Notes under the pieces: model-generated
Seen by the model: only the letters and a program-made list of their open reading frames with translations
Databases searched by the model: none
What the model was told of the DNA's origin: nothing
IMG/VR virus record: IMGVR_UViG_3300037067_013379
Coordinates: 1-64,000 of that record
Length of the DNA stretch: 64,000 nt
From: a virus
Taxonomy: Duplodnaviria; Caudoviricetes
Reading direction: 5' to 3' (one strand)
Shown: one piece after another, positions 1 through 64,000 of the stretch
Layout of the letters: each line of letters opens with the position of its first letter
How positions within the stretch are numbered: the first letter of the stretch is position 1
Position numbers and translations under genes: made by a program

Positions 1-207
1 CGGTTCGCGAGTCGACAAGGATCTGACACCCTGCCCTTCCCCGTACGGCCCCCGGTTCGCCCCCGGGGGCCGTCGTCGTATTGGGGCCACGGGCGGCCCC
101 AGCGTCCCGCCACGGCCCGAACGGGGTGGTCCGCGTATGTCCGGACCCCCCGGTATTTCGTGACGCCAGGGGCCGTCTGGGGCGGTTGTGGAGGACAGAC
201 CGAAGGG

Positions 208-252
208 ATGAGCGTTAGGACTCGACAACCCCTAACGCCACGGGTAGCGTAT
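208..252 (+). promoter_or_regulatory. Promoter with overlapping operator (CGTTA-N15-TAACG)
   Basis: TCGACA (222-227), 17 bp, TAGCGT (245-250); near-identical 45-bp copy on the minus strand at 59488-59532. Confidence 0.7.
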
Positions 253-255
253 CCC

Positions 256-843
256 ATGTCAACACAAACCGGCACCAACCAGACGCAGGAGACGGCAATG
301 GCGATCAACGACAACGGCACCATCACCCACACCGGCCTCGTCCTCGGCACCTACGAGCACAACGGCTACGACGACAGCGACTTCATCGCGGCCGTCTGGA
401 ACCCCGACACCCGCACCATCGACCACATCGAGTACGACTCGACCCGCTACGGCGGACACGGCAGCGCCACCCGCGACGCGAGCCCCGAAACCATCGCCCA
501 GGCCGAGGCCGTACTCGCCGCACGCCTCGCCGAGATCGACCTCACCCAGGCCCGCAAGGACGCGACCACCCCGGTCAAGGGCCGCCGTGTCCGGTCCACC
601 ACCAAGCGCGGCAAGAACGTCGGGGTCGAGGGCATCGTGATGTGGAGGGGCGAGAAGCGCTCCCAGTACGGCACCTGGTCATACGGCTACCGCGTCGGCA
701 TCAAGGTCGATGGGGAAACCCGCCTCCGCTACCTCGACGAGACCGCCGTCGAGGTCCTCGACCCCCCCACCGTCGACGAGGCCACGATCACCCGCCACGC
801 GGCCGAGGACGCCCGACGTCACCAGTGGTGGCTGTCGAAGTAG
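256..843 (+). CDS. Hypothetical phage protein (start at 256, possibly leaderless, or at 298)
   Basis: ORF directly downstream of the promoter; GGAG precedes ATG 298; followed by a hairpin. Confidence 0.7.
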   Translation: MSTQTGTNQTQETAMAINDNGTITHTGLVLGTYEHNGYDDSDFIAAVWNPDTRTIDHIEYDSTRYGGHGSATRDASPETIAQAEAVLAARLAEIDLTQARKDATTPVKGRRVRSTTKRGKNVGVEGIVMWRGEKRSQYGTWSYGYRVGIKVDGETRLRYLDETAVEVLDPPTVDEATITRHAAEDARRHQWWLSK

Positions 844-856
844 CCCAACCCCCCCC

Positions 857-891
857 GAACGCCCGGCCGCGACCCGCAGGCCGGGCGTTTC
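857..891 (+). terminator. Intrinsic terminator-like hairpin
   Basis: GAACGCCCGGCC...GGCCGGGCGTTT just after the stop at 843. Confidence 0.6.
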
Positions 892-913
892 GGCATCCAC
901 ACAAAAAACCATG

Positions 914-952
914 CGTTAGAGTCTCGCTACATGTAGCGCACGTGGGTACCAT
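914..952 (+). promoter_or_regulatory. Promoter with degenerate CGTTA-N15-TAACG operator
   Basis: TCGCTA, 17 bp, TACCAT; CGTTA-N15-TAGCG spans the -35. Confidence 0.5.
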
Positions 953-990
953 AGTGGTACGTCAATCGCACCGCGAACGGAGCGCCCACC

Positions 991-1348
991 ATGAAGGACA
1001 TCACCACGATCGCGAAGGAAATCCACGCGGACGTCAAAACCGCCCTCGAACATGGCACCATCGCCGTACCCCCCCTGCGTCCGCGTCACCGTCCGCGTCG
1101 ACCGACGCGGCCTCGCACCCAGCGTCAACGTCTACTTCAGCCCCACCGACGACACCGCTACCGACGACGTCAACGCCTGGAAATTCACCACCAACCCCGA
1201 CAACACCCACGTCCTGTCAGACGCGGTCAAGACCGCCGGAACCCGAATCCTCGCGATGATCAGAACCCGCAGCGACGGAACGTCCTACGGCGAGATCAAC
1301 TGCCACGGAACCATCATCGCGATCATGACCCCCGACCGAAACAGGTAG
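991..1348 (+). pseudogene. Hypothetical protein interrupted by a +1 frameshift in a C7 run (or sequencing error)
   Basis: MKDITT...AVPP (991 frame) joins CVRVTVRVDRR...DRNR (1052-1348 frame) if one C of 1069-1075 is removed. Confidence 0.55.
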
Positions 1349-1427
1349 ATCACCACCAACCGTCCACACACACCGTCACCCAACCGGACGACACCAACCA
1401 GGCACCACCAGCCGGTACCGTCCGAAC

Positions 1428-1931
1428 ATGGAGAACACCCCAGTCACGCAACGTGTCCTCGACGCAGCGGCCCTGATCCTGACAACGGCCGCGACCCGCA
1501 CCGAGCAAACCGGGTGCAACACAACAACCGCGTTCGCCTACGCGGAAGACCGGGCCTCCGAGACCTACCAACTCACCCGACCGGAACTAGCCCACGCGGC
1601 ACGGCTCGCCACATTCGCCGCGTTCGCCACGGGCGCCTACTCGATCAACGCCATGACCGACCCGGCCGTCAGGGAAACAGCCCTCCGAACCGCGATACCC
1701 CACATCACAACGGACCAGCCAAGGGACCAGCCATGCTCGACAAGATCCGAACCGTGTTCAACCGCACCCCGGACCCCGCCAAGACCTACACACCCGAAGA
1801 CCTCCGCCGTATCGGCCAGACACTCAGCGAGGAACAGTTCCGCCTGGAGGAGATTCGTCGCCTCCCTATCGAGGAGGCGGCCCGTCTCTACCCCGGCGAC
1901 CAGTGAACCGACCATGACGACCCCCGCGTAA
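1428..1931 (+). CDS. Hypothetical protein (3' part overlaps next gene)
   Basis: Protein-like N-terminal ~100 aa; tail reads like an off-frame extension. Confidence 0.5.
   Translation: MENTPVTQRVLDAAALILTTAATRTEQTGCNTTTAFAYAEDRASETYQLTRPELAHAARLATFAAFATGAYSINAMTDPAVRETALRTAIPHITTDQPRDQPCSTRSEPCSTAPRTPPRPTHPKTSAVSARHSARNSSAWRRFVASLSRRRPVSTPATSEPTMTTPA
1733..1906 (+). CDS. Small hypothetical protein MLDKIRTVFN...
   Basis: AAGGGA RBS before ATG 1733; helical, protein-like composition. Confidence 0.55.
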   Translation: MLDKIRTVFNRTPDPAKTYTPEDLRRIGQTLSEEQFRLEEIRRLPIEEAARLYPGDQ

Positions 1932-1984
1932 CCTCCCAACGGCACCCGGCGAACCCGGGGGGAAACACCGGGTGCCACACAAAC

Positions 1985-2026
1985 GAAGGCCCCGACCACA
2001 CACCAGGGGTTGTGATCGGGGCCTTC
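1985..2026. terminator. Bidirectional terminator-like hairpin between convergent genes
   Basis: GAAGGCCCCGA...TCGGGGCCTTC. Confidence 0.6.
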
Positions 2027-2037
2027 ACCACGTCCGG

Positions 2038-3150
2038 CTACCCGGCGAGCCGGGCCGCCTCCTCGTCCGCTACCGCGTCCGCGACCTCCGCCGCGCTCGG
2101 CACCACCGGAACCGGCAACATCGGGGCCAGAGCAGCGGCCAGCGCCGCGACGTCGACATTCCCCAGCGCCAGGGCCGACACCCGGTCGAGTGTCTGCTGG
2201 GCGAGATCCCGGGCCGCCGTAGCCGCGACCTTCGCCTCCTCCGCCGCGACACGGGCCGCCTCCGCGATGTTCCGGGCGTCCCCGGCCGTGTTCGCCGCAC
2301 CAACCGCCGTTGAGTGGATCTCCGACAACTTCCCGGGAACCGCCCCGTACCAGTCGCCCATACGCATCGCGTTCCGTGGTCCGCCCATCCAGTCCGGGGG
2401 CGTGGCACCAACCGTGCCGTTCTTGAACTCGTCGAAGGACATGCCCAGATTCCAATCTCCGTCGGTACTACCCGAACCCTCGGACGGTGGCGTGACGACC
2501 ACGCCCCCGGAACCACCACCACGGGCCAGTGCCCGCAACTCGTCCACCGACCCCATGAACGCGTTCACGTCGATCGGGGACCTACCGGCGACCGTCGCGG
2601 ACGACGCGAACTGCAACACCGTCACTGAACCCCAACCGCCATACCGGGACGACCACCACGAGTCAGGGACCTTCTCGTACAACGTCGACCCGTATCCGCC
2701 ACCGGACACGTACCGGGAATCCCACAGGTACGGGGTCAGCGACGCGCCGTTCCACCCGCGCTCAGACCACCACCAGTTACCCGAGTACATGAACAACGGA
2801 TGATCTCCGGCGAGTTCACGCCACCGGGCGAAGAAGTCCACCGTCGTCTGCCACCCGGCGTCCGCCTCGTTGTCACACGCCACGAGCCACCCGTCCGGGC
2901 CGCCGTGGTCGCGCACCCGGTTGTAGAACGCGTCGCACTGCGCCCGACCGGACCCCGACCGTAGGTAGTGGTACGCCCCCGGCACGGCCCCGGACGCGAG
3001 GACCTGCCCCGCGAACGTGTCGAACATGCCATCGCGGAACGTCGTTCCCTCCGTGGCCTTCATCCACACCCCGGAGTAGCCCTCGGACACGGCCCGACCG
3101 ACGTCGAACGCGCCCTGGTGATTCGAGATGTCGATCAACCAAGTAACCAC
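2038..3150 (-). CDS. Endolysin, GH25 muramidase with helical C-terminal tail
   Basis: IDISNHQG, KATEG, GAYHY, CDNE, LQF and IDVNAF motifs of GH25; VDVAALAAALAP tail typical of actinophage lysins. Confidence 0.88.
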   Translation of the reverse strand: MVTWLIDISNHQGAFDVGRAVSEGYSGVWMKATEGTTFRDGMFDTFAGQVLASGAVPGAYHYLRSGSGRAQCDAFYNRVRDHGGPDGWLVACDNEADAGWQTTVDFFARWRELAGDHPLFMYSGNWWWSERGWNGASLTPYLWDSRYVSGGGYGSTLYEKVPDSWWSSRYGGWGSVTVLQFASSATVAGRSPIDVNAFMGSVDELRALARGGGSGGVVVTPPSEGSGSTDGDWNLGMSFDEFKNGTVGATPPDWMGGPRNAMRMGDWYGAVPGKLSEIHSTAVGAANTAGDARNIAEAARVAAEEAKVAATAARDLAQQTLDRVSALALGNVDVAALAAALAPMLPVPVVPSAAEVADAVADEEAARLAG

Positions 3151-3493
3151 GTCACCTCCTCCTCAGCCTTGATCTCCACCATAGACACCCAAACGGCCAG
3201 CGGAGATCAACCTCACGCACAGCCACGAGAAACCGGAAAGAGGAAGACCCCGACCTCCACCCGGCCGGGGCCTTCCATCCACCGGCACCACAGGGGTTTA
3301 GGGAACCGGTGAAACCGGGTGCCACCTGCCCTCCCCAGAGCGTGACACCCACGTACCCATCATGCACCGGACCAATGATCACCGTCGACCCCCGTGACAC
3401 AACCCGAATCATGACGTGATCATTAGGGTGGAACGACGGCACAGGGCCGCGACCCACTACCGGGGACGGCCTACCGAACGTAGCGAGGCGACC

Positions 3494-4093
3494 ATGGCGA
3501 AACGTAGTCCCATCGACCTCGACCCGGGCCGCGAACCGTGGGACCAGCAGCCCCGGGAGTCATCCCGTCAGTACGAGCGGTTCCTCCGGTTCCGGGACCT
3601 CGGCCGTATGCGCTCCCTAACAACCACTAACAAGGTGCTAACGGGAATAGGGGATGAACTCACCTATGGGACCTTAAGGGGACAATCGCACCTATACCGA
3701 TGGGCGGAACGAGCGCAAGCCTGGGACCGACACCAAGACGAAGCCGACCGCGAGCGCGTCAACCAGGCACGACGCGACATGATCGACCGTCACCAAAAGA
3801 TCGCCGGAGCACTCGCCAAAAAGGCCCTCGGCGCACTACGCGTCCTCCAAGACGCGGACCTCGACCCGGCCGACGTCGTCCGATTCCTCAAACTCGCCAC
3901 CGACCTTGAGATACGGGCGATCGGAGACCCAAACCAGACAATCGCCGTAACCGGCCCGGCCGGGGGACCAATCGTCACCGAGGACATCACGCACCTCACC
4001 GACGAGGAACGACGCGTACGCCTCAAGGAGGTGGCAACCGAGTTGGCTCGCCGTGCCGGCCTTCAAACCACCGAAACCGACAACGAGGAATAA
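3494..4093 (+). CDS. Putative terminase small subunit
   Basis: PWDQQPRES..YERF..FRDLG..RSL and RWAERAQAWD motifs resemble actinophage small terminases (recalled family similarity). Confidence 0.6.
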   Translation: MAKRSPIDLDPGREPWDQQPRESSRQYERFLRFRDLGRMRSLTTTNKVLTGIGDELTYGTLRGQSHLYRWAERAQAWDRHQDEADRERVNQARRDMIDRHQKIAGALAKKALGALRVLQDADLDPADVVRFLKLATDLEIRAIGDPNQTIAVTGPAGGPIVTEDITHLTDEERRVRLKEVATELARRAGLQTTETDNEE

Positions 4094-4095
4094 CC

Positions 4096-4488
4096 ATGCC
4101 AAGAACACCGAAAGGTGACACCACCGACAACGACATGCAGGCGATAGGCCACCAAATCGGCTCCCTCGCCAGCGTCGCCGTAGTCGCGGCCGTCCAGTTC
4201 GGCATACCCCTCACCCCAGGCCAGCAATCATCCATCCTGTCCGTCATCGCCGTTGCCTGGGCTCTTTTCGCCACCATCTACGGCATCAGACACCGAATCC
4301 CCCGACGCGCCCGGAACGACCCGAACAACCGGACGCAACCCACGACGACCACGCGAACGACCCCGAACCGCGTCCCACGTAGCCCCAACACCCCTACCGG
4401 GACGACCGGAACCACCGGCCCCCGGCGACGTCCCACCGGTGTCAACGACGGAAGCGCTGACCAACCCGAACCGGGAAAGATGCCGTAG
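4096..4488 (+). CDS. Holin-like membrane protein
   Basis: Two hydrophobic segments joined by FGIPLTPGQQSS; basic Pro/Thr-rich tail. Confidence 0.55.
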   Translation: MPRTPKGDTTDNDMQAIGHQIGSLASVAVVAAVQFGIPLTPGQQSSILSVIAVAWALFATIYGIRHRIPRRARNDPNNRTQPTTTTRTTPNRVPRSPNTPTGTTGTTGPRRRPTGVNDGSADQPEPGKMP

Positions 4489-4644
4489 CACACCATCAAC
4501 CCGCCCCGGGGCCGCCCCGATCCGCTTCGCGACCGTTGCCGCGTCACCAGCGCCACCCTCCCGCAACGCCGACACGACCCGATCCGCGATACCACCAGCG
4601 ACCATGAACGGATAGGTACCCCTACGACCACGCATACCCCCATC

Positions 4645-6978
4645 ATGACCACCAACAAGGCACCACGGGAAGGGACCATGGAACGCCGGCTGGACTACCA
4701 GGACCTCGACAGCATCGAACCGGCCCCCAACAACCCCAAGGAACACCAGATCGACAACGTCCGGGCCAGCATCGACCGATTCGGCTACGTCGCACCAATG
4801 ATCATCGACGACCGAACCGGCCGACTCGTCGTAGGCCACGGACGCCTCGAATCACTCAAGGCCCGACGCGACGCGGGCGAGACCCCACCAGAGGGAATCC
4901 AAACCGACGACACCGGCCGCTGGCTCGCCCCCGTCATCCACGGCTGGGCCTCCCGCTCCGACGCGGACGCAGCCGCCTACCTCGTCCTCGACAACCGCCA
5001 AACCGAACTCGGAGGCTGGGACCACCAGGCCCTATCCGACCTGTTGGAAGAGATCGGAGACCCCGACCTCATCGAACTCACCGGCTGGGACCCGGCCGAC
5101 CTTGAGGAACTCCTCGCCAACATCGACAACGACGACGACGGCCTCGGGCTGGGGGACGGCACCGGCAACCCCTCCCTCGCCGACCGGTTCGGCGTACCCC
5201 CGTTCGATGTCCTCGACGCACGGCAGGGCTACTGGCGCGACCGGAAGCGCTCCTGGCTCCGCCTCGGCATCAAGTCCGAGATCGGCCGGGGAGACCGGTT
5301 GGCGTTCAAGGGCATCGAACGGGCCGACCCGCAGTACTACCAGAAGAAGACCGCCGTGGAGGCCCGCATCGGCCACGCGTTGACCAGCAAGGAATTCTTC
5401 GACCACCACTACGAGGCCCCCACCGAGGGACCCGGCACCGGAACCAGCATCTTCGACCCAGTCCTCTGCGAACTCGTCTACCGCTGGTTCACCCCACCGG
5501 GCGGAAACGTCCTCGACCCGTTCTCCGGGGGATCCGTCCGGGGAATCGTCGCAGCCGCGACCGGACGCCGGTACCACGGCGTTGACCTCCGCGCCGAACA
5601 GTTGGACGCGAACCGCGCCCAGGCCCAACAGATCCTCGCCCCCGGCATGTCCACCACCCCGGAGGTCGGAACCGTCGACGACCCGGCCGCGTTGACCCCG
5701 ATCGAGTCCCACGGCGGATACCTCGTCAAACGTGACGACCTGTTCCAAGTCGGTGGATCCCGGGGCGGGAAGGTCCGCACGTGCCTCGCCCTCATGACAC
5801 AACCCGACGTCGCCGGAGTCGTCACGGCCGGATCCCGACACTCACCCCAGGTCAACATCGTCGCGACGATCGCCGAGCGCCTCGGCCTCCCCTGCCGCGT
5901 TCACGTCCCGTCCGGCGACACGACCCCGGAACTCGCCGCAGCAGCGGCAGCCGGAGCCGAGGTGATCCAGCACAATCCCGGATACAACAACGTGATCATC
6001 AAACGGGCCAGGGACGACGCGGACGCGCTCGGCTGGTTGAACGTCCCGTTCGGCATGGAGTGCGAGGAGGCCGTCAAACAGACCGCCCGACAGACCCGGA
6101 ACCTCGACACCGTCACCCCGACCCGCATCGTCGTACCCGTCGGGTCCGGCATGTCCCTCGCCGGGATCCTCACCGGCCTGGCAGCCACCGGCAACACCAC
6201 CCCGGTACTCGGGGTGATCGTCGGAGCCGACCCCACTGAGCGCCTCGGCACCTACGCCCCCCCTGGTTGGCGAACCATGGTCGAACTCGTCGAGTCGAAC
6301 TACGACTACGCCGACCACCACCCGGCACCGTTCCTCGGGGACCTCGACCTCGACCCGGTGTACGAGGCGAAATGCCTGCCCCACCTCCTACCCGGCGATC
6401 TCCTGTGGGTGGTCGGACGGAGGGAGACCGCCGGTGGTCCGGCCGCTGCGATCGTCGACCACCCGCACATGCCCGAGTGGACGTGTGGGGACAGTTCGGT
6501 TGTGGTCCCCCGGCTCCCGGCCGAATCGGTCGACCTGATCTTCACCTGCCCCCCGTACTACGACCTGGAAACCTACGGGGACGACCCGGCCGACCTGTCG
6601 ACCATGGGCTATGACGAGTTCGACCAGGTGTACGAACAGATCATCGGGGCGGCAGTCGCCGTGCTCCGCCCCAACCGGTTCGCCGTGATCGTCACCGGGG
6701 ACGCGCGGGACAAACACGGCACCCTCCACGACCTACGGGGTGAGACAATCCGGGCCGCGACCAGGGCCGGACTCCGCTACGTCAACGGCGCTGTCCTCGT
6801 CACCCCAGTCGGTTCAGCGGCCGTCACAGCGGCCCGGGGGTTCGTTGGTACCCGCACCCTCGGCCGGGTCCACCAAGACGTGTTGGTGTTCGTCAAGGGC
6901 GACCGGAAGGCAGCGGCCGTGAACTGTGGGGACGTCGAACTCGAACTCGAAGCCATCGAACCGGAATCCGGCGACTGA
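4645..6978 (+). CDS. ParB-like domain + amino-DNA methyltransferase split by a fold-type-II PLP-dependent domain
   Basis: ParB: NNPKEH, IDRFGYVAP, GHGR, DNR. MTase motif I VLDPFSGGS (5509-5535) and motif IV TCPPY (6544-6558). Between them LTP..LVKRDD..GGK, GSGMS and LDPVYEAK of the ACC deaminase/D-cysteine desulfhydrase-like family. Confidence 0.85.
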   Translation: MTTNKAPREGTMERRLDYQDLDSIEPAPNNPKEHQIDNVRASIDRFGYVAPMIIDDRTGRLVVGHGRLESLKARRDAGETPPEGIQTDDTGRWLAPVIHGWASRSDADAAAYLVLDNRQTELGGWDHQALSDLLEEIGDPDLIELTGWDPADLEELLANIDNDDDGLGLGDGTGNPSLADRFGVPPFDVLDARQGYWRDRKRSWLRLGIKSEIGRGDRLAFKGIERADPQYYQKKTAVEARIGHALTSKEFFDHHYEAPTEGPGTGTSIFDPVLCELVYRWFTPPGGNVLDPFSGGSVRGIVAAATGRRYHGVDLRAEQLDANRAQAQQILAPGMSTTPEVGTVDDPAALTPIESHGGYLVKRDDLFQVGGSRGGKVRTCLALMTQPDVAGVVTAGSRHSPQVNIVATIAERLGLPCRVHVPSGDTTPELAAAAAAGAEVIQHNPGYNNVIIKRARDDADALGWLNVPFGMECEEAVKQTARQTRNLDTVTPTRIVVPVGSGMSLAGILTGLAATGNTTPVLGVIVGADPTERLGTYAPPGWRTMVELVESNYDYADHHPAPFLGDLDLDPVYEAKCLPHLLPGDLLWVVGRRETAGGPAAAIVDHPHMPEWTCGDSSVVVPRLPAESVDLIFTCPPYYDLETYGDDPADLSTMGYDEFDQVYEQIIGAAVAVLRPNRFAVIVTGDARDKHGTLHDLRGETIRAATRAGLRYVNGAVLVTPVGSAAVTAARGFVGTRTLGRVHQDVLVFVKGDRKAAAVNCGDVELELEAIEPESGD

Positions 6979-6983
6979 CACCA

Positions 6984-7021
6984 CAACGGCCCGGGGCGAA
7001 ACGATCCACCCCGGGCCGTTG
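6984..7021. terminator. Bidirectional terminator-like hairpin
   Basis: CAACGGCCCGGGG...CCCCGGGCCGTTG between convergent genes. Confidence 0.7.
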
Positions 7022-7034
7022 GGAGCGCTACCGG

Positions 7035-7943
7035 TCACCCACCGGACTGCGCGGCCGTGAACGCGGCCTGGTGCAACACCTCGTCCCCCCCGATGTCCGT
7101 GAACAACGCGGCCTCCGCCGTGTCCCCGGCCGTGGTCGCCTGCGCCGCGAACGCCGTGTACGACGCGATCGCCCCATTCTCCGCCGCGATCGCACCAGCG
7201 AGGTTCACCGCGTCCGTACCGACCAGCCCGAACTGGTTCGCGAGGACGGCGAAGTGATCGAACAGTTCGTAGTCGGCGAGCGCGAAGAACAGGTTCGCCA
7301 GCCACTGCTTGCCGTTCGCGTCCGCAGTCTGCCCGAACAACCTGTACCGGGCCGACGCGTACGCCTCACCCCGCAACGCCGTTTCGATGTTCGCCAGCGT
7401 CGCCCCGGACGACAACGCCGGACCCTCGACGATCGTCACCGGTGTGACCGTCGGTGGTGTCGGGTGCCGGCCCCCAACGGTCAACGCCCGGTACGCCTGG
7501 GCGAGCAGCGTCTTGTGCGTCCCCTCGTCCCCGGAGAGTTCGGTGAATATCGCGGCAGCCGCGCTGTCCCCGTCAGTGGTCGCCTGCGTCGCGAAACCGG
7601 GGTACAGGGTGGTTGCCTCCGCGTACTCGTCGAGCATCGCCGTACGGGTGTTCGTGGCGTTTCCCGCGATGATGTCGAACATGTCGGCGAGTTCGTAGAA
7701 GTGCTCGCCCCGTTCCTGTGACGCGGTTGCCATCAGCAACCCGGCGAGCGCCGCGTCCCCGGTACCAACCGCGTGGTCCGACCACGCCATGTACGACGCG
7801 AACGCGTACGCCTCATCGTGCATCGCGGTGAGGGCGTTCGTGACAGTCCCGGCCGTTGCCGCGTACGCCGGGGTCGGCCCGATCACCCCGATGGTGACGA
7901 GCACGGCTATCCCAACGGCCGCGATCCTTGATCGTTTCCTCAT
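7035..7943 (-). CDS. Secreted tandem rubrerythrin/ferritin-like di-iron protein
   Basis: Basic-hydrophobic signal peptide ending AYA; four E-x6-Y...E-x2/3-H helix pairs (DEAYAFASY..QERGEH, DEYAEATTLY..DEGTH, GEAYASARY..YELFDH, AENGAIASY..DEVLH). Confidence 0.75.
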   Translation of the reverse strand: MRKRSRIAAVGIAVLVTIGVIGPTPAYAATAGTVTNALTAMHDEAYAFASYMAWSDHAVGTGDAALAGLLMATASQERGEHFYELADMFDIIAGNATNTRTAMLDEYAEATTLYPGFATQATTDGDSAAAAIFTELSGDEGTHKTLLAQAYRALTVGGRHPTPPTVTPVTIVEGPALSSGATLANIETALRGEAYASARYRLFGQTADANGKQWLANLFFALADYELFDHFAVLANQFGLVGTDAVNLAGAIAAENGAIASYTAFAAQATTAGDTAEAALFTDIGGDEVLHQAAFTAAQSGG

Positions 7944-8028
7944 GGTGTCCCCCTTAGTGGGCGTTGTGCACCATGATGCGACCCCCGGTGGAGCCCACGT
8001 AAGGCTTCGCCGGGGTCGGGGGAAAGAA

Positions 8029-8229
8029 CTACCTGGATTCCTTGCCGTTCGTCCGGACGGACAGGGCCTTGACACCGCACGTGTCTGCCGGACCAACCAT
8101 CGCGTTCAATGCCGTGGTGACGTACTGGACGACGTCGGAACGAATCTCGTCGCGGCTGGTACCGCTGTGGTATTCGGTGTCCCAGTCCTCGGGGTCGACG
8201 TCGACCGTGACGACCATGGAGATCTTCAT
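8029..8229 (-). CDS. Small hypothetical protein
   Basis: MKISMVVTVDVDPEDW...; GAAGGTG upstream; ATGA overlap with the preceding gene. Confidence 0.55.
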   Translation of the reverse strand: MKISMVVTVDVDPEDWDTEYHSGTSRDEIRSDVVQYVTTALNAMVGPADTCGVKALSVRTNGKESR

Positions 8230-8417
8230 CGGAACACCTTCCAGGTCAGGGCGAGAAGGGTGATCAACGAGATGGTCATGATCGTGACGACGGTCGCGAG
8301 GTGACCGGTCACCAACAGGATCATGGTGATGATGGTCGAGGCGACCAGGACCACCAGGACGAGCGCGGCAGCGCTGGCGGACGACAAGCCACCGAGCCAG
8401 CGGAGGAATCGGTTCAC
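8226..8417 (-). CDS. Small membrane protein
   Basis: Two hydrophobic segments; translationally coupled to neighbours. Confidence 0.6.
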   Translation of the reverse strand: MNRFLRWLGGLSSASAAALVLVVLVASTIITMILLVTGHLATVVTIMTISLITLLALTWKVFR

Positions 8418-8770
8418 CGGACGCCCCCGATCGTGTCGAGCATAGTGGCGTGAACCGCGTGGATCGCGCAGTACACCGAGCCGTGCTCACGCTCGGTGTC
8501 GCAGCCGACGATCCCGTGTTCCGGGTGCGTGTCGATCCAGGCGCAGGGCCGCATCTCCTCGTCAGCGGCGCGGAGGGCCTCGCCGCAGGTGTGGACGTGG
8601 TCGGAGACGACGGTTCCCTCGCCGTCAACGGCGCACCATGTCCGGTCGTTTCCCTGGTAGACGTGCGCGACCATGAATCCCTCGGGGTTGACGAGGGTCC
8701 ACGCTCCCACGTTCGACGTCATCCCTCGTCTCCAGACGAATCCGTCCTTCGCGAGTGTGGCGGTTGTCAT
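8414..8770 (-). CDS. Hypothetical protein with C-terminal Cys/His cluster
   Basis: AAGGGAG RBS; C..C..C..H residues near the C-terminus. Confidence 0.6.
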   Translation of the reverse strand: MTTATLAKDGFVWRRGMTSNVGAWTLVNPEGFMVAHVYQGNDRTWCAVDGEGTVVSDHVHTCGEALRAADEEMRPCAWIDTHPEHGIVGCDTEREHGSVYCAIHAVHATMLDTIGGVR

Positions 8771-8805
8771 GGCGCTCCCTTCTTGGCTGGTCAGTGCGTG
8801 GTCCC

Positions 8806-8842
8806 AGTATGAACCACGCACGTAATGGCGTCAACTATTACG
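8806..8842 (-). promoter_or_regulatory. Promoter TTGACG-17-CATACT with CGTA-N14-TACG operator
   Basis: CGTAATGGCGTCAACTATTACG at 8821-8842; a near-identical copy is at 9791. Confidence 0.7.
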
Positions 8843-9356
8843 ACGTAGATTCGTGGTTATGTACGATCGGGGTGTTGATGTCGTACCCGTAGTCGGTCGG
8901 CCTGTCCCTCCCGTCGACGAACGTGACCAACCGACCCCGGCCCTCCACCGGCCACGCACACGGCACGAAGTGACCCGGCTGGTAGTACCCGGCCCTCGCC
9001 CCCACCGGTCGCTCCTTGACCGGCGCCAGCGACCCCAGCACCTTCCCCGCGAACGCGATCGCCCTCACGTCGTGCCACCCGTGGCATGTGGTACGGGAAT
9101 GGACGAGCCACGCGTCAACCGACCGCGACCCCTGACCGTCGCAGCGGCACGGGGCGATGGTCCCGTCGAGGCACCGGTCGGCGTAGCAGGCCCGGAACTC
9201 GGCCCGGTACCCGGTGTTGGTGGTGACCCGGTACCGATCCGCGATCGGTTCGGGGTGCCAGTCGACGTGGATCATGTCGCGGACGACGACGACCACGAGG
9301 CCGCCCTTCTTCCGTTCGAGCACGGTGACCGTTCCGGCCGGCTGCGCCTTCGCCAT
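8838..9356 (-). CDS. Hypothetical protein
   Basis: GGGGAG RBS before MAKAQPAG. Confidence 0.6.
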   Translation of the reverse strand: MAKAQPAGTVTVLERKKGGLVVVVVRDMIHVDWHPEPIADRYRVTTNTGYRAEFRACYADRCLDGTIAPCRCDGQGSRSVDAWLVHSRTTCHGWHDVRAIAFAGKVLGSLAPVKERPVGARAGYYQPGHFVPCAWPVEGRGRLVTFVDGRDRPTDYGYDINTPIVHNHESTS

Positions 9357-9441
9357 GGTTGATCTCCCCGGTGGTTCGCGGTAGGGGTGTGTGGGGGGGG
9401 CCGGGCGGGTGTGCCGGGCTGGCCGGCACACCCCAGGCACG

Positions 9442-9723
9442 TCAGATGACGTGCGCGTAGACCTTGTGCCAGCGGTACCAGCCCTCCTTGACGAGCACGT
9501 AGCCCACACCATCGACGATCCGAACCGCCTGGACCTTCCGGCGTCCGCCGGACCGGAAGCCGAGGGCGCACAGGGTGTCCCCGACCACGATCTGGTTGAA
9601 CGTGCAGCACTCGACGTCGCGGCTACCGACGAGCGCCTCGTTCACGCGGAGGTCTCCGATCGCCTTGTCGGTGGCGAAGTCGGCAGCGGCGTGGATCGCG
9701 TAGGTGTGGGTGTAGGTGCTCAT
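9442..9723 (-). CDS. Hypothetical protein
   Basis: AGGAGG RBS before MSTYTHT; downstream of a promoter. Confidence 0.65.
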   Translation of the reverse strand: MSTYTHTYAIHAAADFATDKAIGDLRVNEALVGSRDVECCTFNQIVVGDTLCALGFRSGGRRKVQAVRIVDGVGYVLVKEGWYRWHKVYAHVI

Positions 9724-9774
9724 TGGGTACCTCCTGGTGAGTGGTGGTTTGTCGTCGTTCCCGGCGACATGTTC

Positions 9775-9880
9775 AGTATGGAGGAGAGGGCGTAATGGCG
9801 TCAACTTTTACGCCGAAATTTCTGAGACAATCACGACGTACCTACGCCTTGACCTACGGGCGTGTACGCGGGATGATAAC
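9775..9880. promoter_or_regulatory. Divergent promoter pair, each -35 bracketed by CGTA-N14-TACG
   Basis: Leftward TTGACG-18-CATACT; rightward TTGACC at 9849; operators at 9791-9812 and 9837-9858. Confidence 0.65.
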
Positions 9881-9884
9881 CACC

Positions 9885-10130
9885 ATGAACGAACTCCACC
9901 CGACCGCCATAGAACTCGCCAAAATCGAGGCAGACTACGCCAAAACCCTCGCCAAACTGGCAACCCTCAAAGCCGCACGGCGGGACAAGAAACGCGAACA
10001 CAAGGCCGCGATCGTCGACGCGATCAACGAGACCCCAGACGCGACACACGTCGACCTCGCGGCACGGTTCGCCGTGACCGAGGGAACCATCCGACACATC
10101 CGACGCGAACTCGCCCCCACCGAGTCATGA
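9885..10130 (+). CDS. Small coiled-coil + HTH DNA-binding protein
   Basis: C-terminal ATHVDLAARFAVTEGTIRHIRREL HTH pattern. Confidence 0.65.
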   Translation: MNELHPTAIELAKIEADYAKTLAKLATLKAARRDKKREHKAAIVDAINETPDATHVDLAARFAVTEGTIRHIRRELAPTES

Positions 10131-10615
10131 CCACCACCCGAGCGCGACCGGCCGTCCGCACACCACGACGAACCGAGGAACTCGACACCCAGGCAGCGAT
10201 CATCGAATTCTGCCTGCTCCTCGGGTACCTCGTCTTCCACGACAACGACCCCCGACGCAACCGCGCCGGGTTCCCCGACCTCGTCATAGCCGGATACGGG
10301 GTTGTGATCATCATCGAACTCAAGACCGACCGGAACGAGCCCACACCCGAACAACGCGCCTGGCTCACCGCGTTCACGGACGCCGGCCTCGACGCGCGGG
10401 TGTACCGCACCTCCGCATGGAAGACCGGCGACCTCGTCAACGAACTCAAAACGATCAAACGGAACTGGACCCGCACACACCCGAGGACGACGACATGCCC
10501 TACGACCCCAACCTCCCAATCCCTGCCGCGACCGACATCGACGAGCGGAGGCCGAAAGACGCCCTCGCGTACTGGACGTGCCGGTACTGCGGCTTCCACG
10601 AAGCGGGTCGGCTGA
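10127..10615 (+). CDS. VRR-NUC domain nuclease (possible junction resolvase)
   Basis: GFPDLVI, IIELKT and PTPEQRAWL motifs. Confidence 0.85.
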   Translation: MTTTRARPAVRTPRRTEELDTQAAIIEFCLLLGYLVFHDNDPRRNRAGFPDLVIAGYGVVIIIELKTDRNEPTPEQRAWLTAFTDAGLDARVYRTSAWKTGDLVNELKTIKRNWTRTHPRTTTCPTTPTSQSLPRPTSTSGGRKTPSRTGRAGTAASTKRVG

Positions 10616-10950
10616 CCACCGACGCGGAGGCCCGACGCTGCGCGGCACACGAGTACCGGTGCCCGAAACGGCCGAATGACGACACCACACTCGACTACGA
10701 ACGGGCCGCGTACCAGGCCGTTCACGCGGCCGGTCTCCGCCGTGACGTCCTCGGCCTGTCACTCCTCCTCGACGACAAGCGGACCCTGCTCCGCCGGACG
10801 TGGTTCTTCGAGTTCCGGACCCGCCGAGCGCTCCGAGACGACATCGCGGCCCTCCACGGCCGGATTGCCGGTGTCCACGCACACGCCCTCACCCTCGACC
10901 TGGACGCCGGGTGGTACGAGCCACACTTCCACCCAACGGCGCTGCGGTAG
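10495..10950 (+). CDS. Hypothetical protein with CxxC/C-H motif
   Basis: GAGGA RBS before MPYDP; CRYC...C..H..C. Confidence 0.6.
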   Translation: MPYDPNLPIPAATDIDERRPKDALAYWTCRYCGFHEAGRLTTDAEARRCAAHEYRCPKRPNDDTTLDYERAAYQAVHAAGLRRDVLGLSLLLDDKRTLLRRTWFFEFRTRRALRDDIAALHGRIAGVHAHALTLDLDAGWYEPHFHPTALR

Positions 10951-10992
10951 CGCGCACGGCACGCACGACCACATGGGCGACCCCCGGCTAGG

Positions 10993-11214
10993 GTGTCGCC
11001 CATGACCATTGATGGGACACCCGAACCGACCCCGGAACGCCCGGTGTACACCATGGTGTTAGAAGACACCGGGGACGCGACCGACCGCTACATGATCCGA
11101 TGCGACGAGGGTTGGCGCGAGATGATCGTCTGTGAGGGCATGTACCGGTGGGCTGCCGAGTGGCTGCTGCGAGTCCTCGGGAACCGCCCGTACGCCGACG
11201 GAAACGCCCCCTGA
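10993..11214 (+). CDS. Small hypothetical protein
   Basis: Protein-like ORF ending before a hairpin. Confidence 0.55.
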   Translation: MSPMTIDGTPEPTPERPVYTMVLEDTGDATDRYMIRCDEGWREMIVCEGMYRWAAEWLLRVLGNRPYADGNAP

Positions 11215-11234
11215 CCACAACCAGACCAGGGACA

Positions 11235-11274
11235 CGAAAAGGCCCGCCAGGATCATCACTTGCGGGCCTTTTCG
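11235..11274. terminator. Bidirectional terminator
   Basis: CGAAAAGGCCCGC...GCGGGCCTTTTCG. Confidence 0.75.
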
Positions 11275-11281
11275 TCGTCAG

Positions 11282-11887
11282 CTACGCGGCCGGAGCGTCC
11301 GAGGCCATCTCCCAGAACGGAGCCGCCAGCACGAACCGACCGACGGTGCCCGTGTCCTCCAACTTGATCGTGCAGATCAGGCCGATCTCGTCGACCTTCG
11401 TGATCGTGGCGTACCGGTCGTTGGTGACGCAGTGCCAGCGCTGGCCGACCGCGTACGCCGGCTGGTCCACGTACCGCATGCTCTCCGGGCCGGCGTATCC
11501 GGTGCTGGTCGCGGATCGGATCTCGTACGCCCGGTCGGTCGGGTCGAGGGGGTTCTCATCGAACGCGATCACGACCCCGAACTGGTTGTCACGCTGCCCG
11601 AACCGGTAGTACACCCGGTCCCCGATCTCGTACGTGCGGGTGAACGGGCCGAACCCGGGCCGGTCGAGGAGGGTCGCCTTCCGCTCGTCGGACGCGTGGT
11701 AGGTGTAGATGTCGTCTCGGCCGTTGACGCCCTCCTCGACCTGGATCGCCCAGTCACGGGTCTTCATTACGAACCAGGTGCGGACGACGAGGCGGGGGAT
11801 CGGGTCGCCGGGCAGGATCACGGTGTCCCCAGCGTCGATGCTGCTGAGGTAGATGTCGATCTGGCCGGGCTTGGTCGTGGTGTCCAC
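11282..11887 (-). CDS. Hypothetical protein (repeated small beta/SH3-like modules)
   Basis: GAAAGGA RBS before GTG; IGDRV and VGQRW repeats. Confidence 0.6.
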   Translation of the reverse strand: MDTTTKPGQIDIYLSSIDAGDTVILPGDPIPRLVVRTWFVMKTRDWAIQVEEGVNGRDDIYTYHASDERKATLLDRPGFGPFTRTYEIGDRVYYRFGQRDNQFGVVIAFDENPLDPTDRAYEIRSATSTGYAGPESMRYVDQPAYAVGQRWHCVTNDRYATITKVDEIGLICTIKLEDTGTVGRFVLAAPFWEMASDAPAA

Positions 11888-11921
11888 GGTTGTTCCTTTC
11901 GGTGGTGTTCGCGACGGATTC

Positions 11922-11950
11922 AGTGTAATAGAGGCGTTAGGGGTATGCAA
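11922..11950 (-). promoter_or_regulatory. Promoter TTGCAT-17-TACACT with CCCCTAACGCC operator half-site
   Basis: Read directly on the reverse strand. Confidence 0.6.
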
Positions 11951-11991
11951 GCCATGGCGGGGGGAGTGGCGCTCCCCCCGCTGGTGGTGTG

Positions 11992-12396
11992 TCAGTCGAT
12001 GTACAGGTTGACGATGTCGAACCCGGCGATCGCGAGTTGCCCATCCGGCCCGGTCGCGTGCACCACCTTGGCGCGACAGTCGACGAACGTGACCTTCCAC
12101 CACTGGACGTCCGACCCGTCGATGGTGACGAAGTCGTTGATGCGCCAGTGGTTCATGGCCTTCAGCGCCTTAGCGAGGGCGACGCGGTACCGGGGCCGGT
12201 CGTCGTCGTGGCACGGGCACGAGCACTCGGCCGGTCCACCCATGGGGAAGATCCAGCCGGAGCAGACCTCGTGGTGTCCGTCGACGCAGTTGCAGGTGGT
12301 GTCGTTCCGGGTGCTGCGCCAGATGCCGTTGATGGTCCGACCGCCATTGGCGATCATGTCCTCGAACTTGGCGAGTACCGGGCCGGTGAGGTTCAT
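11992..12396 (-). CDS. Hypothetical protein with Cys cluster
   Basis: GGAGGA RBS; CNC..H..C...CSCPCH. Confidence 0.6.
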   Translation of the reverse strand: MNLTGPVLAKFEDMIANGGRTINGIWRSTRNDTTCNCVDGHHEVCSGWIFPMGGPAECSCPCHDDDRPRYRVALAKALKAMNHWRINDFVTIDGSDVQWWKVTFVDCRAKVVHATGPDGQLAIAGFDIVNLYID

Positions 12397-12442
12397 CGGA
12401 TCCTCCGTGGTGTGGTTGGCGGGTTTCCCCGTGGGCACATCC

Positions 12443-12532
12443 AGAATGGGGCATGGGCGTAGCTACGTCAAGTATTACGACGTAAAAAACGACGTAGCTA
12501 CGACTTGACTTACGCGGCCCGTGCGATACGAT
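12443..12532. promoter_or_regulatory. Divergent promoter pair with three CGTA-N14-TACG operators
   Basis: Leftward TTGACG-17-CATTCT; rightward TTGACT-16-TACGAT; operators start at 12458, 12481 and 12493. Confidence 0.7.
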
Positions 12533-12566
12533 TGACCAGTCAACACACACCGCGAAGGGAACCCCG

Positions 12567-13055
12567 ATGTCGAAGCGCACCGATCGCCTCAACACCCGAG
12601 CCACCGAACTCCGTGGCCTCGAACACGTCGCCCAGATCCGCGTCCGCAACGCCGAGGCCGGAATCTCCTCCCTCGGCAACGTCAACTACCCAACCAACGT
12701 CACGAACGCCTTCCACCAGGAACTCGAAGCCGCACGAACCGCCCTCCGCGCCATCCACGACGAGCAGCAGCAGATCATCCAGGACCTCGACCGACACACC
12801 GTCGACCTCCCCGACCTCGCCCTGATCCTCGTCGACGACCCCAACGGCCCCCGAGTCGTCGAGCGCCGAGACGCCACCAACACCGGCACCGACGAAACCA
12901 ACTGGTACGACCTCGGCGCACCCGACACCGACCGCCCCATGAACTTCGACACCGCGATCGGTGTCACCTACGACACCCCCGGTGGATACGAGTTCTACCG
13001 GCTCTACACCCAGGACGAGGTCGACGACCTACTCGACGCGGCCATTGGCCTCTGA
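12567..13055 (+). CDS. Hypothetical protein
   Basis: AAGGGA RBS; follows the rightward promoter. Confidence 0.7.
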   Translation: MSKRTDRLNTRATELRGLEHVAQIRVRNAEAGISSLGNVNYPTNVTNAFHQELEAARTALRAIHDEQQQIIQDLDRHTVDLPDLALILVDDPNGPRVVERRDATNTGTDETNWYDLGAPDTDRPMNFDTAIGVTYDTPGGYEFYRLYTQDEVDDLLDAAIGL

Positions 13056-13113
13056 CCAACCCCCTCCGGCCCGGTGGAACCCCCACCGGGCCGCGACCAT
13101 GAAAGGAAACCTG

Positions 13114-14238
13114 GTGAGCAGGATCTACTTCCACACCCGCACCCACACGGCCGAACTCATGGGCTCCGAACGCGGCTGGCTCCGCTCCATCGCGGCGAAC
13201 GCGGCCCAGCGCTGGTGGGGACTCGACGACATCGACTCCCTTGACCGGGCACTCGAAATCGCCAACATGATCGTTCCCAACACCGAAAACCAGTACGTCC
13301 TCGACCGGGCAGCAACGACCCGGCAACTCGTCGACGGAGACCGCTACCCACAGACCCCACAGACCGACCACCACACAACCCTCATCAAGGACTACGCCTA
13401 CCAAGCCCTCGAAGACCGCAAGATCTACAAGGACATGTGGCAGCGGTACTCCATCGCCGGGGCCGACCCGATCAGCAACGTCCACTACGACCCGACCGCC
13501 CGGAACGCCCTCGTCGACATCCTGCACACCTGCCTCCGCGTGAACGACGTCCCCCTCCGCGTCGGAGACCACGTCGTGTCCTCGGCGAACGTCGAACTCA
13601 ACACGACCCTCGCCACCGGTAACGACGAGGTGTGCCTCGCAGCGAAGATCCACGGCTGGTGTGAGATCCACCCATGGTTCGAGGAGACCGATCGGGAATG
13701 GTTCGCTGACGTCATCGAGTACGCCGTGGCGTCCGGGGTGTACCGCGAGGGCACCTGGCACACTGGCACCACCGGAACCACCGAAGACCGGCAACTGGTC
13801 CGGCAGGGCTGGGAGGACGTGATCGCCCTCCTCCGCGACGTCGCCCAACACCCCGGAGAGGTCGTCCTGTCCTACTCGGTGTGCGACGGATTCCCAAACC
13901 CCGAGGTGTCGACGACCATGCCACCCTGGCCGGACGGTGTCCCCTACCGATGGGAGGCACTGACCCCCGCCCAGCAGAAGACGCGATCGGACGCACGGCG
14001 TATCTGGTACGACCTCGAACCCGACCAGCGCTGGGAGACCGCCATGGCGGGCCTCCGCTACTCGCGGCCGTGGGCGAACATCACCCCGGAAAACCTCACT
14101 ACCGCCACGTTCGGCCCGGACGTGACCCTGTTCGACGTGTTCCACCCGGACCGGGTCGAACGGGTCCGGGTGGCGTTCGAGGGGGACGCCCAGGCCGAGG
14201 CCGAGGAGGAGGAGCGCCGTGCCACCCAACCCGCCTGA
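13114..14238 (+). CDS. Hypothetical phage protein
   Basis: AAAGGAAA RBS before GTG; 374-codon ORF with GC3-biased codons. Confidence 0.7.
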   Translation: MSRIYFHTRTHTAELMGSERGWLRSIAANAAQRWWGLDDIDSLDRALEIANMIVPNTENQYVLDRAATTRQLVDGDRYPQTPQTDHHTTLIKDYAYQALEDRKIYKDMWQRYSIAGADPISNVHYDPTARNALVDILHTCLRVNDVPLRVGDHVVSSANVELNTTLATGNDEVCLAAKIHGWCEIHPWFEETDREWFADVIEYAVASGVYREGTWHTGTTGTTEDRQLVRQGWEDVIALLRDVAQHPGEVVLSYSVCDGFPNPEVSTTMPPWPDGVPYRWEALTPAQQKTRSDARRIWYDLEPDQRWETAMAGLRYSRPWANITPENLTTATFGPDVTLFDVFHPDRVERVRVAFEGDAQAEAEEEERRATQPA

Positions 14239-14371
14239 CGACGACGAGATCTGCGGCGAGACGTTCGACCACGACGAGGTGATCACCTACGACGGCCCCG
14301 ACGGGTTGCAGTGGGAGTGTCGGCGTTGTGGTGCGGAGGTGTTCGAGGAGAAGGAGGAAACACCACAATGA
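14219..14371 (+). CDS. 50-aa acidic zinc-ribbon-like protein (below ORF-track cutoff)
   Basis: VPPNPPDDDEICGETFDH...WECRRCG...; GAGGAGG RBS; ATGA overlap with the next gene. Confidence 0.55.
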   Translation: MPPNPPDDDEICGETFDHDEVITYDGPDGLQWECRRCGAEVFEEKEETPQ

Positions 14372-14733
14372 CCAGCATGATCCTCAAGGTCGACCCGGAA
14401 CCCGGCACCGACCGATACATGATCTGGTCCACCGTGACCGACATGCCCACCGTCATCGGAACCCGCGAGGACATGATCGCGTGGCTACGTCTCCCCGTGG
14501 GCAACGGAACCCTCGAACAGGCGAAACGGGTCATGTGCCGGGTAGACCAAACCGGCACCTCCGACCGCTCTGGCCGTGGCGGTTGGGACGACGTCGAACC
14601 GATCCCGATCGGGGACATCGCACCCGACGACGGCTGGTACCAGATCGGCCGACGTGACCTACCCGCGCTCGCCGACGCGATCGGGCACGGCGACACGGCC
14701 ATGGTGCACCAGTTGCTCGTCCGCTACGCCTGA
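14368..14733 (+). CDS. Hypothetical protein
   Basis: AAGGAGG RBS; coupled start. Confidence 0.7.
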   Translation: MTSMILKVDPEPGTDRYMIWSTVTDMPTVIGTREDMIAWLRLPVGNGTLEQAKRVMCRVDQTGTSDRSGRGGWDDVEPIPIGDIAPDDGWYQIGRRDLPALADAIGHGDTAMVHQLLVRYA

Positions 14734-15081
14734 CTGGCGACCATGGCCAGTGATGCGTTAGGGTTGCGCTAGATGGTCCGCTGCACGAACCAGGGAGACG
14801 ACTGACGGCTCACCCCTGGCGTACCGAACGACTGACCGAACGCCTTGCCCCAGATATCCCCTGGGGGCCAACGTCGGATGGTTCTACTAGGGAAAACTCG
14901 ATCCGTCAGGCAACCATCTTGCGGCCCCGGCCAGCCACCGTCGCTGGGGATCAAGGGAACGGTGGGCTCGAACGCTCCGGCACCAGGGGGACTCTGGACC
15001 GCCGGAGCGTTCACCATTCCCCGAGCCACGGTTTGGGGTGACCCGTCGTCACATGGGGTATACGACCACTACCCTGAGGGC

Positions 15082-15498
15082 ATGTTCCGGACAACCGAAA
15101 CCTACGGGTTCGACCTGGCATACGACGGGGACGAAGGCCCGGGGCGACTCCCCTGCCGAATCGAGATCACGTCACGGCGCGACCTGCCCGACGTCGACCA
15201 CCACAACCCCGTAATCGACGAGACCACCGACGCACGCCTGTCGATGACAACCCGATCCGTGATCATGAGTCGGATCGTCGAGGAACTCGACGGCCAGCCA
15301 CTCGACGGCCCGATCCTTGACCTCGGATCAACGAATCACGCCCCGGAACGCATCGCGGTCTGGGCCTACTGGCTCGCCCGTGACCAGTCCCGGTACGAAC
15401 GGGACCTCACCGGCTGGAACCTCACCGTCGAATCGGCCCGGGTCGTCTCGGATGGCCGGTGGTCGGTCGAGTACGCGCCAACGGCGGGTGATCGGTGA
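15082..15498 (+). CDS. Degenerate QueD/6-pyruvoyl-tetrahydropterin synthase-like (T-fold) protein
   Basis: TETYGFDLAY ~ TKEFTFDAAH; ELDGQPL ~ LDH.YLN; NHAPERIAVW ~ NPTAENIA.W; adjacent to queE; no His-x-His or Cys active-site residues. Confidence 0.5.
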   Translation: MFRTTETYGFDLAYDGDEGPGRLPCRIEITSRRDLPDVDHHNPVIDETTDARLSMTTRSVIMSRIVEELDGQPLDGPILDLGSTNHAPERIAVWAYWLARDQSRYERDLTGWNLTVESARVVSDGRWSVEYAPTAGDR

Positions 15499-16235
15499 TG
15501 GGGGCCGAGGACGGGCCGGACCCCGGCCGGGACGCCATCCTCTACGCGAACGAGTTTCGCGTTGACACGATGATCGGGGAGGGGCCGGACGCCGGCCGGC
15601 GTTGCGCCATCATCCGCCTCGCTGGATGCAACCTCACCTGCGACGTGTGCGACCAACCGTCGACGTGGGGGCCGCACACGATGAGCCGGCCGGTACGCGT
15701 CGGCGTGCTCCTCGATCGTCTCGACCAGGCCGGGCGAACGTTCCCGATCGGCCGGGTCGTCATCACCGGTGGTGAACCGCTGATGCAACAGGAGGGGCCG
15801 GCGTTGCGGTGCCTCGTCGAGGGGTGCGTCGACGTCGGCCGGACGGTGTGCGTGGAAACCAACGGGACGATCACCCCGTGTCCGTGGCTGCGGGACCTCG
15901 ACGAGTGCGGACGGCTCCGCTGGCGGGTCTCCCCGAAACTGTTCGGGGCCTTGGCGTCCGACCCCAGGCAGCGACGGGTGTACCCCCCCGCGCTGCGTTG
16001 GTTCACCCGTAGTCCGAACTCCGACTTCCTGTTCCCGTGCCAGGAGGTGACGGACATCGACGCGATCCGCCTGTTCTGCACCGACTATCACCTACACCCC
16101 GGCCGGGTGTGGGGGTACCCACTCGGAACGGAGTACACGGACGTCATCCGGGTCGGCCAGCAGTTGGCGCCATCGGTACTTCGTGCCGGGTTCAACATGT
16201 CGACCCGGCTAGGCATGATCATGATGGGTAGATAG
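15495..16235 (+). CDS. queE: QueE-like radical SAM protein (7-carboxy-7-deazaguanine synthase)
   Basis: IRLAGCNLTCDVCD (CxxxCxxC), VVITGGEPLMQ, VETNGT and VSPKL motifs. Confidence 0.82.
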   Translation: MMGAEDGPDPGRDAILYANEFRVDTMIGEGPDAGRRCAIIRLAGCNLTCDVCDQPSTWGPHTMSRPVRVGVLLDRLDQAGRTFPIGRVVITGGEPLMQQEGPALRCLVEGCVDVGRTVCVETNGTITPCPWLRDLDECGRLRWRVSPKLFGALASDPRQRRVYPPALRWFTRSPNSDFLFPCQEVTDIDAIRLFCTDYHLHPGRVWGYPLGTEYTDVIRVGQQLAPSVLRAGFNMSTRLGMIMMGR

Positions 16236-16258
16236 ACCACCAACTGACGGGAGGGGCC

Positions 16259-17938
16259 GTGGCAAGACTACGAGCGCTCCGCGACCCCTCCAGCATGAGC
16301 GACGCGGAACTGATGGCGGAGGCCGAGGCCCTCGAAGCGGCCGAGGACCACGCGTCGATGTCGGACCCGGCCGCGTTGCTCCGTCGGATCGTCCCGCGCT
16401 ACCGGCTACGCCCCCACCTCGACGTGATCACCACCCAAATGAAACGGATCATGTCGGGGGAAATCGACCGACTATTGATCACCCTCCCCCCGCAGACCGG
16501 GAAGACGTTGACCGCCGTGGTCGGGGGAGCCGTGTGGTGGTTGGCGAACCGCCCGGACGCGAAGGTCATCATCGGGTCGTACGGTGATTCGCTGGCCGTG
16601 GACCGGGGCCGCGATTCGAAGCGCCTCATCGAGGAACACGGGCACCGGTTCGGATTGTCCCTCGCCCGTGGCTCCGAAGCCGTCCAGGACTGGCACCTCA
16701 CCACCGGGGGCGGGGTCCTGTCAGTCGGGATCGGGGCCGGCGTGACCGGGAAGCCAGGCGACATCGCGTTCATCGACGACCCGCACAAGAGCCGGGCCGA
16801 GGCGGACTCGTTGCGGTTCCGCGACCGGGCGTACCGGTGGTTGAGCGCGGACATCATCAGCCGGTTGTCTCCCGGTGCCCCGATGGTCATGGTCATGACC
16901 ATGTGGCACCCGGACGACCTGGCGGCCCGGGTCATAGCCGACGAGGGGACCACGGCGGAGGGGGGCCGGTGGGAGGTCGTGCGGATGCCGGCGTTCTGCG
17001 ACGATCCCGCGCACGACCCGTTGGGTCGGAACCTCGGCGATCCGTTGCCGCACCCGAAGATTCGGGAGGGTGATGTCGCGCGGGCAACAGCCCATTGGCA
17101 GGACAAGCGCCGGGCGTCGACGGTGCAGGACTGGCACGCGTTGTACATGTGCGACCCGAAACCGGCCGAGGGTGCGCTGCTCACCCGTGACCTGTTGCGT
17201 GAGCGCCGGTGCTACACGAAGGGGTCGGCGTGTCATCCGTGCGACGCCGCGCCGGTCCGTGCCGCCGTGGCGGTTGACCCGTCCGGGGGCGGCCGGGACA
17301 CGGCTGGGGTCGTCGGCGGATATCTCGGGTCGGACAAGCGCCTGTACCTGGTGCGCGACGCGTCCGGGGCGATGTCGTCGGATGCGTGGGCGCGGGCAGC
17401 GTGTGAAACGGCCGTGGACATCGACGCCGATCTGATCATCTTCGAGAAGAACTTCGGGGGTGACATGGCGGGTCGGATGATCCGAACCGCGTGGTCGACG
17501 TTGCAGACGGAGGAGCGGGAGGCGGCCCGGAACCGGGTGATGGACACGCAGGCGCACCTGACCGCGCGGGAGGTCGAACGGGCCGTCGACCGGACGACGC
17601 TGCGGTACGGCCGGATGTGCCCCCGGATCAAGGCCGTGACGGCGCGGAAGAACAAGCGGCTGCGGGCAGACCCGATCGCGCAACAGTGGGTCGAGGACCG
17701 TATCCGCACGGCCGCGTATCTGCCGGAGGTCGAGGAGGAGTGGGCGACGTGGCAGGAGGGATCGTCGGATTCGCCCGGCCGGATCGACGCGTCTACCTAC
17801 CTGGCGTATGCGTTGCTGCCGATCCCGAAGAGCGGGTCGGGGGGTGCCGCCGCGCCCGGTGGTTCGCTGCCAACGACGGGTTCCTCGCCGCTGGACCGGG
17901 GATCGGGCGGCAGTGGTTTCGGGCCGCTGGCGCGGTAG
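16259..17938 (+). CDS. terL: Terminase large subunit
   Basis: Walker A PPQTGKT; Walker B FIDDP; nuclease AVAVDPS and DRIDA-like GRIDA motifs. Confidence 0.93.
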   Translation: MARLRALRDPSSMSDAELMAEAEALEAAEDHASMSDPAALLRRIVPRYRLRPHLDVITTQMKRIMSGEIDRLLITLPPQTGKTLTAVVGGAVWWLANRPDAKVIIGSYGDSLAVDRGRDSKRLIEEHGHRFGLSLARGSEAVQDWHLTTGGGVLSVGIGAGVTGKPGDIAFIDDPHKSRAEADSLRFRDRAYRWLSADIISRLSPGAPMVMVMTMWHPDDLAARVIADEGTTAEGGRWEVVRMPAFCDDPAHDPLGRNLGDPLPHPKIREGDVARATAHWQDKRRASTVQDWHALYMCDPKPAEGALLTRDLLRERRCYTKGSACHPCDAAPVRAAVAVDPSGGGRDTAGVVGGYLGSDKRLYLVRDASGAMSSDAWARAACETAVDIDADLIIFEKNFGGDMAGRMIRTAWSTLQTEEREAARNRVMDTQAHLTAREVERAVDRTTLRYGRMCPRIKAVTARKNKRLRADPIAQQWVEDRIRTAAYLPEVEEEWATWQEGSSDSPGRIDASTYLAYALLPIPKSGSGGAAAPGGSLPTTGSSPLDRGSGGSGFGPLAR

Positions 17939-17964
17939 CTGGTGGTGTCGCGGTGGTGGTCGGT

Positions 17965-18273
17965 TCAGCCGTCCGCGTTGGCCTGTTCGCGCATGGCCGC
18001 TGTCTCGTTCGTCAGCCGCTCGTGCATCACGGCAGCCGCAGCCAACAGCGGGGACGTTCGTGGAATGCCGTTCGTCTGGACGAGGAGGCCGCAGATCGTT
18101 GCGATGGTCTCGCCGTAGCGGTCCGGGCCGGCTATGGCTGCCGCCGCGCGCCGGATGACCGACGCTAGCGTGTCGTAGGTGTTCTCGTCGCCGGTTGTGC
18201 TGGGCGGGCCGACGTAGTCCTCGACAGTGATTTCCCCGCCACCGGTTTCGATGGTGAGCCTCACGCGTGCCAT
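17965..18273 (-). CDS. Hypothetical protein inserted antisense between terL and portal
   Basis: GGAGG RBS before MARVRLT. Confidence 0.55.
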   Translation of the reverse strand: MARVRLTIETGGGEITVEDYVGPPSTTGDENTYDTLASVIRRAAAAIAGPDRYGETIATICGLLVQTNGIPRTSPLLAAAAVMHERLTNETAAMREQANADG

Positions 18274-18396
18274 GTTGTTTACCTCCGTCGTTGCTCTTAC
18301 GGTCGCTCGATCGTAGCAGCAGGGCAGGGTGATGGTTCCACTTGATTCCACGGTCGGATAGGACAATAATCCGCCGGCTGCGCCTATGATCACGGC

Positions 18397-18729
18397 ATGA
18401 TGCCGTCTGTTGCTGTGCTGGCGTTGTACGCCCTGGCGGTAACCCGGGTCACCACGTTGATCACTCATGATGAGATCACCCGTGCGGCCCGCGAGCATCT
18501 CATTGCGCGGTTTGACCCGTATCGTCGGGTGCATCGGATGCTGGTGTATCTCCTCGGCGCACCGGACGGTGACGCCATCGGCTGCCCGTGGTGCGTGTCC
18601 ATCTGGGTCGGCGTGTTCACCGCGCCGATCATCTATTGGTGGTGGGCGGCCCCGATCGTCTCGATCATCGTGCTGGCGCTCGCCGTGTCGCAGGTAACCG
18701 GAATGATCTACGCATACGGGCGGCAATGA
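18397..18729 (+). CDS. DUF1360-like membrane protein
   Basis: LAVTRVTTLITHDEI...CPWCVSIW; position just upstream of the portal. Confidence 0.7.
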   Translation: MMPSVAVLALYALAVTRVTTLITHDEITRAAREHLIARFDPYRRVHRMLVYLLGAPDGDAIGCPWCVSIWVGVFTAPIIYWWWAAPIVSIIVLALAVSQVTGMIYAYGRQ

Positions 18730-20750
18730 TGATAGGTATCCGGCGTAGGAAGCGGCAGCTACGGGCGGTCAGCGAGGCGGACCCAGTCCTCCGCGCAGAG
18801 ATCGATGGGCTGTTCTCGCCCCCGGTCCTGTGGCGGTTCCGGGGGGCCGACACCACCACGGCCCGGTTCCGGGAGATCATGACGGCGTCGGCGCGTCGCG
18901 CTATCGGTGACGGGCCGGCCGGTCGGTCGGTGACAGCGGCCGTGTCGCGCCTGTCGATGGACGGCGCGTCGTGGCGCTCGTACCGATTCGGCGATCGGGC
19001 GTGGCAGACGGACGCGTGGCGTTTGTACGACATCACCGGACAGTTGAGGTTCGTTGCGAACTGGGTCGGTAACTCCGTCTCGCGCTGCAACCTGTACGTC
19101 GCCAAGGCCAAACCGGACGGGTCCCCCGGCGAACGCGTCGAAACCGGTCCGGTAGCGGAACTCGCCTCCGGGCCGCTCGGTACCGGAGACGCGAAGGCCG
19201 AGGCACTGCGCCTCCTCGGAATCGACCTATTCGTTCCCGGCGAGGCGTACGTGGTAGCCCAGTCCGGGGGCGGGGAGGACGGCGAAGACCTCTGGTGGGT
19301 CGTCACATCGAGGCAGATCAAACGACAGGGCGACACGATCACGGTCAGCCGTTCCCCGGTGCACGGGGGCGGGACCATGGAGTACCGCGAGGGCATCGAC
19401 CTGATCCTCCGGGTGTGGACACCGCACCCGGCCGACACGTCCGAACCCGACTCGGCGACCCGGTCCGCGATCCCGGACCTCCGCGAGATGGAGGCGCTGC
19501 GGAAACGCGAGTTCGCCGAGTTGGACTCCCGGCTGTCCGGGGCCGGCGTGTTCGCGATCCCCGAATCGTTGGAACTCCCCCGGGGAGACGACGACCCGGC
19601 CGGGGCCGCTGGGTTCTCCGCGCTCCTCGGCCGGGTCATGTCCCGGTCGTTGCGGGACCGGTCGTCAGCCGAGGCCATGGTGCCGATCATCATCACCGGC
19701 CCCGGCGACGATATCGAGAAGATCCGACACATCACACTCTGGTCGGAACTGTCCGAACAGATTGGGACGATGCGGGAAGGCGCCCTCCGGTCCCTCGCCC
19801 AGTCGCTGGACATCCCGCCCGAGGTCCTGATCGGGTTGGGTTCGTCGACGAACCACTGGAACGCCTGGGCGATCAGCCGCGAGGCCGTACAGATCCACAT
19901 CAAACCGGTGTTGACCCGCATCGCAGCGGCCCTCACCACCGGCTACCTCGCACCCGCGCTCGAAGCGATGGGCGAGGACCCGAACGGCTACCTCTACGCG
20001 TTCGACACCTCGCCATTGACCACGAACCCCGACCGTTCCGGGGACGCCAAGGACCTCCACGACCGTATGCTGTTGTCAGACGCCGTAACCCGGGCCGCGT
20101 CGTCGTGGTCCGACGGGGACGCCCCCTCCCCAACCGAGCGCTCCGTGCGACTCGTCGAGAAACTCCTCCTCACGTCCCCCGACGCGGTCCTGTCCGACCC
20201 GACCCTCCGGGCGCTGATCGGACTACCCGAGGCCCAAACGGTCGCGGCACCGGCCCCCACAACCCCCACGGGCACGGAGGAGACACCGCCCCCCGTCGAG
20301 GAGGAGGAAACCCTCCCCGAAGAAACCGAGGTCGAGGAGGAGGAGGGCGGAGAGGGCCAGGGGCCGCCACCGGCCGGACCACCCACGGCACCACCTGGAT
20401 TGTCGTTCGCGGCACAGTTGGCGATCCGACGGGCGCTCGGCCTCGCCGGAACCCGCCTCGTCCCGCACTCGAAACGGCCGACCGGGGTACCCGCCTACCA
20501 GTTGCACGTTCATCACGGGCCGGTGGTCGGATCACAGAAGATCGCGACGTTCCTCGCCGGATCCTGGCGGGACGAGTTCGCGGGGGTCGGATCGGCGTTC
20601 GGGGTAGACGACCGGTTGTTCGTCGCGCTGGTCGAGGAGCACTGCCGTGACCTGTTGGTCCGTGGAATCGCCTATGACCCCGTCGACGTCGATACCCTGT
20701 TCGCGGCCCCGGCGACCATCAACCGGCTACGGGTGATCTCCTGTGGATGA
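18726..20750 (+). CDS. Portal protein
   Basis: WQTDAWRLYDITGQLRFVANWVGNSVSRC resembles cluster-B-type portals; located after terL. Confidence 0.8.
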   Translation: MMIGIRRRKRQLRAVSEADPVLRAEIDGLFSPPVLWRFRGADTTTARFREIMTASARRAIGDGPAGRSVTAAVSRLSMDGASWRSYRFGDRAWQTDAWRLYDITGQLRFVANWVGNSVSRCNLYVAKAKPDGSPGERVETGPVAELASGPLGTGDAKAEALRLLGIDLFVPGEAYVVAQSGGGEDGEDLWWVVTSRQIKRQGDTITVSRSPVHGGGTMEYREGIDLILRVWTPHPADTSEPDSATRSAIPDLREMEALRKREFAELDSRLSGAGVFAIPESLELPRGDDDPAGAAGFSALLGRVMSRSLRDRSSAEAMVPIIITGPGDDIEKIRHITLWSELSEQIGTMREGALRSLAQSLDIPPEVLIGLGSSTNHWNAWAISREAVQIHIKPVLTRIAAALTTGYLAPALEAMGEDPNGYLYAFDTSPLTTNPDRSGDAKDLHDRMLLSDAVTRAASSWSDGDAPSPTERSVRLVEKLLLTSPDAVLSDPTLRALIGLPEAQTVAAPAPTTPTGTEETPPPVEEEETLPEETEVEEEEGGEGQGPPPAGPPTAPPGLSFAAQLAIRRALGLAGTRLVPHSKRPTGVPAYQLHVHHGPVVGSQKIATFLAGSWRDEFAGVGSAFGVDDRLFVALVEEHCRDLLVRGIAYDPVDVDTLFAAPATINRLRVISCG

Positions 20751-22686
20751 CATGTGGTCGTTGGAGTACGCCCGGACCGTGCCGGGTGCGATGGTCAACG
20801 CGGTTGGGGACGTGTTCTACCCGGACGGCCCCGAGGACGCGGCGTGGTTCGCGGTAGAGCACGAAGCGTGGGTGATCACCGGCGCTGACACGGGGCCGGT
20901 GTGGGACGGCGAGGGAACCGACCCGTGGCTGGTTCCCCGGATGGAGGCAGCGGCGGAGGCCGCCGTGGCGGAGGCCGCGATCCGTGAGGCCCTGTGGGTC
21001 GAGTTGTCTGGGTGGCTGGTGACGGTGTCCCGCGCGGTCCTCCACACGGCGCTCCCCGACCCGTTGGCCGTGTTCTCGAAGTCCCCAGCGTGGGCTGCCG
21101 CCGTGGACCGGGTCGTTCGGGGTCCGGTCCGGGACGCGGTCGGTGCGGCCTACCAGACACTGCTGGGACCCGGGTTCCGATTCGATTCGCGTCCGGCCGT
21201 GGTCGAGCACCTGGCGACGGTGTCCAACCGGATGGTTCGCACCGTGGACTCGACGTTTGATCTCGTCGCCCGGCAGGTGTCGATCGGGGCGAACCTCGGC
21301 GAAAGCGCGGCGGAGATCGCGGACCGGGTCGACGGGGTGTTGTCGACCACCCGCACGGAGCGCTGGCCGAACCGGGCGACCGTGGTCGCGCGGACGGAGA
21401 CGATGGGGGCGTTGAACGCCGGCCGGCAGGATGCGTTCGCGGCCGTGGCGGAGGAGTTGGCGAAGCCGTTCGAGCAGATGTGGGTGGCGACGATGGACAA
21501 GCGGGTTCGCCACACCCACCGGCGCGCGGACGGGCAGCGGGTACCGACGGGGCAGCCGTTCATCGTTGGTGGCGCGTCGCTGCGGTTCCCCGGCGACCCC
21601 ATGGGACCGGGCAAAGAGGTCATACAGTGTCTACCGGGAACTACCATGGTCGACTATCGGGCTATACGTTCCGTTATGAGACGTTGGTACGACGGTGATG
21701 TTGTCACGATCCGGTTTGCCAGTGGCGACGATCTCACCATTACACCGAATCACCCGGTATTGCGGGCCGATGGGAGATGGGTTTCCGCTGGTCTCCTCAA
21801 CGAAGGAGATCACTGCGTTCGCTGTGGTTTCCGTCGGGACGATTCCGGAGCACCAGACGAAGATGGTGGACCATCCGAGATCGGCGAGGTCTACCGTTCG
21901 GCGTGCGAGTACCAGACGGCGAATCGGATAGCCCTCTCCCCACCAGACCTCCACGGCGACGCGCCCAATGGCGAGGTCGATGTTGTAGCCGTACACGGCG
22001 GTTTGCGTTTCGACGGTGATCCCGCACGCGAGGAGGAGATCGACAAGTTCGGCCTCACCCTTGCCGACTTTGCGTGTTCGTGTCGTGGCGGTACTGATGG
22101 TGGGTTGTTCACGGTCAGGATTCCTCTTAGCGAATCTGACGCCGGACTTGCGTCGTTCGGCGTTCGCCGGTGCCGTGAGGAGACGGCGGGCCTCGACGTC
22201 GGTTCGTCCCATTCTGATTCTGTTGGCCTCACTTCTGGTACGGATGGTGATTCCAGCGGCCTTGAGACGACGGATGATGGTCGGTCGACTAACACCGGTT
22301 GCTGCCGCGATCGCGAGGACGCTGTCGCCGTTGTTGTATCGGGCGATCACGTCGGCCGTGTCGATGTTGACGCCCGTGGCGAGTCGTCCGGCTTCGGACG
22401 CGGTTCGGATTCTGGTACCTACGGCCCGGAGGTTCTTGGTGATGGTGTCCGGGGTGTATCCGAGTTCGGTTGCGAGTTCGACGGTGCTGGCACCGTTTTC
22501 GTAACGACGTCGGAGATCGTTTCGATCGATCGGCACGCGTTCGCGGGTCATGTGTTCAACCTCGACACTGGAGTTGGGTGGTACACCGCCAATTGTATAC
22601 CAGTAAGAAATTGCCGGTGCACCACGATCCTTTTGGAACCGGGGGAGAATGTTGATCTCACGCATCGTCAGTTCAAGAATCACTAG
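20743..22686 (+). CDS. MuF-like minor head protein containing an intein
   Basis: ARTET, WVATMDKRVRHTH, DGQ and FPGDP motifs; EVIQ|CRC is restored on removing 21628-22611. Confidence 0.88.
   Translation: MDDMWSLEYARTVPGAMVNAVGDVFYPDGPEDAAWFAVEHEAWVITGADTGPVWDGEGTDPWLVPRMEAAAEAAVAEAAIREALWVELSGWLVTVSRAVLHTALPDPLAVFSKSPAWAAAVDRVVRGPVRDAVGAAYQTLLGPGFRFDSRPAVVEHLATVSNRMVRTVDSTFDLVARQVSIGANLGESAAEIADRVDGVLSTTRTERWPNRATVVARTETMGALNAGRQDAFAAVAEELAKPFEQMWVATMDKRVRHTHRRADGQRVPTGQPFIVGGASLRFPGDPMGPGKEVIQCLPGTTMVDYRAIRSVMRRWYDGDVVTIRFASGDDLTITPNHPVLRADGRWVSAGLLNEGDHCVRCGFRRDDSGAPDEDGGPSEIGEVYRSACEYQTANRIALSPPDLHGDAPNGEVDVVAVHGGLRFDGDPAREEEIDKFGLTLADFACSCRGGTDGGLFTVRIPLSESDAGLASFGVRRCREETAGLDVGSSHSDSVGLTSGTDGDSSGLETTDDGRSTNTGCCRDREDAVAVVVSGDHVGRVDVDARGESSGFGRGSDSGTYGPEVLGDGVRGVSEFGCEFDGAGTVFVTTSEIVSIDRHAFAGHVFNLDTGVGWYTANCIPVRNCRCTTILLEPGENVDLTHRQFKNH
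21628..22611 (+). mobile_element. Intein (328 aa) inserted at the MuF EVIQ/CRC site
   Basis: Block A CLPGTTMV; block B TITPNHPV; block F VFNLDT; block G PVRN followed by +1 Cys (penultimate Arg instead of His). Confidence 0.9.
21631..22551 (-). CDS. Antisense, intein-nested putative homing endonuclease (tandem HTH + Vsr/DUF559-like PD-(D/E)xK domain)
   Basis: Two HTH repeats (YENGASTVELATELGYTPDTI; YNNGDSVLAIAAATGVSRPTI); E.ELVDLL...Q...YNIDLAI...AVEV nuclease pattern; GAGGT RBS; lies wholly within the intein. Confidence 0.78.
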   Translation of the reverse strand: MTRERVPIDRNDLRRRYENGASTVELATELGYTPDTITKNLRAVGTRIRTASEAGRLATGVNIDTADVIARYNNGDSVLAIAAATGVSRPTIIRRLKAAGITIRTRSEANRIRMGRTDVEARRLLTAPANAERRKSGVRFAKRNPDREQPTISTATTRTRKVGKGEAELVDLLLACGITVETQTAVYGYNIDLAIGRVAVEVWWGEGYPIRRLVLARRTVDLADLGWSTIFVWCSGIVPTETTANAVISFVEETSGNPSPIGPQYRVIRCNGEIVATGKPDRDNITVVPTSHNGTYSPIVDHGSSR

Positions 22687-22701
22687 CGTTAGGGGCTAGG
22701 T

Positions 22702-24600
22702 ATGGGTACCGGATGGCGGGGCATGCTCGCCCCCCTCGACGTGTCCACCGGGGACGGCCGGCGTTTCCTGTCGTCCGGGGTGTCGTCACGGCAGTTGCCG
22801 TTGCCGTTGAAGTGGCAACGGGCGGACACCGAGGGTCATGACAACTCGGTGATCGTCGGATCGTTGGAACGGATCGAGTACGGGACGGTCGCGGAGGCGA
22901 TCGACGCGGGATGGATCGACGCGAAATGTGTCAAACCATCCAAGTTCTCGAAGGACCTGCGCGCAGCGTGGGGATTCGGACAGATGTTCGACGACATCAA
23001 CCCCAACGACATGCCTCGCCTCCACGAGGACGTCATGGAGTCGAAACACCTCCTCGGCCAACAGGTCATCGGACCGTCGGTCGACGCGGGATCCTGCGAG
23101 GCCGTGATCGCCCTCAAGGGATCCGACGAGGCCCTCACCGAGGAGCAGTTCGACGAACTGTTCTGGGGCGAGGGATCGGAAGACGTCGAACTCGAACTCC
23201 TGTTCACCGAGTACCAGATCGCGGCAGCGACGTTGGTTCCCATCCCGGCGTTCGCCGAGTGCCGGCCGTTCCAGTTGCTCGCCGAGGAGACGATCACAGC
23301 CGCTGTCCGGAAGACCGGCTGGTCCGACATGCCCCTCGCCGAACGTGACATGGCTTGGGACGGCACGGCCGCCGAGAAGCGGATCGCCGATAACGCCGGC
23401 ATCGGGGGCGACAACCCCGACTGGGGCCGGTACGCGCAGGCGTTCCTCTACCAGAACGACGACGCGAACCCCGAGACCAAGGGGGCGTACGGTTTCCAGA
23501 TCGCGGACATGGTCGACGGAACCCAGCGAATCATCCCCCGGGCCGTGTTCGCCGTTGCCGGCGTTCTCCAGGGCGCCCGTGGTGGAACCACGATCCCCCA
23601 GGCAGACCAGGACGCCATGAAGGGTGTGGTCGAGGGGTTGTACAACCGGATGGCGGACGAGTTCCAGGACGACACGATCGTTGTTCCGTGGGCGGAGGAG
23701 ACCGCGTCACTCATCGCGGCCGTCACAGCCGCTGCCGGCGTGGCGCTCGGCTACGACCCGGCCCTGTTCGACAACCCGAACCTCAACACCATCACCCCGA
23801 TCACGGTCACCGACGACGGCCGGGTGTTCGGACACGTAGCGACCCACGACGTGTGCCACGTTGGCATGCCCGGGATGTGCACCACGGCCCCCGTCGACGA
23901 CGACGGGTACGCGATGTTCCACCGGTACCGGCCGGAGGGTTTCCCCGTCCCGGTCGGCCGGATCACCACCGGGGGCGGGAAGTTCGGCTGCACCTGCCGG
24001 CAGTGCGCGGGAAGGAACGACGACCACGCGTGCCTCAAACTGTCGCTCGGTGGGGCGATCGCACACCACGACCGGCTGTCGACCGTCGCCTGGGTGCGTG
24101 CCGGGGAGGACACCCGGTTGAACGCCGTGTGGGTCTCCGGGGTCGCGAATCCGGCCGCGTCGGTCGAGGACCTCGCCGCGTTGTCCCGGCAGAAGGTGTC
24201 GGGTGACTGGCGACCAACCGGGGGGAAACCGGAACTCGTCGAGATCCTCGCCCTCGCCCGTGAGGAGCCGGGTTTCCCACTGCCACGGTTCCGGGTCGCG
24301 GCCGGGCAGGTTGCCGCGCTGACCGCCGCTGGTGTGGTACTACCGTCGGGGGGCGAGACGCCCGATGGGATGACCATCGATTACGAGCGGTTGGCGGACC
24401 TTCTCGCCGGGCGTCTCGCGTCCCATCTTCGCCCGGTGGTTCCCCCGGCCGGTGGAGACGAGACCGCCGTGACGGCCGCTGACACCACACCACCCACCGT
24501 TGATGATGATGTTGTACCCGGCCTGCTCGGGGAGGTTGACGACGCGGTGAACGCCGGGGTCGCGATTCGTCTCCGGGCCGAACTCGACGAGGTGTTCTGA
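22702..24600 (+). CDS. Capsid maturation (prohead) protease / head protein
   Basis: WRG.LAP..VSTGDGRRF, LPLPL, H...VIVG, GPSVD and ATLVPIPAF motifs; position after MuF. Confidence 0.75.
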   Translation: MGTGWRGMLAPLDVSTGDGRRFLSSGVSSRQLPLPLKWQRADTEGHDNSVIVGSLERIEYGTVAEAIDAGWIDAKCVKPSKFSKDLRAAWGFGQMFDDINPNDMPRLHEDVMESKHLLGQQVIGPSVDAGSCEAVIALKGSDEALTEEQFDELFWGEGSEDVELELLFTEYQIAAATLVPIPAFAECRPFQLLAEETITAAVRKTGWSDMPLAERDMAWDGTAAEKRIADNAGIGGDNPDWGRYAQAFLYQNDDANPETKGAYGFQIADMVDGTQRIIPRAVFAVAGVLQGARGGTTIPQADQDAMKGVVEGLYNRMADEFQDDTIVVPWAEETASLIAAVTAAAGVALGYDPALFDNPNLNTITPITVTDDGRVFGHVATHDVCHVGMPGMCTTAPVDDDGYAMFHRYRPEGFPVPVGRITTGGGKFGCTCRQCAGRNDDHACLKLSLGGAIAHHDRLSTVAWVRAGEDTRLNAVWVSGVANPAASVEDLAALSRQKVSGDWRPTGGKPELVEILALAREEPGFPLPRFRVAAGQVAALTAAGVVLPSGGETPDGMTIDYERLADLLAGRLASHLRPVVPPAGGDETAVTAADTTPPTVDDDVVPGLLGEVDDAVNAGVAIRLRAELDEVF

Positions 24601-24602
24601 TC

Positions 24603-24767
24603 ATGTGTTGTGGTAACAAGGTGGTCGCGAACCAGCAGGCCAAGGCCGAGTCGGCTACGACGTGGAAGGTCGTTGACGCGTCCGGGAACGTCGTGTCGAC
24701 GAAGACCTCCGAGATCGCGGCGAAACTCGCCGCCGCTCGGATCGGTGGAACGGTCACGCAGGGATAG
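24603..24767 (+). CDS. 54-aa MCCG-type small head-associated protein
   Basis: MCCGNKVV...AAKLAAARIGGTV; follows the protease; below ORF-track cutoff. Confidence 0.6.
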   Translation: MCCGNKVVANQQAKAESATTWKVVDASGNVVSTKTSEIAAKLAAARIGGTVTQG

Positions 24768-24781
24768 CGTGCGTACGCGAA

Positions 24782-24818
24782 GACGGGGCCGCATCCAGAT
24801 TCCGGGTGCGGCCCCGTC
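24782..24818. terminator. Bidirectional terminator-like hairpin
   Basis: GACGGGGCCGCA...TGCGGCCCCGTC. Confidence 0.65.
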
Positions 24819-24827
24819 GACGTTGGC

Positions 24828-25685
24828 CTATCGCGTAGGCCACGCTACGACGTCCGTGACCGGCCCGGCGATCACATTCAGGTCAACGGTCACGTGGTCC
24901 GGGTACGAGTACGCGGCAGCGTTCAACTCGTCGGCCGTCATGGCAAGGAGCCGATTGGCCTGCGTCGACGGATCACCCGGTAGTCGCAGCCCGTCACGGT
25001 GGTAGCCAATGAACCCGGAATGGTAGGCGCGTGGTGTCCACGGGTAGACAACGCCCGTTCCGCTGGCCTCGACGAGCCGATCGAGTAGCCCATCTTGTTC
25101 CGCGTTCGCCTTCGGTAGTTGACTATAGGGAAACGCGACCCGGCAATATCCGATCGGGTTTCTGAAATAGCCTGGTACCAGGTGTTTCCGAATCGCCTCC
25201 AGCCGGTCTGGCCGGAATGACACACCAAGCGATTGGTACCTGGGCGCCAATGACACACGTCCCGGATGTGGTTCGGGGCTCGGGCCGCATTGTAGAAACA
25301 TTTGTGCCTGGCACGCCGATACCGCGAACGCGTCGGGGACTAGCGCGTGCGCCTGGTCGTGGAATTCGAAGTACCCATTGGCGATGAATACGTCTTCCTC
25401 CACCAGGTGGATCAAGTCCGGTGTGGGGTGATGGTCCATCGCGTGTTTGTACATGCACAACAGGTTGTGTGAATTCCCGGCGTACGGGTGGCTATCGACG
25501 AGGATCTCGTACCGTCCTGGCCACTTCGAAGACCACCGTTGAGCGACGGTCATGGAATCCTGGTCGTATCCGCGATCGAGGGCGACCCACACCAACAGGT
25601 CGGGCCGGTCGCATGCGAACAACCGACGGAGGCACGCCTCCAGGAACCCAGCCCGCTGCCATCCGGGAACGATCACGATCTGCAT
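24828..25685 (-). CDS. GT-A fold glycosyltransferase
   Basis: IVIVP..R..FL..CL N-terminus; LVEEDV (DXD-like) motif. Confidence 0.7.
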   Translation of the reverse strand: MQIVIVPGWQRAGFLEACLRRLFACDRPDLLVWVALDRGYDQDSMTVAQRWSSKWPGRYEILVDSHPYAGNSHNLLCMYKHAMDHHPTPDLIHLVEEDVFIANGYFEFHDQAHALVPDAFAVSACQAQMFLQCGPSPEPHPGRVSLAPRYQSLGVSFRPDRLEAIRKHLVPGYFRNPIGYCRVAFPYSQLPKANAEQDGLLDRLVEASGTGVVYPWTPRAYHSGFIGYHRDGLRLPGDPSTQANRLLAMTADELNAAAYSYPDHVTVDLNVIAGPVTDVVAWPTR

Positions 25686-26227
25686 CAAACGGCCCCGAAG
25701 CGAGCGATGAGGACCCCGGTCATGTACCCCCCGGCCTCGCGTTGCGTCATCTCGTACAACACGCCCTCACGGTCGAGCCACGGGACCAACTTGTGTCCCT
25801 TGACCACCAGCGCCGATTCGAGGTCGACGTCATCGACGATGAGGATCCCCGGCCGTCCGAGCATCGTCGACGCGATCAGCCACTCGTCGAGGATCAACTG
25901 CGCGTCGTTGTCGGAGTCCAACAACACGACGTCGAAACGCCGGCCCTCGGCCGCGAGGCGCGTCAACACCTGGATCGAGTGGCCCTGGACGAGTTCCACG
26001 TGCTGACGGAGGCCGCGTTCCGCCAGGACCCGTTCGGCGGTTGTCACGTCCAGGTCGATGGACGTGACCGTTCCGCCGTGGTCGCGGACGTGTTCGGCGA
26101 GCGCTATCGTCGACCAGCCATCACCGGTCCGGTACTCGTCGCCTTGCCCCCGGATCGTTCCGGTCTCGACGATGGTCACCTCGCCCAGTGTGGCGAGTTC
26201 ATTCCGAATGATCCCCTGGAAGTCCAT
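25685..26227 (-). CDS. Class I SAM methyltransferase (Methyltransf_24-like, probable O-methyltransferase)
   Basis: IVETGT, SIDLD, GHS, FDVVLLD and ILIVDD motifs. Confidence 0.8.
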   Translation of the reverse strand: MDFQGIIRNELATLGEVTIVETGTIRGQGDEYRTGDGWSTIALAEHVRDHGGTVTSIDLDVTTAERVLAERGLRQHVELVQGHSIQVLTRLAAEGRRFDVVLLDSDNDAQLILDEWLIASTMLGRPGILIVDDVDLESALVVKGHKLVPWLDREGVLYEMTQREAGGYMTGVLIARFGAV

Positions 26228-26232
26228 GCCTC

Positions 26233-27141
26233 TCACAATTCCGCTAGTAGTTGCAACGCCCTGGTCTTGAACGCGTCATTGCGCGCGTGGAACCGTGCGC
26301 ACGCGCCAGCACCCATGTTCGCCCGTTGTTCCGGTGTCATGTTGGCGACGGTACGGACGGCCCCGGCGATTCCACGCGCGTCGACGCGCCATGTCGTTGC
26401 GAGCCCATGTCTGCTCTTCGCCACCGGTGGTACGAGCATTCCGACGTCCGGGGTGATGTGCTCTGACATCGGTGACGCCTTGGTGGTGACGACAACGCCA
26501 CCGACGGACATGCCCTCGGCGATGTAGTGTCCCCATCCCTCCGTCTCCGATGGGCACACGTGGATCTGTGCGCGGTTCAGTTCGCGCGCTAGTTGGTCTT
26601 CGTCGAGCCGGCTGAGGAGCCGCACACCGGCGGGTACGTCTAGGTGATCATTGGAGATGACCGTCAACGGGGGAAGGTCCGGGCTGGTCGCCCATGCCTC
26701 TAACACGGCGCTGGTGCCCTTGAGTGTCGACTTGCCGCGTAGGTGCACTGCGGCGAGTTCCCTCGGAACGTCGGGGTCGCACATGTCCCGGGACATGAAC
26801 CCGGTGTAGACGCTTTTCCGTAGCCCGAGTTGGTGTGTGAATATGGTTTGGGCTTCTTCCGATTTGGTCCACAGTTGGGTGCAGGCGTGTAGCCCAATTG
26901 TCCATTGGCGTTGAAACCATTCGATGTTGAATATGCCAACAGTTTTGTTCGCGTAATACATCAGCCGTGGATTCCACAATTCGAGGAAGATCGCTATGTC
27001 GTGACGCGGCATTGACGGCTGTCGCCAGTCAACCCACGACACGTCATACCCCGCCTCGGTGAGGATCCCATCGAGAAGCCGCATGTCACAGGTCAATCCA
27101 ACGCCGTTGTCGCGGCTCACCAGCGCCACACTCTTACCCAT
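26233..27141 (-). CDS. GT-B fold (family 4/1-like) glycosyltransferase
   Basis: KGT..V; CPSETEGWGHYIAEGM (E-x7-E); VVTT...PMSE. Confidence 0.82.
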   Translation of the reverse strand: MGKSVALVSRDNGVGLTCDMRLLDGILTEAGYDVSWVDWRQPSMPRHDIAIFLELWNPRLMYYANKTVGIFNIEWFQRQWTIGLHACTQLWTKSEEAQTIFTHQLGLRKSVYTGFMSRDMCDPDVPRELAAVHLRGKSTLKGTSAVLEAWATSPDLPPLTVISNDHLDVPAGVRLLSRLDEDQLARELNRAQIHVCPSETEGWGHYIAEGMSVGGVVVTTKASPMSEHITPDVGMLVPPVAKSRHGLATTWRVDARGIAGAVRTVANMTPEQRANMGAGACARFHARNDAFKTRALQLLAEL

Positions 27142-27275
27142 CAACGCAGGGTACCTCCCTCGCGGCTCGGTAGATCAACACCTGGGTGAGACCCTATGCC
27201 CGGTAACCGCCACGTGCCATGATCTACACATGTGGCAGGTTGCGATCCCAATCGTTCCGGCTAGAGGGTGAGATC

Positions 27276-27977
27276 GTGAGTTTAGTTGTGATCGTCCCAT
27301 CACGGGGCCGTCCCCATTCCGTTGCCGGGCTCGCCGAGGCGTTCGTCGGCACCACGCACGACCGGGACACCCGACTCTGGATCGCCGTTGACTCCGACGA
27401 CCCGGACCTCGGCCGGTACCGGGACGCGGTTGACCGGGTCGACGATCCACGGGTCACGGTGACGGCGGTCCTCGGCGGGTACATGTCGGTAGCCCTCAAC
27501 GAGGCCGCTACGGCTGCCGTGGGCGACCCCACCGTTGACGCCGTGGGCTTCATGGGCGATGACCACCGACCCCGCACCGGGGGCTGGGACATCGCGTACC
27601 GGTCCGCCCTGGCGGAGATGGGAGGGGCCGGGATCGTCTATGGCGACGATGGGTTGCAGTCCGAGGCGCTACCGACCCAATGTGCCATGTCCGCGAGCAT
27701 CGTGCGGACACTCGGCTGGATGTGTCCGCCGGTTCTGCGGCACCTGTGGATCGACAACTTCTGGTTGGACCTTGGTCGGGCCGCTGGATGCCTACGGTAC
27801 CTACCCGGCATCGTGGTCGAGCACATGCACCCGTACAACGGCAAGGCCGAGATGGATGCCGGATATGAGCGGGTCAACTCCACCGAGATGATCGACGCTG
27901 ACAAGGCCGCGTACGAACGGTACGTGGCCAAGTGCCTTGATCGTGACGTCGAGATGGTGAGGGCGCTCCGTGGCTGA
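27276..27977 (+). CDS. GT2-like glycosyltransferase
   Basis: VIVPSRGRP, FMGDD, HLWIDN and VEHMH motifs. Confidence 0.78.
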   Translation: MSLVVIVPSRGRPHSVAGLAEAFVGTTHDRDTRLWIAVDSDDPDLGRYRDAVDRVDDPRVTVTAVLGGYMSVALNEAATAAVGDPTVDAVGFMGDDHRPRTGGWDIAYRSALAEMGGAGIVYGDDGLQSEALPTQCAMSASIVRTLGWMCPPVLRHLWIDNFWLDLGRAAGCLRYLPGIVVEHMHPYNGKAEMDAGYERVNSTEMIDADKAAYERYVAKCLDRDVEMVRALRG

Positions 27978-28578
27978 ACATCGTCTCCACGATCCCGCCG
28001 TGGTGCCAGAGTGCACGACCCGGCAGTGGTACGCCGGCCGGGAGCACGCTCCGCACCTGGAGCAGCCGACCCACCGGGCGCGGCTGCTCGCAGCGGCATC
28101 TGCTGTCGTCGAGGCTGGGCAGATGCTTGGCGCGTCCACCGTCGTTGACCTCGGGGCCGGGGATGGTGGTCTCCTGTCGCTCCTCGGGCCGGGTCTCACC
28201 GGTTGGGGGTATGACCTGCAACCGACCAACGTCGCAGCGGCGCGGAACCGTAACGTCGACGTGAAACTCGCCGATATCACCACCGATCCGATCGTGTGGG
28301 GTGAAATCGTGGTAGCGACCGAGTTACTGGAACACCTCCGCGACCCCCATGGGCTGGTGATCCAAGCGGCACGTCACGGCCGGGCGCTGGTCTGCTCGGC
28401 GCCATGCGAGGAAACCCGCGAGTCGCACTACGAACACCACGTGTGGGCATGGGACCAGACAGGTTTCGCGGCGATGATCACCAACGGGGGTTGGCGGATC
28501 GTACGCCACGGCACCGTGTCAGCCACCCAGATCGTGTTGGCGGTACCGGAGAGACGGGAGTGGGGATGCGTTCGTTGA
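27970..28578 (+). CDS. Class I SAM methyltransferase
   Basis: VVDLGAGDG, GYDL and ELLEHL.DP motifs. Confidence 0.82.
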   Translation: MAEHRLHDPAVVPECTTRQWYAGREHAPHLEQPTHRARLLAAASAVVEAGQMLGASTVVDLGAGDGGLLSLLGPGLTGWGYDLQPTNVAAARNRNVDVKLADITTDPIVWGEIVVATELLEHLRDPHGLVIQAARHGRALVCSAPCEETRESHYEHHVWAWDQTGFAAMITNGGWRIVRHGTVSATQIVLAVPERREWGCVR

Positions 28579-29489
28579 GGGCGATGGTCACCGGCGATTC
28601 CGGGTTCATCGGACGGCATATGCGGGTCGCGCTGGAACGGCGGGGCTGGGACGTGGTCGGTTGTGATCTGAGGACCGGCAGCGACGCGAGGGACGTGTTC
28701 CTGTCCGACGACAACGTCTATGACCTGGTGGTGCATTGCGCCTACCACGTCGGGGGCAGAGCGGCCATCGACGGTGAACCCCGGCTCCTGGCCGCGAACC
28801 TAGAACTGGACGCGCGACTATTCGACTGGGCTGTTCGCACCGGACAGCGGCACGTGTTGTACTACTCGTCTTCTGCCGCGTACCCGATCCGCCTCCAGGA
28901 GGCTACCGCTGCCGTTCGGATCCTTGGTGGCGACTACGACCGCAGCCGGCCGTGGGTACCCCTTGACGAGGACATGATCGACAATCGGGCGTTGGAGCAG
29001 CCCGACGCGCGTTACGGATGGGCGAAACTGACGGGTGAGCGGCTTGCCGAGTCAGCACGGCTCTCCGGTCTCCGCGTACACGTCGTCAGACCATTCAGCG
29101 GCTACGGCGAAGACCAAGACCTGACCTACCCATTCCCAGCGATCCTCCGCCGCGTCCTCACCGGCGAACTGTCGGTATGGGGACCGCCCGGACAGTACCG
29201 GGACTGGGTCCACGTCGATGACGTGATCGGCTGTTCCCTCGCCGTCATAGACCAGGACGTTGACGGGCCGGTGAATATCTGCTCCGGTGTTGGGGTCGAG
29301 ATGGGTGATCTCGCGGTTCGTATGGCTGGGATCGCCGGGGTCGCGGTTCCGGGCGAGGTGACCTACCTGCGAGATCGGCCGACGGGTGTCATGGTCAGGG
29401 TCGGATCACCAGCCCGGATGGTCGAGATCTACCGGCCGACGGTTGACCTTGACGAGGGAATCCGTAGGGCGATCGGGGACCGGCGATGA
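28566..29489 (+). CDS. NAD-dependent epimerase/dehydratase (NDP-sugar SDR)
   Basis: TGDSGFIG; YSSSAAY; YGWAK (YxxxK); RDWVHVDD. Confidence 0.88.
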   Translation: MRSLRAMVTGDSGFIGRHMRVALERRGWDVVGCDLRTGSDARDVFLSDDNVYDLVVHCAYHVGGRAAIDGEPRLLAANLELDARLFDWAVRTGQRHVLYYSSSAAYPIRLQEATAAVRILGGDYDRSRPWVPLDEDMIDNRALEQPDARYGWAKLTGERLAESARLSGLRVHVVRPFSGYGEDQDLTYPFPAILRRVLTGELSVWGPPGQYRDWVHVDDVIGCSLAVIDQDVDGPVNICSGVGVEMGDLAVRMAGIAGVAVPGEVTYLRDRPTGVMVRVGSPARMVEIYRPTVDLDEGIRRAIGDRR

Positions 29490-29692
29490 TCCTTCCTCCG
29501 GAGCGGCACCAGATCGAGGCAGGGATCGTGCCGTTGGAGCACGTTCGGAGTTCGCTCGACGTCGCGTCGATCACCGTGTTCGCCCTTGTCGGATATATGA
29601 CCAATAATGGGATTCCGATGGATGCTCGGATCACGGCCGACACGTTCCACGACCAGCCGTTCCTCGAACTCACCTGGGAGCCGCCATCGTGA
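29486..29692 (+). CDS. Small hypothetical protein
   Basis: Translationally coupled on both sides. Confidence 0.55.
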   Translation: MILPPERHQIEAGIVPLEHVRSSLDVASITVFALVGYMTNNGIPMDARITADTFHDQPFLELTWEPPS

Positions 29693-30462
29693 CCGTGTGG
29701 GTCGTGATCCCCTGGCGTGCCGGCTGCCCCTACCGGGAGGCCGCGTTCGACTATGTGACCCGGTGGTGGTCCCGCACCTACCCGGACTGGCCGGTTGTGG
29801 TCGGCCCGTGGCCGGAGGAATGGGGGCCGTGGCGGAAGGGCTGCGCGGTACGCAACGCCGGTGTCCACCCAGGGCCTGACGATGTGGTCGTCGTGTCGGA
29901 CGCGGACGTCATCCCGGTGGGGGTCGGGGAGGCCGTTGAATCGGTTGGTTCCGGGGGTTGGGGGCGTCCCGTGGCCAGGTGGGCTATGCCGTTCCGGATG
30001 GTCCACCGGTTGTCCCGGGCCGGATCGGAACTGGTCACGTCGGGGCGGCTTGGGTTGCCGGACGGGCCGGTTCCGAAGATGCCCGGGGTGATCGAGGAGT
30101 CGTATGTGGGGTCGGCCGGGGGCGGGACCGTGGTGTTACGGGGCGATGTGTTCAACGCGGTTCCGATCGATCCGAGGTTCGCCGGGTATGGGCAGGAGGA
30201 CCTGTCGTGGTCCCTCGCGCTACACCGGTTGGCCGGTGCGCCAACGATGCGCTCGGCCCCGTTGTGGCACCTGTGGCACCCGCCCCAGGAACGTATGCGC
30301 CGTGGTGCGACGGTGTCCCGGGGGGTTGGATCGGAGGCGGGGCTGCGGTTGTGGCATCGGTACCGGCAGGCGACCACGCCGGCTGTGATGCGTGTCCTCC
30401 TCGCGGAGACTGGGGACGAGTTCATACGGTTGATGGGAGATGTGGATGTTAGTGCGTGTTGA
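29689..30462 (+). CDS. GT2/galactosyltransferase-like glycosyltransferase
   Basis: VVIPWR, SDADV, GGG and FAGYGQED (GWGGED-like) motifs. Confidence 0.78.
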   Translation: MTVWVVIPWRAGCPYREAAFDYVTRWWSRTYPDWPVVVGPWPEEWGPWRKGCAVRNAGVHPGPDDVVVVSDADVIPVGVGEAVESVGSGGWGRPVARWAMPFRMVHRLSRAGSELVTSGRLGLPDGPVPKMPGVIEESYVGSAGGGTVVLRGDVFNAVPIDPRFAGYGQEDLSWSLALHRLAGAPTMRSAPLWHLWHPPQERMRRGATVSRGVGSEAGLRLWHRYRQATTPAVMRVLLAETGDEFIRLMGDVDVSAC

Positions 30463-30712
30463 GGTGGAGTTCGATGACACGGTGATGTCGATCGTTCAGC
30501 AGGACGTGTTGTCGTACTCCAGGGATGTGTGTTCGGGGGCCGCAGTCCTCGCGATGGGCCGGTGTGCGGGTCTGATGATCGCGGCCCTGGGCGCCGGGTC
30601 CCGGACGTCTACCGAGGTGCTGGTGGAGGAGTTCCACGAGGCCGTACTCCGGGCGTCCCGGAGCACGGCCCCAGGTTCGACTCACACCTGCGATGGGGTC
30701 GCGTGTTGTTGA
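30446..30712 (+). CDS. Hypothetical protein
   Basis: GGAG upstream; overlaps the end of the GT gene. Confidence 0.45.
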   Translation: MLVRVEVEFDDTVMSIVQQDVLSYSRDVCSGAAVLAMGRCAGLMIAALGAGSRTSTEVLVEEFHEAVLRASRSTAPGSTHTCDGVACC

Positions 30713-30715
30713 TCG

Positions 30716-31774
30716 TTAGCGGGTCGCTGTGGTGCGGCCCCGTGCCCGTTGGAGTGCCGGGATCTGTGCGAACAGGTCCCGTGCCCGTGTCGGGGCGGAC
30801 GTCGCGGGGGCGATCGTCGGCCCGTCCGGGGTCGCCCCTCGGCGTTCCCCCTCGCAGCACGCGCAGGACCCGGCAGGTTGGCCAGGGTGACGTCCGCAGT
30901 CGTTCTTGGGGTCCTTGGGTGGGGCTGGTACGAACACGGCGCCAGGGATCCACCAGGGGCCGCGAGCGATGATGCGTTGCGGACCGGCCGTGGTCGGCCC
31001 GTACGTCTTGCCCTCGGCGAGTTCGATGATGACCTGGTAGGCGACCGGGGCGGGTAGTCCATCGGTGATCGCCTGCCGAATCGCTGCCCGGACGACTTCC
31101 GGTTTCCAGGTGGGTTGGTGGCGGATCGCGTCCATGATCGCTTTGGTTTCCTCGTCGGAGGTTTCCTCCCCCCCCGTTTTGGGGTCGGCTACGACGGTGG
31201 GTGCCGGTGGTGCGGGGGGTAGGGGGGAGTTCTTCTTGGTACTTCTTAAAGCAGGTACTTCTTCCTTTAACGACGGCTGGTTAGGGCCTAAAGATCCGTC
31301 GATGGTGTGACCTGCGGAAACGTTGTCTTTCCGCTGCTCGTCACCGTTGACGTGTTCACCATCGACGGAACCACCATCGACGGTGGATCCGTCGATGGTC
31401 GGGATATCACCGGCGAACGGGTCGAACCCCTTCGGGCGGGCCTTCATGAATACCCTCCACTCCCAACGGAACCGGCCGTGTCCCATGTTGACGCGTCGGG
31501 TGTACAGGTACCGCTTGTCGCGGAGGCCCTTGAGGATCGACGAGATCTTGTCGCGTCCCAGTTCGGGGGCGAGGTCGTTGATGCCAGCCCGGGACGTGTT
31601 CCACTGCCGGCCGGTTCCGGGGCGGAGGGTGAGGAGCGCGGCGAGCATGCCGCGTTCGTGGAGGGTGAGTCCGGCGTAGTCGTCCTCGCCCCGGTGGAGG
31701 GCGTTCGGGGATATCAGGAAGTGGTCGGCGAGGGACTCGGTGATGATCCCGATCTCGATGTCGGACGTGGTCAT
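30716..31774 (-). CDS. Phage replication initiator (N-terminal winged HTH, internal iterons)
   Basis: F..SPN...LTL.ERG.LAALL...W...G.D.I...L..L...YL pattern; low-complexity linker carrying CCATCGACGG repeats. Confidence 0.72.
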   Translation of the reverse strand: MTTSDIEIGIITESLADHFLISPNALHRGEDDYAGLTLHERGMLAALLTLRPGTGRQWNTSRAGINDLAPELGRDKISSILKGLRDKRYLYTRRVNMGHGRFRWEWRVFMKARPKGFDPFAGDIPTIDGSTVDGGSVDGEHVNGDEQRKDNVSAGHTIDGSLGPNQPSLKEEVPALRSTKKNSPLPPAPPAPTVVADPKTGGEETSDEETKAIMDAIRHQPTWKPEVVRAAIRQAITDGLPAPVAYQVIIELAEGKTYGPTTAGPQRIIARGPWWIPGAVFVPAPPKDPKNDCGRHPGQPAGSCACCEGERRGATPDGPTIAPATSAPTRARDLFAQIPALQRARGRTTATR

Positions 31775-32001
31775 GATCACGGTTCCTTTTGTGCTAATGG
31801 AACCGAACAAGGTACGATCCGTGTGCGTGTTGCGGACCTACGAGGTTCGGTTTCCGGCCCGTCACCGGTTGGCCCCGGGGACGGGCCTGATTATTGACCT
31901 CTACCGGATTGCTGGTCGCGGCGGGTATGCTTGCCGTGGTGAGTGTTTCGCGGCGCTCATTCCGCCTTCTGCGTCGGCGGTTGTGTGTTGACGAGAGAGC
32001 G

Positions 32002-32343
32002 TCACCCTCCGTGGTTGGGGGTGACGCTTTCGTCGTTGGTGGCACCGTTGGCCCGGTTACGGGCCTTGCGGAGGCGGATGGACAGGTACGACGGGTTCAT
32101 CCCGAGGTGCTCGACGATCCGCGACTGGGTGCCGCGACCGTCGGGGCCCGCGGCGTCGATGATGTCGAGGATCCTGTCATCCCGCCGTTCGGATGCGCTG
32201 CAGAGCATCTCCCGATATGCGGCCTGGGCCGCGACGATGTCCCTACGGGCCTTCTCCCTGACCGCCTCGTACTCCGCGACGATGTCGTCGAGTTCGGCGA
32301 TCTCTGCGTCGTCGAGGCCGCGCCGGTTCGGTGTGTGTTCCAT
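32002..32343 (-). CDS. Coiled-coil + HTH DNA-binding protein
   Basis: GTQSRIVEHLGMNPSYLSIRL HTH pattern. Confidence 0.6.
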   Translation of the reverse strand: MEHTPNRRGLDDAEIAELDDIVAEYEAVREKARRDIVAAQAAYREMLCSASERRDDRILDIIDAAGPDGRGTQSRIVEHLGMNPSYLSIRLRKARNRANGATNDESVTPNHGG

Positions 32344-32566
32344 GCCGACAGGCTATGTCCCTTGATCGGGGAACACAACTTTGTTCTCCTGCATTTAGCA
32401 GCACACAGAATATCGTGACCAATCTTCAAGATCGTGATACTTTGCCGGTACAGGTCAACTCCCCGGTGCTGCCACGGTCCGGCCGGGTCGAGGGACCGAC
32501 ATCGACACGCACCGGTGCCGCCGCGGTCCGGCCGGGCGTTCCCTAACACTGCAAAGGCAGACGATC

Positions 32567-34387
32567 ATGGGATACGAGTTCCCGTTCGCGGTGCCGGAGG
32601 ATTTGTCCACCGCGACCGACGACGAACTGACCACGCTACTGACCAGCGTCCGCGAACACGCCGGAACGTTCTCCGGCGTCACCCCAAACCGCGACGTCAT
32701 CGACGCCCTCACCGCATGCCGCGACCTCGCACGCAGCGTCACCGACACCCTGTCCGTGCGCAGTGAGGCACGCGCGCTCGCCGCCGACATCGACACCACC
32801 ACGGCCCCGGCCCCGGCCCAGGCGGCGGCGGCGGCCGACGCCGACGGTGGTGGCGCTTCCGACACCGACGCCGACACCGACGAGGGCGGCACCGACGCCG
32901 ACGAGGGCGGCACCGACGCCGACGGGGGCGGTGCCGTCACGGCTGCGGCGAAGACCCGGAACCCGTCCGTCCGCGACATCGCCGCCCGACGCGCCGGAAC
33001 CCCCGACCTCCCCGACAACATCCTCCACACCACCGTGACGATGCACGCGGCAGCCGACGTACCCGGCCGGTTCTCCACCGGCCAGACCCTCGAAGGGTTC
33101 GGCGACGCGGTCAAGGCCCTGTCGTACCAGGTCGACCGGTACCCCCGGGCGCGCGATGCGGGCGCCACGATCGTCCGCAGGGGCGCTGACATCGAGACGA
33201 TGATCGTCGCCGAGGACGGAACGGCACGATTCGAGATGCGGACCTTCACCCGTCACGGCGGGGTCGAGTTCCGGCGGCAGTTCCCGAAGGAACTTCGCGT
33301 TCCGGACGGTGCCGACGGGTATCCGGTCGCGCAGTTCGCGGCGTCGGAGCGGCGCCTCCCGGGCGGTTCCCTCGCCGCGTCGTTCGCACAGCAGGTGAAG
33401 GGCGGCCGGCCGATCACGGCCGCCGCGGGATGGTGCGCGCCGTCCGAGCCGATCTACGACCTGTGCGAACTGTCGACGCTCGACGGCATCCTCGACGTCC
33501 CGGAGCTCCAGACCGAGCGGGGCGGTTGGCAGATCCCGACCGGCGGCGGCCCCAACTTCGCCACCGTGTGGTCCGGGATCGGCAACTCCGGCACCACGCA
33601 CCTCACCGAGGCGGAGGTGATCGCCGAGTCGCCGTCGAAGTACTGTTTCGACATCCCGTGTCCGGGATTCACCGACACGCGTCTGGGTGTCGACTACTTC
33701 TGTCTCACCGGGTCGTTGCTGCAGCGTCGCGGGTATCCAGAGGTTGTGCGGTGGTTCAGCAACCAGGCAATGATCGCCCTCCCACACAAGATCAACATGG
33801 GTTTCATTGCCGCGATCGTCGCCGCGTCCGGCGCCGCCACGGTCATCCCGACCGACGCGACGTGTGACGACGCGATCTCCAGCCTCCTCGGCGCCGTCGA
33901 CCTCGCCATCGCCGACGCCAAGTACCGCAACCGCATGGCATTCAACGGCACCCTCGAGGTCGTGCTGCCGATGTGGGTCCTGACGCAGTTGCGCGCGGCC
34001 GGCACGCGCCGTACGGGCGTCGACATGGTCGGGATCACCGACGCGCAGATCGTCGAGTGGTTCACGATCCGTAAGGCCGTGCCGCGGTTCGTGTACGACT
34101 GGCAGGACGCGTTCAGCGGCGTGTCGGCCGGTCCCGGTGGCGCCACCCCGCTGTCCGCCCTTCCCCTCACGGCCGACTTCCTGATCTACCCGGCCGGCAC
34201 GTGGGTCAAGGCGGTGCAACCGGTCGTATCCCTGGACACGGTGTACGACTCGACCAAACTCCTGACGAACGAGTACACGGCGATGTTCGTCGAGGACGGC
34301 TGGGCGGCGCTGCAGATGTGCCCGCTCTCCCGCCTCTACACCACCTCGGTCGACCCGGGTTGCATGTGCATCTGCGCCCACTCCTGA
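32567..34387 (+). CDS. Major capsid protein (hexamer type, with N-terminal scaffold-like region)
   Basis: ITAAAGWCAPSEPIYD, RGG and ...V.LDT.YDST..TN.YTA.F.E motifs of cluster-B-type capsids. Confidence 0.85.
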   Translation: MGYEFPFAVPEDLSTATDDELTTLLTSVREHAGTFSGVTPNRDVIDALTACRDLARSVTDTLSVRSEARALAADIDTTTAPAPAQAAAAADADGGGASDTDADTDEGGTDADEGGTDADGGGAVTAAAKTRNPSVRDIAARRAGTPDLPDNILHTTVTMHAAADVPGRFSTGQTLEGFGDAVKALSYQVDRYPRARDAGATIVRRGADIETMIVAEDGTARFEMRTFTRHGGVEFRRQFPKELRVPDGADGYPVAQFAASERRLPGGSLAASFAQQVKGGRPITAAAGWCAPSEPIYDLCELSTLDGILDVPELQTERGGWQIPTGGGPNFATVWSGIGNSGTTHLTEAEVIAESPSKYCFDIPCPGFTDTRLGVDYFCLTGSLLQRRGYPEVVRWFSNQAMIALPHKINMGFIAAIVAASGAATVIPTDATCDDAISSLLGAVDLAIADAKYRNRMAFNGTLEVVLPMWVLTQLRAAGTRRTGVDMVGITDAQIVEWFTIRKAVPRFVYDWQDAFSGVSAGPGGATPLSALPLTADFLIYPAGTWVKAVQPVVSLDTVYDSTKLLTNEYTAMFVEDGWAALQMCPLSRLYTTSVDPGCMCICAHS

Positions 34388-34425
34388 CCGTCGACCCCGG
34401 TCGACATGAAGGGAGGTGAGCGACC

Positions 34426-35226
34426 ATGGTGATCACGCCACCGCAGGTGGTGCCGCCACCGCAGCCCCTCGGCCTCCGCTACGGACTCCTGAAGGTTGCG
34501 GGCCCGATCGACCTGCCAACCCACGCGCTGGCGGGCGGGATCGTATACGAACCGGTGTCGTGCGGATTCGCCAGAACATACGCGACGCTGTGTCACACCG
34601 ATGAACGAATCGAACAAAAGGAGTTTGACCCGGACGACACGCCCATCACTCGCGAATCGTTCGTGATCTACGCGTCCCTCGCCTGCGGAAGCGCCGGGAA
34701 GACGTCGGCGGACCTCGAAGCCAAGGTGCGCCGACGGCTGGCCAACGGCGAACAGTCCCAGGCGGAGGCCGGAATGGCGACGATCCTCGCCGCCGGTGCC
34801 ACCCCGCTGATCCCACCGGGACTAACCCTCGCGGACACGGTCGGCGAACTGGAGCAGTGGCTATACGGATCCGACGTGTTGCCGGCCCCGGCCGACGCGC
34901 AGTACGGAAACGTCGGCTACCTCCACGCCTCACCGCGGATCGCCGCCCATGCGATGGACGCGGACCTCATCGTTCCCGACGGTCCGCTCCTGCGTACCCG
35001 CATGGGCACGATCTGGTCGTTCGGCGGCGGATACCCGGACGACGGCACCATCTACATCTCGGGCAACGTCACCGTGTGGCGGGCCCCAGACGTGTTCGTG
35101 TCGCCGCCACAGCAACTCCTCAACCAGGCAACGAACCAATATCATCTGATAGCGGAACGTGAATATGTGGTGTCGTACGACTGCGTCGCCGCATCCGCCA
35201 TCTACAACTGGGGCATCCCAACATGA
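34426..35226 (+). CDS. Second capsid-family protein (pentamer type)
   Basis: P.P.RYGLL N-terminus; AER.Y.V.YDC C-terminus; directly after the major capsid gene. Confidence 0.6.
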   Translation: MVITPPQVVPPPQPLGLRYGLLKVAGPIDLPTHALAGGIVYEPVSCGFARTYATLCHTDERIEQKEFDPDDTPITRESFVIYASLACGSAGKTSADLEAKVRRRLANGEQSQAEAGMATILAAGATPLIPPGLTLADTVGELEQWLYGSDVLPAPADAQYGNVGYLHASPRIAAHAMDADLIVPDGPLLRTRMGTIWSFGGGYPDDGTIYISGNVTVWRAPDVFVSPPQQLLNQATNQYHLIAEREYVVSYDCVAASAIYNWGIPT

Positions 35227-35513
35227 CGATCATCATCAAGGACGTCCCGGGACTGACCACCCGCGAACTCCTCGACGCGCTCATGGACATCACCGGTTCG
35301 GTCACCACCGGACACGGCGGGTTTGTGGTCGAGGAGGAGGTAGCCGAGCAGTTCCTCTCGGCCTACCTCGTCGCATCCGGGCAACGACCCGCCACGGCCG
35401 GTACGCCGGCCGTGGCCGGGCCGCCCGATGGTCCATCCAGGGACGTCGACGCACCCGGGCCGGAACCGGCCCGGACGACAACCCGCCGTGCGGGCAGACG
35501 AAAGGAGGCGTAG
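35223..35513 (+). CDS. Small virion-module protein
   Basis: Coupled ORF in the structural operon. Confidence 0.6.
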   Translation: MTIIIKDVPGLTTRELLDALMDITGSVTTGHGGFVVEEEVAEQFLSAYLVASGQRPATAGTPAVAGPPDGPSRDVDAPGPEPARTTTRRAGRRKEA

Positions 35514-36211
35514 TGGCAACCTGCGTGAGTTACCTGCAAGGACTCGTGATCCGGGCGACGAAACTGGACACGTGCGGAGCCCCGGTCGCCGGCACGTGCT
35601 CCACCGTGACCAGCAAAGGCTTCATCTCGATGGAGATCGAGGCCGACGAGGCGAGCGGAAACGAGATCGCCCCGACGCTCGCCGACGGCACACGCTGCTA
35701 CTACCACCTGACCCCGAAGCAGCTCAACGGCATCAAGGTCAACATCGAGTTGTGCCAGGTCGACCCGGAACTCGTCAACCTGGTAACCGGATCGCCGCTC
35801 GTCGTCGACGACACGTCACCGACCCCGGCGTCGATCGGGTTCACCACCGACAGCGCGGCGTACGGCCTCGCCAACGTCGCCATCGAGTTGTGGATGAACA
35901 TCGCCGGTGGCGGCTGCTCGTCCGCATCCGGGCGCAAGTGGGGTTACTACCTCCTGCCCTGGCTGCACCAGGGAACCGTGGGGAAGCCCACGGTCGAGAA
36001 TGACGCGGTCAACTTCACGATCAACGAGGCGATCACGCGGGACGGCAACCAGTGGGGTGTCGGCCCGTACAACATCCAGAACACCGCCCTCGGCGTCCCC
36101 TCGCCGCTCTTCACGGCGCTGTCCAGCACGGCGCACGACCTGCTCATGCCCGTCAACCTTGCACCGCCGAGCGCGGTGTGCGGCTGCCAGACCCTCGTCA
36201 TCCCAACCTGA
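35513..36211 (+). CDS. Major tail protein
   Basis: AAAGGAGG RBS; IRATKLDTCG.P, VTSKGF and FCxVDP-like LCQVDP motifs. Confidence 0.78.
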   Translation: MATCVSYLQGLVIRATKLDTCGAPVAGTCSTVTSKGFISMEIEADEASGNEIAPTLADGTRCYYHLTPKQLNGIKVNIELCQVDPELVNLVTGSPLVVDDTSPTPASIGFTTDSAAYGLANVAIELWMNIAGGGCSSASGRKWGYYLLPWLHQGTVGKPTVENDAVNFTINEAITRDGNQWGVGPYNIQNTALGVPSPLFTALSSTAHDLLMPVNLAPPSAVCGCQTLVIPT

Positions 36212-36337
36212 CCGAAACCCCGGGCCGGCCCCACATCCGTCGGGGCCGGCCCGGCGATCGGAGGTCCCCGTGGCGCTTCCCATCGACGTCAACACGTGGC
36301 GACGCGCCACCCTCAACACCTTCTGAGGAGCACCACC

Positions 36338-36778
36338 ATGACGATTCGCCTCCCGGTCGCGTCGCGGAACGCCGCAGCCGACGCGATAGCCGCGCGGACT
36401 GATGCCGGTGCCGGCTCGGGCCTCGTGCGGGTCTACACCGGTAGCCAGCCGGCATCGGCCGACCTCGCCGCCACCGGAACCCTCCTCGCCGCGTTCACCA
36501 CCAACGACCCGGCGTTCGCGGCGGCCGGTTCCGGCACCGCGACCCTCGATGTCACCCCCGCGTTGTCCACGGTCGGGGTAGCGGCCGGCGACGCCGGATG
36601 GTTCCGCGTCGTCGACTCCACCGGCGCCACCGTCATCGACTCCACCGGCGCCACCGTCATCGACGGGTCCGTCTCGGCGTCCGGCGGCGGAGGTGACCTG
36701 ATCATGAGTACGATCACGGTCAGTGTCGGCCTGACCCTCCAACTGACCGCCGGAACGATGACCATGCCTGCGTCATGA
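36338..36778 (+). CDS. Virion structural protein
   Basis: RVYTGSQPASAD...AGWFRV...DGSV motifs; contains a 24-bp tandem duplication. Confidence 0.65.
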   Translation: MTIRLPVASRNAAADAIAARTDAGAGSGLVRVYTGSQPASADLAATGTLLAAFTTNDPAFAAAGSGTATLDVTPALSTVGVAAGDAGWFRVVDSTGATVIDSTGATVIDGSVSASGGGGDLIMSTITVSVGLTLQLTAGTMTMPAS

Positions 36779-37653
36779 GCCGTCACTTCACCGGGGCGTC
36801 GGGCGACTACGTCGACCTCGGGCCCGGCAACGCCGCGAACGTCGACGGCGGACCCGGGACGATCATGGCGTTGTGGAGGCCGACGACCGTCCACGAGGGA
36901 TGGTTGATCGACTCGGAAACCGCCACGAACCTCCACGCCTTCTCCATCAACCCGTACAGCGACGGCGCGCTGTGGCACACCATGGTCGGGTTCCGGTCGA
37001 CCATGACGTACACGGCTGCGGACGGCTGGCGCCTTGACCTGTGGACCAAACCCACGGGAACCGTCGCGGTCCGTGGCCACACCCTGCTCCTGTCCGGTGG
37101 AGGCTGGACCCATACCGACTACGGGTCGTCCGCCGACTCCACCAACGTCCCGACCGCGCACTTCCGCGTCGGCCGGCACTTCACCTCCGGTGGCGCCCTC
37201 AACGCCGACGTCGCGGCGATGGCCGTGATCGGCGCGAACTGGTCCGACGCGACGATCGAGGCCGCGTCGCTGTCCACCGGCCTCGCCCAATGGATCACGG
37301 CTATCGGGGCCGACCCGGCCGTGGTGTGGGCGTTCAACCAGGCCATGGTGTCCGACCCGGTCCTCGACGTCACCGGCGGCGGCGGCGACCAGTTGGCGAT
37401 CAGTGGGACATCGATCGGCGCCGACCCGCCCGGGTTCTCCTACGTGCTGTCGCCCCCGACGGATTGCGCCTTCACCGCCACCCTCCCCGCCATGTCCGGT
37501 GCGTTCGCGGAGACGTCGACGGCGACTGGGGCGTTCACGGCCGGCCTACCGGCACTGGACGCGCACCTGTTGATCGGGGCGAACATCCCCCCGCCGCTCA
37601 TGGCCGGTACCGCCGTGGTGCGTGCCCTGTCCGGTACCGCCACGGCGACGTGA
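36775..37653 (+). CDS. Minor tail protein with LamG/ConA-like domain
   Basis: TIMALWRP, DGWR and RVGRH..G.LNADVA beta-rich pattern. Confidence 0.55.
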   Translation: MSRHFTGASGDYVDLGPGNAANVDGGPGTIMALWRPTTVHEGWLIDSETATNLHAFSINPYSDGALWHTMVGFRSTMTYTAADGWRLDLWTKPTGTVAVRGHTLLLSGGGWTHTDYGSSADSTNVPTAHFRVGRHFTSGGALNADVAAMAVIGANWSDATIEAASLSTGLAQWITAIGADPAVVWAFNQAMVSDPVLDVTGGGGDQLAISGTSIGADPPGFSYVLSPPTDCAFTATLPAMSGAFAETSTATGAFTAGLPALDAHLLIGANIPPPLMAGTAVVRALSGTATAT

Positions 37654-37663
37654 GGAGGCCAGC

Positions 37664-38014
37664 GTGGCGACGTTAGTTCCGTTGACGATGCACGAGGACA
37701 ACGACGAGGTTATCGACCTGGTCATCACACCGGTCGTGTCGACCGACGATCTGTCCCTCGTCACGGCCCTCAAGTTCTATCTGAAGCCGGACGTGTGTAC
37801 GGCGGACACCGACGCGTCGACGACCGTGTTGACGTCGGCCGTGCCGGCACAGATCACGATCACGGCCCAGGCGGCGGCGCGGATCGACGCGACGGTGTAC
37901 GTGCCGGCCGCCGCCCTCGCAGACCCGTACACGCGTACGTGGCGCGTCGACGCCTACGTTGGCACCACGCATCGGACCGCGATGTACGGTCCTGTCACGG
38001 TCGTTGATCTGTAG
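37664..38014 (+). CDS. Beta-sandwich tail/baseplate protein
   Basis: GAGGAGG RBS; beta-rich composition. Confidence 0.55.
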   Translation: MATLVPLTMHEDNDEVIDLVITPVVSTDDLSLVTALKFYLKPDVCTADTDASTTVLTSAVPAQITITAQAAARIDATVYVPAAALADPYTRTWRVDAYVGTTHRTAMYGPVTVVDL

Positions 38015-38025
38015 GGGGTGCCGAC

Positions 38026-38808
38026 ATGTCCGGTCCATGCGGATGGGAGATCACTACGTGCGGGTGCGGGTCCTGTTGGAACACCTACACCCCGGAGGTG
38101 CGGGAGACGGCGGCGGCCCTCGCGATCGGCGTGATGTGGATGGCCACGGCCCGCCGCTACGGGCTGTGTGACGTGGTGGTGCAGCCGTGCGCGAAGCCGG
38201 TGCTGTTGCGGGAGTACCAGACGTATCCGGTCGACCGCGCCGACTACGGGGGTGCGTACATCCGGGAGGGCCAGTGGTACAACGGGTGCACCGGGCAGGA
38301 TGAGGATGCCGGGTGTTGCTCCGGCTGCGAACTCGACCTCGAGGGGCCGACGACGACGGCCGGGATCACCGAGGTCACGATCGACGGCGTGATCCTTCCT
38401 CCGGCGTCGTACGAGGTCATGAACGGTCACATTCTGGTGCGTACCGATGGGGTGTGCTGGCCAACGTGCACCAACTACTCGGTGCAGAGTCCTCCGGCGC
38501 TGCAGGTCGAGTACAAGAAGGGGATTGCGATCCCGACGCATGTGCAGAAGGCGACCGAGCGCCTTGCGTGTGAGTGGGCGAAGGCCTGCGCGGGGAACGC
38601 TGCATGCGCGCTTCCCCGCCGTCTCCGGTCGCTGACGCGGCAGGGGGTGGAGGCCGTGGTGGAGGAACTGTCGACGAGCGACCCGGGGCGTGTCCGGACC
38701 GGGGTGCCCGAGGTTGACATAATCATTGCGTTGGAGAATCCACACGGCCGGCCGATGGCGTCGATCGTGTGGAGTCCGGACGAACGTCCACCTAGGGTGC
38801 TCTCATGA
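38026..38808 (+). CDS. Head-to-tail adaptor
   Basis: GPC.W, YGLC..VVQPC and C.LP.R..SLTRQGV motifs. Confidence 0.7.
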   Translation: MSGPCGWEITTCGCGSCWNTYTPEVRETAAALAIGVMWMATARRYGLCDVVVQPCAKPVLLREYQTYPVDRADYGGAYIREGQWYNGCTGQDEDAGCCSGCELDLEGPTTTAGITEVTIDGVILPPASYEVMNGHILVRTDGVCWPTCTNYSVQSPPALQVEYKKGIAIPTHVQKATERLACEWAKACAGNAACALPRRLRSLTRQGVEAVVEELSTSDPGRVRTGVPEVDIIIALENPHGRPMASIVWSPDERPPRVLS

Positions 38809-39362
38809 CCACCCCGATCGTCGATCCGCTGGTTGCCCCGATTGCCGCCGAACTCGTCGCCTGCCTGACGGCCGAGGCCGCGAAGATCCCGAATCCGCCG
38901 GCTAGTCCCCGGGTCGTGTGCCTGCGTCCAGGGGACCGCGTCGATCTGTTGATCTCCCAAACCGAGGACGAATGCTGTTCCGGTTTGATGTGGGTTCGGT
39001 GGGTTCGGTCCTATCCGTCCGGACAGCAGACGTTCCCGACGCAGGACGATCGGGCAACCCCGTGCGGCGTCCTCCGGTGGGCGGTGCAGTTCGAACTGGG
39101 CGCCGTCCGGTGCGCACCCACTACCGACACGGAGACCATCCCGACGTGTGACGAGTGGACGGACACGGCCCTCGGTGTCTACGACGACGGCGCCGCCATC
39201 CGGCGCGCGTTGTGCTGCTACGCCGAGAGCCACGAGTATGACGCGACGGTCCTGCAGGAGGAGGGCGCGCCGCTGACCACCGAGGGCGGGTGCGTCGGGG
39301 CCGCGTACCTTGCGACCATCAGCGGCCCCGCCTGCGACTGCGAAGGAGCGTCAACGCTGTGA
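38805..39362 (+). CDS. Tail terminator / head-tail joining protein
   Basis: D.CCSG.MWVR, ELG..RC and GGC.G motifs. Confidence 0.6.
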   Translation: MTTPIVDPLVAPIAAELVACLTAEAAKIPNPPASPRVVCLRPGDRVDLLISQTEDECCSGLMWVRWVRSYPSGQQTFPTQDDRATPCGVLRWAVQFELGAVRCAPTTDTETIPTCDEWTDTALGVYDDGAAIRRALCCYAESHEYDATVLQEEGAPLTTEGGCVGAAYLATISGPACDCEGASTL

Positions 39363-39691
39363 CGACCAGACCGCGACGGACGTCGGGCACCCGCGCCGAC
39401 GGCGTCCCGACCGAACAAGCACCAGCACCAGCACCAGCACCGGCACCTGAACCGGCGGAGACCATGACGGCCCCGTCGCCGGTGCTGCCCGGCCCCATAC
39501 CCGTCGTCGACCGGTTGGTGATCCTCGACGCCTACGCCGGCCCGGACGGCCTACTCCCCGTCGTCGTCGTCGTGTCGCACGACGCCGTGTTCGCCGGTCA
39601 GCACATCCGGGTACCGATCACCGACCGGGTGGCCGGCCTGATCGAGAAGGGGTTCCTCGAGGTCGACCTCCCCGACACGGACCCGCAATGA
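39359..39691 (+). CDS. Hypothetical virion-module protein
   Basis: AAGGAG RBS; GTGA overlap. Confidence 0.55.
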   Translation: MTTRPRRTSGTRADGVPTEQAPAPAPAPAPEPAETMTAPSPVLPGPIPVVDRLVILDAYAGPDGLLPVVVVVSHDAVFAGQHIRVPITDRVAGLIEKGFLEVDLPDTDPQ

Positions 39692-40128
39692 TCATCCGTC
39701 TGTACGCCAAGAGGATCAAGGGGACAGTGGACCGGGAGGCTGCGAACGCGGCGGCAGCGAAGGTCGGACTGATCGAGGTCACGGACCTGACCCGGAAGAT
39801 CACGAATCAGGCGACGATCGATGCGCCCGTCAACACCGGGTTCCTCCGCGGCCAGCACACGATGACCGTGAAGGTCTTGAAGACCCGGGTGAAGGGAACG
39901 GTGGTCAACCGGGCGAAATACGCGTCTGCCGTCCATGACGGATCGGGACCCCACATCATCCGGGCCCGGAAGAAGAAGGTACTTCGATTCGAAGTTGCCG
40001 GGAAAGTCGTATTCGCACGTTCTGTGCGACATCCAGGGACCAGCGCCAACCCGTGGTTGCTCAACGCCGCCGAACGGACCGCCGTAAACGCGGGGTTCCG
40101 GTTCACACGGACGGTAGTCTCCGGATAG
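39688..40128 (+). CDS. HK97 gp10-like neck/tail completion protein
   Basis: APVNTGFLR, YA..VHDG and HPGT..NPWL motifs. Confidence 0.7.
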   Translation: MIIRLYAKRIKGTVDREAANAAAAKVGLIEVTDLTRKITNQATIDAPVNTGFLRGQHTMTVKVLKTRVKGTVVNRAKYASAVHDGSGPHIIRARKKKVLRFEVAGKVVFARSVRHPGTSANPWLLNAAERTAVNAGFRFTRTVVSG

Positions 40129-40149
40129 ATCACGAGGAGGGATGATCGT

Positions 40150-41130
40150 ATGGGCACTGCCCGCTCTACGAGCAGCACCGCGACGACGCCGCGGAAACGG
40201 GCGCCTCGCAAGGCCACGGCCGGCACGGTGAAACCGGCCACGGACGAACCGGCCGTCGTCGACACGCCGCCACAGCCGCGGAAACGGGGACCGCGCAAGG
40301 CCGCGGGCCGCACGGCGAAACCGGCCGTCGACGCCGCCACGGCCGCGACCGTCGACACGCCACCAGCCCCGGCGCCGACACCGGCCGACCCGGGCGCGGA
40401 TCGCATCGCGAAACTCCGACAGATGATCGCCGACGAGGGCCTGGACCCCGACAAGGTCCTCGCCGGCACACAGACCGGCCCCGACGCGGAACCGGCCCGG
40501 GTGGTCGACGGCACGGTCGTCGACGCCGCCGGGTATCCCGACGGGTTTGAGCCGATCCCGGGCGTCGACCTCGCCGGCATACGGCAGATCGTGGTCGACG
40601 CGCGCCGGAACCCGGCGACCGCAGACGTCGTGATCGGCGGCCTGCGAAGCCTCATCGCCGAGAACGGGCACGACCCGGACGCCGTCATCGCCGCCGCGAC
40701 GGGTGAGGGAGCCGGCGGCGGCCCGGCGACCAACCCCAACGGGCTCGTCAACGCCATCGTCGACTTCCGCGACCGGAGGATCGAGGTGACGGCGCCGGAG
40801 ATCGAGCAGGTCATGGTGATCCGGCGCATGCAGTCGCTGTTCGCGAACGCCGCGAAGATGAAAACGATCACAGCCGACGAGGCGATCCGACTCATGGACC
40901 GGGCGTTGAAGGCCGTGTGTTCGGTCGTCGTCAACCCGGACGACGTCGAATACCTCGAGGATCTTCTACTCACCCGTGAGGCGAAGATCGAGGACACGTT
41001 GCCGCTGCTCCGCGAGTCGTTGAAGGCCCTCGAACGGGCGAACGCCGACAACGGGAACCGGGCCGCGCGGCGTAAGGCCGCGAAGTCGTCGGGCCGTGCG
41101 GGTCGTGCCGCCCTGGTCACGGCCGAGTAG
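40150..41130 (+). CDS. Tail assembly chaperone with long low-complexity N-terminal extension
   Basis: Position upstream of the tape measure; C-terminal NRAARR signature. Confidence 0.55.
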   Translation: MGTARSTSSTATTPRKRAPRKATAGTVKPATDEPAVVDTPPQPRKRGPRKAAGRTAKPAVDAATAATVDTPPAPAPTPADPGADRIAKLRQMIADEGLDPDKVLAGTQTGPDAEPARVVDGTVVDAAGYPDGFEPIPGVDLAGIRQIVVDARRNPATADVVIGGLRSLIAENGHDPDAVIAAATGEGAGGGPATNPNGLVNAIVDFRDRRIEVTAPEIEQVMVIRRMQSLFANAAKMKTITADEAIRLMDRALKAVCSVVVNPDDVEYLEDLLLTREAKIEDTLPLLRESLKALERANADNGNRAARRKAAKSSGRAGRAALVTAE

Positions 41131-41135
41131 CGGCC

Positions 41136-41675
41136 ATGAAGGGCAACGGGATTGCCGCCCTCCGGGCATGGCCGATCACCGTTGACCTCGGTGGGACGGA
41201 CTACCGGATCGCTCCCTATCCGGCGATCCGGTGGGTCGTCCCGATCATCGACGACGACTGGTTCGCCATCGTCCCCGGCATGATCGACCCATCCGATCAC
41301 GGCGTCGACGACGCCCTCGACGCCGGTGCGATCACGCACGAGGACTGCGTCCGGGCAGCCCGTGACGCGGTTGGTGTCGCGGCCGGGGTGCCGTGGTGGT
41401 CGGCAGTCAGGTTGGTGCAGTCGGTGCTCGCGGCCCCGGACGTCACGGGCGAGTTGTTGATCTGCGGGATCGACGTTCAGATCGTGTCCCTCGGCGCGTT
41501 CGTGCAGGCCGCGTATCGGGTGTTCACGCGGGACGCCGACAAGAAGCAGCGGGCGAGGATCGACCGGGACATCGAAGCGGTGCCGCCAGAATTGACACTC
41601 GCGGACCGGTGGGAGCCGGAGGCAGAGGCGTCTGGGTTTGAGGCGATGATGCGTCAGCGGGGCGGCAGGGTGTGA
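41136..41675 (+). CDS. Second tail assembly chaperone
   Basis: Position; ..WW.A.RL..S pattern. Confidence 0.6.
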   Translation: MKGNGIAALRAWPITVDLGGTDYRIAPYPAIRWVVPIIDDDWFAIVPGMIDPSDHGVDDALDAGAITHEDCVRAARDAVGVAAGVPWWSAVRLVQSVLAAPDVTGELLICGIDVQIVSLGAFVQAAYRVFTRDADKKQRARIDRDIEAVPPELTLADRWEPEAEASGFEAMMRQRGGRV

Positions 41676-42151
41676 TTGCGGCGGGTTCGGCCGGTCACGG
41701 CCACGGCCCGTTTGAGCCAGCGGTAGGCGGTCGGGTTCCGGGCGACGTGCCACATGTCCGCTACGGCCTGGGGGCCGCCGCCGGGCCGGCCGGTGGCGAT
41801 CGCCCAGTCGTAGACGTCGAGGACCTCATCCCAATGATCACGGCCCCATGACCGGACGCCGACCGGTTTCGGGGCGACGTTGGCGTGCCAGAGTGCGTCG
41901 TTCGGGTGCGTCCCGGACGCTACCGCGACGTGCCGTATCTGCACGAGGGGGAGACGGGCGAGGCCCGCGGAACTGATCCGCGCGGACGGGTGCCGGGCGA
42001 TCACGGTCAGTTCGACGATCCGAGCCGGTTCGGTGGTGGTGTCGGTGCGCACGCGCAGGAGGAGGGGCGAGTCGGGGTCGTCGATGGTGACCACGCCGCT
42101 CCTGTCGCGGCTGATTTGCGCGGCCCCGAGGTCGACCAGCGGGGTTGTCAT
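41654..42151 (-). CDS. Putative DNA-binding regulator, antisense inside the tail operon
   Basis: C-terminal PQAVADMWHVARNPTAYRWLKRA HTH-like motif. Confidence 0.55.
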   Translation of the reverse strand: MTTPLVDLGAAQISRDRSGVVTIDDPDSPLLLRVRTDTTTEPARIVELTVIARHPSARISSAGLARLPLVQIRHVAVASGTHPNDALWHANVAPKPVGVRSWGRDHWDEVLDVYDWAIATGRPGGGPQAVADMWHVARNPTAYRWLKRAVAVTGRTRRNHTLPPR

Positions 42152-42213
42152 GACCACGGAATGACTATACCCGGATCTTCCATGCCGATCGTGTCACTAC
42201 GCATGATCCGGTC

Positions 42214-45200
42214 ATGGCGAAATCCGGGCAGGCATCAGTCGAAATTTTGGCTGACTTTGCCCGATTCGCGTCGACGTTCCAGCGGGATCTGAACGCGGCC
42301 CTCCGCGGCGTCACCCTCGACATGAGCGGGATCTCGGACCAAATCGCGAACGGGGTCCGCCGCGGGGTCGACGAGGCGAACCACGAGTTCCGGCGACTAG
42401 GCGACCAGGCCGGCGACTCGTTCAACATCATCACACAGCAGTCGTCGCAGGCGGGCCGGTCGATGGCCGCGTCGTTCGCCGCCGCGGGTCGGCAGATGTC
42501 GGGCATCGGCGACGACATGACGTTGGCGATCAGCCTCCCGATCGCCGCCGCGGGTACCGCGACCGTGCATACGGCCGGCGACTTCGAACAGGCCATGAAC
42601 AAGGTGAAGGCCGCGACGGAGTCGTCCGGGAAGGAGTTCACGGACCTCCGCAACCTGGCCATCGACCTCGGGTCGACCACGGCGTTCAGTGCGTCCGAAG
42701 CCGCGTATGCCATGAACGAGTTGGCGACGGCCGGTTTCGACACGAACGAGATCATGGGGGCGTTGCCGGGTGTCCTCGACATGGCCGCCGCCGGGTCGGT
42801 GTCGCTGTCGGACGCGGCCGAGATCGCATCGGGGATCCTGAACGGGTTCGGGTTCGCCGCCACCGACCTGTCGTACGTCAACGACGTTCTCGCGCGCGAC
42901 TTCCTGGCCACCGCAACAAACCTGTCAGATTTGGGCGAGTCGTTCAAATATGTAGGGCCTACAGCGAAATCAGCGGGTTTGACGTTCACGGAGGTCGCGG
43001 CGGCGATCGGCCTGATGGGTAACGCCGGAATCAAAGGCTCGATGGCCGGCACCGCCCTCAACGCCTCCATCTCCCGCCTGCTCAAGCCGACGGGCGAGGT
43101 CGAGACGACCCTGCGGAACCTCGGCGTGACCGTCACAAACTCGTCAGGGAAACTCCTGCCCCTCGTCGACATCATGCGGCAGTTGGAGGCGGCGGGGGCC
43201 GACACCACCGACATGATCACCCTGTTTGGGCTCGAGGCCGGCCCGGACATGATGGCGTTGTTGTCCCAGGGATCCGCGGCCCTCGCCAACCTCGACCAGC
43301 AACTACAGAACGCCGGTGGCACGGCCAAGAAGGTTGCCACGACGCAGATGGCGGGCTTCAACGGCTCGATGGACGAACTGTCGTCGTCCGCCGAGGGCCT
43401 GATGATCGCGATCGGTGACGCCGGCCTCCTCGGGTGGATGACGTCGCTCGTCGACGAGCTCACGCAGTTGACGATGAAGGCGTCGAAACTGTCCCCGACG
43501 CTGCTAAACATCGCGGTGATCGTCGCGGCCATCACTGCGGCGATCGGCCCGTTCCTCGCGATCTTCGGCCGGATGGCCACCGCGATCGGCGAGGGGATCC
43601 TGGCGTTCAAGAAGTTCGGGTCGTGGGCGGTTCGGGTTGCGCCGTGGCTGGCGACGCTGTCCGGGCCGATCGGCTGGGTGATCGCCGCCGTCATCGCCCT
43701 CGCGATCGCCGCGGTGGTCGCGTACAACAAGTGCGAGGCGTTCCGGGTCGTCGTCGACCGGGCGTTCCGGGCCGTGGCCACGGCGGCCGTGTGGATGTGG
43801 CAGAACGCGATTATGCCCGCGTTCAACTGGATCGTCGCGAACGCGAAGGTCGTTGGGGCCGCGATCGCCCGACTGTGGCAACAGTCTCAGCCGGTGTTCG
43901 CGGCATGGGGTGCGGCCATCCTCCGCATCTGGAACTCGGCGATAAAGCCGGCGCTCGGGCCGATCGGCGAGTCGTTCAAGACGGCCGGATCGGCGATCTC
44001 GGCATTCTGGTCCGGCACGGCCCGGCCCGCCCTGGTGTCCCTGCTGGCGTTGTTCGCACGGGTCGCCGTGGCGGTCCGGGCATGGTGGGCGGGTAACGGC
44101 GACACGGTCATGCGCTCGGCTGCGGCCGTCGTGACGTGGTTCGGTGGCGTGGCGTTCCAGGCGTGGACGCGGTTCATGGCGGTGCTGCGGGCGGTCGCCG
44201 CAGTGATCACGTGGGTGATCGTCAACGTCACGATCCCCCTTGCGAAGGCGCTGATATCGGTCATCCGGACCGTGGTCACGACCGTGATGTCGATGAAGAA
44301 CGTGTGGATCGTGGTCGGCGCTGTGATCGTCGCGGCCGTGCTGGTCGTGGTCGCGATCGTCAAGGTTCTGTGGACGGCGTTCAACACGATCGTTCCGGCG
44401 GTTGCCGCCATCGTCACCTGGCTGGTCACCACGATCGTCGTCCCGATGTTCACCGCGCTGGGTGTGGCGGTCAAGGCGTTCGTCGCGGTGCTGACGTGGA
44501 TGTGGACGTCGGTGATGTCCCCGGTGTTCTCGGCCCTCGGCGCGGCCCTGAACGTCGTCGGTGGCGTGGTCATCTGGCTGTGGACGTCGGTGTTTGTTCC
44601 GGCGTTCCGGGCGGTCGCGGCCGTGGTGTCGTGGATGTGGAACACGGTCCTGATGCCGGTGTTTACCGCGATCGCGGTAGCGATCGGCGCGGTCGTTGCT
44701 GTCGGCATATGGTTTTGGACCACGTTCGGTCCGATTTGGTTGGCTATTGGTAGCCTGATCTGGTCGTTGTGGTCCGGCGTCATTTCTGTCGTTTTTTCCC
44801 TGTTCAAACTTGCATTCACGGTGCTCGTTGCCGCCGCACAGGTCTGGTGGACGGTCGTCGGGGCGGTGTTCATGGCCGTCGCAGCCGTCATCGTCGCCGT
44901 GTGGTCCGGCGTGATCGCCCCGATCCTGAACGCGATCGGCGCCCTGTTCACCTGGCTATGGTCCGCGGCGATCCAGCCGGCCCTGACCGCTATCGGCGCG
45001 TTCTTCATGTGGCTGTGGACCGCGGCCATAGCCCCGGTCGTATCCGGCATCTCAAGCGCCTTCATGTCGATGTGGGCCGTGATCCAGGCCGTGTTCAACG
45101 CGGCCGTGTCGTTCATTCGCGCGGCGATCTCCCAGATCGTGGCGGCAGCCTCCGGCGTCGTCGGCTTCGTCAACACGATCTCCTCCCACTTCCAAAACGC

Positions 45201-45795
45201 GGTCAACGCGATACGCGACAAGATCAACGCCGCTGTCGGGGTCGTCCGCGGCCTCCCCGGACAGATCACCTCCGCGGTCGGCAACCTCGGATCCCTGCTC
45301 TACAACGCCGGACAGAACGTCATCGACGGCCTCATCAGCGGAATCTCGAGCCGCATCGGATCCCTACGGGCGAAGATCGGGGAGGCGGCCGGGGCCATCC
45401 GCGATTCGCTGCCGTTCAGTCCGGCGAAGGAAGGGCCGCTGTCGGGTTCCGGCGACCCCACCATCTCCGGCGGCAAGATCGTGCGGATGATCGGCCAGGG
45501 CATGGAGGCCCGGATACCAGACCTCCGGTACTCGGTCGACCGTGTCCTGGCCACCATGCCCGAACAACTCGTCGACATGAAGACACTGGCACCGGCCACC
45601 GCGACACTCACCCCGACGTCGACCCGCGTCCTCGTTCCGGCAACCGCCACCACAGCCGCAACCGCCGCCGGTGCCGGAACCACGGTCAACTACCAAATCA
45701 CGGTCAACGCACTCGACCCGCAGGCGGCGGCACGGGCCGTCATCGACGCAATCCAGACCTACGAGAGACGCAACGGCAAGGGGTGGCGGGCATGA
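42214..45795 (+). CDS. Tape measure protein (TP901-type core)
   Basis: FEQAMNKVKA...LGSTTAFSASEAA..., GIKGSMAGTAL; long Trp/Ala periodic region. Confidence 0.93.
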   Translation: MAKSGQASVEILADFARFASTFQRDLNAALRGVTLDMSGISDQIANGVRRGVDEANHEFRRLGDQAGDSFNIITQQSSQAGRSMAASFAAAGRQMSGIGDDMTLAISLPIAAAGTATVHTAGDFEQAMNKVKAATESSGKEFTDLRNLAIDLGSTTAFSASEAAYAMNELATAGFDTNEIMGALPGVLDMAAAGSVSLSDAAEIASGILNGFGFAATDLSYVNDVLARDFLATATNLSDLGESFKYVGPTAKSAGLTFTEVAAAIGLMGNAGIKGSMAGTALNASISRLLKPTGEVETTLRNLGVTVTNSSGKLLPLVDIMRQLEAAGADTTDMITLFGLEAGPDMMALLSQGSAALANLDQQLQNAGGTAKKVATTQMAGFNGSMDELSSSAEGLMIAIGDAGLLGWMTSLVDELTQLTMKASKLSPTLLNIAVIVAAITAAIGPFLAIFGRMATAIGEGILAFKKFGSWAVRVAPWLATLSGPIGWVIAAVIALAIAAVVAYNKCEAFRVVVDRAFRAVATAAVWMWQNAIMPAFNWIVANAKVVGAAIARLWQQSQPVFAAWGAAILRIWNSAIKPALGPIGESFKTAGSAISAFWSGTARPALVSLLALFARVAVAVRAWWAGNGDTVMRSAAAVVTWFGGVAFQAWTRFMAVLRAVAAVITWVIVNVTIPLAKALISVIRTVVTTVMSMKNVWIVVGAVIVAAVLVVVAIVKVLWTAFNTIVPAVAAIVTWLVTTIVVPMFTALGVAVKAFVAVLTWMWTSVMSPVFSALGAALNVVGGVVIWLWTSVFVPAFRAVAAVVSWMWNTVLMPVFTAIAVAIGAVVAVGIWFWTTFGPIWLAIGSLIWSLWSGVISVVFSLFKLAFTVLVAAAQVWWTVVGAVFMAVAAVIVAVWSGVIAPILNAIGALFTWLWSAAIQPALTAIGAFFMWLWTAAIAPVVSGISSAFMSMWAVIQAVFNAAVSFIRAAISQIVAAASGVVGFVNTISSHFQNAVNAIRDKINAAVGVVRGLPGQITSAVGNLGSLLYNAGQNVIDGLISGISSRIGSLRAKIGEAAGAIRDSLPFSPAKEGPLSGSGDPTISGGKIVRMIGQGMEARIPDLRYSVDRVLATMPEQLVDMKTLAPATATLTPTSTRVLVPATATTAATAAGAGTTVNYQITVNALDPQAAARAVIDAIQTYERRNGKGWRA

Positions 45796-47168
45796 GCATG
45801 ACCCTGTTCGCGGACTGCGGCGACTCGGTCGAGATGACCGTGAACATCGGCATGATCTCGGAGGCCACCACAGCCGGGATCTGGGACGTGGCGCTGTGGG
45901 ACACCGGCACGTGGGGAACCGGAATCGTCCCGGTCGACGTGTCGGCGTGGGTTCGGTCATTCACTAGCTCACGGTCGTTCCAGTCCGGACAGGACGTGTG
46001 GAACGCCGGATCACTCACCCTCGTATTGGACAACCGCGACGGCCGCTTCTCCCCCGACAACGTCGCTACGACTCCGACTCCGGCGCCGTACGCGTCCGGT
46101 GGGATCAGTGGCGTTCGGCCGGGGTGCCCGATCAGCGTTCTTATGACGTACGCCGGAATCGAATATCCGGTATTCACCGGGTATGTCACGTCATGGGGTG
46201 AGTCGTGGACCGAGCACGGAACGGTGTTCAACCCGTCCGACTGCAACAACGACCCCGAGAACCTGGACCGCGTCGGTGACGCGTTCATGACCGTCACGGC
46301 AACGGACGTGTGGGGCCGCCTCGGCGCACAGCGGCGCCGCGTGCCGGTCTCCCCGGCCGTCGGGGCCGGTGACGACTACGGCCAGAGGATCGCCCGTCTC
46401 CTCGTAGCTGCCGACTTCTCCGGCTCGATGTACCTGTCGGCCGGGGCCGTCACGTTCCAGGAAACCACCCTCGAGTCGGAAACCATCGGCGAGATCAACA
46501 AGGTGGTGCAGTCCGAGGGCGGGGTGTGTTACGCCGACGCCGACGGAACGATCGTTGCGCGTGGCCGCTACGACCCACTCACCGATCCTCGTTCCACGAC
46601 GCCGCAGATCTATTTCGGTGACAAGGCCGGCGAGACGCTGTGGTCAACGCTGACGGTTGCCCCCGTGTCGGACGACCGGATCGTTAACCATGCCGTTTTC
46701 GCGTGCTCCGGGGGGACCGACCAGGAAGCGTCAGATCCTGTGTCTATATCCATCCATGGCATCCATGACGATGACCAACAGCCGACGGACCTTCTATGTC
46801 AAACGGATGCACAGGTCCTCGGCCTCGCACAATGGGCCGTGCTCGTCGGCGCCTATCCCGAGGCGACGGTAGAGCAAATCGAATTGAAGCCCCGTTGTGA
46901 CTTGGCAACGCTCGCCCCGCTGGCGCTCGGATCGAAAATCCGTGATCTGGTTTCAATTCGCGTACGTCCACCATCGGCCCAGTACCACTATCTCGACCGC
47001 GAATGCTTCATTTCCGGAATTACGCACACCGTCAGCGAAAACGATTGGACGTTCAAGATAAATACGTCGACGGCGAAGCAGTATCGGCGATTCGCCGGAT
47101 CACGCTGGGACGAGGGCGTATGGGGCAGTAGTGACATCGATCCTAATGCGGCGTTGTGGTTCCTGTGA
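45792..47168 (+). CDS. Minor tail protein
   Basis: WD...WD.G.W, LDNRDGRF and ISGITHT motifs; follows the tape measure. Confidence 0.8.
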   Translation: MSMTLFADCGDSVEMTVNIGMISEATTAGIWDVALWDTGTWGTGIVPVDVSAWVRSFTSSRSFQSGQDVWNAGSLTLVLDNRDGRFSPDNVATTPTPAPYASGGISGVRPGCPISVLMTYAGIEYPVFTGYVTSWGESWTEHGTVFNPSDCNNDPENLDRVGDAFMTVTATDVWGRLGAQRRRVPVSPAVGAGDDYGQRIARLLVAADFSGSMYLSAGAVTFQETTLESETIGEINKVVQSEGGVCYADADGTIVARGRYDPLTDPRSTTPQIYFGDKAGETLWSTLTVAPVSDDRIVNHAVFACSGGTDQEASDPVSISIHGIHDDDQQPTDLLCQTDAQVLGLAQWAVLVGAYPEATVEQIELKPRCDLATLAPLALGSKIRDLVSIRVRPPSAQYHYLDRECFISGITHTVSENDWTFKINTSTAKQYRRFAGSRWDEGVWGSSDIDPNAALWFL

Positions 47169-47183
47169 TTGGGAAGGTATGAA

Positions 47184-47819
47184 ATGGCGTTTATCAATGA
47201 CGTTGCACCGGGACAGGTCATTTCATCTGCCACCTGGGGAAATCGTATCCGCGACCAGGTCATTAGTACCGTAGCGAACCTCGCGGCGGCCCCGGCAACC
47301 CCGGTCGAGGGGCAGCACATTTACACGCAGGACACCGATCGTGTCTACTACTACAACGGCACGTCATGGTGCCCGGTAGCTGGTCAATGCATCGCGCGGG
47401 GAAACCGAACGACGAGTTCGAGCACCACGACCAGCGAAATTGGGGTCATCAGCGTAGCGGTGGACCTCAAGGCCGGCCAGATGATCATTATCAAGCTCTC
47501 GCCGTTGCTGCTCTACTCCAACACGTTCGGCGACTTCGTGTTCGGGCGGTTGCGCTACACCACTGACGGCTCGACGCCGGGCACGTCCAGCACGATCCTC
47601 GCCACCGTAGCGGGCTACACGGGCGCCGCCCAGTCGGTTACCCCGCTCGTGGCCAAGTACGTCCCCGGCAGTGACATCACGTTCGGGTTGCTGCTGACGA
47701 CAGGGCGAGGCTCAGGGACCGGGACGGTCGGGCTTGTCGTCAACTCCAACGTTCCGGACATCGACCTTATGATCATGGCCGCTGGGGCCGACCCCGGCGA
47801 CACCGGCGTCGACATCTAA
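47184..47819 (+). CDS. Tail fibre/receptor-binding-like minor tail protein
   Basis: GQVISSATWGN.IRDQ; P.EGQ.IY..DTD..YYYNGTSW. Confidence 0.65.
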   Translation: MAFINDVAPGQVISSATWGNRIRDQVISTVANLAAAPATPVEGQHIYTQDTDRVYYYNGTSWCPVAGQCIARGNRTTSSSTTTSEIGVISVAVDLKAGQMIIIKLSPLLLYSNTFGDFVFGRLRYTTDGSTPGTSSTILATVAGYTGAAQSVTPLVAKYVPGSDITFGLLLTTGRGSGTGTVGLVVNSNVPDIDLMIMAAGADPGDTGVDI

Positions 47820-47830
47820 AGGGAGGAACC

Positions 47831-48235
47831 ATGATCGAGCAGCGTCCGACCAATCCGGACGGAACCACGGGACTATGGGACACCGAACAACCTGGCTACG
47901 TCGAGCGCGAACGCCGGTGGAGTGCCATGGTTATGGGGCCGGACATGGCCGTCGTCGTGCGCTGGGAGCCGGTGCTCGGGCCGAACGAGGACTGGTCCGG
48001 GTACCCTCCGACGTACGAGTTGACGTGGTCGGAGTGGCAGGCGAACCACGAGACGCAGTATCAACTGTCGCTCGACGGCACGCCGATCACGGTCGTCACC
48101 GAACGCAAGGCGGCATGGCGGCACGTACGCAGGCTCGCGAACGGCACGGACGCGTACACAGAGGAGAACGTCCGTCGGGCCTTCGGATCCCTCCTCCGCA
48201 TCATCTCGGACCAGATTCCGGAGGTTCCGGACTGA
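47831..48235 (+). CDS. Tail-associated hypothetical protein
   Basis: GGGAGG RBS; position in the tail module. Confidence 0.6.
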   Translation: MIEQRPTNPDGTTGLWDTEQPGYVERERRWSAMVMGPDMAVVVRWEPVLGPNEDWSGYPPTYELTWSEWQANHETQYQLSLDGTPITVVTERKAAWRHVRRLANGTDAYTEENVRRAFGSLLRIISDQIPEVPD

Positions 48236-48236
48236 T

Positions 48237-48386
48237 CTACGCCAGCATCCCGGCGACTATCATCGCGATCGCCGCGACGGCCAGGGCGACGACGGCAACG
48301 ACTGCCATCGGCGAGAAGTCCGGAGTTCGCGGAACGTAGGTCTCGATGTCGTCGTCTGCGCTAGTCAACGTCGGCGTCATACCCAT
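48237..48386 (-). CDS. Small single-TM protein
   Basis: MAVVAVVALAVAAIAMIVAGMLA hydrophobic C-terminus. Confidence 0.4.
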   Translation of the reverse strand: MGMTPTLTSADDDIETYVPRTPDFSPMAVVAVVALAVAAIAMIVAGMLA

Positions 48387-48465
48387 ATCATCACACCCCA
48401 CCATGGCGGCCCGTCCTGGCCGGTCCAGGTGGGTCGTAGCGCGACAAATCGAGTAAGGAGGCCCG

Positions 48466-49467
48466 ATGGGACACTGGACCGACCTACCGGCCGTGTGGCA
48501 CCAGGCGGCCGACAACTTTGGCGATGGCGACTACGTACCGAACGAGCCGGCCGACCGGATGGCGGCCGTCAACGGCATCGCCCTACACATCGCGCAGGGA
48601 TCAGGCGCCGGAACCGTCTCCTGGTGCGCTAACCCGTCGTCGGACGTCGGCCCCCATTTCGTCGTCGACGAGTCCGGAAACATCACGCAAATGGTCGACA
48701 CCGACGACTATTCGTGGTGCCAGGCCGCGGGAAACCGATACTGGTTGTCCGTCGAGAACGCCGGCTGGTCCGGCAACCCGTTGACGGCCGGGCAGATCGA
48801 GGCAAACGCCAGGATCCTTGCCCGCGCACACCAGGTGTACGGAGTCCCGCTGCAGGCGACCGACAGCACGTCCGGGCGCGGTCTCGGCTGGCACGGCATG
48901 GGCGGCGCGGACTGGGGCGGCCACTACGACTGCCCCGGAGAGCCGATCAAGGCACAGCGCGGGGCAATCATCGCCCGAGCACAACAGATCATCGATGGAG
49001 GGGGAAGTACGACCATGTCTGAACTTACCGGGTACGACCGCCGGGCCCTGGACAGCATCCTGTACATGCTGTACACGACCTTGGCCACCGATTCGGACCC
49101 GATTATCTCCGTCCACGTCGTGGACGGCGCACAGAAAACGTGGCCGAACAAGCTCCGGCAGCGGCTGGTAGCGATCGCCTCCGACGCGGAGACGATCAAG
49201 GCTGGGGTCGCCGACCTCCAGGCGCGGCCAGCCCCCACCGCGACGCTCACCGCGGGGGATCGGGCAGCCATCGCCACGGCTGCCGGCACGTCTGCGGCTG
49301 CGGTGATCGGCGCGCGGATCGACGACCTCGATGGGCAGATCGAGGTGGTACGCGGACTGGTCGGGGCTCTGATCACGGCGCTTGGTGGCGTCGGCGGTGT
49401 CCTGCAGACGCTGCAGTCCGTGCCGGCCCTGTCTACGGATGACGGGTCCGACGCGTCGGCGTCGTGA
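48466..49467 (+). CDS. Endolysin, N-acetylmuramoyl-L-alanine amidase (Amidase_2)
   Basis: IALH, PHFVV...G.I.Q.V, SVEN.G, H...W.GH..CPG motifs; helical C-terminus. Confidence 0.85.
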   Translation: MGHWTDLPAVWHQAADNFGDGDYVPNEPADRMAAVNGIALHIAQGSGAGTVSWCANPSSDVGPHFVVDESGNITQMVDTDDYSWCQAAGNRYWLSVENAGWSGNPLTAGQIEANARILARAHQVYGVPLQATDSTSGRGLGWHGMGGADWGGHYDCPGEPIKAQRGAIIARAQQIIDGGGSTTMSELTGYDRRALDSILYMLYTTLATDSDPIISVHVVDGAQKTWPNKLRQRLVAIASDAETIKAGVADLQARPAPTATLTAGDRAAIATAAGTSAAAVIGARIDDLDGQIEVVRGLVGALITALGGVGGVLQTLQSVPALSTDDGSDASAS

Positions 49468-49531
49468 CGTGAGGCCGCGGGGCCGTACCTACCAGGCTGG
49501 TACGGCCCCCGCTCTCGAGGGGGTGGCACTG

Positions 49532-49786
49532 ATGATCAAGGGTGGGTGGCGTTCCGTCGGGTTCCTCGCGGCCACGGCGGCCTTGGTCGGTTGGGAGTGT
49601 TTTGCGTCGTGGGACGGCGATCCCGGGACGTCGCCATGGACCGATCTGATCGTGACGTACGTGCCGGGGGAGGTCGCGGCCGTTCTGCTGGGCGCGTTGA
49701 TCGCGTGGTTGCCAGTGCACTTCGGACTGCGCTACTACCGGAAGGCCCGGGGCCGGCAGGACGACGGCGGGGGGAACGGGTCGTGA
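49532..49786 (+). CDS. Holin-like membrane protein
   Basis: Two TM segments, basic C-terminus, immediately after the amidase. Confidence 0.55.
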   Translation: MIKGGWRSVGFLAATAALVGWECFASWDGDPGTSPWTDLIVTYVPGEVAAVLLGALIAWLPVHFGLRYYRKARGRQDDGGGNGS

Positions 49787-50151
49787 TCCATGGCGGGTCG
49801 GTGACGATCACGTTCCGGGACGTGCCGGTTGAGTTGATCGATGTTCTATTTGGAGGGATCGTGCTGGGCGAGGTCGGCTACAAGGCGTATGGCGATTCGG
49901 TGGGGTGGAAGAACTACCTCGGCCGACCCATGCCGGAGTGGGGGGAGTTGCCGGAGGCGATCCGTGGCGCGTGGATCGCTGCGGCCGGGGCGATCGTGTC
50001 CGCAGCGACGAGGTTCTACGACGAGGGCACGGCCGCTGGTTGGTCGGGATGTTCGTGTGGGCACCTGGCGACGATGCATGACGTGGAGGAGGCGTCCGGG
50101 GAGGGGCCGGTGTGTTGCGTCGACGGTTGCGGTTGCGGGTCTGGCGGTTAG
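49783..50151 (+). CDS. Hypothetical protein with C-terminal Cys/His cluster
   Basis: GYKAY...MPEW.ELPE..R.AW; CSCGH...H...C..GC.C. Confidence 0.55.
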   Translation: MIHGGSVTITFRDVPVELIDVLFGGIVLGEVGYKAYGDSVGWKNYLGRPMPEWGELPEAIRGAWIAAAGAIVSAATRFYDEGTAAGWSGCSCGHLATMHDVEEASGEGPVCCVDGCGCGSGG

Positions 50152-50246
50152 GATCACGGGACGGCTGTCGTTTTATGCGACTGGGCGGCAGCCGGTTTCC
50201 GTTATCTGGGCCGGTGCGTACGCTGGGTGGATCGCAACGACCAGCG

Positions 50247-50283
50247 CGAAGGCCCCCACCATGGGCTACGGTGGGGGCCTTCG
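50247..50283. terminator. Bidirectional terminator-like hairpin
   Basis: CGAAGGCCCCCACC...GGTGGGGGCCTTCG. Confidence 0.7.
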
Positions 50284-50293
50284 TCATGTCGGG

Positions 50294-50983
50294 TCACCAG
50301 CGTGTGATGTCCGTCCCGTACTTGCCGATCATCTCCTCGGCGATCGCGGTGAGGTGTCGGTGGACGTCCGCGACGGTGGCGCGTTCCAGTGGGCAGTGGT
50401 CCCAGGTGTAGTGGTTGTCGTAGGTGTACCCCCACCAGCCGCCCTCGGTCTCGATGCTCGTGACCCGGTGGCAGGTGGCGATGTGAACTACGGGGTCTCC
50501 CCACCGGTCGATGTTTTGGTTTCCCCTGATGCGCAAGCCGTTTGGGTCGCCCTCTCCGATGATGAGTTGGTAGCTGTACCCGGTGTTGACGATCCGGGGG
50601 CCGGTGTGGACCGGGGGGTATCCGATGATCTGGCCGGTTCGGGTGTCGCTGTCTCGGCGGGTCTGGTAGTTCCGGACGCCGGCCTTCCGGCCGTGTCGGG
50701 TGATGTGGATCTCGAAGATGGTGTTGTTGTCGTAGACCCGGAAGTAGGCGACGTACCGGGAGCCCTGGGTGCGCTGGCCGGTGTTGGGGTCGCGGTGTCG
50801 GATGACGGGGAGGCCGGTTTCGGGGTCGATGATTTTGCCGGTCTTGACCAACTCGTAGGTGTTGACGACGTCGGAGATCCGGTCGGTGCGTCGGCATGCC
50901 TCGGCTCCGACGAATGAGGTTCCGATAGTGATCCACAGTTCGTTGTGGTTCGCGTCGTATGCGGTGATCGTATAGCGCTTCAT
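50294..50983 (-). CDS. Hypothetical protein
   Basis: AGGAACC RBS; downstream of an operator-bearing promoter. Confidence 0.7.
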   Translation of the reverse strand: MKRYTITAYDANHNELWITIGTSFVGAEACRRTDRISDVVNTYELVKTGKIIDPETGLPVIRHRDPNTGQRTQGSRYVAYFRVYDNNTIFEIHITRHGRKAGVRNYQTRRDSDTRTGQIIGYPPVHTGPRIVNTGYSYQLIIGEGDPNGLRIRGNQNIDRWGDPVVHIATCHRVTSIETEGGWWGYTYDNHYTWDHCPLERATVADVHRHLTAIAEEMIGKYGTDITRW

Positions 50984-51030
50984 GGTTCCTGCCTGTCTGC
51001 GTCGTTTGTCTTGGTTCCCCCAGAAAATAC

Positions 51031-51067
51031 CACACCCGTTAGGGGTTGCGATCCCCTAACGGGTGTG
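51031..51067. promoter_or_regulatory. Perfect 15-bp inverted repeat operator (CGTTA-N15-TAACG) over a leftward promoter
   Basis: CACACCCGTTAGGGG-TTGCGAT-CCCCTAACGGGTGTG. Confidence 0.65.
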
Positions 51068-51073
51068 GGTGGT

Positions 51074-51262
51074 CTATCGGGTCTTCCACGTCTCGACGAT
51101 GATCGACCCGGGATGCCTCTCGCGGAGCATGGAGCGGAGGTCGCGGAGGCCGGGGCCGTACTGGCACGTCATCGGATCGCCCTCGACGACGTAGTTGTAG
51201 GCCCAGCGCGGAGCGCGTCCCGGATTGATGAGGCGGTAGCGCGTGACGGTGATGGTCTTCAT
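51074..51262 (-). CDS. Small hypothetical protein
   Basis: GGAG RBS before MKTITVT. Confidence 0.6.
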   Translation of the reverse strand: MKTITVTRYRLINPGRAPRWAYNYVVEGDPMTCQYGPGLRDLRSMLRERHPGSIIVETWKTR

Positions 51263-51266
51263 GTGA

Positions 51267-51637
51267 TCACTCCGTGGTGGCGTGTTGACGGTGGTAGGCG
51301 CGGAGGGCGGTGATGACGTCGTCGAGACGACCGGCCTCGACCGAGGTGACGAGGCGCTCGAACCGGGTCGGCTCGTTGTCCTTAAGGAGGGAGCGTGCCA
51401 GGACGTCTCGGTCTCGATGGGGCCGTTGCGGTAGCCGTCGAGTTCTGTCGCTCGGGTGCGGATCGCGTCGATGACGGCCGCACGCTGGGCTGGGGTGACG
51501 TTGTGCCGGGGGAAGGTCTTCGGGGTTGGGGTGGTGAAGCCGGCCCCGTGGCAGTTGAAGCACGCGCCGTGGGCGAACTGGCCGGTTCCGCCACAACGCC
51601 GGCAGCGCCTGGCGCCCTTGGGTGTCGTGATGATCAC
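51267..51637 (-). pseudogene. Zinc-finger (CxxCxGxG x2) protein with an apparent 1-nt frameshift
   Basis: GAGGAGG RBS; ...IETETSW continues as ARSLLKDNEP... in another frame near 51395. Confidence 0.5.
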
Positions 51638-51677
51638 GGTTCCTCCTCGTTCGTCTTGGTTCACCCCGAACATACCA

Positions 51678-51711
51678 AGGGCGTTAGGGATACGCAACCC
51701 CTAACGCCCTT
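51678..51711. promoter_or_regulatory. Operator CGTTA-N15-TAACG over leftward promoter TTGCGT-17-TATGTT
   Basis: AAGGGCGTTAGGG...CCCTAACGCCCTT. Confidence 0.65.
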
Positions 51712-51729
51712 GTAGGTGGAGTGGATCGT

Positions 51730-52278
51730 TCAAGCGAATATGGCGAACACGGCCGACGTCATGAACATCGACATCGCCCAGACGAGGGCGAGGGGGTAGA
51801 CGACCCGGACCTCGACAGGACCCCCGCACTCGATGCGGTAGCCGTAGGGGAGGCGGACCGGGTCGCGGTTGAACGGCCCGTACGCGGGGGCTCCCCGGTA
51901 GGTGCAGCAGTCCCCGGCGATGTGGACGAGCCACCCGACCATGACGGCGAGGCCGATCCACCACAACGACGGGTGGATGAGACAGGCCAGTAACCCGAGG
52001 AGAAGGCCGTTGACGATTCCGGTGCTGATCCAGTGGGTGAGGCCCCTGTGCCCGAACGCGGCCTCGATCACGTCGGACATGCCGGGGATCAATCTGTTGA
52101 TCTGTCGCCCTGGACGGCTGTCTGGGTTGTCGACGTCCGGGGCCTTCGCGGCGGCCCAGGTGAGGAGGGCACCGGCGACGGTCACGTAGTAGGGGTGGTT
52201 GAGGTCGAGCGCGCGGGCGAGTGTGTCACCGGACATCCACACGGCGAGGCCGGTCACGCCGTGGGTCTGCGTCATCAT
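51730..52278 (-). CDS. YdjM-like metal-dependent membrane hydrolase
   Basis: TH, PDVD, GHRGLTH and H..GD motifs with TM segments. Confidence 0.82.
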   Translation of the reverse strand: MMTQTHGVTGLAVWMSGDTLARALDLNHPYYVTVAGALLTWAAAKAPDVDNPDSRPGRQINRLIPGMSDVIEAAFGHRGLTHWISTGIVNGLLLGLLACLIHPSLWWIGLAVMVGWLVHIAGDCCTYRGAPAYGPFNRDPVRLPYGYRIECGGPVEVRVVYPLALVWAMSMFMTSAVFAIFA

Positions 52279-52520
52279 GGCTGGTTGCTCCTTCGGTTGC
52301 CGCTCCCGGTCATCGACTCGATCGCGGCGAGGACGTGTTGGCGCTGGTACCGGCGGGTGTCCCGGGGGCCGTAGCGGGGGAGCGCGGGGACCTTGTAGCG
52401 GGTGAGCATCTCCCGGACGGTCCACCGGCTGAGGCCGGTCACGGCCACGAGGTCAGCGATCGTGACGATCGGGTTGACGTTCGTGGCCGTGACCCGGTTC
52501 CACCCTTTCGGGTTGGTCAC
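52275..52520 (-). CDS. MerR/excisionase-like HTH protein
   Basis: VTIADLVAVTGLSRWTVREM...RRY....V. Confidence 0.6.
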   Translation of the reverse strand: MTNPKGWNRVTATNVNPIVTIADLVAVTGLSRWTVREMLTRYKVPALPRYGPRDTRRYQRQHVLAAIESMTGSGNRRSNQP

Positions 52521-53347
52521 TTGCTGTCGCCGGGGTCGGTGTTCCCGGTGGTTTCCTCGCGCTTGTCGTGCCCGATGCCCATGGCACGGCGGTAGGCGAG
52601 GTTGATGGTGATGGGGTCGTGGGGGATGTCGGGGGCGATGATCCCGATTCCCAGGTCGTTGGCGACGTCGAGGGTTACGACGAGCATCACCTGGCCGTCT
52701 TCGAGCGCTGGTACGCCCATCATCTGGCAGGCGGTTTCGTACTGGTCGCGGGTGAAGTGGTCGAGCATGAGTCCGGCCGCTTCGAGTGCCTCGGCGCGCT
52801 CGTTCTGTTCGGTGATCTCCTCGACGTGGATGCCGACGGACCGGCGGTAGTTGAGGCGCATCTTGACGGCCTCGGCCGGTTCGATGTCCTCGGGGACGTA
52901 CTGGCCGTGTCCGCAGTCGCAGAATTCGTCTTTGATCGATTCGTCGGTGTCGGGTTCGACCTCGGCGATTCGGCACGCGGTCTCGTAGAGGTCGCGGGTG
53001 TAGACGTTGATCTGGATGTAGCCGGTGGGGTCGGGGTTGACGACCCGTACGGCCTCGTCGTCGGTGCGGTAGGGCTCGGTGAGGAGCCAGGAGGGTTCGG
53101 TGTCGGTGCCGTGGTTGACGCACGTCGCGCCGTAGGGCCACGGGGTGTCCTTGAGTGCCTCGGCGATTCGGGTTTCGATGGCGAAGACCCCGCCCCAGAG
53201 GTTGCTGGCGTTGAGGAGTTTCTCGGCGATACGCCGGGCTGCCTTCGCTGTGCGGTAGGGGATGTTTCGCGTGATGTCCCCGTCGATCACTACGTACCAG
53301 GTTCCGGATTCCTCGGCTACGTCGTAGGTGTGGTTGATCACGGTCAT
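52517..53347 (-). CDS. Hypothetical protein
   Basis: GAAAGGA RBS; upstream ATGACA-18-TACAAT promoter. Confidence 0.7.
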   Translation of the reverse strand: MTVINHTYDVAEESGTWYVVIDGDITRNIPYRTAKAARRIAEKLLNASNLWGGVFAIETRIAEALKDTPWPYGATCVNHGTDTEPSWLLTEPYRTDDEAVRVVNPDPTGYIQINVYTRDLYETACRIAEVEPDTDESIKDEFCDCGHGQYVPEDIEPAEAVKMRLNYRRSVGIHVEEITEQNERAEALEAAGLMLDHFTRDQYETACQMMGVPALEDGQVMLVVTLDVANDLGIGIIAPDIPHDPITINLAYRRAMGIGHDKREETTGNTDPGDSK

Positions 53348-53487
53348 CCTTTCGTTGTGTTGACCTCGCCTGATTGTACGCCATGATGGCGTGTCTTGTC
53401 ATGCGTGCGTTACCCCTATCGACCATCTGGCACGGTTGTCATCATAGGTAAATGGCGCACGTCGTACCCCAGGCGTACCCTGGCGGT

Positions 53488-53676
53488 ATGACAACCACCG
53501 ACCGCGAGCGCCAGCGCGTCATCGACGCTGTGACCATGGCGGCTCTCGATGGCATCGACGAGGCGGAGATGTACCGGCTCGTCCGTGCCGGTCTGGACGC
53601 GGCCGGTCGGATCGAGGCGGCCCGTGTGCCGATCGACTGGGACAACCTCCCGACGATCGGATCTTTAGCCGCGTAG
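53488..53676 (+). CDS. Small hypothetical protein
   Basis: Helical ORF ending at a hairpin. Confidence 0.5.
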   Translation: MTTTDRERQRVIDAVTMAALDGIDEAEMYRLVRAGLDAAGRIEAARVPIDWDNLPTIGSLAA

Positions 53677-53685
53677 ACCACGACA

Positions 53686-53722
53686 CGACGAAGGCCCCGG
53701 GATAACCCCGGGGCCTTCGTCG
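53686..53722. terminator. Bidirectional terminator
   Basis: CGACGAAGGCCCCGGG...CCCGGGGCCTTCGTCG. Confidence 0.75.
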
Positions 53723-53731
53723 TTCATCCGG

Positions 53732-55981
53732 TCAGACGAGCGTCCGGTGGTAGTACCGGTCGTCGACCTTGTCCAACTCGCCGTACTTGGTGGTCATGGC
53801 CTTCAATACCTCGAACAGGTTCCCCCGGCTGTACCGGAACCCCTCGGCGCGGAGGTTGGTCTCGATCTCCCCGGCCCGGAGGCCATTCGGATAGATGTCG
53901 GTCAACATCAGGTTGAGGCGCTCGCGGAGCGTCGTGGTTGGCGCCTCGGGGATGGTCTCCCCAATATCGGGCATAACGGTCGGGGTGGTGGTGCCGGCCG
54001 GCTCGACGTCGACGGGGCAGTGCCCTTCGAGCATCATGTGCTGCCCGCTGGTCAACGCCTCGAAGATGTCCGTGTCGGACGGGGTCGCGGTTTGGGTGGT
54101 GGTCCGGGCCTCCGCCGCTGGTTTCCGCCCGGTTCCCAACCGGTCGACCTGGTTGAGTAGGTTCGCCGTGGCGGACCCGGCTCGTGGTGCGGCCGGGGCC
54201 TCGGTGGTTGTGGTGGCCGAGCGTCGTCCGGCCTGGGTGTCGGGGTCCTCGCCCCGTTCGATGGCCGCGAGGCGCTCGGCGCGTCGCTGGTGCCTGCGGG
54301 TGTAGGCGGTTCCGTTGGTGACATCGACGAGCGCCGGGTGGTCCAGGAGTTCCTCGTAGTTCTCCGGGTCGCGTCCGGCGAACACGTCAACGAGTTTGAT
54401 ATTGGCGCAGATCGCCTGTCCGGCCTGGTCGAGTTCGGGGCGGAGGTTCGCGCAGTCGATCGCGTGCCGTTCGACGAACACGGGGGGGACGTCGACGGAT
54501 CGGCCGACGACCGGCCGGTAGTCCTGCGTGGTCCGGTAGACCCACGCGGAGCCGGTATGCATGAGGCGGACCCGGCCGGGGTTCCGGCCGAGGACGTGAT
54601 CGTATTCGCCTTCCTCGTCCATCCGGAGGCATACCCGGATGGAGCACACGGCGCGGAGGGCCTTGTCCAACAGGTCGGCCGTGCCGCGTAGGACGCTCAT
54701 GATGACCCGGACGCCGGTTTCCCGGCCGATCTGGGCGAGGCTGGAGATCTGGGAGCAGACGATCTGGCCGAGGACGCTGGCGGCCTGGCGGACCTCCCCG
54801 CCCTCGTCGGTGATGACGACGACGGCTGGTTTCTTGGGGGACACGGGGAGGACGTTGGTTCCCGCGTCGCGGCGCATCTGGACGGCTTCGCGGTCGGTCT
54901 TGCGGCCCTTCGCGATACCCTTCGCGCACGCCATGATCACGGCAGATTCCTCTTCGGTGTCGCCCAACCAGTCGATGATCGGCTTGGACACCTTGCCTTC
55001 CTCGAACGGCCGGTTCCACGGTGCGCCGAGTCCGCCACCGTTGAAGTCGATGACCCAGATCAGGGCGTCCGTGCACCGGGCGAGGTACGCGATGATGCGG
55101 TTCAGGAGGGTGGTCTTACCGCTGCCCGTGGTACCACCAATGATCATGCAGAAGATGCGGAGGCAGACCATGAACCAGTTGCCCTGCGGTGAGCGCATGA
55201 GCGGGAAGGGGTCGTTGATCGACGCGGGTGCCGGGGTCTCGTGGTCGTCGAGAAGGATGTGGTCCTTCAGGCAGTCGCGGAGCATGACCCGGATGACGGC
55301 CTCACACTGGTAGTCCCCGTCGAGGACGGTGACGACGCAGCCCTGTGGGAGTCGCAACTGTGGGGACGACTGGATCTTTCCGCACAGGTCGACGAGGTCC
55401 CGGGGTTCCATGCCCTCGACCAACGACACCCGGATGTCGATACCGTCGTCGGGGGTTTCCCACGGCTCGATCTTGATGACGGAGATGCTGGTCTTCGACA
55501 ATCGGCGGAGGAGGGCCTGCATGTCTTCCTCCTGCCGGGTGCGTCCGGGGGGCAGGCCGTAGTTCGGGTCTGCCGCTGCGGCTGCCGCCTCGGCCTCGGC
55601 CCGTGCGGCTTTCTCCGCTGCCGCTGCCGCCTCCAGTTCCTCCTTGGTTGGGGGGATTGGGAGGGCGAGCATGACGGTGGTGCCGGTGGCGACGCCCACG
55701 GCGAGGACGACGACTCCGAGGGCCGTGACTCCGGCCGCTGCCGCGACGCTGGCCCAGATCGAGCCGGCCGCGACGAACAGGGCCGTCACGGCGGCTCGGG
55801 GTGCCGTGGTGCGGGTGTACCGGGCCTCGTACGTGGCGATGGCGAGGAGCATGCCGGCCGCTGCTGGTACCACGGCCGGGATGCCTGGGATGGTGCGGCA
55901 TGCGAGTGCTGTGACGACCGGACCGAGGAGGCCGATCGTCGCGTAGGACGGGACGTGGTTGCTTGTGGTGGTGTGTTTCAC
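53732..55981 (-). CDS. traB: FtsK/SpoIIIE-family TraB-like conjugative DNA translocase
   Basis: N-terminal TM helices; Walker A GTTGSGKT; Walker B VVITDE; LAQIGR..G; C-terminal wHTH-like region. Confidence 0.8.
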   Translation of the reverse strand: MKHTTTSNHVPSYATIGLLGPVVTALACRTIPGIPAVVPAAAGMLLAIATYEARYTRTTAPRAAVTALFVAAGSIWASVAAAAGVTALGVVVLAVGVATGTTVMLALPIPPTKEELEAAAAAEKAARAEAEAAAAAADPNYGLPPGRTRQEEDMQALLRRLSKTSISVIKIEPWETPDDGIDIRVSLVEGMEPRDLVDLCGKIQSSPQLRLPQGCVVTVLDGDYQCEAVIRVMLRDCLKDHILLDDHETPAPASINDPFPLMRSPQGNWFMVCLRIFCMIIGGTTGSGKTTLLNRIIAYLARCTDALIWVIDFNGGGLGAPWNRPFEEGKVSKPIIDWLGDTEEESAVIMACAKGIAKGRKTDREAVQMRRDAGTNVLPVSPKKPAVVVITDEGGEVRQAASVLGQIVCSQISSLAQIGRETGVRVIMSVLRGTADLLDKALRAVCSIRVCLRMDEEGEYDHVLGRNPGRVRLMHTGSAWVYRTTQDYRPVVGRSVDVPPVFVERHAIDCANLRPELDQAGQAICANIKLVDVFAGRDPENYEELLDHPALVDVTNGTAYTRRHQRRAERLAAIERGEDPDTQAGRRSATTTTEAPAAPRAGSATANLLNQVDRLGTGRKPAAEARTTTQTATPSDTDIFEALTSGQHMMLEGHCPVDVEPAGTTTPTVMPDIGETIPEAPTTTLRERLNLMLTDIYPNGLRAGEIETNLRAEGFRYSRGNLFEVLKAMTTKYGELDKVDDRYYHRTLV

Positions 55982-56008
55982 GGCGTCCTCCTCTCCGGGT
56001 TGGTTTGG

Positions 56009-57349
56009 TCAGGTGTCCTTTTGGGCTTCGCCGACGTCGGAGCGCTTCTCGCGTTCGACCCCGCCCCTCATTCCGGCGAGGCGGTCTTCGTCGCCGGTGT
56101 GTTCGGTGCGGTATAGGGGGCCGAGGGCGTTCGCGTTGCTGGCGATACGTCCGATGACCTCGGAGATCTTCGGCAGTTTGCTCAGGGACGCCTGGACGTC
56201 TGCCAGGAGGGCGACGAGTTTCGGCGAGGCTGGCAGTTCCTGCTCGCCTTGGGTGTGGAGGCGGACGACGGCCTGGGCGATGTTTTCCAGGTCGGCTTCG
56301 ACGCGTCGGAGTTCGCGCTGCTTCTCCAGGAGCGCTTGTTCGATGGATGGGAGGCACCGGCCCCATGCTTGCAGGCTCGGGGTGCCGTGGGTTTTGACCA
56401 TCTTGGTTGATCCTCCTTGGGGGTTGGCCGGTGTGTCGGGCGTTTCCTGACCGGCCGGTTCTTCTTCGTCGGTGTCGTCGGTGTCTTCGGGTTCGGTGTT
56501 GTTGGGGTCGTCCTCCTCGTCTTTGTCCTTGGGGCCGGCTGCGTCCCAGCCCTTCTTGATTTCTTCGGCGGTTCGGGTGAGGAATCCGGGGCGGTCGGAG
56601 TCGTCGTCGTTGCCCTTGTTCTTGCTTCGGTGGTCCTTGTCGCGGCCGTGGTGGTCCTTGTCGCGTCCGCCTCCAGGGCCGAAGAGGTCTCCGAGCCCGT
56701 TGCCGCGTCCTCCGGTTCCGTTGCCGCGTCCCCGGCCTCCGTTGGTGCCGGTGCCTCGTCCGCCTCCGGTGCCTCCGAAGAGACCGCCGAGGCCGCGTCC
56801 GCGTCCGCGTCCTCCGCCGGTGCCGTGTCCGCCGGTGCCGGTGCCGCGTCCGCGTCCTCCGAGGATGTTTCCGAGGCCGCGTCCCCGGCCGGTGCCGGTG
56901 CCGTGTCCGCTGGTGCCGGTGCCGCGTCCGCGTCCTCCGAGGAGTCCGGCGAGCCCGCGTCCCCGGCCGGTGCCGGTGCCGTGTCCGCTGGTGCCGGTGC
57001 CGCGTCCGCGTCCTCCGAGGATGTTTCCGAGGCCGCGTCCCCGGCCGGTGCCGGTGGCGCCTCTGCGGTTCCGTCCGAACTTGGCGAGGAACACGATCAG
57101 GGCGATCACGGCGATCGCGGCGTGGATGATGAGCCATCGTGTCCAGGAGCCGAGGGCTGCGACGAGGGCGAGTTCGGCCGTGGCTACGACCAGCGCGATC
57201 ACGATCACGGTCTCGCGGTTGATCTTCGGACGGCGACGCTGTGTAGTTGGTTTTGGGGTGGTGGTTGGGTCGGTTGGGGTTGGTGTGGGTGCGACCGGTG
57301 GGGTCGGTGGTGGTGGTGTGGGGGCGGGTGGTGGTGTCGGCGTAGTCAT
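56009..57349 (-). CDS. TraA/Spd-like membrane protein with Gly-Arg repeats
   Basis: Two TM helices; RG-rich repeats; C-terminal H..DEDR...R...E...DV as in genes upstream of actinomycete traB (recalled). Confidence 0.6.
   Translation of the reverse strand: MTTPTPPPAPTPPPPTPPVAPTPTPTDPTTTPKPTTQRRRPKINRETVIVIALVVATAELALVAALGSWTRWLIIHAAIAVIALIVFLAKFGRNRRGATGTGRGRGLGNILGGRGRGTGTSGHGTGTGRGRGLAGLLGGRGRGTGTSGHGTGTGRGRGLGNILGGRGRGTGTGGHGTGGGRGRGRGLGGLFGGTGGGRGTGTNGGRGRGNGTGGRGNGLGDLFGPGGGRDKDHHGRDKDHRSKNKGNDDDSDRPGFLTRTAEEIKKGWDAAGPKDKDEEDDPNNTEPEDTDDTDEEEPAGQETPDTPANPQGGSTKMVKTHGTPSLQAWGRCLPSIEQALLEKQRELRRVEADLENIAQAVVRLHTQGEQELPASPKLVALLADVQASLSKLPKISEVIGRIASNANALGPLYRTEHTGDEDRLAGMRGGVEREKRSDVGEAQKDT
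56822..57055 (-). repeat. Three tandem 78-bp coding repeats
   Basis: Encodes TGTGRGRGL(GNI/AGL)LGGRGRGTGT(S/G)GHG three times. Confidence 0.85.
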
Positions 57350-57519
57350 CGTTCCTCACTGTGTGTGACGTGTCTGGGGTGAGTGGTGTCTGGGTGTACT
57401 GGCGGTTTGGAGAAGGCCGGTTTCCAGGGATTTCGCGGCTGTCGGGGGGGTGTCGGGGTGACTGTCACCCCGTACACCCTGACACCCTGACAATAACACT
57501 GTGTAGATGGTGGCGCGTT

Positions 57520-57732
57520 TTAGAATGCGGACGCGATCCAGTTGATGAACGTGGTGACGCCGGAGACGACTCCGGCGATCCAGCCTCCGAATGCGGTGTC
57601 GGTGTCCCCGGCGATGTAACCGAGGGTGACGAACGCGAGGACCATCGCGCCGGTGGCGAGTCGTCTTGCGGAGAAGAAGATGTAGAGGCCGGCTGCTATG
57701 GCGAGGAGCGCGGCGAAGACGGACGAGGTCAC
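57520..57732 (-). CDS. Small two-TM Spd-like membrane protein
   Basis: Hydrophobic 70 aa within the tra cluster. Confidence 0.6.
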   Translation of the reverse strand: MTSSVFAALLAIAAGLYIFFSARRLATGAMVLAFVTLGYIAGDTDTAFGGWIAGVVSGVTTFINWIASAF

Positions 57733-58028
57733 GGTTTTGCCTCCAGATCGACGGTGTAGCGGGTGGTGGTGCCGTTGCGCATGGTTTCGACCTCGAACGT
57801 CGTGTGGTTGCGGAGGAGTTCGAGGGTCCAGACGCGGGCCTGGTCACGGGCGGGCTGCTCGGTGACGAACGTCGCGGGTTCGCGGAGTCGTCGGGTGTAG
57901 CAGTCGATGGCTGTGACGCGGTACGCCTGGGTGTTTCGGTAGAGGGTGATCTGCGCTCCCATGGGGGTCCGAACGGTGATCCACTCGTTGGTGTCGAGTG
58001 GGGTCTTGTTGTTCGGATGTTCCGTCAT
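57729..58028 (-). CDS. Hypothetical protein
   Basis: GGGGAG RBS; coupled to the next gene. Confidence 0.6.
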   Translation of the reverse strand: MTEHPNNKTPLDTNEWITVRTPMGAQITLYRNTQAYRVTAIDCYTRRLREPATFVTEQPARDQARVWTLELLRNHTTFEVETMRNGTTTRYTVDLEAKP

Positions 58029-58109
58029 CGCGCTCCCCCTAAATGGTCTCCCGTCAGTATACAGGCATGCCAGGAAATAGCCAACCTAGGGGGGCAGACT
58101 TGCGCGGGT

Positions 58110-58862
58110 CCCGTACGGCGTACGGGAACACGCCCCGTACGCCCCGTACGCCGAACCCCCGTACCAGGCAACCCCGTACGCCCCCGTACGCCCGTACGCC
58201 GTACGGGTCGGCCGTACGCCCCCGTACGCCCCGTACGCGAACACCGGGGACCCCGTACGCCCCGTACGTCGACACCCCGTACGGCCCCGGGCCGCGACTC
58301 CCCGTACGCCCCGTACGCCCGTACGCCCGCGCACCGTACGACCCCGCCTGTACGCCCATGCCCGTACGCCCCCCGCCCGTACGGGGACGGTTGGTGGGTA
58401 CGCCGTACGGGCTGTACTGGTTGGCGTCCCCGTACGGGGCCGTACGCCCGCACGGCCCCGTACGGGGTACGGCCCAGGGCAACGGTTGGTGTACGGCCGC
58501 GTACGGCCCGGCCGTACGGGAATCGCGTACGGGTACCGATCCGCGTACGGGCGGGTACGCCGTACGGCCCGTACGCCCGTACGGCGGTCGGACCGTACGC
58601 CCCGATCCCGTACGCCCCGTACACCAACCCCCGTACGGCCGCGTACGCCCCCGTACACCAACCACCCCGTACGCGTACCCCGTACGGCCCGTACGCCCGT
58701 ACGCCGGCCCCCGTACGGGCCGTACGGTCGGGATCGCGCCGTACGGGAAACCGCCCCGAACCATGATCGGATCGGGGCGTACGGGGCGTGCCGTACGGGG
58801 TCGTACGGGACCCGGACATGCGTACGCCCCCCGGTGGGTACGGGGGGCGTACGGGCCGTACG
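58110..58862. repeat. Dense irregular array of palindromic CGTACG (often CCCGTACG); candidate clt/TraB-binding locus
   Basis: About 48 exact CGTACG by manual count in ~750 bp, in all reading frames, with variable spacing. Confidence 0.85.
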
Positions 58863-58879
58863 GGGTGGTGTGGCGCACC

Positions 58880-59077
58880 TCACCATCCATCGGGATTGGT
58901 CAACATGTCGAGTGCCTCGGAGACGATCGTCTTCTCGTCGAGCCACGCGCGGGCCTGTTCGATGCCCTCGGCGACGAGTTCCCGGACCCGGGCCTCCGGC
59001 TCGTCCTGGCCGTAGAACGCGGCGTACTCGGCGATCGCTCGGGCGGCCCGGTATCCGGGGCGGCTGATGTCACTCAC
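58880..59077 (-). CDS. Small hypothetical protein
   Basis: AGGAGG RBS. Confidence 0.6.
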   Translation of the reverse strand: MSDISRPGYRAARAIAEYAAFYGQDEPEARVRELVAEGIEQARAWLDEKTIVSEALDMLTNPDGW

Positions 59078-59131
59078 GATGTCCTCCTACGGGGCGGCCC
59101 CCGGTGGTGTGCCGGGGGCCGGTGGGTGGTG

Positions 59132-59482
59132 TCACGCGGCACGGAGCGCCGTGGCGAGGTCCTCCGGGGTGGTGTCCTCGGTGAGGATGCGCGTGCGGTT
59201 CCGGAGGGTGGTGATGGCGGCCCGGACGCGGGTCTCGGTCGTGGCCGTCCGGACGGTCGCCATGAACTTGATGATCGTGTCGTACAACCGGGCGTCCGCC
59301 TTCGCGGCCCGTTCCACGGCAGCGGCCGTGGTGTACCGCTGGCCGGCTACCCGCGTGGGGCGGTTGGTGTTAGCGGCGAGGATCTTGTTGACGAGGCGGA
59401 ACGCCGTCCGGTTCGCGTCGATCGGGCCGATCGCGGTGTAGAGGTCGTTGATGGTGGTGAGGTGGTTCGTCGTCTGCGTCAT
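59132..59482 (-). CDS. Hypothetical protein, possibly leaderless
   Basis: ATG 7 nt after the TAGCGT -10 of the duplicated promoter. Confidence 0.6.
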   Translation of the reverse strand: MTQTTNHLTTINDLYTAIGPIDANRTAFRLVNKILAANTNRPTRVAGQRYTTAAAVERAAKADARLYDTIIKFMATVRTATTETRVRAAITTLRNRTRILTEDTTPEDLATALRAA

Positions 59483-59487
59483 GCCCC

Positions 59488-59532
59488 ATACGCTACCCGT
59501 GGCGTTAGGGGTTGTCGAGCTATAACGCTCAT
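59488..59532 (-). promoter_or_regulatory. Second copy of the 208-252 promoter/operator cassette
   Basis: 32 bp identical plus ATGAGCGTTA; 3 mismatches over 45 bp. Confidence 0.75.
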
Positions 59533-59614
59533 ACCTTTGGGCTTGATGCTGCGGAGTCTTCTGCCACCCATCCACCGGCCCCCGGTGGTGTGCCTGGGGC
59601 CGGTGGATGGGTGG

Positions 59615-60874
59615 CTAGTTCTGGCCGTTGGCGATCATCGTGATCGCCGTGGTGACCCGCTCCGCGACCGGCAGACCGGCGTCGAGCGAGTGAGCGCAGG
59701 TGACGATGTCCAGTACGCGCTTCGCCTGCCGGGCGAGGACCTTGTCGTCTCCGACGGTGCAGGCGCGCTCGATCGCGGACCGGCACAGGGACCCGGCCTG
59801 GATCAGACCGGTCAGGGCGTCCCAGTGGCGAACGACGATGTCCGCGTCGCGCTCGGCCGTGGTCATGGCGAGTGCCGTGACGGTCCGGCGTGCCGGGGTG
59901 CTGGTGATCGCGGGCTGGTTGCCGTTGTGCCGGTGGCCGTTGATCGGGGTGGTCGGGAGGTCGAGGACGGGGTTGCCGTTGGTCCGGTGGCCGTTGGGGG
60001 CCGCTGGTAGGGCCTCGACGTCGACGGTGGTCTCGACGGCCGGGTGCTCGATGGTGGGGGCCTCGGTGTCGCTGGCGACCCGTACGGCCTCGGTGCCGGT
60101 CTTGGTGACGGCCGCGATGCGGGCCTCGATCCCGTAGGCCAGTTCGAGGTGTGCGATCACGGCGGCTGCGGTTGTGGGGTCGGCCTTGAGCATCATGCGA
60201 CGGACCCGGCGACGCTTGCGCTCCTTGAACCACCGGGCGGAGGCGAGCATGTACGCGGCGTTCGTCAACTTCTCCTCGAACCGCTTGGCCTCGGCCTCGT
60301 CGACGGTTGTCTTCCCGGGCTTCCACGCGCCGAGGCGAATCAGGAGGTTGAGGGGGGTCCACATGAACCGGCCCCGGTTCTCCTCGCTCTGCTCCGCCGT
60401 CAACTTGATCCAGTGGAGGAGCGCGACCCCGAGGGGGAGGAGGATACGTAGTGCGATCTCGACGATGTTGGTGGACGCGAGGGCTACCAGGGTGCCCTCG
60501 GCCACGGCGACGATCCAGAACGCGGTTCCGAATGGTCCGGGTCGGCCGTGGCGGTCTTGGAAGTCCTTGGCGAGCCGGAAGAAGTTGACCATCAAGCCTT
60601 CGGCCACGGCGCATACGAAGATCGCGAGCCACCAGGGCAGGGGCATGGACAACTTGGTTGTGAGGACCCAGAACATGCCCTCGGCGGTGAGGGCCAGGAC
60701 CATGAGGGTTACGGCGTTGCTGAGGACGTCGCGGTCTTTGGTGGTGGTCTTGCGGCCGGTGACGCGTCGGATGGTGGCGATGAGGAGGGCGAGGGCGAGG
60801 CCGAGGGCCGCGATGATCGCGTAGTGTCCGTACTCCCCCCACATGTCGATGATGGTGTTGATGTCTAGGTTCAC
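59615..60874 (-). CDS. SpdB/DUF2637-like multi-TM protein
   Basis: Four to five TM helices, then coiled-coil and low-complexity tail; lies in the tra cluster. Confidence 0.6.
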   Translation of the reverse strand: MNLDINTIIDMWGEYGHYAIIAALGLALALLIATIRRVTGRKTTTKDRDVLSNAVTLMVLALTAEGMFWVLTTKLSMPLPWWLAIFVCAVAEGLMVNFFRLAKDFQDRHGRPGPFGTAFWIVAVAEGTLVALASTNIVEIALRILLPLGVALLHWIKLTAEQSEENRGRFMWTPLNLLIRLGAWKPGKTTVDEAEAKRFEEKLTNAAYMLASARWFKERKRRRVRRMMLKADPTTAAAVIAHLELAYGIEARIAAVTKTGTEAVRVASDTEAPTIEHPAVETTVDVEALPAAPNGHRTNGNPVLDLPTTPINGHRHNGNQPAITSTPARRTVTALAMTTAERDADIVVRHWDALTGLIQAGSLCRSAIERACTVGDDKVLARQAKRVLDIVTCAHSLDAGLPVAERVTTAITMIANGQN

Positions 60875-60983
60875 GGCTTCTCCCCGGTGTGTGTCGCGGC
60901 GTGTTTGTGCGTCCCCCGGAGTCTACCGTGCCCAATATAAATCCGCAACTTCATGGTGAGCATTTATTCGGGTGGTGACACGG

Positions 60984-61021
60984 GACGGCCCGACCCATCG
61001 TCGTGACCGGGTCGGGCCGTC
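60984..61021. terminator. Terminator-like hairpin
   Basis: GACGGCCCGACCC...GGGTCGGGCCGTC. Confidence 0.6.
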
Positions 61022-61029
61022 GTGGTCGG

Positions 61030-61626
61030 TTAGAAGACCAGGCACCGCATCGTGTCGGACCGGGACCGCTTGACCTCGTACATCGCCACGTCGGCATCGT
61101 GGATCATCTGGTGGAGGTCGATGCCGTCCTCGACCACCCTCGCTCCACACGACACGACGACCGTGATCTCGCCGTCCCGGGTCGGGATCGGGCAGGCCGC
61201 GATGTCCGAGACGATCCGGTTGAGGGTGCCCAGGACGTCCCAGCCGGACGGAATGAGGAGAAGGAACTCGTCGCCCCCGTACCGAACGCCGTAGCACCCG
61301 GACGCGATCAGGACGGACGCGACGTGGGTGATCACCCGGTTGCCGGTCTTGTGCCCGTAGGTGTCGTTGATCCGCTTCAGGAAGTCGACGTCGAGGAACG
61401 CCACGGCCCCGACCATCGCGGTCGGCTGGCGAAGGCCAGACCAGAACTCTCTGAGCCAGCGCAAGTTGTGCAGGCCGGTCAGTTCGTCGATGTCGCGGCA
61501 TCGCAGTTCCTGGTGCAATTCGTCGATCGTCTTCTCAAGGGAGTCGATCACGGTGTCACGGCGGGCGAGGTCGGCTCGTAGCGCGTCGATGGTGACCTGG
61601 AGTCTGGTGATGTCGTTGGTGGTCAT
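61030..61626 (-). CDS. Diguanylate cyclase (coiled coil + GGDEF)
   Basis: DELTGLHN, FLDVDFLKRINDTYGH, RYGGDEF and AD.AMYE.K motifs. Confidence 0.9.
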   Translation of the reverse strand: MTTNDITRLQVTIDALRADLARRDTVIDSLEKTIDELHQELRCRDIDELTGLHNLRWLREFWSGLRQPTAMVGAVAFLDVDFLKRINDTYGHKTGNRVITHVASVLIASGCYGVRYGGDEFLLLIPSGWDVLGTLNRIVSDIAACPIPTRDGEITVVVSCGARVVEDGIDLHQMIHDADVAMYEVKRSRSDTMRCLVF

Positions 61627-61737
61627 CGGTACCTCCGTGGGGGGACTTGGCTGGTCCTAAAATGCGAACCCTTGAGTTGCGCGTTTCGAGACTATCAACT
61701 AAACTCGGGGTCACACAACAGCGACCGGGGAGTGAAA

Positions 61738-62190
61738 ATGAGCGAGATCTGGGACGTCGAGATGGGGTACGTGACCAACCGACGCGGAGCGCGCCTGCAC
61801 CTCGTCATCGCTGGTGGAAGGTCCTATTGCAAGTCCTGGTCTGGCGTGGTCATCCGATCCCGCAAGGCCCAGGGAAGCGACGCCCCGAACGTCTGCAAGA
61901 AGTGCCGCGAGGCGCTGCGCACCACGCTCGTCAACGTCCTCAACATCCGGACCCGTCGGGCCGCCCCCGGATACGACCTCCACGGCGTACCCGGCAACCT
62001 GTCGATCATCGCCGGGTGCGAGGAACTCATCGAGGGCATGATGACCCCGGCCGAGCGCGCCGAGCGGGACGAGATGCTGGACACCATCCAGCGGAACCTG
62101 CGCGCCTCGTACGAGGCCGCGATCGCCCCGAAACCGATCCGCCCCATGGCAACCTCCCCGGAGAGTGACGACCAGCTAACGCTTTTCTAA
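61738..62190 (+). CDS. Hypothetical protein (H..C..CxxC)
   Basis: TTGCGC-17-TAAACT promoter and GGGAG RBS upstream. Confidence 0.65.
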   Translation: MSEIWDVEMGYVTNRRGARLHLVIAGGRSYCKSWSGVVIRSRKAQGSDAPNVCKKCREALRTTLVNVLNIRTRRAAPGYDLHGVPGNLSIIAGCEELIEGMMTPAERAERDEMLDTIQRNLRASYEAAIAPKPIRPMATSPESDDQLTLF

Positions 62191-62306
62191 CGAGGTTGGT
62201 CAACCACCCGAACCGGTACGTCCGGCCGGAACGCGCGACCGGACGTACAAGCGAAACCGTGTAGAGTCCATTTCCGCAGCACACACGAACCAGAGAGGTA
62301 CCACCC

Positions 62307-62693
62307 ATGTTTGACGTCCGAACCCTCGACGACACCGCGATCATGGCGATCGCCAACGACCCCGACACTGTCCGCCGGATACTCGGCGCGGTTGACCTGT
62401 TGACCATGGAGGGGGTTGGGGACCGGGTCGGTATCTCCTACTACCGGGTCAAGATCCTGCGCGGGAAGCGCGTTCGCCTCGAATCGGAGGGTGCCGGGGA
62501 CGAGACCATGCCGCGCTCCGACGCGCTACCACCGTCCCTGCCATTGCCGGGCGACCCGGTGTGGCACCCGATGGAGATCGAGACGTGGGGGCGACAGACG
62601 GGCCGGCTCGATCAGGAGGGAAACCCACAGCGAGCCCGGCCGACCGGTCGTCCGAGACGGCAGCGAGCGCGGACGACGACGAAGGCCGCGTAG
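62307..62693 (+). CDS. AlpA/MerR-like HTH regulator (repressor candidate)
   Basis: LLTMEGVGDRVGISYYRV; LPP....G.PVW....IETW. Confidence 0.6.
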   Translation: MFDVRTLDDTAIMAIANDPDTVRRILGAVDLLTMEGVGDRVGISYYRVKILRGKRVRLESEGAGDETMPRSDALPPSLPLPGDPVWHPMEIETWGRQTGRLDQEGNPQRARPTGRPRRQRARTTTKAA

Positions 62694-62705
62694 CACGCGG
62701 GAATA

Positions 62706-62739
62706 CGAACGGCCCCCGGTTCGCCAGCCGGGGCCGTTC
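62706..62739 (+). terminator. Terminator-like hairpin
   Basis: CGAACGGCCC...GGGCCGTTCG. Confidence 0.6.
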
Positions 62740-62898
62740 GCACGCAAGGACCAGCCAAGTTCCCGCGTCACCACCAGCATAGATGACGACGTCGATCTAT
62801 GCGGTTCGCGAGGGATGAGTGAACCGCGAGGGATGTCCACCGACCCGTGACGGGTTATCCACAGGCCAGCGTCGTACGCACGAATCGGACAAAGCACG

Positions 62899-63085
62899 TT
62901 TCCGCAGGTCGCACCATCGACGGATTTTCAGGGCATGGTAAATCCGTCAACGGGCGTGACCTGCGGAAAGGGGGTGTTTCCGCAGGTCGCACCATCGACG
63001 GCTGGTTAGGGCCTAACCAGCCGTCGTTAAAAGAAGAAGTACCTCTTTTAAGAAGTACCAAGAAGAAAAACCCCCCTACCCCCCG
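62899..63085. repeat. Origin-like segment: iterons, 31-bp perfect palindrome and A-rich tract, duplicating 31213-31320
   Basis: TTTCCGCAGGTCGCACCATCGACGG at 62899 and 62977; inverted variant at 62944-62969; palindrome at 62996-63026. Confidence 0.7.
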
Positions 63086-63226
63086 TGATCCGTAACGGTT
63101 CCGGCGCGTCGTGGTCGGGGCCGTGTCGTTGGGGGGGGGATATCTCGAAACACAAAACCTAGAGTTGTGCATTTCTAGCCCAACACCTATGCTGTGAGGT
63201 GCGACCAGCCAAGGGAGGGCAACGAC

Positions 63227-63634
63227 ATGACGATCACACTTCCCCTCGGAGCGCGCCTCGCAGCCGAGCGCGCGTACAACGACCTGCCACGCGAACACCG
63301 GCGCGACCCCGGCCGGGTGGCCGAGGCGCTCCTCACAGCGGCGGTTCCGTTCATGGCACCAGCCGTGGCGCAGTTGGGCCGGGGACGGATCACCCCAGAC
63401 GGCGCTGCCGACATCCTTCGCTACTGGCTCTCCGGCCAGACCACGGCCGCGCTCGCCGACCGATTCGCCGTGACACCACAGACGATCAACAAGTACGTCC
63501 AGCGTGGCCTGCTCCGCACCCGGAAACGCCTCGCCGCTGGTACCCCGATCGGGACGATCGCGGCCGAGAACCAGGTCACCCCGACCGCGCTCCGCGCCGT
63601 GCTCGACAACGAGGAGGCCCGCCGTGCCGCGTGA
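63227..63634 (+). CDS. HTH-containing protein
   Basis: GGGAGGG RBS; TTAALADRFAVTPQTINKY HTH. Confidence 0.65.
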   Translation: MTITLPLGARLAAERAYNDLPREHRRDPGRVAEALLTAAVPFMAPAVAQLGRGRITPDGAADILRYWLSGQTTAALADRFAVTPQTINKYVQRGLLRTRKRLAAGTPIGTIAAENQVTPTALRAVLDNEEARRAA

Positions 63635-64000
63635 GACCGCCATACCGGCCCTGAAACAGATCAACTGCCAGTGCGGGTCGATGGTGACCCTCGTCCCGTT
63701 CTCGGGCGACCACACCGTGATGATCCCGGTGGACGTCGATCGTGATCCGGACGGTGGGCTCGTCGTCGTTGGGAGCAAGGCGGGGTACACGATCCGGCCG
63801 GTCGCCGAGGGTGAGGAGCCGGAGGGGCGGTTCCGTCGCCGGGCGCACTGGGACACCTGCCCGCATATCTCCCGGTGGCGGGACGCGATGCGAGCGGCCG
63901 GGGTGGTCGGGCACGCCCCGACGAGTGATCCGATGAGGGCCGGGCCGTGTGCCCGGTGTCGGGAGCGTCACCCGTGGCACTACGGCGGCCCGGTCGCGTC
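63624..64000 (+). CDS. Partial Cys/His-containing hypothetical protein (runs off the window)
   Basis: GAGGAGG RBS; CQCG...PVD..HWDTC...CARC. Confidence 0.6.
   Translation, partial: MPRETAIPALKQINCQCGSMVTLVPFSGDHTVMIPVDVDRDPDGGLVVVGSKAGYTIRPVAEGEEPEGRFRRRAHWDTCPHISRWRDAMRAAGVVGHAPTSDPMRAGPCARCRERHPWHYGGPVA

What the first reader, a model, noticed from the sequence alone, without database searches (positions are those of the whole stretch)
4645..6978. DNA methyltransferase split by an inserted PLP-dependent enzyme and fused to ParB: candidate new DNA hypermodification enzyme
Seen: the domain order is ParB, MTase motif I (DPFSGGS), a ~250-aa fold-type-II PLP domain (about 5680-6430, with putative Schiff-base Lys in GGK at 5770, GSGMS and LDPVYEAK), then MTase motif IV (TCPPY). 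The C-terminal insert junction is marked by a short flexible linker. Established: phage ParB-MTase fusions occur, and PLP enzymes act on amino-acid-DNA adducts in phage thymidine hypermodification. Inference: the fusion may couple a SAM-dependent transfer (methyl or aminocarboxypropyl) to PLP-dependent elimination, deamination or decarboxylation on DNA.
Basis: partly seen in the sequence, partly recalled or inferred. Interest (0 to 1): 0.78.

Follow-up and report, generated by a model that had tools for sequence, protein, structure and literature searches.

The report
Phage DNA methylase carrying PLP enzyme
A phage gene joins a DNA-binding ParB domain to a DNA-methylase-type enzyme that has a complete vitamin-B6 (PLP) enzyme nested inside it; the module is widespread and unstudied, and comparison with relatives suggests it puts an aminopropyl-type group on DNA, not a methyl group, which no known system does.

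Summary
ORF 4645-6978 (777 aa) reads ParB-like domain, SAM-binding half of a permuted amino-methyltransferase (DPFSGGSVRG), a 250-aa fold-type-II PLP domain (Lys376), then the catalytic half (TCPPY).

It is not a one-off. More than 120 full-length homologues share the architecture. The PLP domain family has 390 clusters at E<=1e-30. This scan has met the module before in other genomes.

New here:
- The insert belongs to the phage PLP family of ViI gp226 and M6 gp52. These are the only enzymes shown to decarboxylate amino acids attached to DNA bases.
- Relatives occur in three forms: PLP inserted, PLP as a separate gene nearby, or no PLP.
- A sister clade is instead locked to a SAM decarboxylase gene (68 of 80 loci). 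Only that clade has a remodelled SAM pocket (Gly to Asp, Arg to Phe).
- PLP-linked and partnerless enzymes have indistinguishable cores.

Best reading (about 45%): the methylase-like half transfers the 3-amino-3-carboxypropyl arm of SAM to a DNA base, and the PLP domain decarboxylates it to aminopropyl.

Nothing is shown biochemically, and the target base is unknown. A plain methylase with an accessory PLP domain remains possible.

The parts
4645..6978 (+). Whole gene, 777 aa: ParB-like domain, methylase-like N-half, PLP insert, methylase-like C-half
4678..5142 (+). ParB-like N-terminal domain (aa 12-166; VGHGR at aa 63-67)
   Evidence: phrog_620 E 3.5e-30, phrog_723, phrog_15396. Gly64 is invariant, but the Arg of GHGR is not conserved in homologues such as Pam4 gp70 (AGNHT).
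5167..5649 (+). Methylase-like N-half (aa 175-335): conserved PPFxVLDARQGYW block, SIFDPVLCE, motif I DPFSGGSVRG (nt 5515-5544), Tyr310
   Evidence: PF01555 aa 280-321 matches profile positions 176-217 of 221. Invariant D291, G295, G296, R299, Y310. Aligns to 2zie and CcrM.
5680..6435 (+). Inserted fold-type-II PLP domain (aa 346-597): KRDD 362-365, Lys376 (nt 5770-5772), GSRHSPQ 396-402, GSGMS 500-504, YEAK 573-576
   Evidence: PF00291 E 4.9e-15. phrog_3650 E 1e-33 and phrog_7093 E 7e-14. Foldseek top hits are D-cysteine desulfhydrase 4d8t and ACC deaminase homologue 1j0a. K376, S400, G500, S501, Y573, E574, K576 are invariant in 46 homologues.
6463..6939 (+). Methylase-like C-half (aa 607-765) with catalytic loop TCPPY (nt 6544-6558)
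   Evidence: NCBIfam PRK11524 aa 614-646 matches model positions 19-51. 2zie aligns TSPPY to TCPPY. C635, P636, P637, Y638 are invariant.
3416..4093 (+). Small-terminase-like gene, upstream neighbour
   Evidence: phrog_6299 E 2.5e-22. The same PHROG lies next to homologous methylase genes in other contigs.
16259..17938 (+). Large terminase; portal follows at 18588-20750. This is the packaging module that homologues of this gene normally precede.
   Evidence: phrog_38 E 3.6e-77 and phrog_776 E 5.9e-149

Best explanation
The protein is a self-contained, two-step DNA-modifying enzyme of a siphovirus. The ParB-like domain holds it on DNA. The methylase-like module is a circularly permuted relative of N4/N6 amino-methyltransferases, with a Cys in place of Asp/Asn/Ser in the catalytic (D/N/S)PPY loop. 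It binds intact SAM and transfers the 3-amino-3-carboxypropyl (acp) arm of SAM, not the methyl group, to a DNA base, releasing methylthioadenosine. The nested PLP domain forms a Schiff base through Lys376 with the free alpha-amino group of the tethered acp and removes its carboxyl group. This leaves a cationic 3-aminopropyl base. The sister clade reaches the same product in one step from decarboxylated SAM made by a neighbouring SAM decarboxylase. Shown here: the architecture, the conservation of both active sites, homology of the insert to DNA-acting PLP decarboxylases, and the gene linkages and pocket covariation. Inferred: the group transferred, the order of steps, DNA as substrate, and the product. 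Unknown: the target base and sequence specificity.
For: (1) Both catalytic centres are under selection. K376, S400, G500-S501, Y573-E574-K576, D291/G295/G296/R299 and C635-P-P-Y638 are invariant in 46 homologues of 46-86% identity.
(2) The insert belongs to the phage mini-PLP family whose two characterised members decarboxylate amino acids attached to bases in DNA (PMC8989533). M6 gp52 hits phrog_7093 at E 2e-159 and the insert at 7e-14. ViI gp226 (Vi01_182, orf00226) hits phrog_3650 at E 5e-243 and the insert at 1e-33. K376 aligns with M6 K36 and ViI K92. KR[DE]D, GS and Y[ED]xK are shared.
(3) The only amino-acid moiety a SAM-binding fold can supply is acp.
(4) Fusion and neighbourhood pattern. 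Of 80 viral loci related to this gene, 29 have the PLP domain inserted. Fourteen have a separate PLP ORF, mostly starting at or overlapping the methylase stop; a few of these calls may be frameshift-split inserted forms. Thirty-two have none. Two different PLP subfamilies have been recruited: phrog_7093-like in L079 and L085, and insert-like P0160 and P0237.
(5) Sister clade. In 68 of 80 loci found with the Croceibacter phage P2559S AdoMetDC (73 of 80 within 1 kb), a CPPY-family gene ends at the decarboxylase start. That decarboxylase is experimentally a true SAM decarboxylase (PMC9992855). The clade is monophyletic (support 0.998). It alone has fixed pocket changes: Gly to Asp and Arg to Phe in motif I, Tyr310 to Phe, and others. 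This fits loss of carboxylate recognition.
(6) PLP-linked and partnerless enzymes show no discriminating column in the methylase core. The maximum Jensen-Shannon divergence (JS) is 0.49, in linker regions, against 0.74-0.85 for the AdoMetDC clade. So the PLP step does not change the donor and is an add-on after transfer.
(7) AdoMetDC and PLP never co-occur in the about 165 loci examined.
Against: No experiment on any member was found. No natural acp- or aminopropyl-modified DNA base is known to me. The methylase-like halves match ordinary DNA N4/N6 methylases in sequence (2zie, CcrM), and nothing in sequence alone distinguishes methyl from acp transfer. If the reading is right, the many partnerless members in cultured phages (phiFL3A gp36, Listeria B054 gp77) would make acp-DNA, which has never been reported. 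That Arg299 and Tyr310 contact the SAM carboxylate is inferred from the motif position, not from a structure with ligand. The AdoMetDC linkage is a single evolutionary event, though long maintained. The domain arrangement in the model is uncertain (pTM 0.56), so it is not known whether the PLP site faces the methylase pocket.
Confidence: 0.45

Rival explanations
1. Ordinary orphan m6A or m4C DNA methyltransferase of the phage ParB-terminase locus. The PLP domain would be an accessory module (regulatory, oligomerisation, or an unrelated metabolic activity) that does not act on the DNA product.
For: The methylase halves hit PF01555 above the gathering score, and they hit solved DNA methylases. 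Close relatives function without any PLP domain (32 of 80 loci), with identical cores. Published views treat ParB-N6N4 methylase fusions as methylases (PMC4738411; bioRxiv 10.1101/2025.10.10.680097).
Against: A methyl group offers the PLP domain no substrate. Yet PLP active-site residues are invariant. The domain comes from a family specialised for DNA-tethered amino acids. It has been joined to this methylase family in three arrangements and from two PLP subfamilies. The invariant Cys in place of D/N/S is unexplained. The sister clade's obligate link to a SAM decarboxylase is hard to reconcile with methyl transfer.
Confidence: 0.2
2. The PLP domain is a PLP-dependent SAM decarboxylase that makes decarboxylated SAM in situ. 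The methylase-like half then transfers the aminopropyl group directly, as in spermidine synthase. The product is the same as in the best explanation, but the order of steps is reversed.
For: The PLP gene or domain sits in the same position relative to the methylase as AdoMetDC does in the sister clade, and the two are mutually exclusive. This fits non-orthologous replacement.
Against: PLP-linked enzymes keep the Arg/Gly/Tyr pocket of partnerless relatives and lack the Asp/Phe/Phe pocket fixed in the dcSAM-linked clade. The characterised relatives of the PLP domain act on DNA-bound amino acids, not on free SAM. PLP presence is patchy among close relatives.
Confidence: 0.15
3. A SAM- or SAH-consuming enzyme. 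The PLP domain would destroy the amino-acid end of SAM (ACC-deaminase-like or lyase chemistry) or of the product SAH, to starve host restriction or BREX systems of SAM, or to relieve product inhibition of the methylase.
For: The fold and the Tyr-Glu signature resemble ACC deaminase and D-cysteine desulfhydrase. Phage SAM-degrading anti-restriction enzymes exist (established knowledge: T3 SAM lyase).
Against: NCBIfam scores for ACC deaminase and D-Cys desulfhydrase models are 15-26 bits against cut-offs of 289-469, so it is not a member of those enzymes. A SAM destroyer needs neither a ParB domain nor an invariant catalytic CPPY loop. The nearest characterised relatives are decarboxylases acting on DNA.
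Confidence: 0.08
4. The substrate is a small molecule, not DNA. The module would be a phage polyamine synthase that adds acp to a diamine and decarboxylates it (a SAM-based analogue of the carboxyspermidine route). The sister clade would be an aminopropyltransferase using dcSAM. The polyamines would supply counter-ions for DNA packaging.
For: AdoMetDC in phages is published as a polyamine gene (PMC9992855). The genes lie at the packaging module. Spermidine synthase has a methylase fold (established knowledge).
Against: Sequence kinship is to DNA N4/N6 methylases with their (x)PPY base-binding loop. Most members carry a ParB DNA-binding domain. The PLP relatives act on DNA.
Confidence: 0.07

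Closest known systems
Salmonella phage ViI gp226 and Pseudomonas phage M6 gp52: PLP-dependent decarboxylases of amino-acid:thymine conjugates in DNA (Lee et al. 2021, PMC8989533)
   Same: Same small fold-type-II PLP family (phrog_3650 and phrog_7093). The PLP lysine aligns (K376 with K92 and K36). KR[DE]D, GS and Y[ED]xK motifs are shared. Both are phage-encoded.
   Different: They are free-standing proteins working with a 5-hmdU kinase and an aGPT-Pplase that attach free glycine or serine to thymidine. Here the domain is nested in a SAM-dependent transferase. None of those partner genes was seen in the ORFs I scanned, though I did not search for them specifically. Pairwise identity is only 21-23%.
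Insert-less ParB / CPPY methylase-like proteins of phage ParB-terminase loci (Enterococcus phage phiFL3A gp36, Listeria phage B054 gp77, Mycobacterium phage prophiT37-1 gp72)
   Same: 40-43% identical over ParB and both methylase halves. Same permuted order, same DPFAGGSVRG and [ST]CPPY motifs, same position before the terminase genes.
   Different: They lack the 250-aa PLP domain. Their genomes contain no homologue of it. None is characterised.
AdoMetDC-linked CPPY clade (Croceibacter phage P2559S gp66 plus gp67)
   Same: Same methylase-like family and CPPY loop. A decarboxylating partner is encoded at the 3' end of the gene.
   Different: The partner is a pyruvoyl SAM decarboxylase acting on free SAM (PMC9992855). 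The donor pocket is remodelled (Asp and Phe in motif I). It forms a separate clade.
acp and aminopropyl transferases with SAM-binding folds: TYW2, Tsr3, spermidine synthase (from established knowledge, not tested here)
   Same: They use the aminocarboxypropyl or aminopropyl arm of SAM or dcSAM instead of the methyl group. TYW2 and spermidine synthase have the class I methylase fold.
   Different: No detectable sequence relationship was seen here. Their substrates are tRNA, rRNA or polyamines, not DNA. None carries a PLP domain.
CmoA-CmoX carboxy-SAM system of Synechococcus phage S-B43 (PMC12783734)
   Same: A phage DNA methylase-fold enzyme transfers a non-methyl group from a modified SAM, often with a ParB-domain gene nearby.
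   Different: C5-cytosine chemistry, a different methylase class, the donor is made by CmoA, and there is no PLP enzyme.

Membership tests
Fold-type-II PLP enzymes (Pfam PALP, PF00291) | Profile match above the gathering score | tested here: met
   56.1 bits against a cut-off of 35, aa 359-531. Foldseek probability 1.00 to D-Cys desulfhydrase and ACC deaminase structures.
Fold-type-II PLP enzymes (Pfam PALP, PF00291) | Schiff-base lysine and glycine-rich phosphate loop conserved | tested here: met
   K376 and G500-S501 (GSGMS) are invariant in 46 homologues. Cofactor binding itself is not testable here.
Phage DNA-amino-acid PLP decarboxylases (ViI gp226 / M6 gp52; phrog_3650 / phrog_7093) | Significant match to the family profiles, with the catalytic Lys aligned | tested here: met
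   phrog_3650 E 1e-33 and phrog_7093 E 7e-14. K376 aligns with K92 and K36.
Phage DNA-amino-acid PLP decarboxylases (ViI gp226 / M6 gp52; phrog_3650 / phrog_7093) | Decarboxylates an amino acid tethered to a DNA base | not testable with these tools
   Needs LC-MS of nucleosides or a CO2 release assay.
Phage DNA-amino-acid PLP decarboxylases (ViI gp226 / M6 gp52; phrog_3650 / phrog_7093) | Works with a 5-hmdU kinase and an aGPT-Pplase | not tested
   None of these genes appeared among the neighbours and larger ORFs scanned with PHROGs or Pfam. No targeted profile search for a 5-hmdU kinase, an aGPT-Pplase or a dUMP hydroxymethylase was run, and the last 13.5 kb of the genome was not scanned.
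ACC deaminase / D-cysteine desulfhydrase (TIGR01274, TIGR01275, PRK03910) | Score above the curated NCBIfam cut-off | tested here: not met
   15-26 bits against cut-offs of 289-469. The domain is about 90 residues shorter. The Lys, Ser and Tyr-Glu signature residues are present, which is a resemblance only.
N4/N6 DNA amino-methyltransferases (PF01555, beta class) | Profile match above the gathering score and SAM motif I (DPFxGxG) | tested here: met
   40.1 bits against a cut-off of 26.7. DPFSGGS at aa 291-297, with D291, G295 and G296 invariant.
N4/N6 DNA amino-methyltransferases (PF01555, beta class) | Catalytic motif IV (D/N/S)PP(Y/F/W) | tested here: not met
   The first residue is Cys (TCPPY). 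It is invariant across inserted, adjacent, partnerless and AdoMetDC-linked members.
N4/N6 DNA amino-methyltransferases (PF01555, beta class) | Beta-class order: motif IV before motif I | tested here: not met
   The order here is motif I then motif IV. The two pieces match the end and the start of the profiles.
N4/N6 DNA amino-methyltransferases (PF01555, beta class) | Transfers a methyl group to DNA | not testable with these tools
   Needs biochemistry: SAH versus MTA as by-product, and nucleoside mass.
ParB N-terminal (CTPase / nuclease-like) domain | Profile match | tested here: inconclusive
   PHROG ParB families E 1e-22 to 1e-30. Pfam PF02195 is not reported for this protein, but it is precomputed for many homologues.
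ParB N-terminal (CTPase / nuclease-like) domain | Conserved Box II arginine for NTP binding | tested here: inconclusive
   GHGR is present here (aa 64-67), but only Gly64 is invariant. Pam4 gp70 and prophiT37-1 gp72 read AGNHT.

The most novel reading that the evidence does not exclude
The whole CPPY family (this PLP-nested form, the forms with a separate PLP gene, the partnerless forms in cultured Listeria, Enterococcus and Mycobacterium phages, and the AdoMetDC-linked clade) would be a widespread class of DNA aminocarboxypropyl and aminopropyl transferases. Natural phage DNA would then carry acp- or 3-aminopropyl-modified bases, made from the non-methyl arm of SAM. This would be a DNA modification chemistry not yet described, reached by two convergent routes.
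Probability: 0.4. Interest if true: 0.9.

Novelty: new variant of a known kind. Interest (0 to 1): 0.72.

Why it matters
If the reading holds, SAM would serve in DNA as it does in tRNA, rRNA and polyamine synthesis: as a donor of its amino-acid arm. Phage DNA would carry a positively charged aminopropyl base.

That would add a new entry to the short list of natural DNA hypermodifications. It would give a one-gene tool for installing a primary amine handle on DNA. It would also bear on evasion of restriction and on charge neutralisation during packaging, since the gene family sits beside terminase genes.

The family is large (390 clusters at 50% identity for the PLP domain alone). It includes cultured phages: Pseudanabaena phage Pam4, Erythrobacter phages R6L and ZS04, and Mycobacterium phages AlanGrant and Vincenzo in split form. 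The hypothesis is therefore directly testable.

If it is instead a plain methylase, the conserved nested PLP enzyme still needs an explanation.

Tried and rejected
- Megablast of window 1-20000 against 50,697 phage records gave no match, so no close cultured relative exists.
- Literature searches on ParB, methyltransferase, pyridoxal, hypermodification, aminocarboxypropyl, aminopropyl, SAM decarboxylase and CPPY found no description or experiment on this architecture.
- The 2013 Iyer/Aravind survey of phage DNA-modification systems (NAR 41:7635) is not held. I could not check whether it mentions the PLP fusion.
- The Erythrobacter phage R6L paper only annotates its homologue as a 'DNA modification methylase'.
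- AdoMet_dc (PF02675) is absent from this phage's 77.5-kb genome, so it does not use the sister clade's route.
- I considered that the insert is a degenerate target-recognition domain. I rejected this because all PLP active-site residues are invariant.
- I considered true ACC deaminase or D-Cys desulfhydrase function. I rejected this on NCBIfam scores far below the cut-offs.
- P0014 is a 79-83% identical relative that lacks exactly the PLP domain. It also lacks aa 218-256 and the Tyr of CPPY, so it looks like a decayed copy and not a natural 'minus-insert' control.
The distance between Lys376 and the methylase pocket could not be measured.
Full report
**What is in the window.**
The genome is a single 77,496-bp virus record, and the window is its first 64 kb. 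It is a siphovirus-type genome:
- GH25 endolysin at 2038-3150 (-)
- small-terminase-like gene at 3416-4093
- large terminase at 16259-17938
- portal at 18588-20750
- major head protein at 32567-34387
- tape measure at 42214-45795

Pfam finds PALP (aa 359-531) and N6_N4_Mtase in two pieces. The motif I piece matches the end of the profile and the motif IV piece matches the start of a methylase model, so the methylase is circularly permuted relative to beta-class enzymes. PHROGs add a ParB-like domain at aa 12-166. The AlphaFold2 model built on 46 homologues has mean pLDDT 84.9 but pTM 0.56. The only disordered stretches inside the enzyme are at the two insert junctions, at the ParB linker and at 261-267. 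Foldseek places the insert nearest D-cysteine desulfhydrase and the ACC deaminase homologue 1j0a.

**It is a family, not an accident.**
A search of 5.8 billion proteins gave more than 1400 hits. The best 120 (E<1e-186, 45-89% identity) nearly all carry PF00291, and most also carry PF01555. They include Streptomyces prophage copies annotated only as 'pyridoxal-phosphate dependent enzyme'. The S. mobaraensis copy lies just upstream of portal and capsid genes. Cultured phages with the full architecture are Pseudanabaena phage Pam4 (gp70, 44%) and Erythrobacter phages ZS04 and R6L (34%).

The PLP domain alone finds 390 clusters (50% identity) at E<=1e-30 in 1.84 billion representatives. Most are fused, and some are free-standing at 260-285 aa. 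In 46 homologues both active sites are invariant:
- PLP side: K376, S400, G500-S501, Y573-E574-K576
- methylase side: D291, G295, G296, R299, Y310, C635-P-P-Y638

**The insert is a clean insertion into a known kind of phage gene.**
Insert-less homologues share ParB, DPFAGGSVRG and [ST]CPPY, and differ by the absence of aa 340-606. Examples are phiFL3A gp36, Listeria B054 gp77 and prophiT37-1 gp72. The Cys in the catalytic loop is therefore a trait of the whole family, and it departs from the (D/N/S)PPY rule.

Across 80 related viral contigs the gene typically precedes small terminase, large terminase and portal genes of several unrelated PHROG types. This is the 'ParB-terminase locus' that Iyer and Aravind proposed modifies DNA around packaging (PMC4738411). 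ParB-N6N4 methylase fusions in phages are also noted in a 2025 preprint. Neither source mentions a PLP domain.

**What the PLP domain is related to.**
M6 gp52 is the archetype of phrog_7093 (E 2e-159). ViI gp226 (Vi01_182, note orf00226) is the archetype of phrog_3650 (E 5e-243). The insert matches phrog_3650 at 1e-33 and phrog_7093 at 7e-14. Lys376 aligns with the proposed PLP lysines K36 and K92, and the KR[DE]D, GS and Y[ED]xK motifs are shared.

Lee et al. showed that these two proteins bind PLP and decarboxylate C-alpha-glycyl-thymine and O-seryl-thymine within DNA. ViI gp226 was modelled on 1j0a (PMC8989533). The insert is not an ACC deaminase or a D-Cys desulfhydrase by NCBIfam criteria: 15-26 bits against cut-offs of 289-469.

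**Three arrangements of the same pair.**
Among the 80 loci related to this gene:
- 29 have the PLP domain inserted.
- 14 have an insert-less methylase plus a separate PLP ORF of 233-267 aa. It mostly starts at or overlaps the methylase stop (L051, L077, L079, L085, L065, L070). A few calls (L042, L048, L063) may be inserted forms split by frameshifts.
- 32 have no PLP gene although at least 1.5 kb downstream is visible.

Mycobacterium phages AlanGrant and Vincenzo are cultured examples of the split form, with gene 1 the ParB-methylase and gene 2 the PLP protein.

Free-standing PLP proteins 50-55% identical to the insert (P0160, P0237) lie 1-1.5 kb from ParB-less CPPY methylases. The adjacent PLP genes of L079 and L085 are instead M6-gp52-like (phrog_7093, E 1e-36) and only 21% identical to the insert. 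Two PLP subfamilies were therefore recruited. On a tree of the methylase core, the inserted, adjacent and partnerless forms are intermixed.

**The sister clade gives the clue to chemistry.**
In Croceibacter phage P2559S an insert-less CPPY gene (gp66) overlaps by 38 nt a downstream AdoMet_dc gene (gp67, PF02675, E 2e-19). Li et al. showed that gp67 is a genuine SAM decarboxylase (PMC9992855). I used gp67 to fetch 80 viral loci (49-100% identity). In 68 of them a CPPY-family ORF ends at the decarboxylase start, and in 73 one lies within 1 kb.

These methylases form one clade (support 0.998). A dozen or so positions differ sharply between this clade and the rest of the family. They include:
- motif I: A-G-G-S-V-R-G becomes A-G-D-[TS]-V-F-G (Asp 100%, Phe 98%)
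- Tyr310 to Phe
- SIFDP to SILDP
- Trp612 to Tyr

Loss of Arg and of a Tyr hydroxyl, with gain of Asp in the loop that lines the methionine end of SAM, is what one would expect if the donor no longer has a carboxylate. This is an inference. The analogy is the acidic residue in the GGGDGG loop of spermidine synthase, which I recall from the literature. All known uses of decarboxylated SAM transfer its aminopropyl group.

**Putting the two together.**
PLP-linked and partnerless methylases keep the Arg/Gly/Tyr pocket. They show no discriminating column in the core: the maximum Jensen-Shannon divergence is 0.49, confined to linker regions, against 0.74-0.85 for the AdoMetDC clade. AdoMetDC and PLP never co-occur in the loci examined, and this phage has no AdoMetDC.

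The simplest account runs as follows. The Arg-type enzymes bind intact SAM and transfer its 3-amino-3-carboxypropyl arm. The PLP module, where present, then decarboxylates the tethered amino acid, as its characterised relatives do. The Asp-type enzymes get the same aminopropyl product directly from decarboxylated SAM.

I give this about 45%. The weaker statement, that the module makes a non-methyl, SAM-derived mark, gets about 60%.

**Limits.**
No member has been studied. Sequence cannot tell methyl transfer from acp transfer. The target base is unknown, and the role of the Cys is unexplained. The reading implies acp-DNA in partnerless cultured phages, which nobody has reported. The AdoMetDC link arose once. 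Rival readings are scored separately: a plain methylase with an accessory PLP domain, in-situ SAM decarboxylation, SAM or SAH catabolism, and a polyamine-type small-molecule substrate.

**Relation to earlier scan notes.**
The scan had already reported the PLP-nested methylase on other genomes, and separately the AdoMetDC-methylase pair with the pocket change. I reached both independently here and re-tested them.

Noticed in passing
window 7035-8096 (-): Directly downstream on the opposite strand lies a 353-aa protein with rubrerythrin- and ferritin-like matches (PF02915, E 9.5e-14). The region 7-12.4 kb is a block of reverse-strand genes between the methylase gene and the large terminase.
   Followed up: no
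P0014 (467 aa, 2.3-kb metagenome contig): A 79-83% identical relative lacks exactly the PLP domain (aa 346-601). It also lacks aa 218-256 and 11 residues including the Tyr of CPPY. It looks like a decaying copy.
   Followed up: partly
L179:3414-7126 and L174:3388-6657: Free-standing PLP genes sit in clusters with a ParB-less CPPY methylase plus extra genes. These are an Asp/Arg-hydroxylase-like dioxygenase (L179, 387 aa), a small second methylase-like protein with SPPD (L179, 208 aa), and a Cys-rich 191-aa protein (L174). They may be further tailoring steps.
   Followed up: partly
KR080200.1 / NC_028934.1 (Mycobacterium phages AlanGrant, Vincenzo), genes 1 and 2: These cultured subcluster B4 mycobacteriophages carry the split form. 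Gene 1 is the ParB-CPPY methylase. Gene 2 is the PLP protein, annotated 'nucleoside deaminase' or 'carboxylate deaminase'. They are convenient for experiments.
   Followed up: partly
OV696619.1 (Glutamicibacter phage Montesquieu) 29223-30062: A PLP-domain homologue annotated ACC deaminase lies next to an aGPT-Pplase clade 2 gene, which is a thymidine-hypermodification context.
   Followed up: no
window 53732-55981 (-): A 749-aa FtsK/SpoIIIE-like protein (phrog_31069, E 5e-46) is encoded in the phage.
   Followed up: no
window 1-6000: Strong compositional skew (GC skew about -0.19, AT skew +0.23 to +0.34), unlike the middle of the genome.
   Followed up: no
PDB 9jqf (Campylobacter jejuni CJ0600, 281 aa): A small solved PLP-fold protein of unknown function is among the better structural matches to the insert (TM 0.66 on the target). 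It may be a cellular relative of the mini-PLP family.
   Followed up: no
window 4096-4488 (+): A 130-aa ORF with no family match lies between the small-terminase-like gene and the ParB-methylase gene.
   Followed up: no

Follow-up and report, generated by a model that had tools for sequence, protein, structure and literature searches.

A contiguous intein in a phage MuF gene with a predicted homing endonuclease encoded on the opposite strand

Anti-sense VSR-like endonucleases in inteins of actinophage minor-capsid genes are the subject of a preprint by Gosselin, Arsenault and Gogarten (bioRxiv 10.1101/2025.01.02.630785, version 2025-10-20), with which the architecture of an intein carrying an antisense endonuclease is already described. 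The same preprint refers to anti-sense LAGLIDADG endonucleases in the inteins of Synechocystis DnaX and others (Gorbalenya 1998, Gogarten 2002). Dassa et al. 2009 (PMC2677866) reported fractured genes in which the halves of a split intein flank a separate ORF for a Vsr-like endonuclease; the terms antisense, reverse strand and same strand do not occur in that paper. The prototype of the EDxHD homing endonucleases is I-Bth0305I (Taylor et al. 2011, PMC3239194; PDB 3R3P).

The locus discussed here lies in a stretch of 64,000 nucleotides from a virus of the Caudoviricetes (IMG/VR record IMGVR_UViG_3300037067_013379), hereafter called the window. It shares the features of the anti-sense-HEN inteins, since an ORF on the opposite strand is found within a contiguous intein whose sense frame lacks a predicted fold. 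As in the inteins of the Synechocystis DnaX type, the endonuclease lies opposite a contiguous intein, but nuclease family and hosts are different. Likewise, the fractured genes have a Vsr-like endonuclease as a separate ORF, whereas the intein of the window is not split and its endonuclease gene runs in register on the opposite strand. I-Bth0305I is encoded on the sense strand of a group I intron and carries NUMOD motifs, in contrast to the predicted endonuclease of the window (P0002) with its resolvase-type helix-turn-helix (HTH) modules. Compared with the inteins of Gosselin et al., the copy in the window belongs to a phage known from metagenomes (wastewater, landfill, groundwater; IMG/VR) and not from culture, and its antisense ORF starts inside block F, passes block B and ends at the second intein codon. 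In the main text of the preprint we found nothing on the register, on an overlap at the start site (the word "overlap" occurs once, with respect to annotation) or on proteobacterial phages. The proteobacterial spread, the block-F start with its Shine-Dalgarno sequence, a β-strand opposite block B and a homologue that stands free and convergent next to a MuF gene lacking the intein are details that its main text does not appear to contain.

A contiguous intein with a separately encoded, and presumably independently expressed, antisense Vsr-like endonuclease had been proposed in a first-pass annotation of the window. Fold, selection, conservation and codon avoidance support the proposed coding arrangement; the novelty that was implied is not upheld in view of the 2025 preprint. 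We estimate a probability of roughly 85% that the locus is one selfish element composed of two genes that share their DNA on opposite strands, namely a MuF intein and an antisense endonuclease. Checks that the first-pass annotation had named were run, including structure models of both frames, dN/dS for each strand and a comparison of homologues for open frames, and their outcomes are given below.

MuF gene and intein

The gene at 20743–22686 (plus strand, from the ORF list) encodes a MuF-like minor capsid or head morphogenesis protein with a precursor of 647 aa including the intein. It matches Pfam Phage_Mu_F (E 3e-10) as well as PHROG head morphogenesis families (best E 4e-44). Between EVIQ and CRC, a class-1 intein of 984 bp (328 codons) is inserted in frame at 21628–22611 of the plus strand. 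The first-pass annotation had read this insertion with blocks A, B, F and G, and each of these elements was located where it had been placed. The N-terminal part of the Hint domain (codons 1–64, 21628–21819) starts with block A (CLPG) and contains block B with TPNH at codons 39–42 (21742–21753). The C-terminal part (22516–22611) contains block F (GHVFNL, codons 307–312) and ends with block G (VRN|C). Codons 65–296 in between (21820–22515) form a sense linker which reads like a shadow translation of the antisense gene.

Alignment A2 shows no variation in the class-1 residues Cys1, T39xxH42 (T39-P-N-H42), Asn328 at the end of the intein and Cys+1, nor in G307, H308, V309, N311, L312 and N328 of the C-terminal part. 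Class-1 splice residues are also present in every typed homologue, with Thr+1 at site b. Block B follows C1 by 37–39 residues in all typed inteins, and the insertion point is that of the window in 15 of 18. The penultimate His of block G is absent from the window, where it is replaced by Arg327; relatives have H, S or R at this position. This His is common but not obligatory, and functional inteins without it are known. The match to Pfam Intein_splicing is weak (residues 13–65, 17.5 bits compared with a cut-off of 35.8), and an AlphaFold model from a 6-sequence alignment reaches pLDDT 50–73 for Hint residues 23–65 and 293–304. With approximately 96 selected codons (N-terminal part ~64, C-terminal part ~32) the Hint domain is unusually small. 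The conserved splice residues and the selection for an open sense frame suggest that the MuF precursor is spliced.

The gene on the opposite strand

The predicted homing-endonuclease gene occupies 21631–22551 of the minus strand and encodes P0002 with 306 aa. Coordinates and register agree with the first-pass annotation: the two frames run codon for codon, the start codon ATG (22549–22551) pairs with CAT, the His codon of block F, and the stop codon TAG (21631–21633) pairs with CTA, the second intein codon. A Shine-Dalgarno sequence GAGG is found at 22560–22563 with a spacer of 8 nt, so that the initiation region (22549–22563, minus strand) lies opposite the block-F residues His to Asn-Leu; the putative ribosome-binding site would thus be the reverse complement of the Asn-Leu codons. 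The ATG is opposite the block-F His in all nine aligned homologues, and GAGG is found at equal distance in the aligned homologues (AAGG in one). In Gordonia phage Fosterous, a stop codon just upstream of the ATG leaves it as the sole usable start.

Two HTH modules (residues ~9–43 and 65–98; 22258–22527, minus strand) are followed by a Vsr-like nuclease domain of the PD-(D/E)xK type, similar to DUF559 and MTES_1575 (residues ~160–278; 21718–22074, minus strand). Both had been expected from the letters alone, and both are borne out, the former by Pfam and the latter by the predicted fold. P0002 exceeds the Pfam gathering scores for HTH_58, HTH_38, HTH_23 and HTH_7, its profile matches the tandem-HTH structure 2LVS (E 3e-8), and the modules are modelled as helical bundles with pLDDT 80–90. 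In the model of the nuclease domain an α/β restriction-endonuclease-like core is present. P0002 itself matches REase_MTES_1575 weakly (17.3 bits, cut-off 38.2), while 8 of 16 relatives match this family at E values up to 0.01 (best 3.5e-6). One relative matches DUF559 (4e-7), and the profile of alignment A1 matches 3HRL (E 1e-3). Three acidic, presumably metal-binding residues stand out among the 16 sequences: E201 does not vary at all, while E166 and D192 are each kept in at least 90%. The acidic motifs also occur in distant phage homologues, and homologues of P0002 are annotated as genes in other records.

The composite motif of the EDxHD family (E, D, x, H, D; PMC3239194) includes a conserved His as general base. 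Membership of P0002 in this family was considered and rejected on sequence conservation, since the nuclease part of alignment A1 contains neither an invariant or nearly invariant His nor the second Asp. E201 and R218 take their places, and by Pfam the family of P0002 is nearer to MTES_1575 and DUF559. Since the conserved EDxHD His is missing, the chemistry of P0002 may differ from that of I-Bth0305I.

The missing His could also be read as a sign that P0002 was domesticated as a DNA-binding HTH regulator and that its nuclease-like fold is inactive; it might then act, for example, in late-gene control or in MuF repression. The HTH families give the strongest sequence signals, and one source labels a homologue as "transcriptional regulator with XRE-family HTH domain". 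However, conservation within the protein family is highest at the residues of the nuclease domain. In addition, throughout the examined loci the gene is linked to the intein or, when free-standing, to the 3' end of MuF beside the target site, and MuF genes of ~90% identity differ in whether they carry a paralogous copy (see below). We therefore regard a regulatory role in place of a nuclease as very unlikely.

Selection on the two strands

To the first-pass annotation the sense middle had read like shadow sequence, which is supported by several observations. It has no Pfam match, LAGLIDADG and HNH in particular giving none, and its AlphaFold pLDDT is 22–35 (residues 66–292). The GC content at the third codon position is 0.89 in the N-extein but only 0.61 in the sense middle, where sense position 1 has 0.70. 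For this middle part, dN/dS amounts to 0.64–0.99 in the sense frame (~0.9–1.0 in informative pairs) and to 0.25–0.43 in the antisense frame. Between the window and the related locus L005, the differences in the middle at sense positions 1/2/3 are 77/26/46. The Hint parts show the reverse: sense dN/dS is 0.17–0.40 in the N-terminal part, with differences peaking at sense codon position 3, and 0–0.27 in the C-terminal part, with differences at sense position 3. From this substitution pattern, purifying selection is judged to swap strand along the intein. At 21745–21762, the segment encodes PNHPVL of block B in the sense frame and QYRVIR, a β-strand of the nuclease model, in the antisense frame. 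No second-position changes are found here, and positions 1 and 3 change equally. The strand (P0002 residues 265–269) belongs to a block with a mean pLDDT of ~83 within the range aligned to Vsr.

The opposite assignment would make the sense middle a novel in-frame domain with a function of its own, and the similarity on the antisense strand its shadow; it could appeal to the open frame and to a pattern FHGD...EV(D/E)VV that recurs across homologues. Yet, read in reverse, this pattern corresponds exactly to the nuclease motif YN(I/L)D...VAVEV. The sense translation of the middle scores lower than the antisense translation in 14 of 14 comparisons (21.2 versus 79.7 bits in the comparison with Aaphi23), and together with the sense dN/dS near 1, the lack of a family match and the low pLDDT this reduces the probability of a sense domain to a practically negligible level.

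In the present register, stops can arise only opposite TTA, CTA and TCA, so both frames can stay open. At the 66% GC of the window, the nuclease gene would be expected to contain ~1.5 such codons, with a probability of ~0.21 for none, and neighbouring genes in the window contain in-register antisense open runs of 295–306 codons. Consequently, the double open frame of the window is within chance, and homology, fold and substitution pattern carry the case rather than the ORF alone. In related phages with 42–52% GC, by comparison, the nuclease gene has 0 of these codons versus 6.3–13.2 expected (P 9e-4 to 6e-8 per phage), whereas a free-standing homologue contains 12. The avoidance in these relatives indicates that the sense frame is held open by selection. 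Open frames can thus be cheap at high GC and can be kept by codon avoidance at lower GC. The earlier idea that high GC eases the arrangement accordingly applies to the phage of the window; a high GC content is not required, as the 42–52% GC relatives carry the element as well.

The same data bear on the possibility that MuF is not translated through the insert, but is a split gene whose products are trans-spliced or remain unspliced, with an incidentally open sense frame. The fractured genes of Dassa et al. provide a precedent, and some gene callers break MuF at the insert. This is nevertheless extremely unlikely, because the sense frame is open in 19 of 19 loci and the codon avoidance of the lower-GC phages is not seen in the free-standing homologue.

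It could further be argued that the antisense ORF of this phage is the relic of an endonuclease gene, neither expressed nor active any more, beside a mini-intein with a junk linker, and open only through high GC. The chance level of the open frame in the window is in line with this, as is the result of a simple scan of 21300–23000, restricted to the sigma-70 type, which found no promoter. A 1014-nt contig with 96% identity to 21425–22438 is present in one metatranscriptome; as such contigs are unstranded and may represent DNA carry-over, it is uninformative on the transcribed strand. The 96%-identical copy does, however, keep the antisense frame open. Moreover, the strand-specific dN/dS difference is observed even among close relatives, E166, D192 and E201 are retained, and start codon and Shine-Dalgarno sequence are intact. 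A relic is hence considered unlikely.

Distribution, mobility and meaning of the element

In 19 of 19 intein-bearing loci examined, architecture and register match those of the window and both frames are open; these loci originate from phages of Gordonia, Mycobacterium, Salmonella, Klebsiella, Vibrio, Pseudomonas and Aggregatibacter. A megablast search with the MuF gene against deposited phages gave no near-identical match, and close relatives in IMG/VR were limited to two loci from a protein-pattern scan. In the open literature we found nothing relevant on a MuF intein in Aaphi23 or in Salmonella phages. At such loci gene callers predict a giant "MuF" in some cases and, in others, a truncated MuF together with the antisense ORF; at least 124 deposited phage genomes are affected by this, 62 of them from Salmonella phages. 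According to the gene table, P0015 seems to be free-standing. The divergences of Hint domain and endonuclease co-vary (Mantel r 0.93, p 2e-4), which points to co-inheritance of the two parts.

The endonuclease family occurs at three different MuF sites. A site for a second, paralogous intein, ARTE|TMGALNAGR, is unoccupied in the window (21399–21400, plus strand). In L005 and L008 it harbors a 356-codon intein with its own antisense endonuclease, which is 29% identical to P0002. Judged by eye, the exteins of L005 share ~90% identity with those of the window; the L008 exteins have diverged further. The paralogous element is therefore polymorphic between similar MuF genes, being present in L005 and L008 and missing from the window. 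For EVIQ|CRC itself no close intein-less allele was found; only a distant MuF of an Acinetobacter phage is empty there and reads ...PM-CKC.... Among metagenome contigs, none joins precisely across 21628–22611. One contig of 162 nt joins 21070 to 22601; this joint does not coincide with the ends of the intein and could be an artefact of assembly.

Acinetobacter phage vB_AbaM_IME285 encodes the free-standing homologue of P0002 mentioned above (29.5% identity over 80% of that protein) with the same nuclease motifs. This gene is convergent to the intein-less MuF gene; its 3' end overlaps the MuF stop codon, ~18 codons from ...PM|CKC.... In contrast to P0002 it has neither an intein nor a sense-frame overlap. 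The arrangement looks like a precursor state or an escaped state.

For the element as a whole we propose the following course. On the plus strand, a compact class-1 intein would be translated within the MuF precursor and excise itself, restoring the conserved ...IQ-CRC... of MuF; its linker of ~230 codons has no predicted fold and is apparently not selected as protein. On the minus strand, the endonuclease of 306 aa, which combines two HTH modules with a Vsr-like nuclease domain, would be produced from its own message. Where phages co-infect, it may cut those MuF alleles that lack the intein, close to the site of insertion, and recombinational repair would then copy intein and endonuclease together (homing). 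Antisense transcription and translation, DNA cleavage and its target, and splicing are steps which we infer from sequence.

A broader interpretation is that of an ancient interlocked dual-coding element spread across phages of Actinobacteria and Gammaproteobacteria, rather than an accident of high GC. It would comprise the ribosome-binding site and start codon in block F, the β-strand opposite block B and a fixed register, with a convergent gene as in the Acinetobacter phage as the origin of the antisense orientation. We put this forward tentatively, as a possibility with slightly less than even chances. With the register fixed in this way, neither part could be lost or moved without the other.

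Annotation pipelines mis-handle MuF loci with an antisense endonuclease. Since cultivable phages of Salmonella, Gordonia and Aggregatibacter carry the element, expression, splicing and homing are directly testable. If the element is indeed ancient, it would illustrate from nature how a homing gene that once stood free can fuse with a splicing element into one mobile unit, a fusion that could be tested in Salmonella Jersey-type phages. With ~300 codons read on both strands and selection acting in different segments, it offers a clean case for the constraints on overlapping genes. One protein family is seen both free-standing beside its target and antisense in a contiguous intein, at three MuF sites, and this bears on the view of intein origins as "splicing first, endonuclease later".

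An intein and a nuclease gene on opposite strands of MuF

The MuF-like head-morphogenesis gene of the window (20743–22686, plus strand, 647-aa ORF) matches Pfam Phage_Mu_F with an E-value of 3e-10 as well as several PHROG head-morphogenesis families. Its codons 296–623 are an in-frame intein insertion of 984 bp (21628–22611, plus strand), flanked by EVIQ on the N side and CRC on the C side. The intein starts with CLPG, contains TPNH 38 residues on and GHVFNL near its end, and terminates with VRN in front of the Cys. On the minus strand a 306-aa ORF, whose product is termed P0002, extends from an ATG at 22549–22551 to a TAG at 21631–21633. Both frames are in codon-for-codon register: read on the opposite strand, the block-F His codon gives the start and intein codon 2 gives the stop. 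All elements of the MuF intein and its in-register minus-strand ORF were found as described in the first-pass annotation.

In P0002, four Pfam HTH families score above their gathering thresholds, and these hits form two separate modules. Residues 167–202 weakly match MTES_1575, a restriction-endonuclease-like family, which was also matched by 8 of 16 relatives (DUF559 by one of the 16). Searching structures with a profile built from the P0002 family retrieved 2LVS, a tandem-HTH structure (E 3e-8), and 3HRL, an endonuclease-like protein (E 1e-3). In the AlphaFold model (mean pLDDT 72, nuclease core 75–92) two three-helix modules are followed by a disordered linker (130–161) and an alpha/beta domain (166–278). 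This modelled domain matches Vsr (1CW0, score 11.1, rmsd 2.5 Å for 108 aligned residues), I-Bth0305I (3R3P, score 10.2, model residues 163–256) and 3HRL (score 9.3); Foldseek alone gave weaker matches. Although the modelled structure resembles I-Bth0305I, the conserved His of the EDxHD motif, as defined for I-Bth0305I-type endonucleases (PMC3239194), is absent from the family alignment. On this sequence criterion EDxHD membership is rejected despite the Vsr-like fold, and the antisense nuclease is filed with DUF559/MTES_1575-type nucleases.

A Pfam search with the sense translation of the intein middle yielded no family match. In a model of the whole intein, based on a six-sequence alignment and thus not a perfectly matched control for P0002, residues 66–292 reach a pLDDT of 22–35, in contrast to 50–73 for the parts of the splicing domain (Hint). 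Read in reverse, the nuclease core YN(I/L)D...VAVEV yields FHGD...EVDVV, the pattern that recurs in the sense frame.

Selection and coding constraint on the two strands

Five inteins of identical length were aligned without gaps, differences were counted per codon position and Nei-Gojobori dN/dS was calculated for each strand. In the middle (sense codons 65–296) the differences lie mostly at sense position 1, the third position of the antisense codons; two independent pairs gave 77/26/46 and 59/17/32 for sense positions 1/2/3. Here dN/dS is 0.25–0.42 in the antisense frame, i.e. purifying, and near 1 (0.88–0.99) in the sense frame. In the Hint parts (codons 1–64 and 297–328) differences are found mostly at sense position 3, with a sense dN/dS of 0.15–0.40 and antisense values of 0.26–1.63 that are not consistently low. 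Selection changes strand along the intein, and a sliding count puts the two changeovers near codons 57 and 297. The antisense translation of the middle outscores the sense translation in all 14 homologue comparisons with the window, for example with 79.7 versus 21.2 bits for Aaphi23 and 68.9 versus 16.9 bits for one Klebsiella phage. Together with the Pfam matches and the modelled structures, these values support the earlier proposal of HTH repeats and a Vsr/DUF559-like nuclease on the antisense strand, of which the sense middle is the shadow.

In this register the sense frame acquires a stop only where the nuclease gene has a TTA, CTA or TCA codon. For the window (66% GC) about 1.5 such codons are expected and none is observed (P(none) 0.21), so that its open double frame is unremarkable on its own. 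Six phages of 42–52% GC (Aaphi23, Vibrio H2, Idiomarinaceae 1N2-2, Klebsiella P12620-1, Salmonella LPSE1 and Edwardsiella MSW-3) also lack them, where the Leu and Ser codon usage of the respective phage predicts 6.3–13.2 (P 9e-4 to 6e-8 each). This points to selection for an open sense frame and argues for translation of the intein in one piece. The first-pass explanation that high GC makes the arrangement easy is true but incomplete, since the frames also stay open at 42–52% GC by codon avoidance. The free-standing homologue of Acinetobacter phage IME285 (vB_AbaM_IME285) contains 12 of these codons; it lies outside any sense frame and is thereby free of the constraint.

In all nine aligned homologues the nuclease starts with an ATG located opposite the block-F His codon, and a Shine-Dalgarno GAGG (AAGG in one of them), eight bases further upstream, lies opposite the block-F Asn-Leu codons. 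In Fosterous a stop shortly before this ATG leaves it as the only usable start. Near the other end, QYRVIR (nuclease residues 264–269) shares bases with PNHPVL of block B. It is modelled as a beta-strand inside the range aligned to Vsr, and free-standing relatives retain a hydrophobic strand at this position with freer sequence. Disorder is predicted for the last ~20 residues of P0002, and homologues differ in where the stop lies. Hint and nuclease divergence are correlated among the loci (Mantel r 0.93, p 2e-4), which fits inheritance as one unit, with shared phage ancestry contributing to this value.

A simple scan found no promoter for the antisense gene. A candidate -10 element, TACAAT (22592–22597, minus strand), is located about 40 nt upstream of the ATG. 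TA(C/G)AAT occurs in six of nine aligned homologues (one copy shifted), CACAAT in a seventh, and Aaphi23 has TATAAT nearer the nuclease start. This conservation is ambiguous, because the region also encodes conserved block-G residues. An RNA library with a close variant comprised unstranded contigs only and is thus uninformative about the strand. We infer that the antisense gene is transcribed and translated, where its product would cut, and that this unusually compact intein splices.

Distribution, insertion sites and origin

A tblastn search with P0002 against deposited phage genomes gave 124 records, including 62 Salmonella, 15 Gordonia, 15 Pseudomonas and 8 Klebsiella phages, besides Vibrio, Edwardsiella, Aggregatibacter/Haemophilus and other phages. 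Nearly all of the matches listed coincide with genes whose annotation is MuF, minor capsid, head morphogenesis or head protein. Among the loci examined (the window, 13 deposited records and six from metagenomes), all 19 intein-bearing instances have the endonuclease homologue opposite MuF in the same register with both frames open. Annotation is inconsistent among loci L007–L010, L011 and L018: some have the antisense ORF called and MuF truncated, others a single long 'head morphogenesis protein', and one record has pieces on both strands. DNA near-identical to 21300–22900 was found in wastewater, landfill and groundwater metagenomes of several studies, and three of the runs concerned may be those from which the window's record derives. 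One 162-nt metagenome contig joins 21070 to 22601, an in-frame skip of 1530 bp; this joint does not coincide with the intein borders and may reflect misassembly or a deletion variant.

Fifteen of 18 typed inteins occupy one MuF site directly before the C(R/K)C motif, two (related loci L005 and L008) lie between ARTE and T, and one, from Mycobacterium phage Sejanus, between KVWV and CTIDG. In Sejanus the host is gene 8, annotated as capsid maturation protease, and the same-family intein (C...HN), with its antisense endonuclease, separates KVWV from CTIDGK; the counterpart of this third site in the window is MWVATMD at about 21478. The MuF genes of L005 and L008 each carry two antisense-nuclease elements, with 1005 and 1049 codons open. 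Their second same-family intein (356 codons) has its own antisense Vsr-like nuclease, 29% identical to P0002. The corresponding window site at 21399/21400, between ARTE and TMGALNAGR, is uninterrupted, and the window and L005 share nearly identical exteins (about 90%, judged by eye from the alignment).

The MuF gene of IME285 (455–1348 of locus L011, plus strand) is intein-less and reads ...PM-CKC... Directly downstream and convergent lies its nuclease homologue (1342–2118, minus strand), which runs with its 3' end over the MuF stop, about 18 codons away from the position where other loci have inteins. Such a position and orientation would result if a free-standing homing gene next to its target had been enclosed by an intein. 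This copy could equally be an escape.

Relation to known inteins

In a PhagesDB survey, the preprint of Gosselin, Arsenault and Gogarten (bioRxiv 10.1101/2025.01.02.630785) describes 63 inteins whose endonucleases are non-canonical, among them anti-sense VSR-like ones, in hosts such as minor capsid proteins and terminases. It reports an HHpred link to 3R3P, proposes that free-standing endonuclease genes invaded inteins, warns that annotation misses such endonucleases and dates anti-sense LAGLIDADG genes in inteins to Gorbalenya 1998. Vsr-like genes between split-intein halves were described by Dassa et al. 2009 (PMC2677866), whereas the window intein is contiguous with an antisense endonuclease. 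Consequently, the window intein, which resembles the actinophage minor-capsid inteins of the preprint, belongs to a known architecture and is not a new kind of element. A term search of the preprint's main text found no mention of the register shared by all loci, of the nuclease start within block F or of the block-B overlap, and likewise none of codon avoidance at lower GC, proteobacterial-phage presence or a convergent free-standing copy. Gordonia phages Angelicage ('Angelicase' in its text), Affeca, Keitabear and Sedona are named there within a cluster treated together with endonuclease VII-like inteins, and our tblastn hits H4, H7 and H34–36 place a Vsr-like antisense match under their MuF genes. 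These phages may carry more than one element each, or the clusters may be differently described. The antisense-endonuclease intein of the window is real, robustly supported and biologically interesting, and its arrangement is conserved far beyond the window phage.

Follow-up and report, generated by a model that had tools for sequence, protein, structure and literature searches.

The window analysed here (64,000 bp) is the first 64 kb of a single viral contig of 77,496 bp (66.6% GC), whose genes include that of a TP901-type tape-measure protein. The first 168 bp of the contig (1-168) recur at positions 77329-77496 (L086 14329-14496) with one mismatch, at position 127, which indicates that the genome is complete, circular or terminally redundant, and about 77,328 bp long; the record is classed as 'linear, no end repeats'. 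Several words typical of Streptomyces-type restriction sites are avoided in the contig, namely AGGCCT (2 copies against 19.7 expected), GGGCCC (7 against 47), CTCGAG (8 against 36), CCGCGG (23 against 90) and AGCT (24 against 80), and a TnpB/IS605 OrfB-type gene lies at contig positions 73572-74780 on the plus strand (L086 10572-11780), with matches to OrfB_IS605 (1e-32), a Cas12f-like TNB domain and a zinc ribbon. The phage lineage was found in groundwater, wastewater and landfill metagenomes as well as in other metagenome assemblies.

A sigma-70-like promoter heads an operon encoding, in this order, a 99-aa protein, a 70-aa transmembrane protein, a 446-aa membrane protein (G446) and a 749-aa TraB/FtsK-like protein, followed by further small and membrane proteins; upstream of the promoter, with its near end 27 bp from the -35 box, lies a dense array of the hexamer CGTACG (Table 1). 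Homologues of the 446-aa protein are also present at more distant TraB loci (L003, L095 and L096), the C-terminal domain being common to all, and its gene contains coding repeats with a 78-bp period (56680-57070, minus strand) that give rise to a Gly/Arg/Thr-rich, RGG-like tract. On the far side of the array, a GGDEF cyclase gene is conserved along with the gene for the 419-aa membrane protein. The latter adjoins the array directly in two relatives (L001 and L002), from which the cassette of 65-aa and 147-aa ORFs is absent, and the 65-aa ORF is found in two others (L089 and L092); with the cassette missing from L001 and L002, the distal edge of the array is a mosaic junction. A 35-bp G/C-rich hairpin is duplicated, with 94% identity, on either side of the 147-aa ORF (59095-59129 and 59576-59610).

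Table 1. Features of the CGTACG array and its surroundings (window coordinates).
Feature	Position	Strand	Remarks
TraB/FtsK-like dsDNA translocase, 749 aa	53732..55981	-	TM helices, Walker A, disordered linker, C-terminal winged helix (predicted)
C-terminal winged helix of TraB-like protein, aa 683-749	53735..53935	-	pLDDT 75-90; predicted recognition helix RYSRGNLFEVLKAM
Membrane protein, 446 aa	56009..57349	-	2 TM helices, Gly/Arg/Thr-rich repeat region, conserved C-terminal domain
Small membrane protein, 70 aa	57520..57732	-	Spd-like by position only
Orphan protein P0001, 99 aa	57729..58028	-	First operon gene; array directly upstream in every homologue found
Sigma-70-like promoter TTGGCT-17-TATACT	58056..58084	-	Strongly conserved block; 27 bp from first array site
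CGTACG array	58112..58862	-	60 GTAC cores, 48 exact CGTACG; unit on operon (-) strand ~GGCGTACGGG
Motif-free island AACCATGATCGGA inside array	58759..58771	.	Core present in 5/7 relatives
Distal border block	58821..58862	.	G/C-rich hairpin-like inverted repeat GCCCCCC ... GGGGGGC plus last 3-4 sites; in 7/7 arrays compared
Variable insert between 419-aa gene and array	58880..59575	-	65-aa and 147-aa ORFs, duplicated hairpins
Multi-TM membrane protein, 419 aa	59615..60874	-	Conserved just upstream of array

An earlier note on this DNA had reported about 48 copies of CGTACG in some 750 bp, where about 0.25 would be expected by chance. The count holds: 48 of the 85 copies in the window lie at 58112-58862. 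A k-mer count across the whole 77.5-kb contig finds 99 copies, 51 of them outside the array, which corresponds to a background of 0.50 per 751 bp in the rest of the contig; the chance expectation was thus of the right order of magnitude, and the array stands about 96-fold above background. Shuffling the array sequence while preserving its dinucleotides gave a mean of 10.6 copies and a maximum of 21, against 48 in the real sequence. Most of the degenerate copies read TGTACG, CGTACA or CGTACC. The array is not an artefact of assembly, since it recurs in identical form in independent metagenomes and is kept in relatives: a wastewater contig (X2) covers 57300-59124 with no differences and no gaps, and two landfill contigs (X3 and X4) match exactly over the parts of the region that they contain. 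We therefore consider it to be real and stable. No near-identical DNA was found in plasmid and phage collections. As to other kinds of element, a G-quadruplex zone was rejected, with just two or three G4-type motifs within the array, and a search for structured RNA in Rfam returned sub-threshold, miRNA-like noise only.

The array does not code for protein, and selection acts on its motif. GC3 periodicity is absent from all frames across it, whereas the genes on either side show third-position periodicity; 41 of the 48 gaps between three aligned relatives are not multiples of three; and the relatives have no open frame in common across the region. These three observations bear out the idea, put forward in the earlier note, that the constraint acts on DNA rather than on protein, and they rule out a protein-coding tandem repeat. 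The long ORFs that do run through the array are explained by the motif itself and by GC-rich spacers that lack stop codons. The three-way alignment, made with two related viral contigs whose TraB proteins are 85% identical and whose DNA in this region is about 75% identical, further shows that 65-70% of motif columns are invariant, against 40% of spacer columns.

One core starts 6 to 38 bp after the previous one, most often 9, 10, 7 or 14-15 bp, and Tandem Repeats Finder describes the array as a degenerate unit of 9-10 bp. Apart from this local preference for 9-10 bp, no long-range helical phasing of the sites was detected. Packaging (pac) sites and replication origins are built of clustered short repeats, and P1 pac uses palindromic hexamers; a degenerate tandem unit of this kind might on these grounds represent terminase small-subunit boxes or the iterons of an initiator. 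The setting speaks against both, and we think it very improbable that the array is either one. It is separated from the tape-measure gene (42214-45795) by more than 12 kb and lies in a membrane/pump operon, away from the head-tail block; its surroundings are 71% GC (over 1 kb) and have no AT-rich tract that could serve as an unwinding element; and other origin-like repeats are present at 31204-31385 and 62899-62982. The genes flanking the array matched no initiator family, though these genes are orphans.

The repeat was described in the earlier note as palindromic. This is true of the 6-bp core alone, since its flanks are asymmetric. Pooling of six arrays, in the orientation of the operon strand, shows G directly after the core in 76% of sites and G at the following position in 58%, whereas the mirror position before the core was C in only 43%. 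The longer words are correspondingly strand-biased, with 117 copies of CGTACGGG against 45 of its reverse complement, 76 of GCGTACGGG against 16, and 39 of GCGTACGGGG against 3, so that the 8-10-mer units are mostly co-oriented with a bias of 2.6- to 13-fold. The promoter-proximal two thirds of the sites are oriented toward the operon, while the distal eight or so, together with a small group in the middle, are mostly inverted, a pattern of polarity that recurs in all seven arrays compared. In the contig, 27 of the 36 copies of CCCGTACG and 16 of the 22 copies of CGTACGGG lie in the array, the remainder being without clear polarity. The repeat unit is thus an asymmetric 9-10-mer, GGCGTACGGG on the operon strand, that points mostly to the operon, a property newly described here.

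The same observations bear on the proposal that CGTACG, or GTAC, is the target of a DNA-modifying enzyme, such as the candidate ParB-methylase-PLP fusion encoded at 4645-6978, or of a host restriction enzyme, and that the array serves for loading, for marking or as a decoy. Palindromes like the 6-bp core are typical of type II sites, and the commonest degenerate copies, TGTACG and CGTACA, are the transition products of its outer C; transitions are, however, the commonest mutations anyway, and the conservation reaches asymmetrically past the palindrome. Outside the array, CGTACG occurs 51 times in 76.7 kb, against a Markov expectation of 49.8, and GTAC 334 times against 355 expected, unlike AGGCCT, GGGCCC, CTCGAG and CCGCGG, which are avoided 4- to 10-fold. 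With CGTACG neither avoided nor enriched elsewhere, the contig bears no signature of restriction or modification at this word, and we would give such an explanation, including the methylation target or decoy envisaged in the earlier note, only a very slight chance.

Ten distinct contigs yielded twelve related loci: three came from two IMG/VR contigs, one was an array-only IMG/VR locus and eight were on metagenome contigs. The array is present in every relative for which sequence upstream of the 99-aa gene was available, and these array-bearing loci are about 75-79% identical in DNA. Nine of the arrays are full-length; they measure 742-791 bp, contain 48-60 GTAC cores and occupy the same place. 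Measured from a conserved anchor close to where the 99-aa gene starts, they begin at about -70/-94 and reach to about -810/-857. A scan of 2.9 million viral contigs for three close CGTACG found dense arrays only in these relatives, unrelated phages reaching at most 6-16 copies, and we found no description of comparable phage arrays in the literature. Smaller intergenic clusters of 6-12 CGTACG were nonetheless seen in unrelated viral contigs (L073 7550-7850; L084 3430-3760, which is the same DNA as L016; L081 3780-3900; and L067 2760-2890). They often lie near divergent promoters or after a primase/helicase-like gene, and this hexamer may recur in other phages as the core of operators or iterons.

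What could bind the array? The first gene of the operon encodes the 99-aa orphan, whose predicted structure (pLDDT 85.6) consists of four strands, a helix and two further strands. It had no match in Pfam, NCBIfam or PHROGs, no clear structural match (Foldseek against the PDB, E of at least 0.02; VIA-align wide, Z of at most 5.8) and low-score leads only in the ESM Atlas, and a profile search of 1.8 billion representatives returned only four small unnamed relatives and two spurious fn3/PPC repeat proteins. The product of this gene, or another small phage regulator, might coat the ~750 bp and thereby silence, activate or buffer a potentially toxic TraB operon, in the manner of kil-kor systems, with no role in DNA transfer. 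Such a regulatory array or sink, the latter already named in the earlier note, stays plausible because of its adjacency to the promoter, the near end lying so close to the -35 hexamer of a conserved sigma-70-like promoter; it would also suit the position of the 99-aa gene as the first one after the array, to which it is linked in every relative found, the lack of a TraR/KorA-type repressor among the neighbouring genes scanned, and the operator-like, intergenic positions of the 6-12-copy CGTACG clusters in unrelated phage contigs. Against it stand the 99-aa protein itself, which is near-neutral in charge (by residue count) and has neither a family nor a recognisable DNA-binding fold (best Z 5.8, Foldseek E of at least 0.02), and the unit, which is asymmetric and co-oriented rather than dyad-symmetric. 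A comparable pile-up of another motif is moreover found at a TraB locus that has no 99-aa homologue (L096, see below), and 50-60 sites far exceeds any operator known to us. On balance, we regard a purely regulatory function as rather unlikely, although it is the strongest competitor of the docking role discussed below. The array is tied as strictly to the 99-aa gene as it is to TraB, so that linkage cannot separate the two as binder.

The other candidate binder is the TraB-like protein. Its three predicted N-terminal TM helices lie at aa 30-100 and its Walker A motif, GTTGSGKT, at position 283; it matches phrog_31069 at 5e-46 and is 25-34% identical (tblastn) to ORFs on plasmids of Streptomyces and other actinomycetes; some half of these ORFs are annotated as DNA translocase FtsK, the others being unnamed. 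Judged by its predicted domains, the 749-aa protein has the architecture described for TraB of pSVH1, i.e. TM helices, an ATPase and a C-terminal winged helix (PMC4447253). The fold match of the last of these is generic: about fifty winged-helix domains, including those of Fur, PadR, H1/H5 and Rpa2, match the model of aa 683-749 at Z 8-9.8, with no FtsK-gamma or TraB structure among the matches listed, and its sequence has no match among PDB sequences. Across the array-bearing relatives compared, the recognition helix RYSRGNLFEVLKAM shows a single F/Y change, while the whole pumps, where they could be aligned full-length, are 76-91% identical, and more distant TraB homologues (P0045-P0048) have similar or identical recognition helices. 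The nearest cellular relatives of the pump, found in a second scan of genome contigs (a first scan was empty), are in Micromonospora genomes, at 39-45% identity; they are M. costi CS1-12 and two Micromonospora sp. (L098, L099 and L100). Judging from these sequences, there are hints that the wider pump family has Micromonosporaceae-like hosts.

At one locus, a pump with a different recognition helix is accompanied by a different motif. In L096 (IMGVR_UViG_3300038549_000020), TraB is 46% identical, its recognition helix is LSRGRLYELLRDM and the 99-aa homologue is missing; here, 19-27 copies of CGCAGCG, biased to one strand and spread over all three frames, are piled up at 5350-6530, within the 1.2 kb that precede the G446-TraB pair and inside an ORF for a 474-aa membrane protein, a place that matches that of the CGTACG array. 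Inverted TGTCAGGGGTGACAG repeats follow this pile-up at 6580-6640. In the Thermobifida phage P1312 (KT021004, L008 9380-10700), repeat clusters likewise adjoin an FtsK-like gene. The stop codon of this gene is directly followed by GTGTCAC/GTGACA repeats, which resemble the TGACACC of the pWTY27 clt, and then by about 900 bp of GGACCGGTCC-type words inside annotated ORF 062. The arrays of both L096 and P1312 lie in coding, low-complexity sequence, so their enrichment may be partly compositional. L003, which has another recognition helix, has neither a CGTACG array nor the 99-aa gene, and no comparable motif pile-up was seen at this or other more distant TraB homologues (L106, L107 and Hiyaa). 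In L095 (IMGVR_UViG_3300033408_000004), TraB is 55% identical with a similar recognition helix, and the contig ends 1 kb upstream of traB. Its G446 homologue contains, at 190-490, about 20 near-perfect tandem repeats of 15-18 bp built on GGTACCGGC (Gly-Thr-Gly), which look like a recent coding expansion; the GGTACC repeats of this contig were rejected as an equivalent array, being a perfect coding Gly-Thr tandem repeat.

We therefore come back to the suggestion of the earlier note that the array is a clt locus recognised by TraB. In our analysis, the array may well be an oversized, clt-like docking array of the TraB-like pump that may double as an operator of the operon, a reading whose chances we put at about even. 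It is favoured, firstly, because TraB-type winged helices read asymmetric, co-oriented 8-10-mers in clt loci (PMC4447253, PMC3583192), and an asymmetric, strand-biased unit such as ours fits the monomeric reading of 8-bp direct repeats by a winged helix better than it does a dimeric binder of palindromes; secondly, because the recognition helix barely varies while the pumps diverge; and thirdly, because L096, with its different helix, has a different pile-up and no 99-aa homologue. The enrichment of the motif, its conservation, the frame-breaking indels and the repeat clusters beside the FtsK-like gene of P1312 are further points in its favour. As in clt loci, whose short direct repeats measure 5-9 bp, the element encodes a TraB/FtsK-like translocase and contains a cluster of mostly co-oriented 8-10-mers, the number of copies being about 6-15 times that of published examples. 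The parts of the suggestion that fit less well are the copy number (50-60 sites) and the position, which is not the usual one of published clt: the array is in the same operon region as traB, at the promoter and 2.1 kb upstream of the gene rather than at its 3' end. The linkage to the 99-aa gene, the generic nature of the fold match, the lack of a comparable pile-up at several more distant TraB homologues and the perhaps partly compositional enrichment in L096 and P1312 also count against it.

The array might alternatively maintain the phage genome, as a centromere-like site or membrane anchor that keeps a plasmid-like prophage in each hyphal compartment or spore, bound by an adaptor or by TraB acting as a segregation pump. 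The centromeres of F (sopC), R1 (parC) and TP228 (parH) are of comparable extent and likewise made up of many short repeats, and the phage genome is complete, judging from its 168-bp terminal repeat. SpdA/sps of pIJ101 provides an example of a tra/spd cluster with a short palindrome that can act on segregational stability instead of on transfer (PMC4170104). Yet no ParA-type ATPase was found: PF13614 (AAA_31) gave no match and PF01656 (CbiA) matched only the P-loop of TraB, at 14 bits. This makes a classical centromere, such as that for a ParB-like domain proposed in the earlier note, unlikely. Moreover, the search did not detect ParB_N (PF02195), and the sites are without the helical phasing used by filament-forming centromere binders. 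Maintenance in any of these forms seems improbable to us.

If the array is indeed the docking site of the TraB-like pump, one subunit of a membrane-anchored, TraB-like hexamer would read each ~9-10-bp unit GGCGTACGGG with its C-terminal winged helix, and the 50-60 close-packed units, most of them in one orientation, would bring many pump subunits to the phage replicon at the membrane. The units could also set the direction of ATP-driven translocation of dsDNA, either across hyphal cross-walls or into a neighbouring cell. With the array ending so close to the -35 box, occupancy by the pump may in addition feed back on transcription of the operon, a feedback that would stand in for the TraR/KorA repressor of plasmids. 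What the sequences show is the array itself, its conservation and lack of coding, the asymmetry and polarity of its unit, its closeness to the promoter and the domain architecture of the pump; binding, translocation and autoregulation by the pump are what we infer. In its most far-reaching form, which is possible but doubtful, this model has a polar 'mega-clt' of ~60 words load the TraB-type pump on the phage genome and throttle the operon promoter, the phage spreading as naked DNA through the mycelium or to neighbouring cells without virions. Should the array prove to be a TraB docking site, the phage lineage would spread in two ways, by virions and by a conjugation-like transfer of dsDNA, and from the size and polarity of the array and its closeness to the promoter, one would learn how pumps of the FtsK family are loaded onto a mobile replicon and oriented there. 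A short word and a small winged-helix domain make up a defined candidate protein-DNA pair. Even if the 99-aa protein is the binder, 50-60 sites in one array would be out of the ordinary for a regulatory or architectural element.

Several known systems resemble the array in part. Plasmid centromere arrays often double as the operator of the adjoining operon, and like the phage array, sopC, parC and parH consist of hundreds of bp of short repeats beside an operon promoter; in the phage, however, no partner NTPase was found among the families tested, and the spacing is irregular and unphased. FtsK reads KOPS (GGGNAGGG) and SpoIIIE reads SRS (GAGAAGGG), each with its gamma winged helix. The phage word is likewise polar and G-rich, has 8 bp and ends in GGG; its presumed reader is also a winged helix at the C-terminus of an FtsK-family motor, and the orientation bias of the word suggests directional loading. 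KOPS and SRS are, however, dispersed on the chromosome with a replichore skew, whereas the phage word is concentrated in a single locus, and its copies outside the array have no clear strand pattern (9 versus 6).

Within the tra/spd clusters of Streptomyces plasmids, the sps of pIJ101 is a 12-bp palindrome, CGTCACGTGACG, present in 1-3 copies inside or just before spdA (PMC4170104). As in SpdA2/sps, where a small protein from the plasmid's spread module binds a short palindrome (PMC4170104), the phage motif is kept while the surrounding DNA diverges; unlike there, the small 99-aa protein matched no family in the libraries scanned, and the sites number far more than the 1-3 of sps. The closest parallel is with clt/TRS. 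Published clt loci have 3-9 repeats within 50-175 bp; they are usually located within traB or behind it, but their positions vary, that of pIJ101 being near korB (PMC3583192), and it is 8-bp direct repeats in clt that the TraB-type winged helix reads (PMC4447253, PMC3583192). The phage array differs in that its core is a 6-bp palindrome within a polar unit, in that it lies at the head of the operon beside the promoter, 2.1 kb upstream of traB, and in that its carrier is a complete tailed-phage genome rather than a plasmid or AICE; binding and a requirement in cis are putative here. At ~750 bp and 48-60 sites, it is larger than published clt by roughly an order of magnitude. Both are nevertheless clusters of short repeats, asymmetric and for the most part direct, and in both, the element that carries them encodes a hexameric, FtsK-like pump that is anchored in the membrane and has a winged helix at its C-terminus (predicted for the phage); the repeats also share a gene cluster with the pump and with Spd-like membrane proteins.
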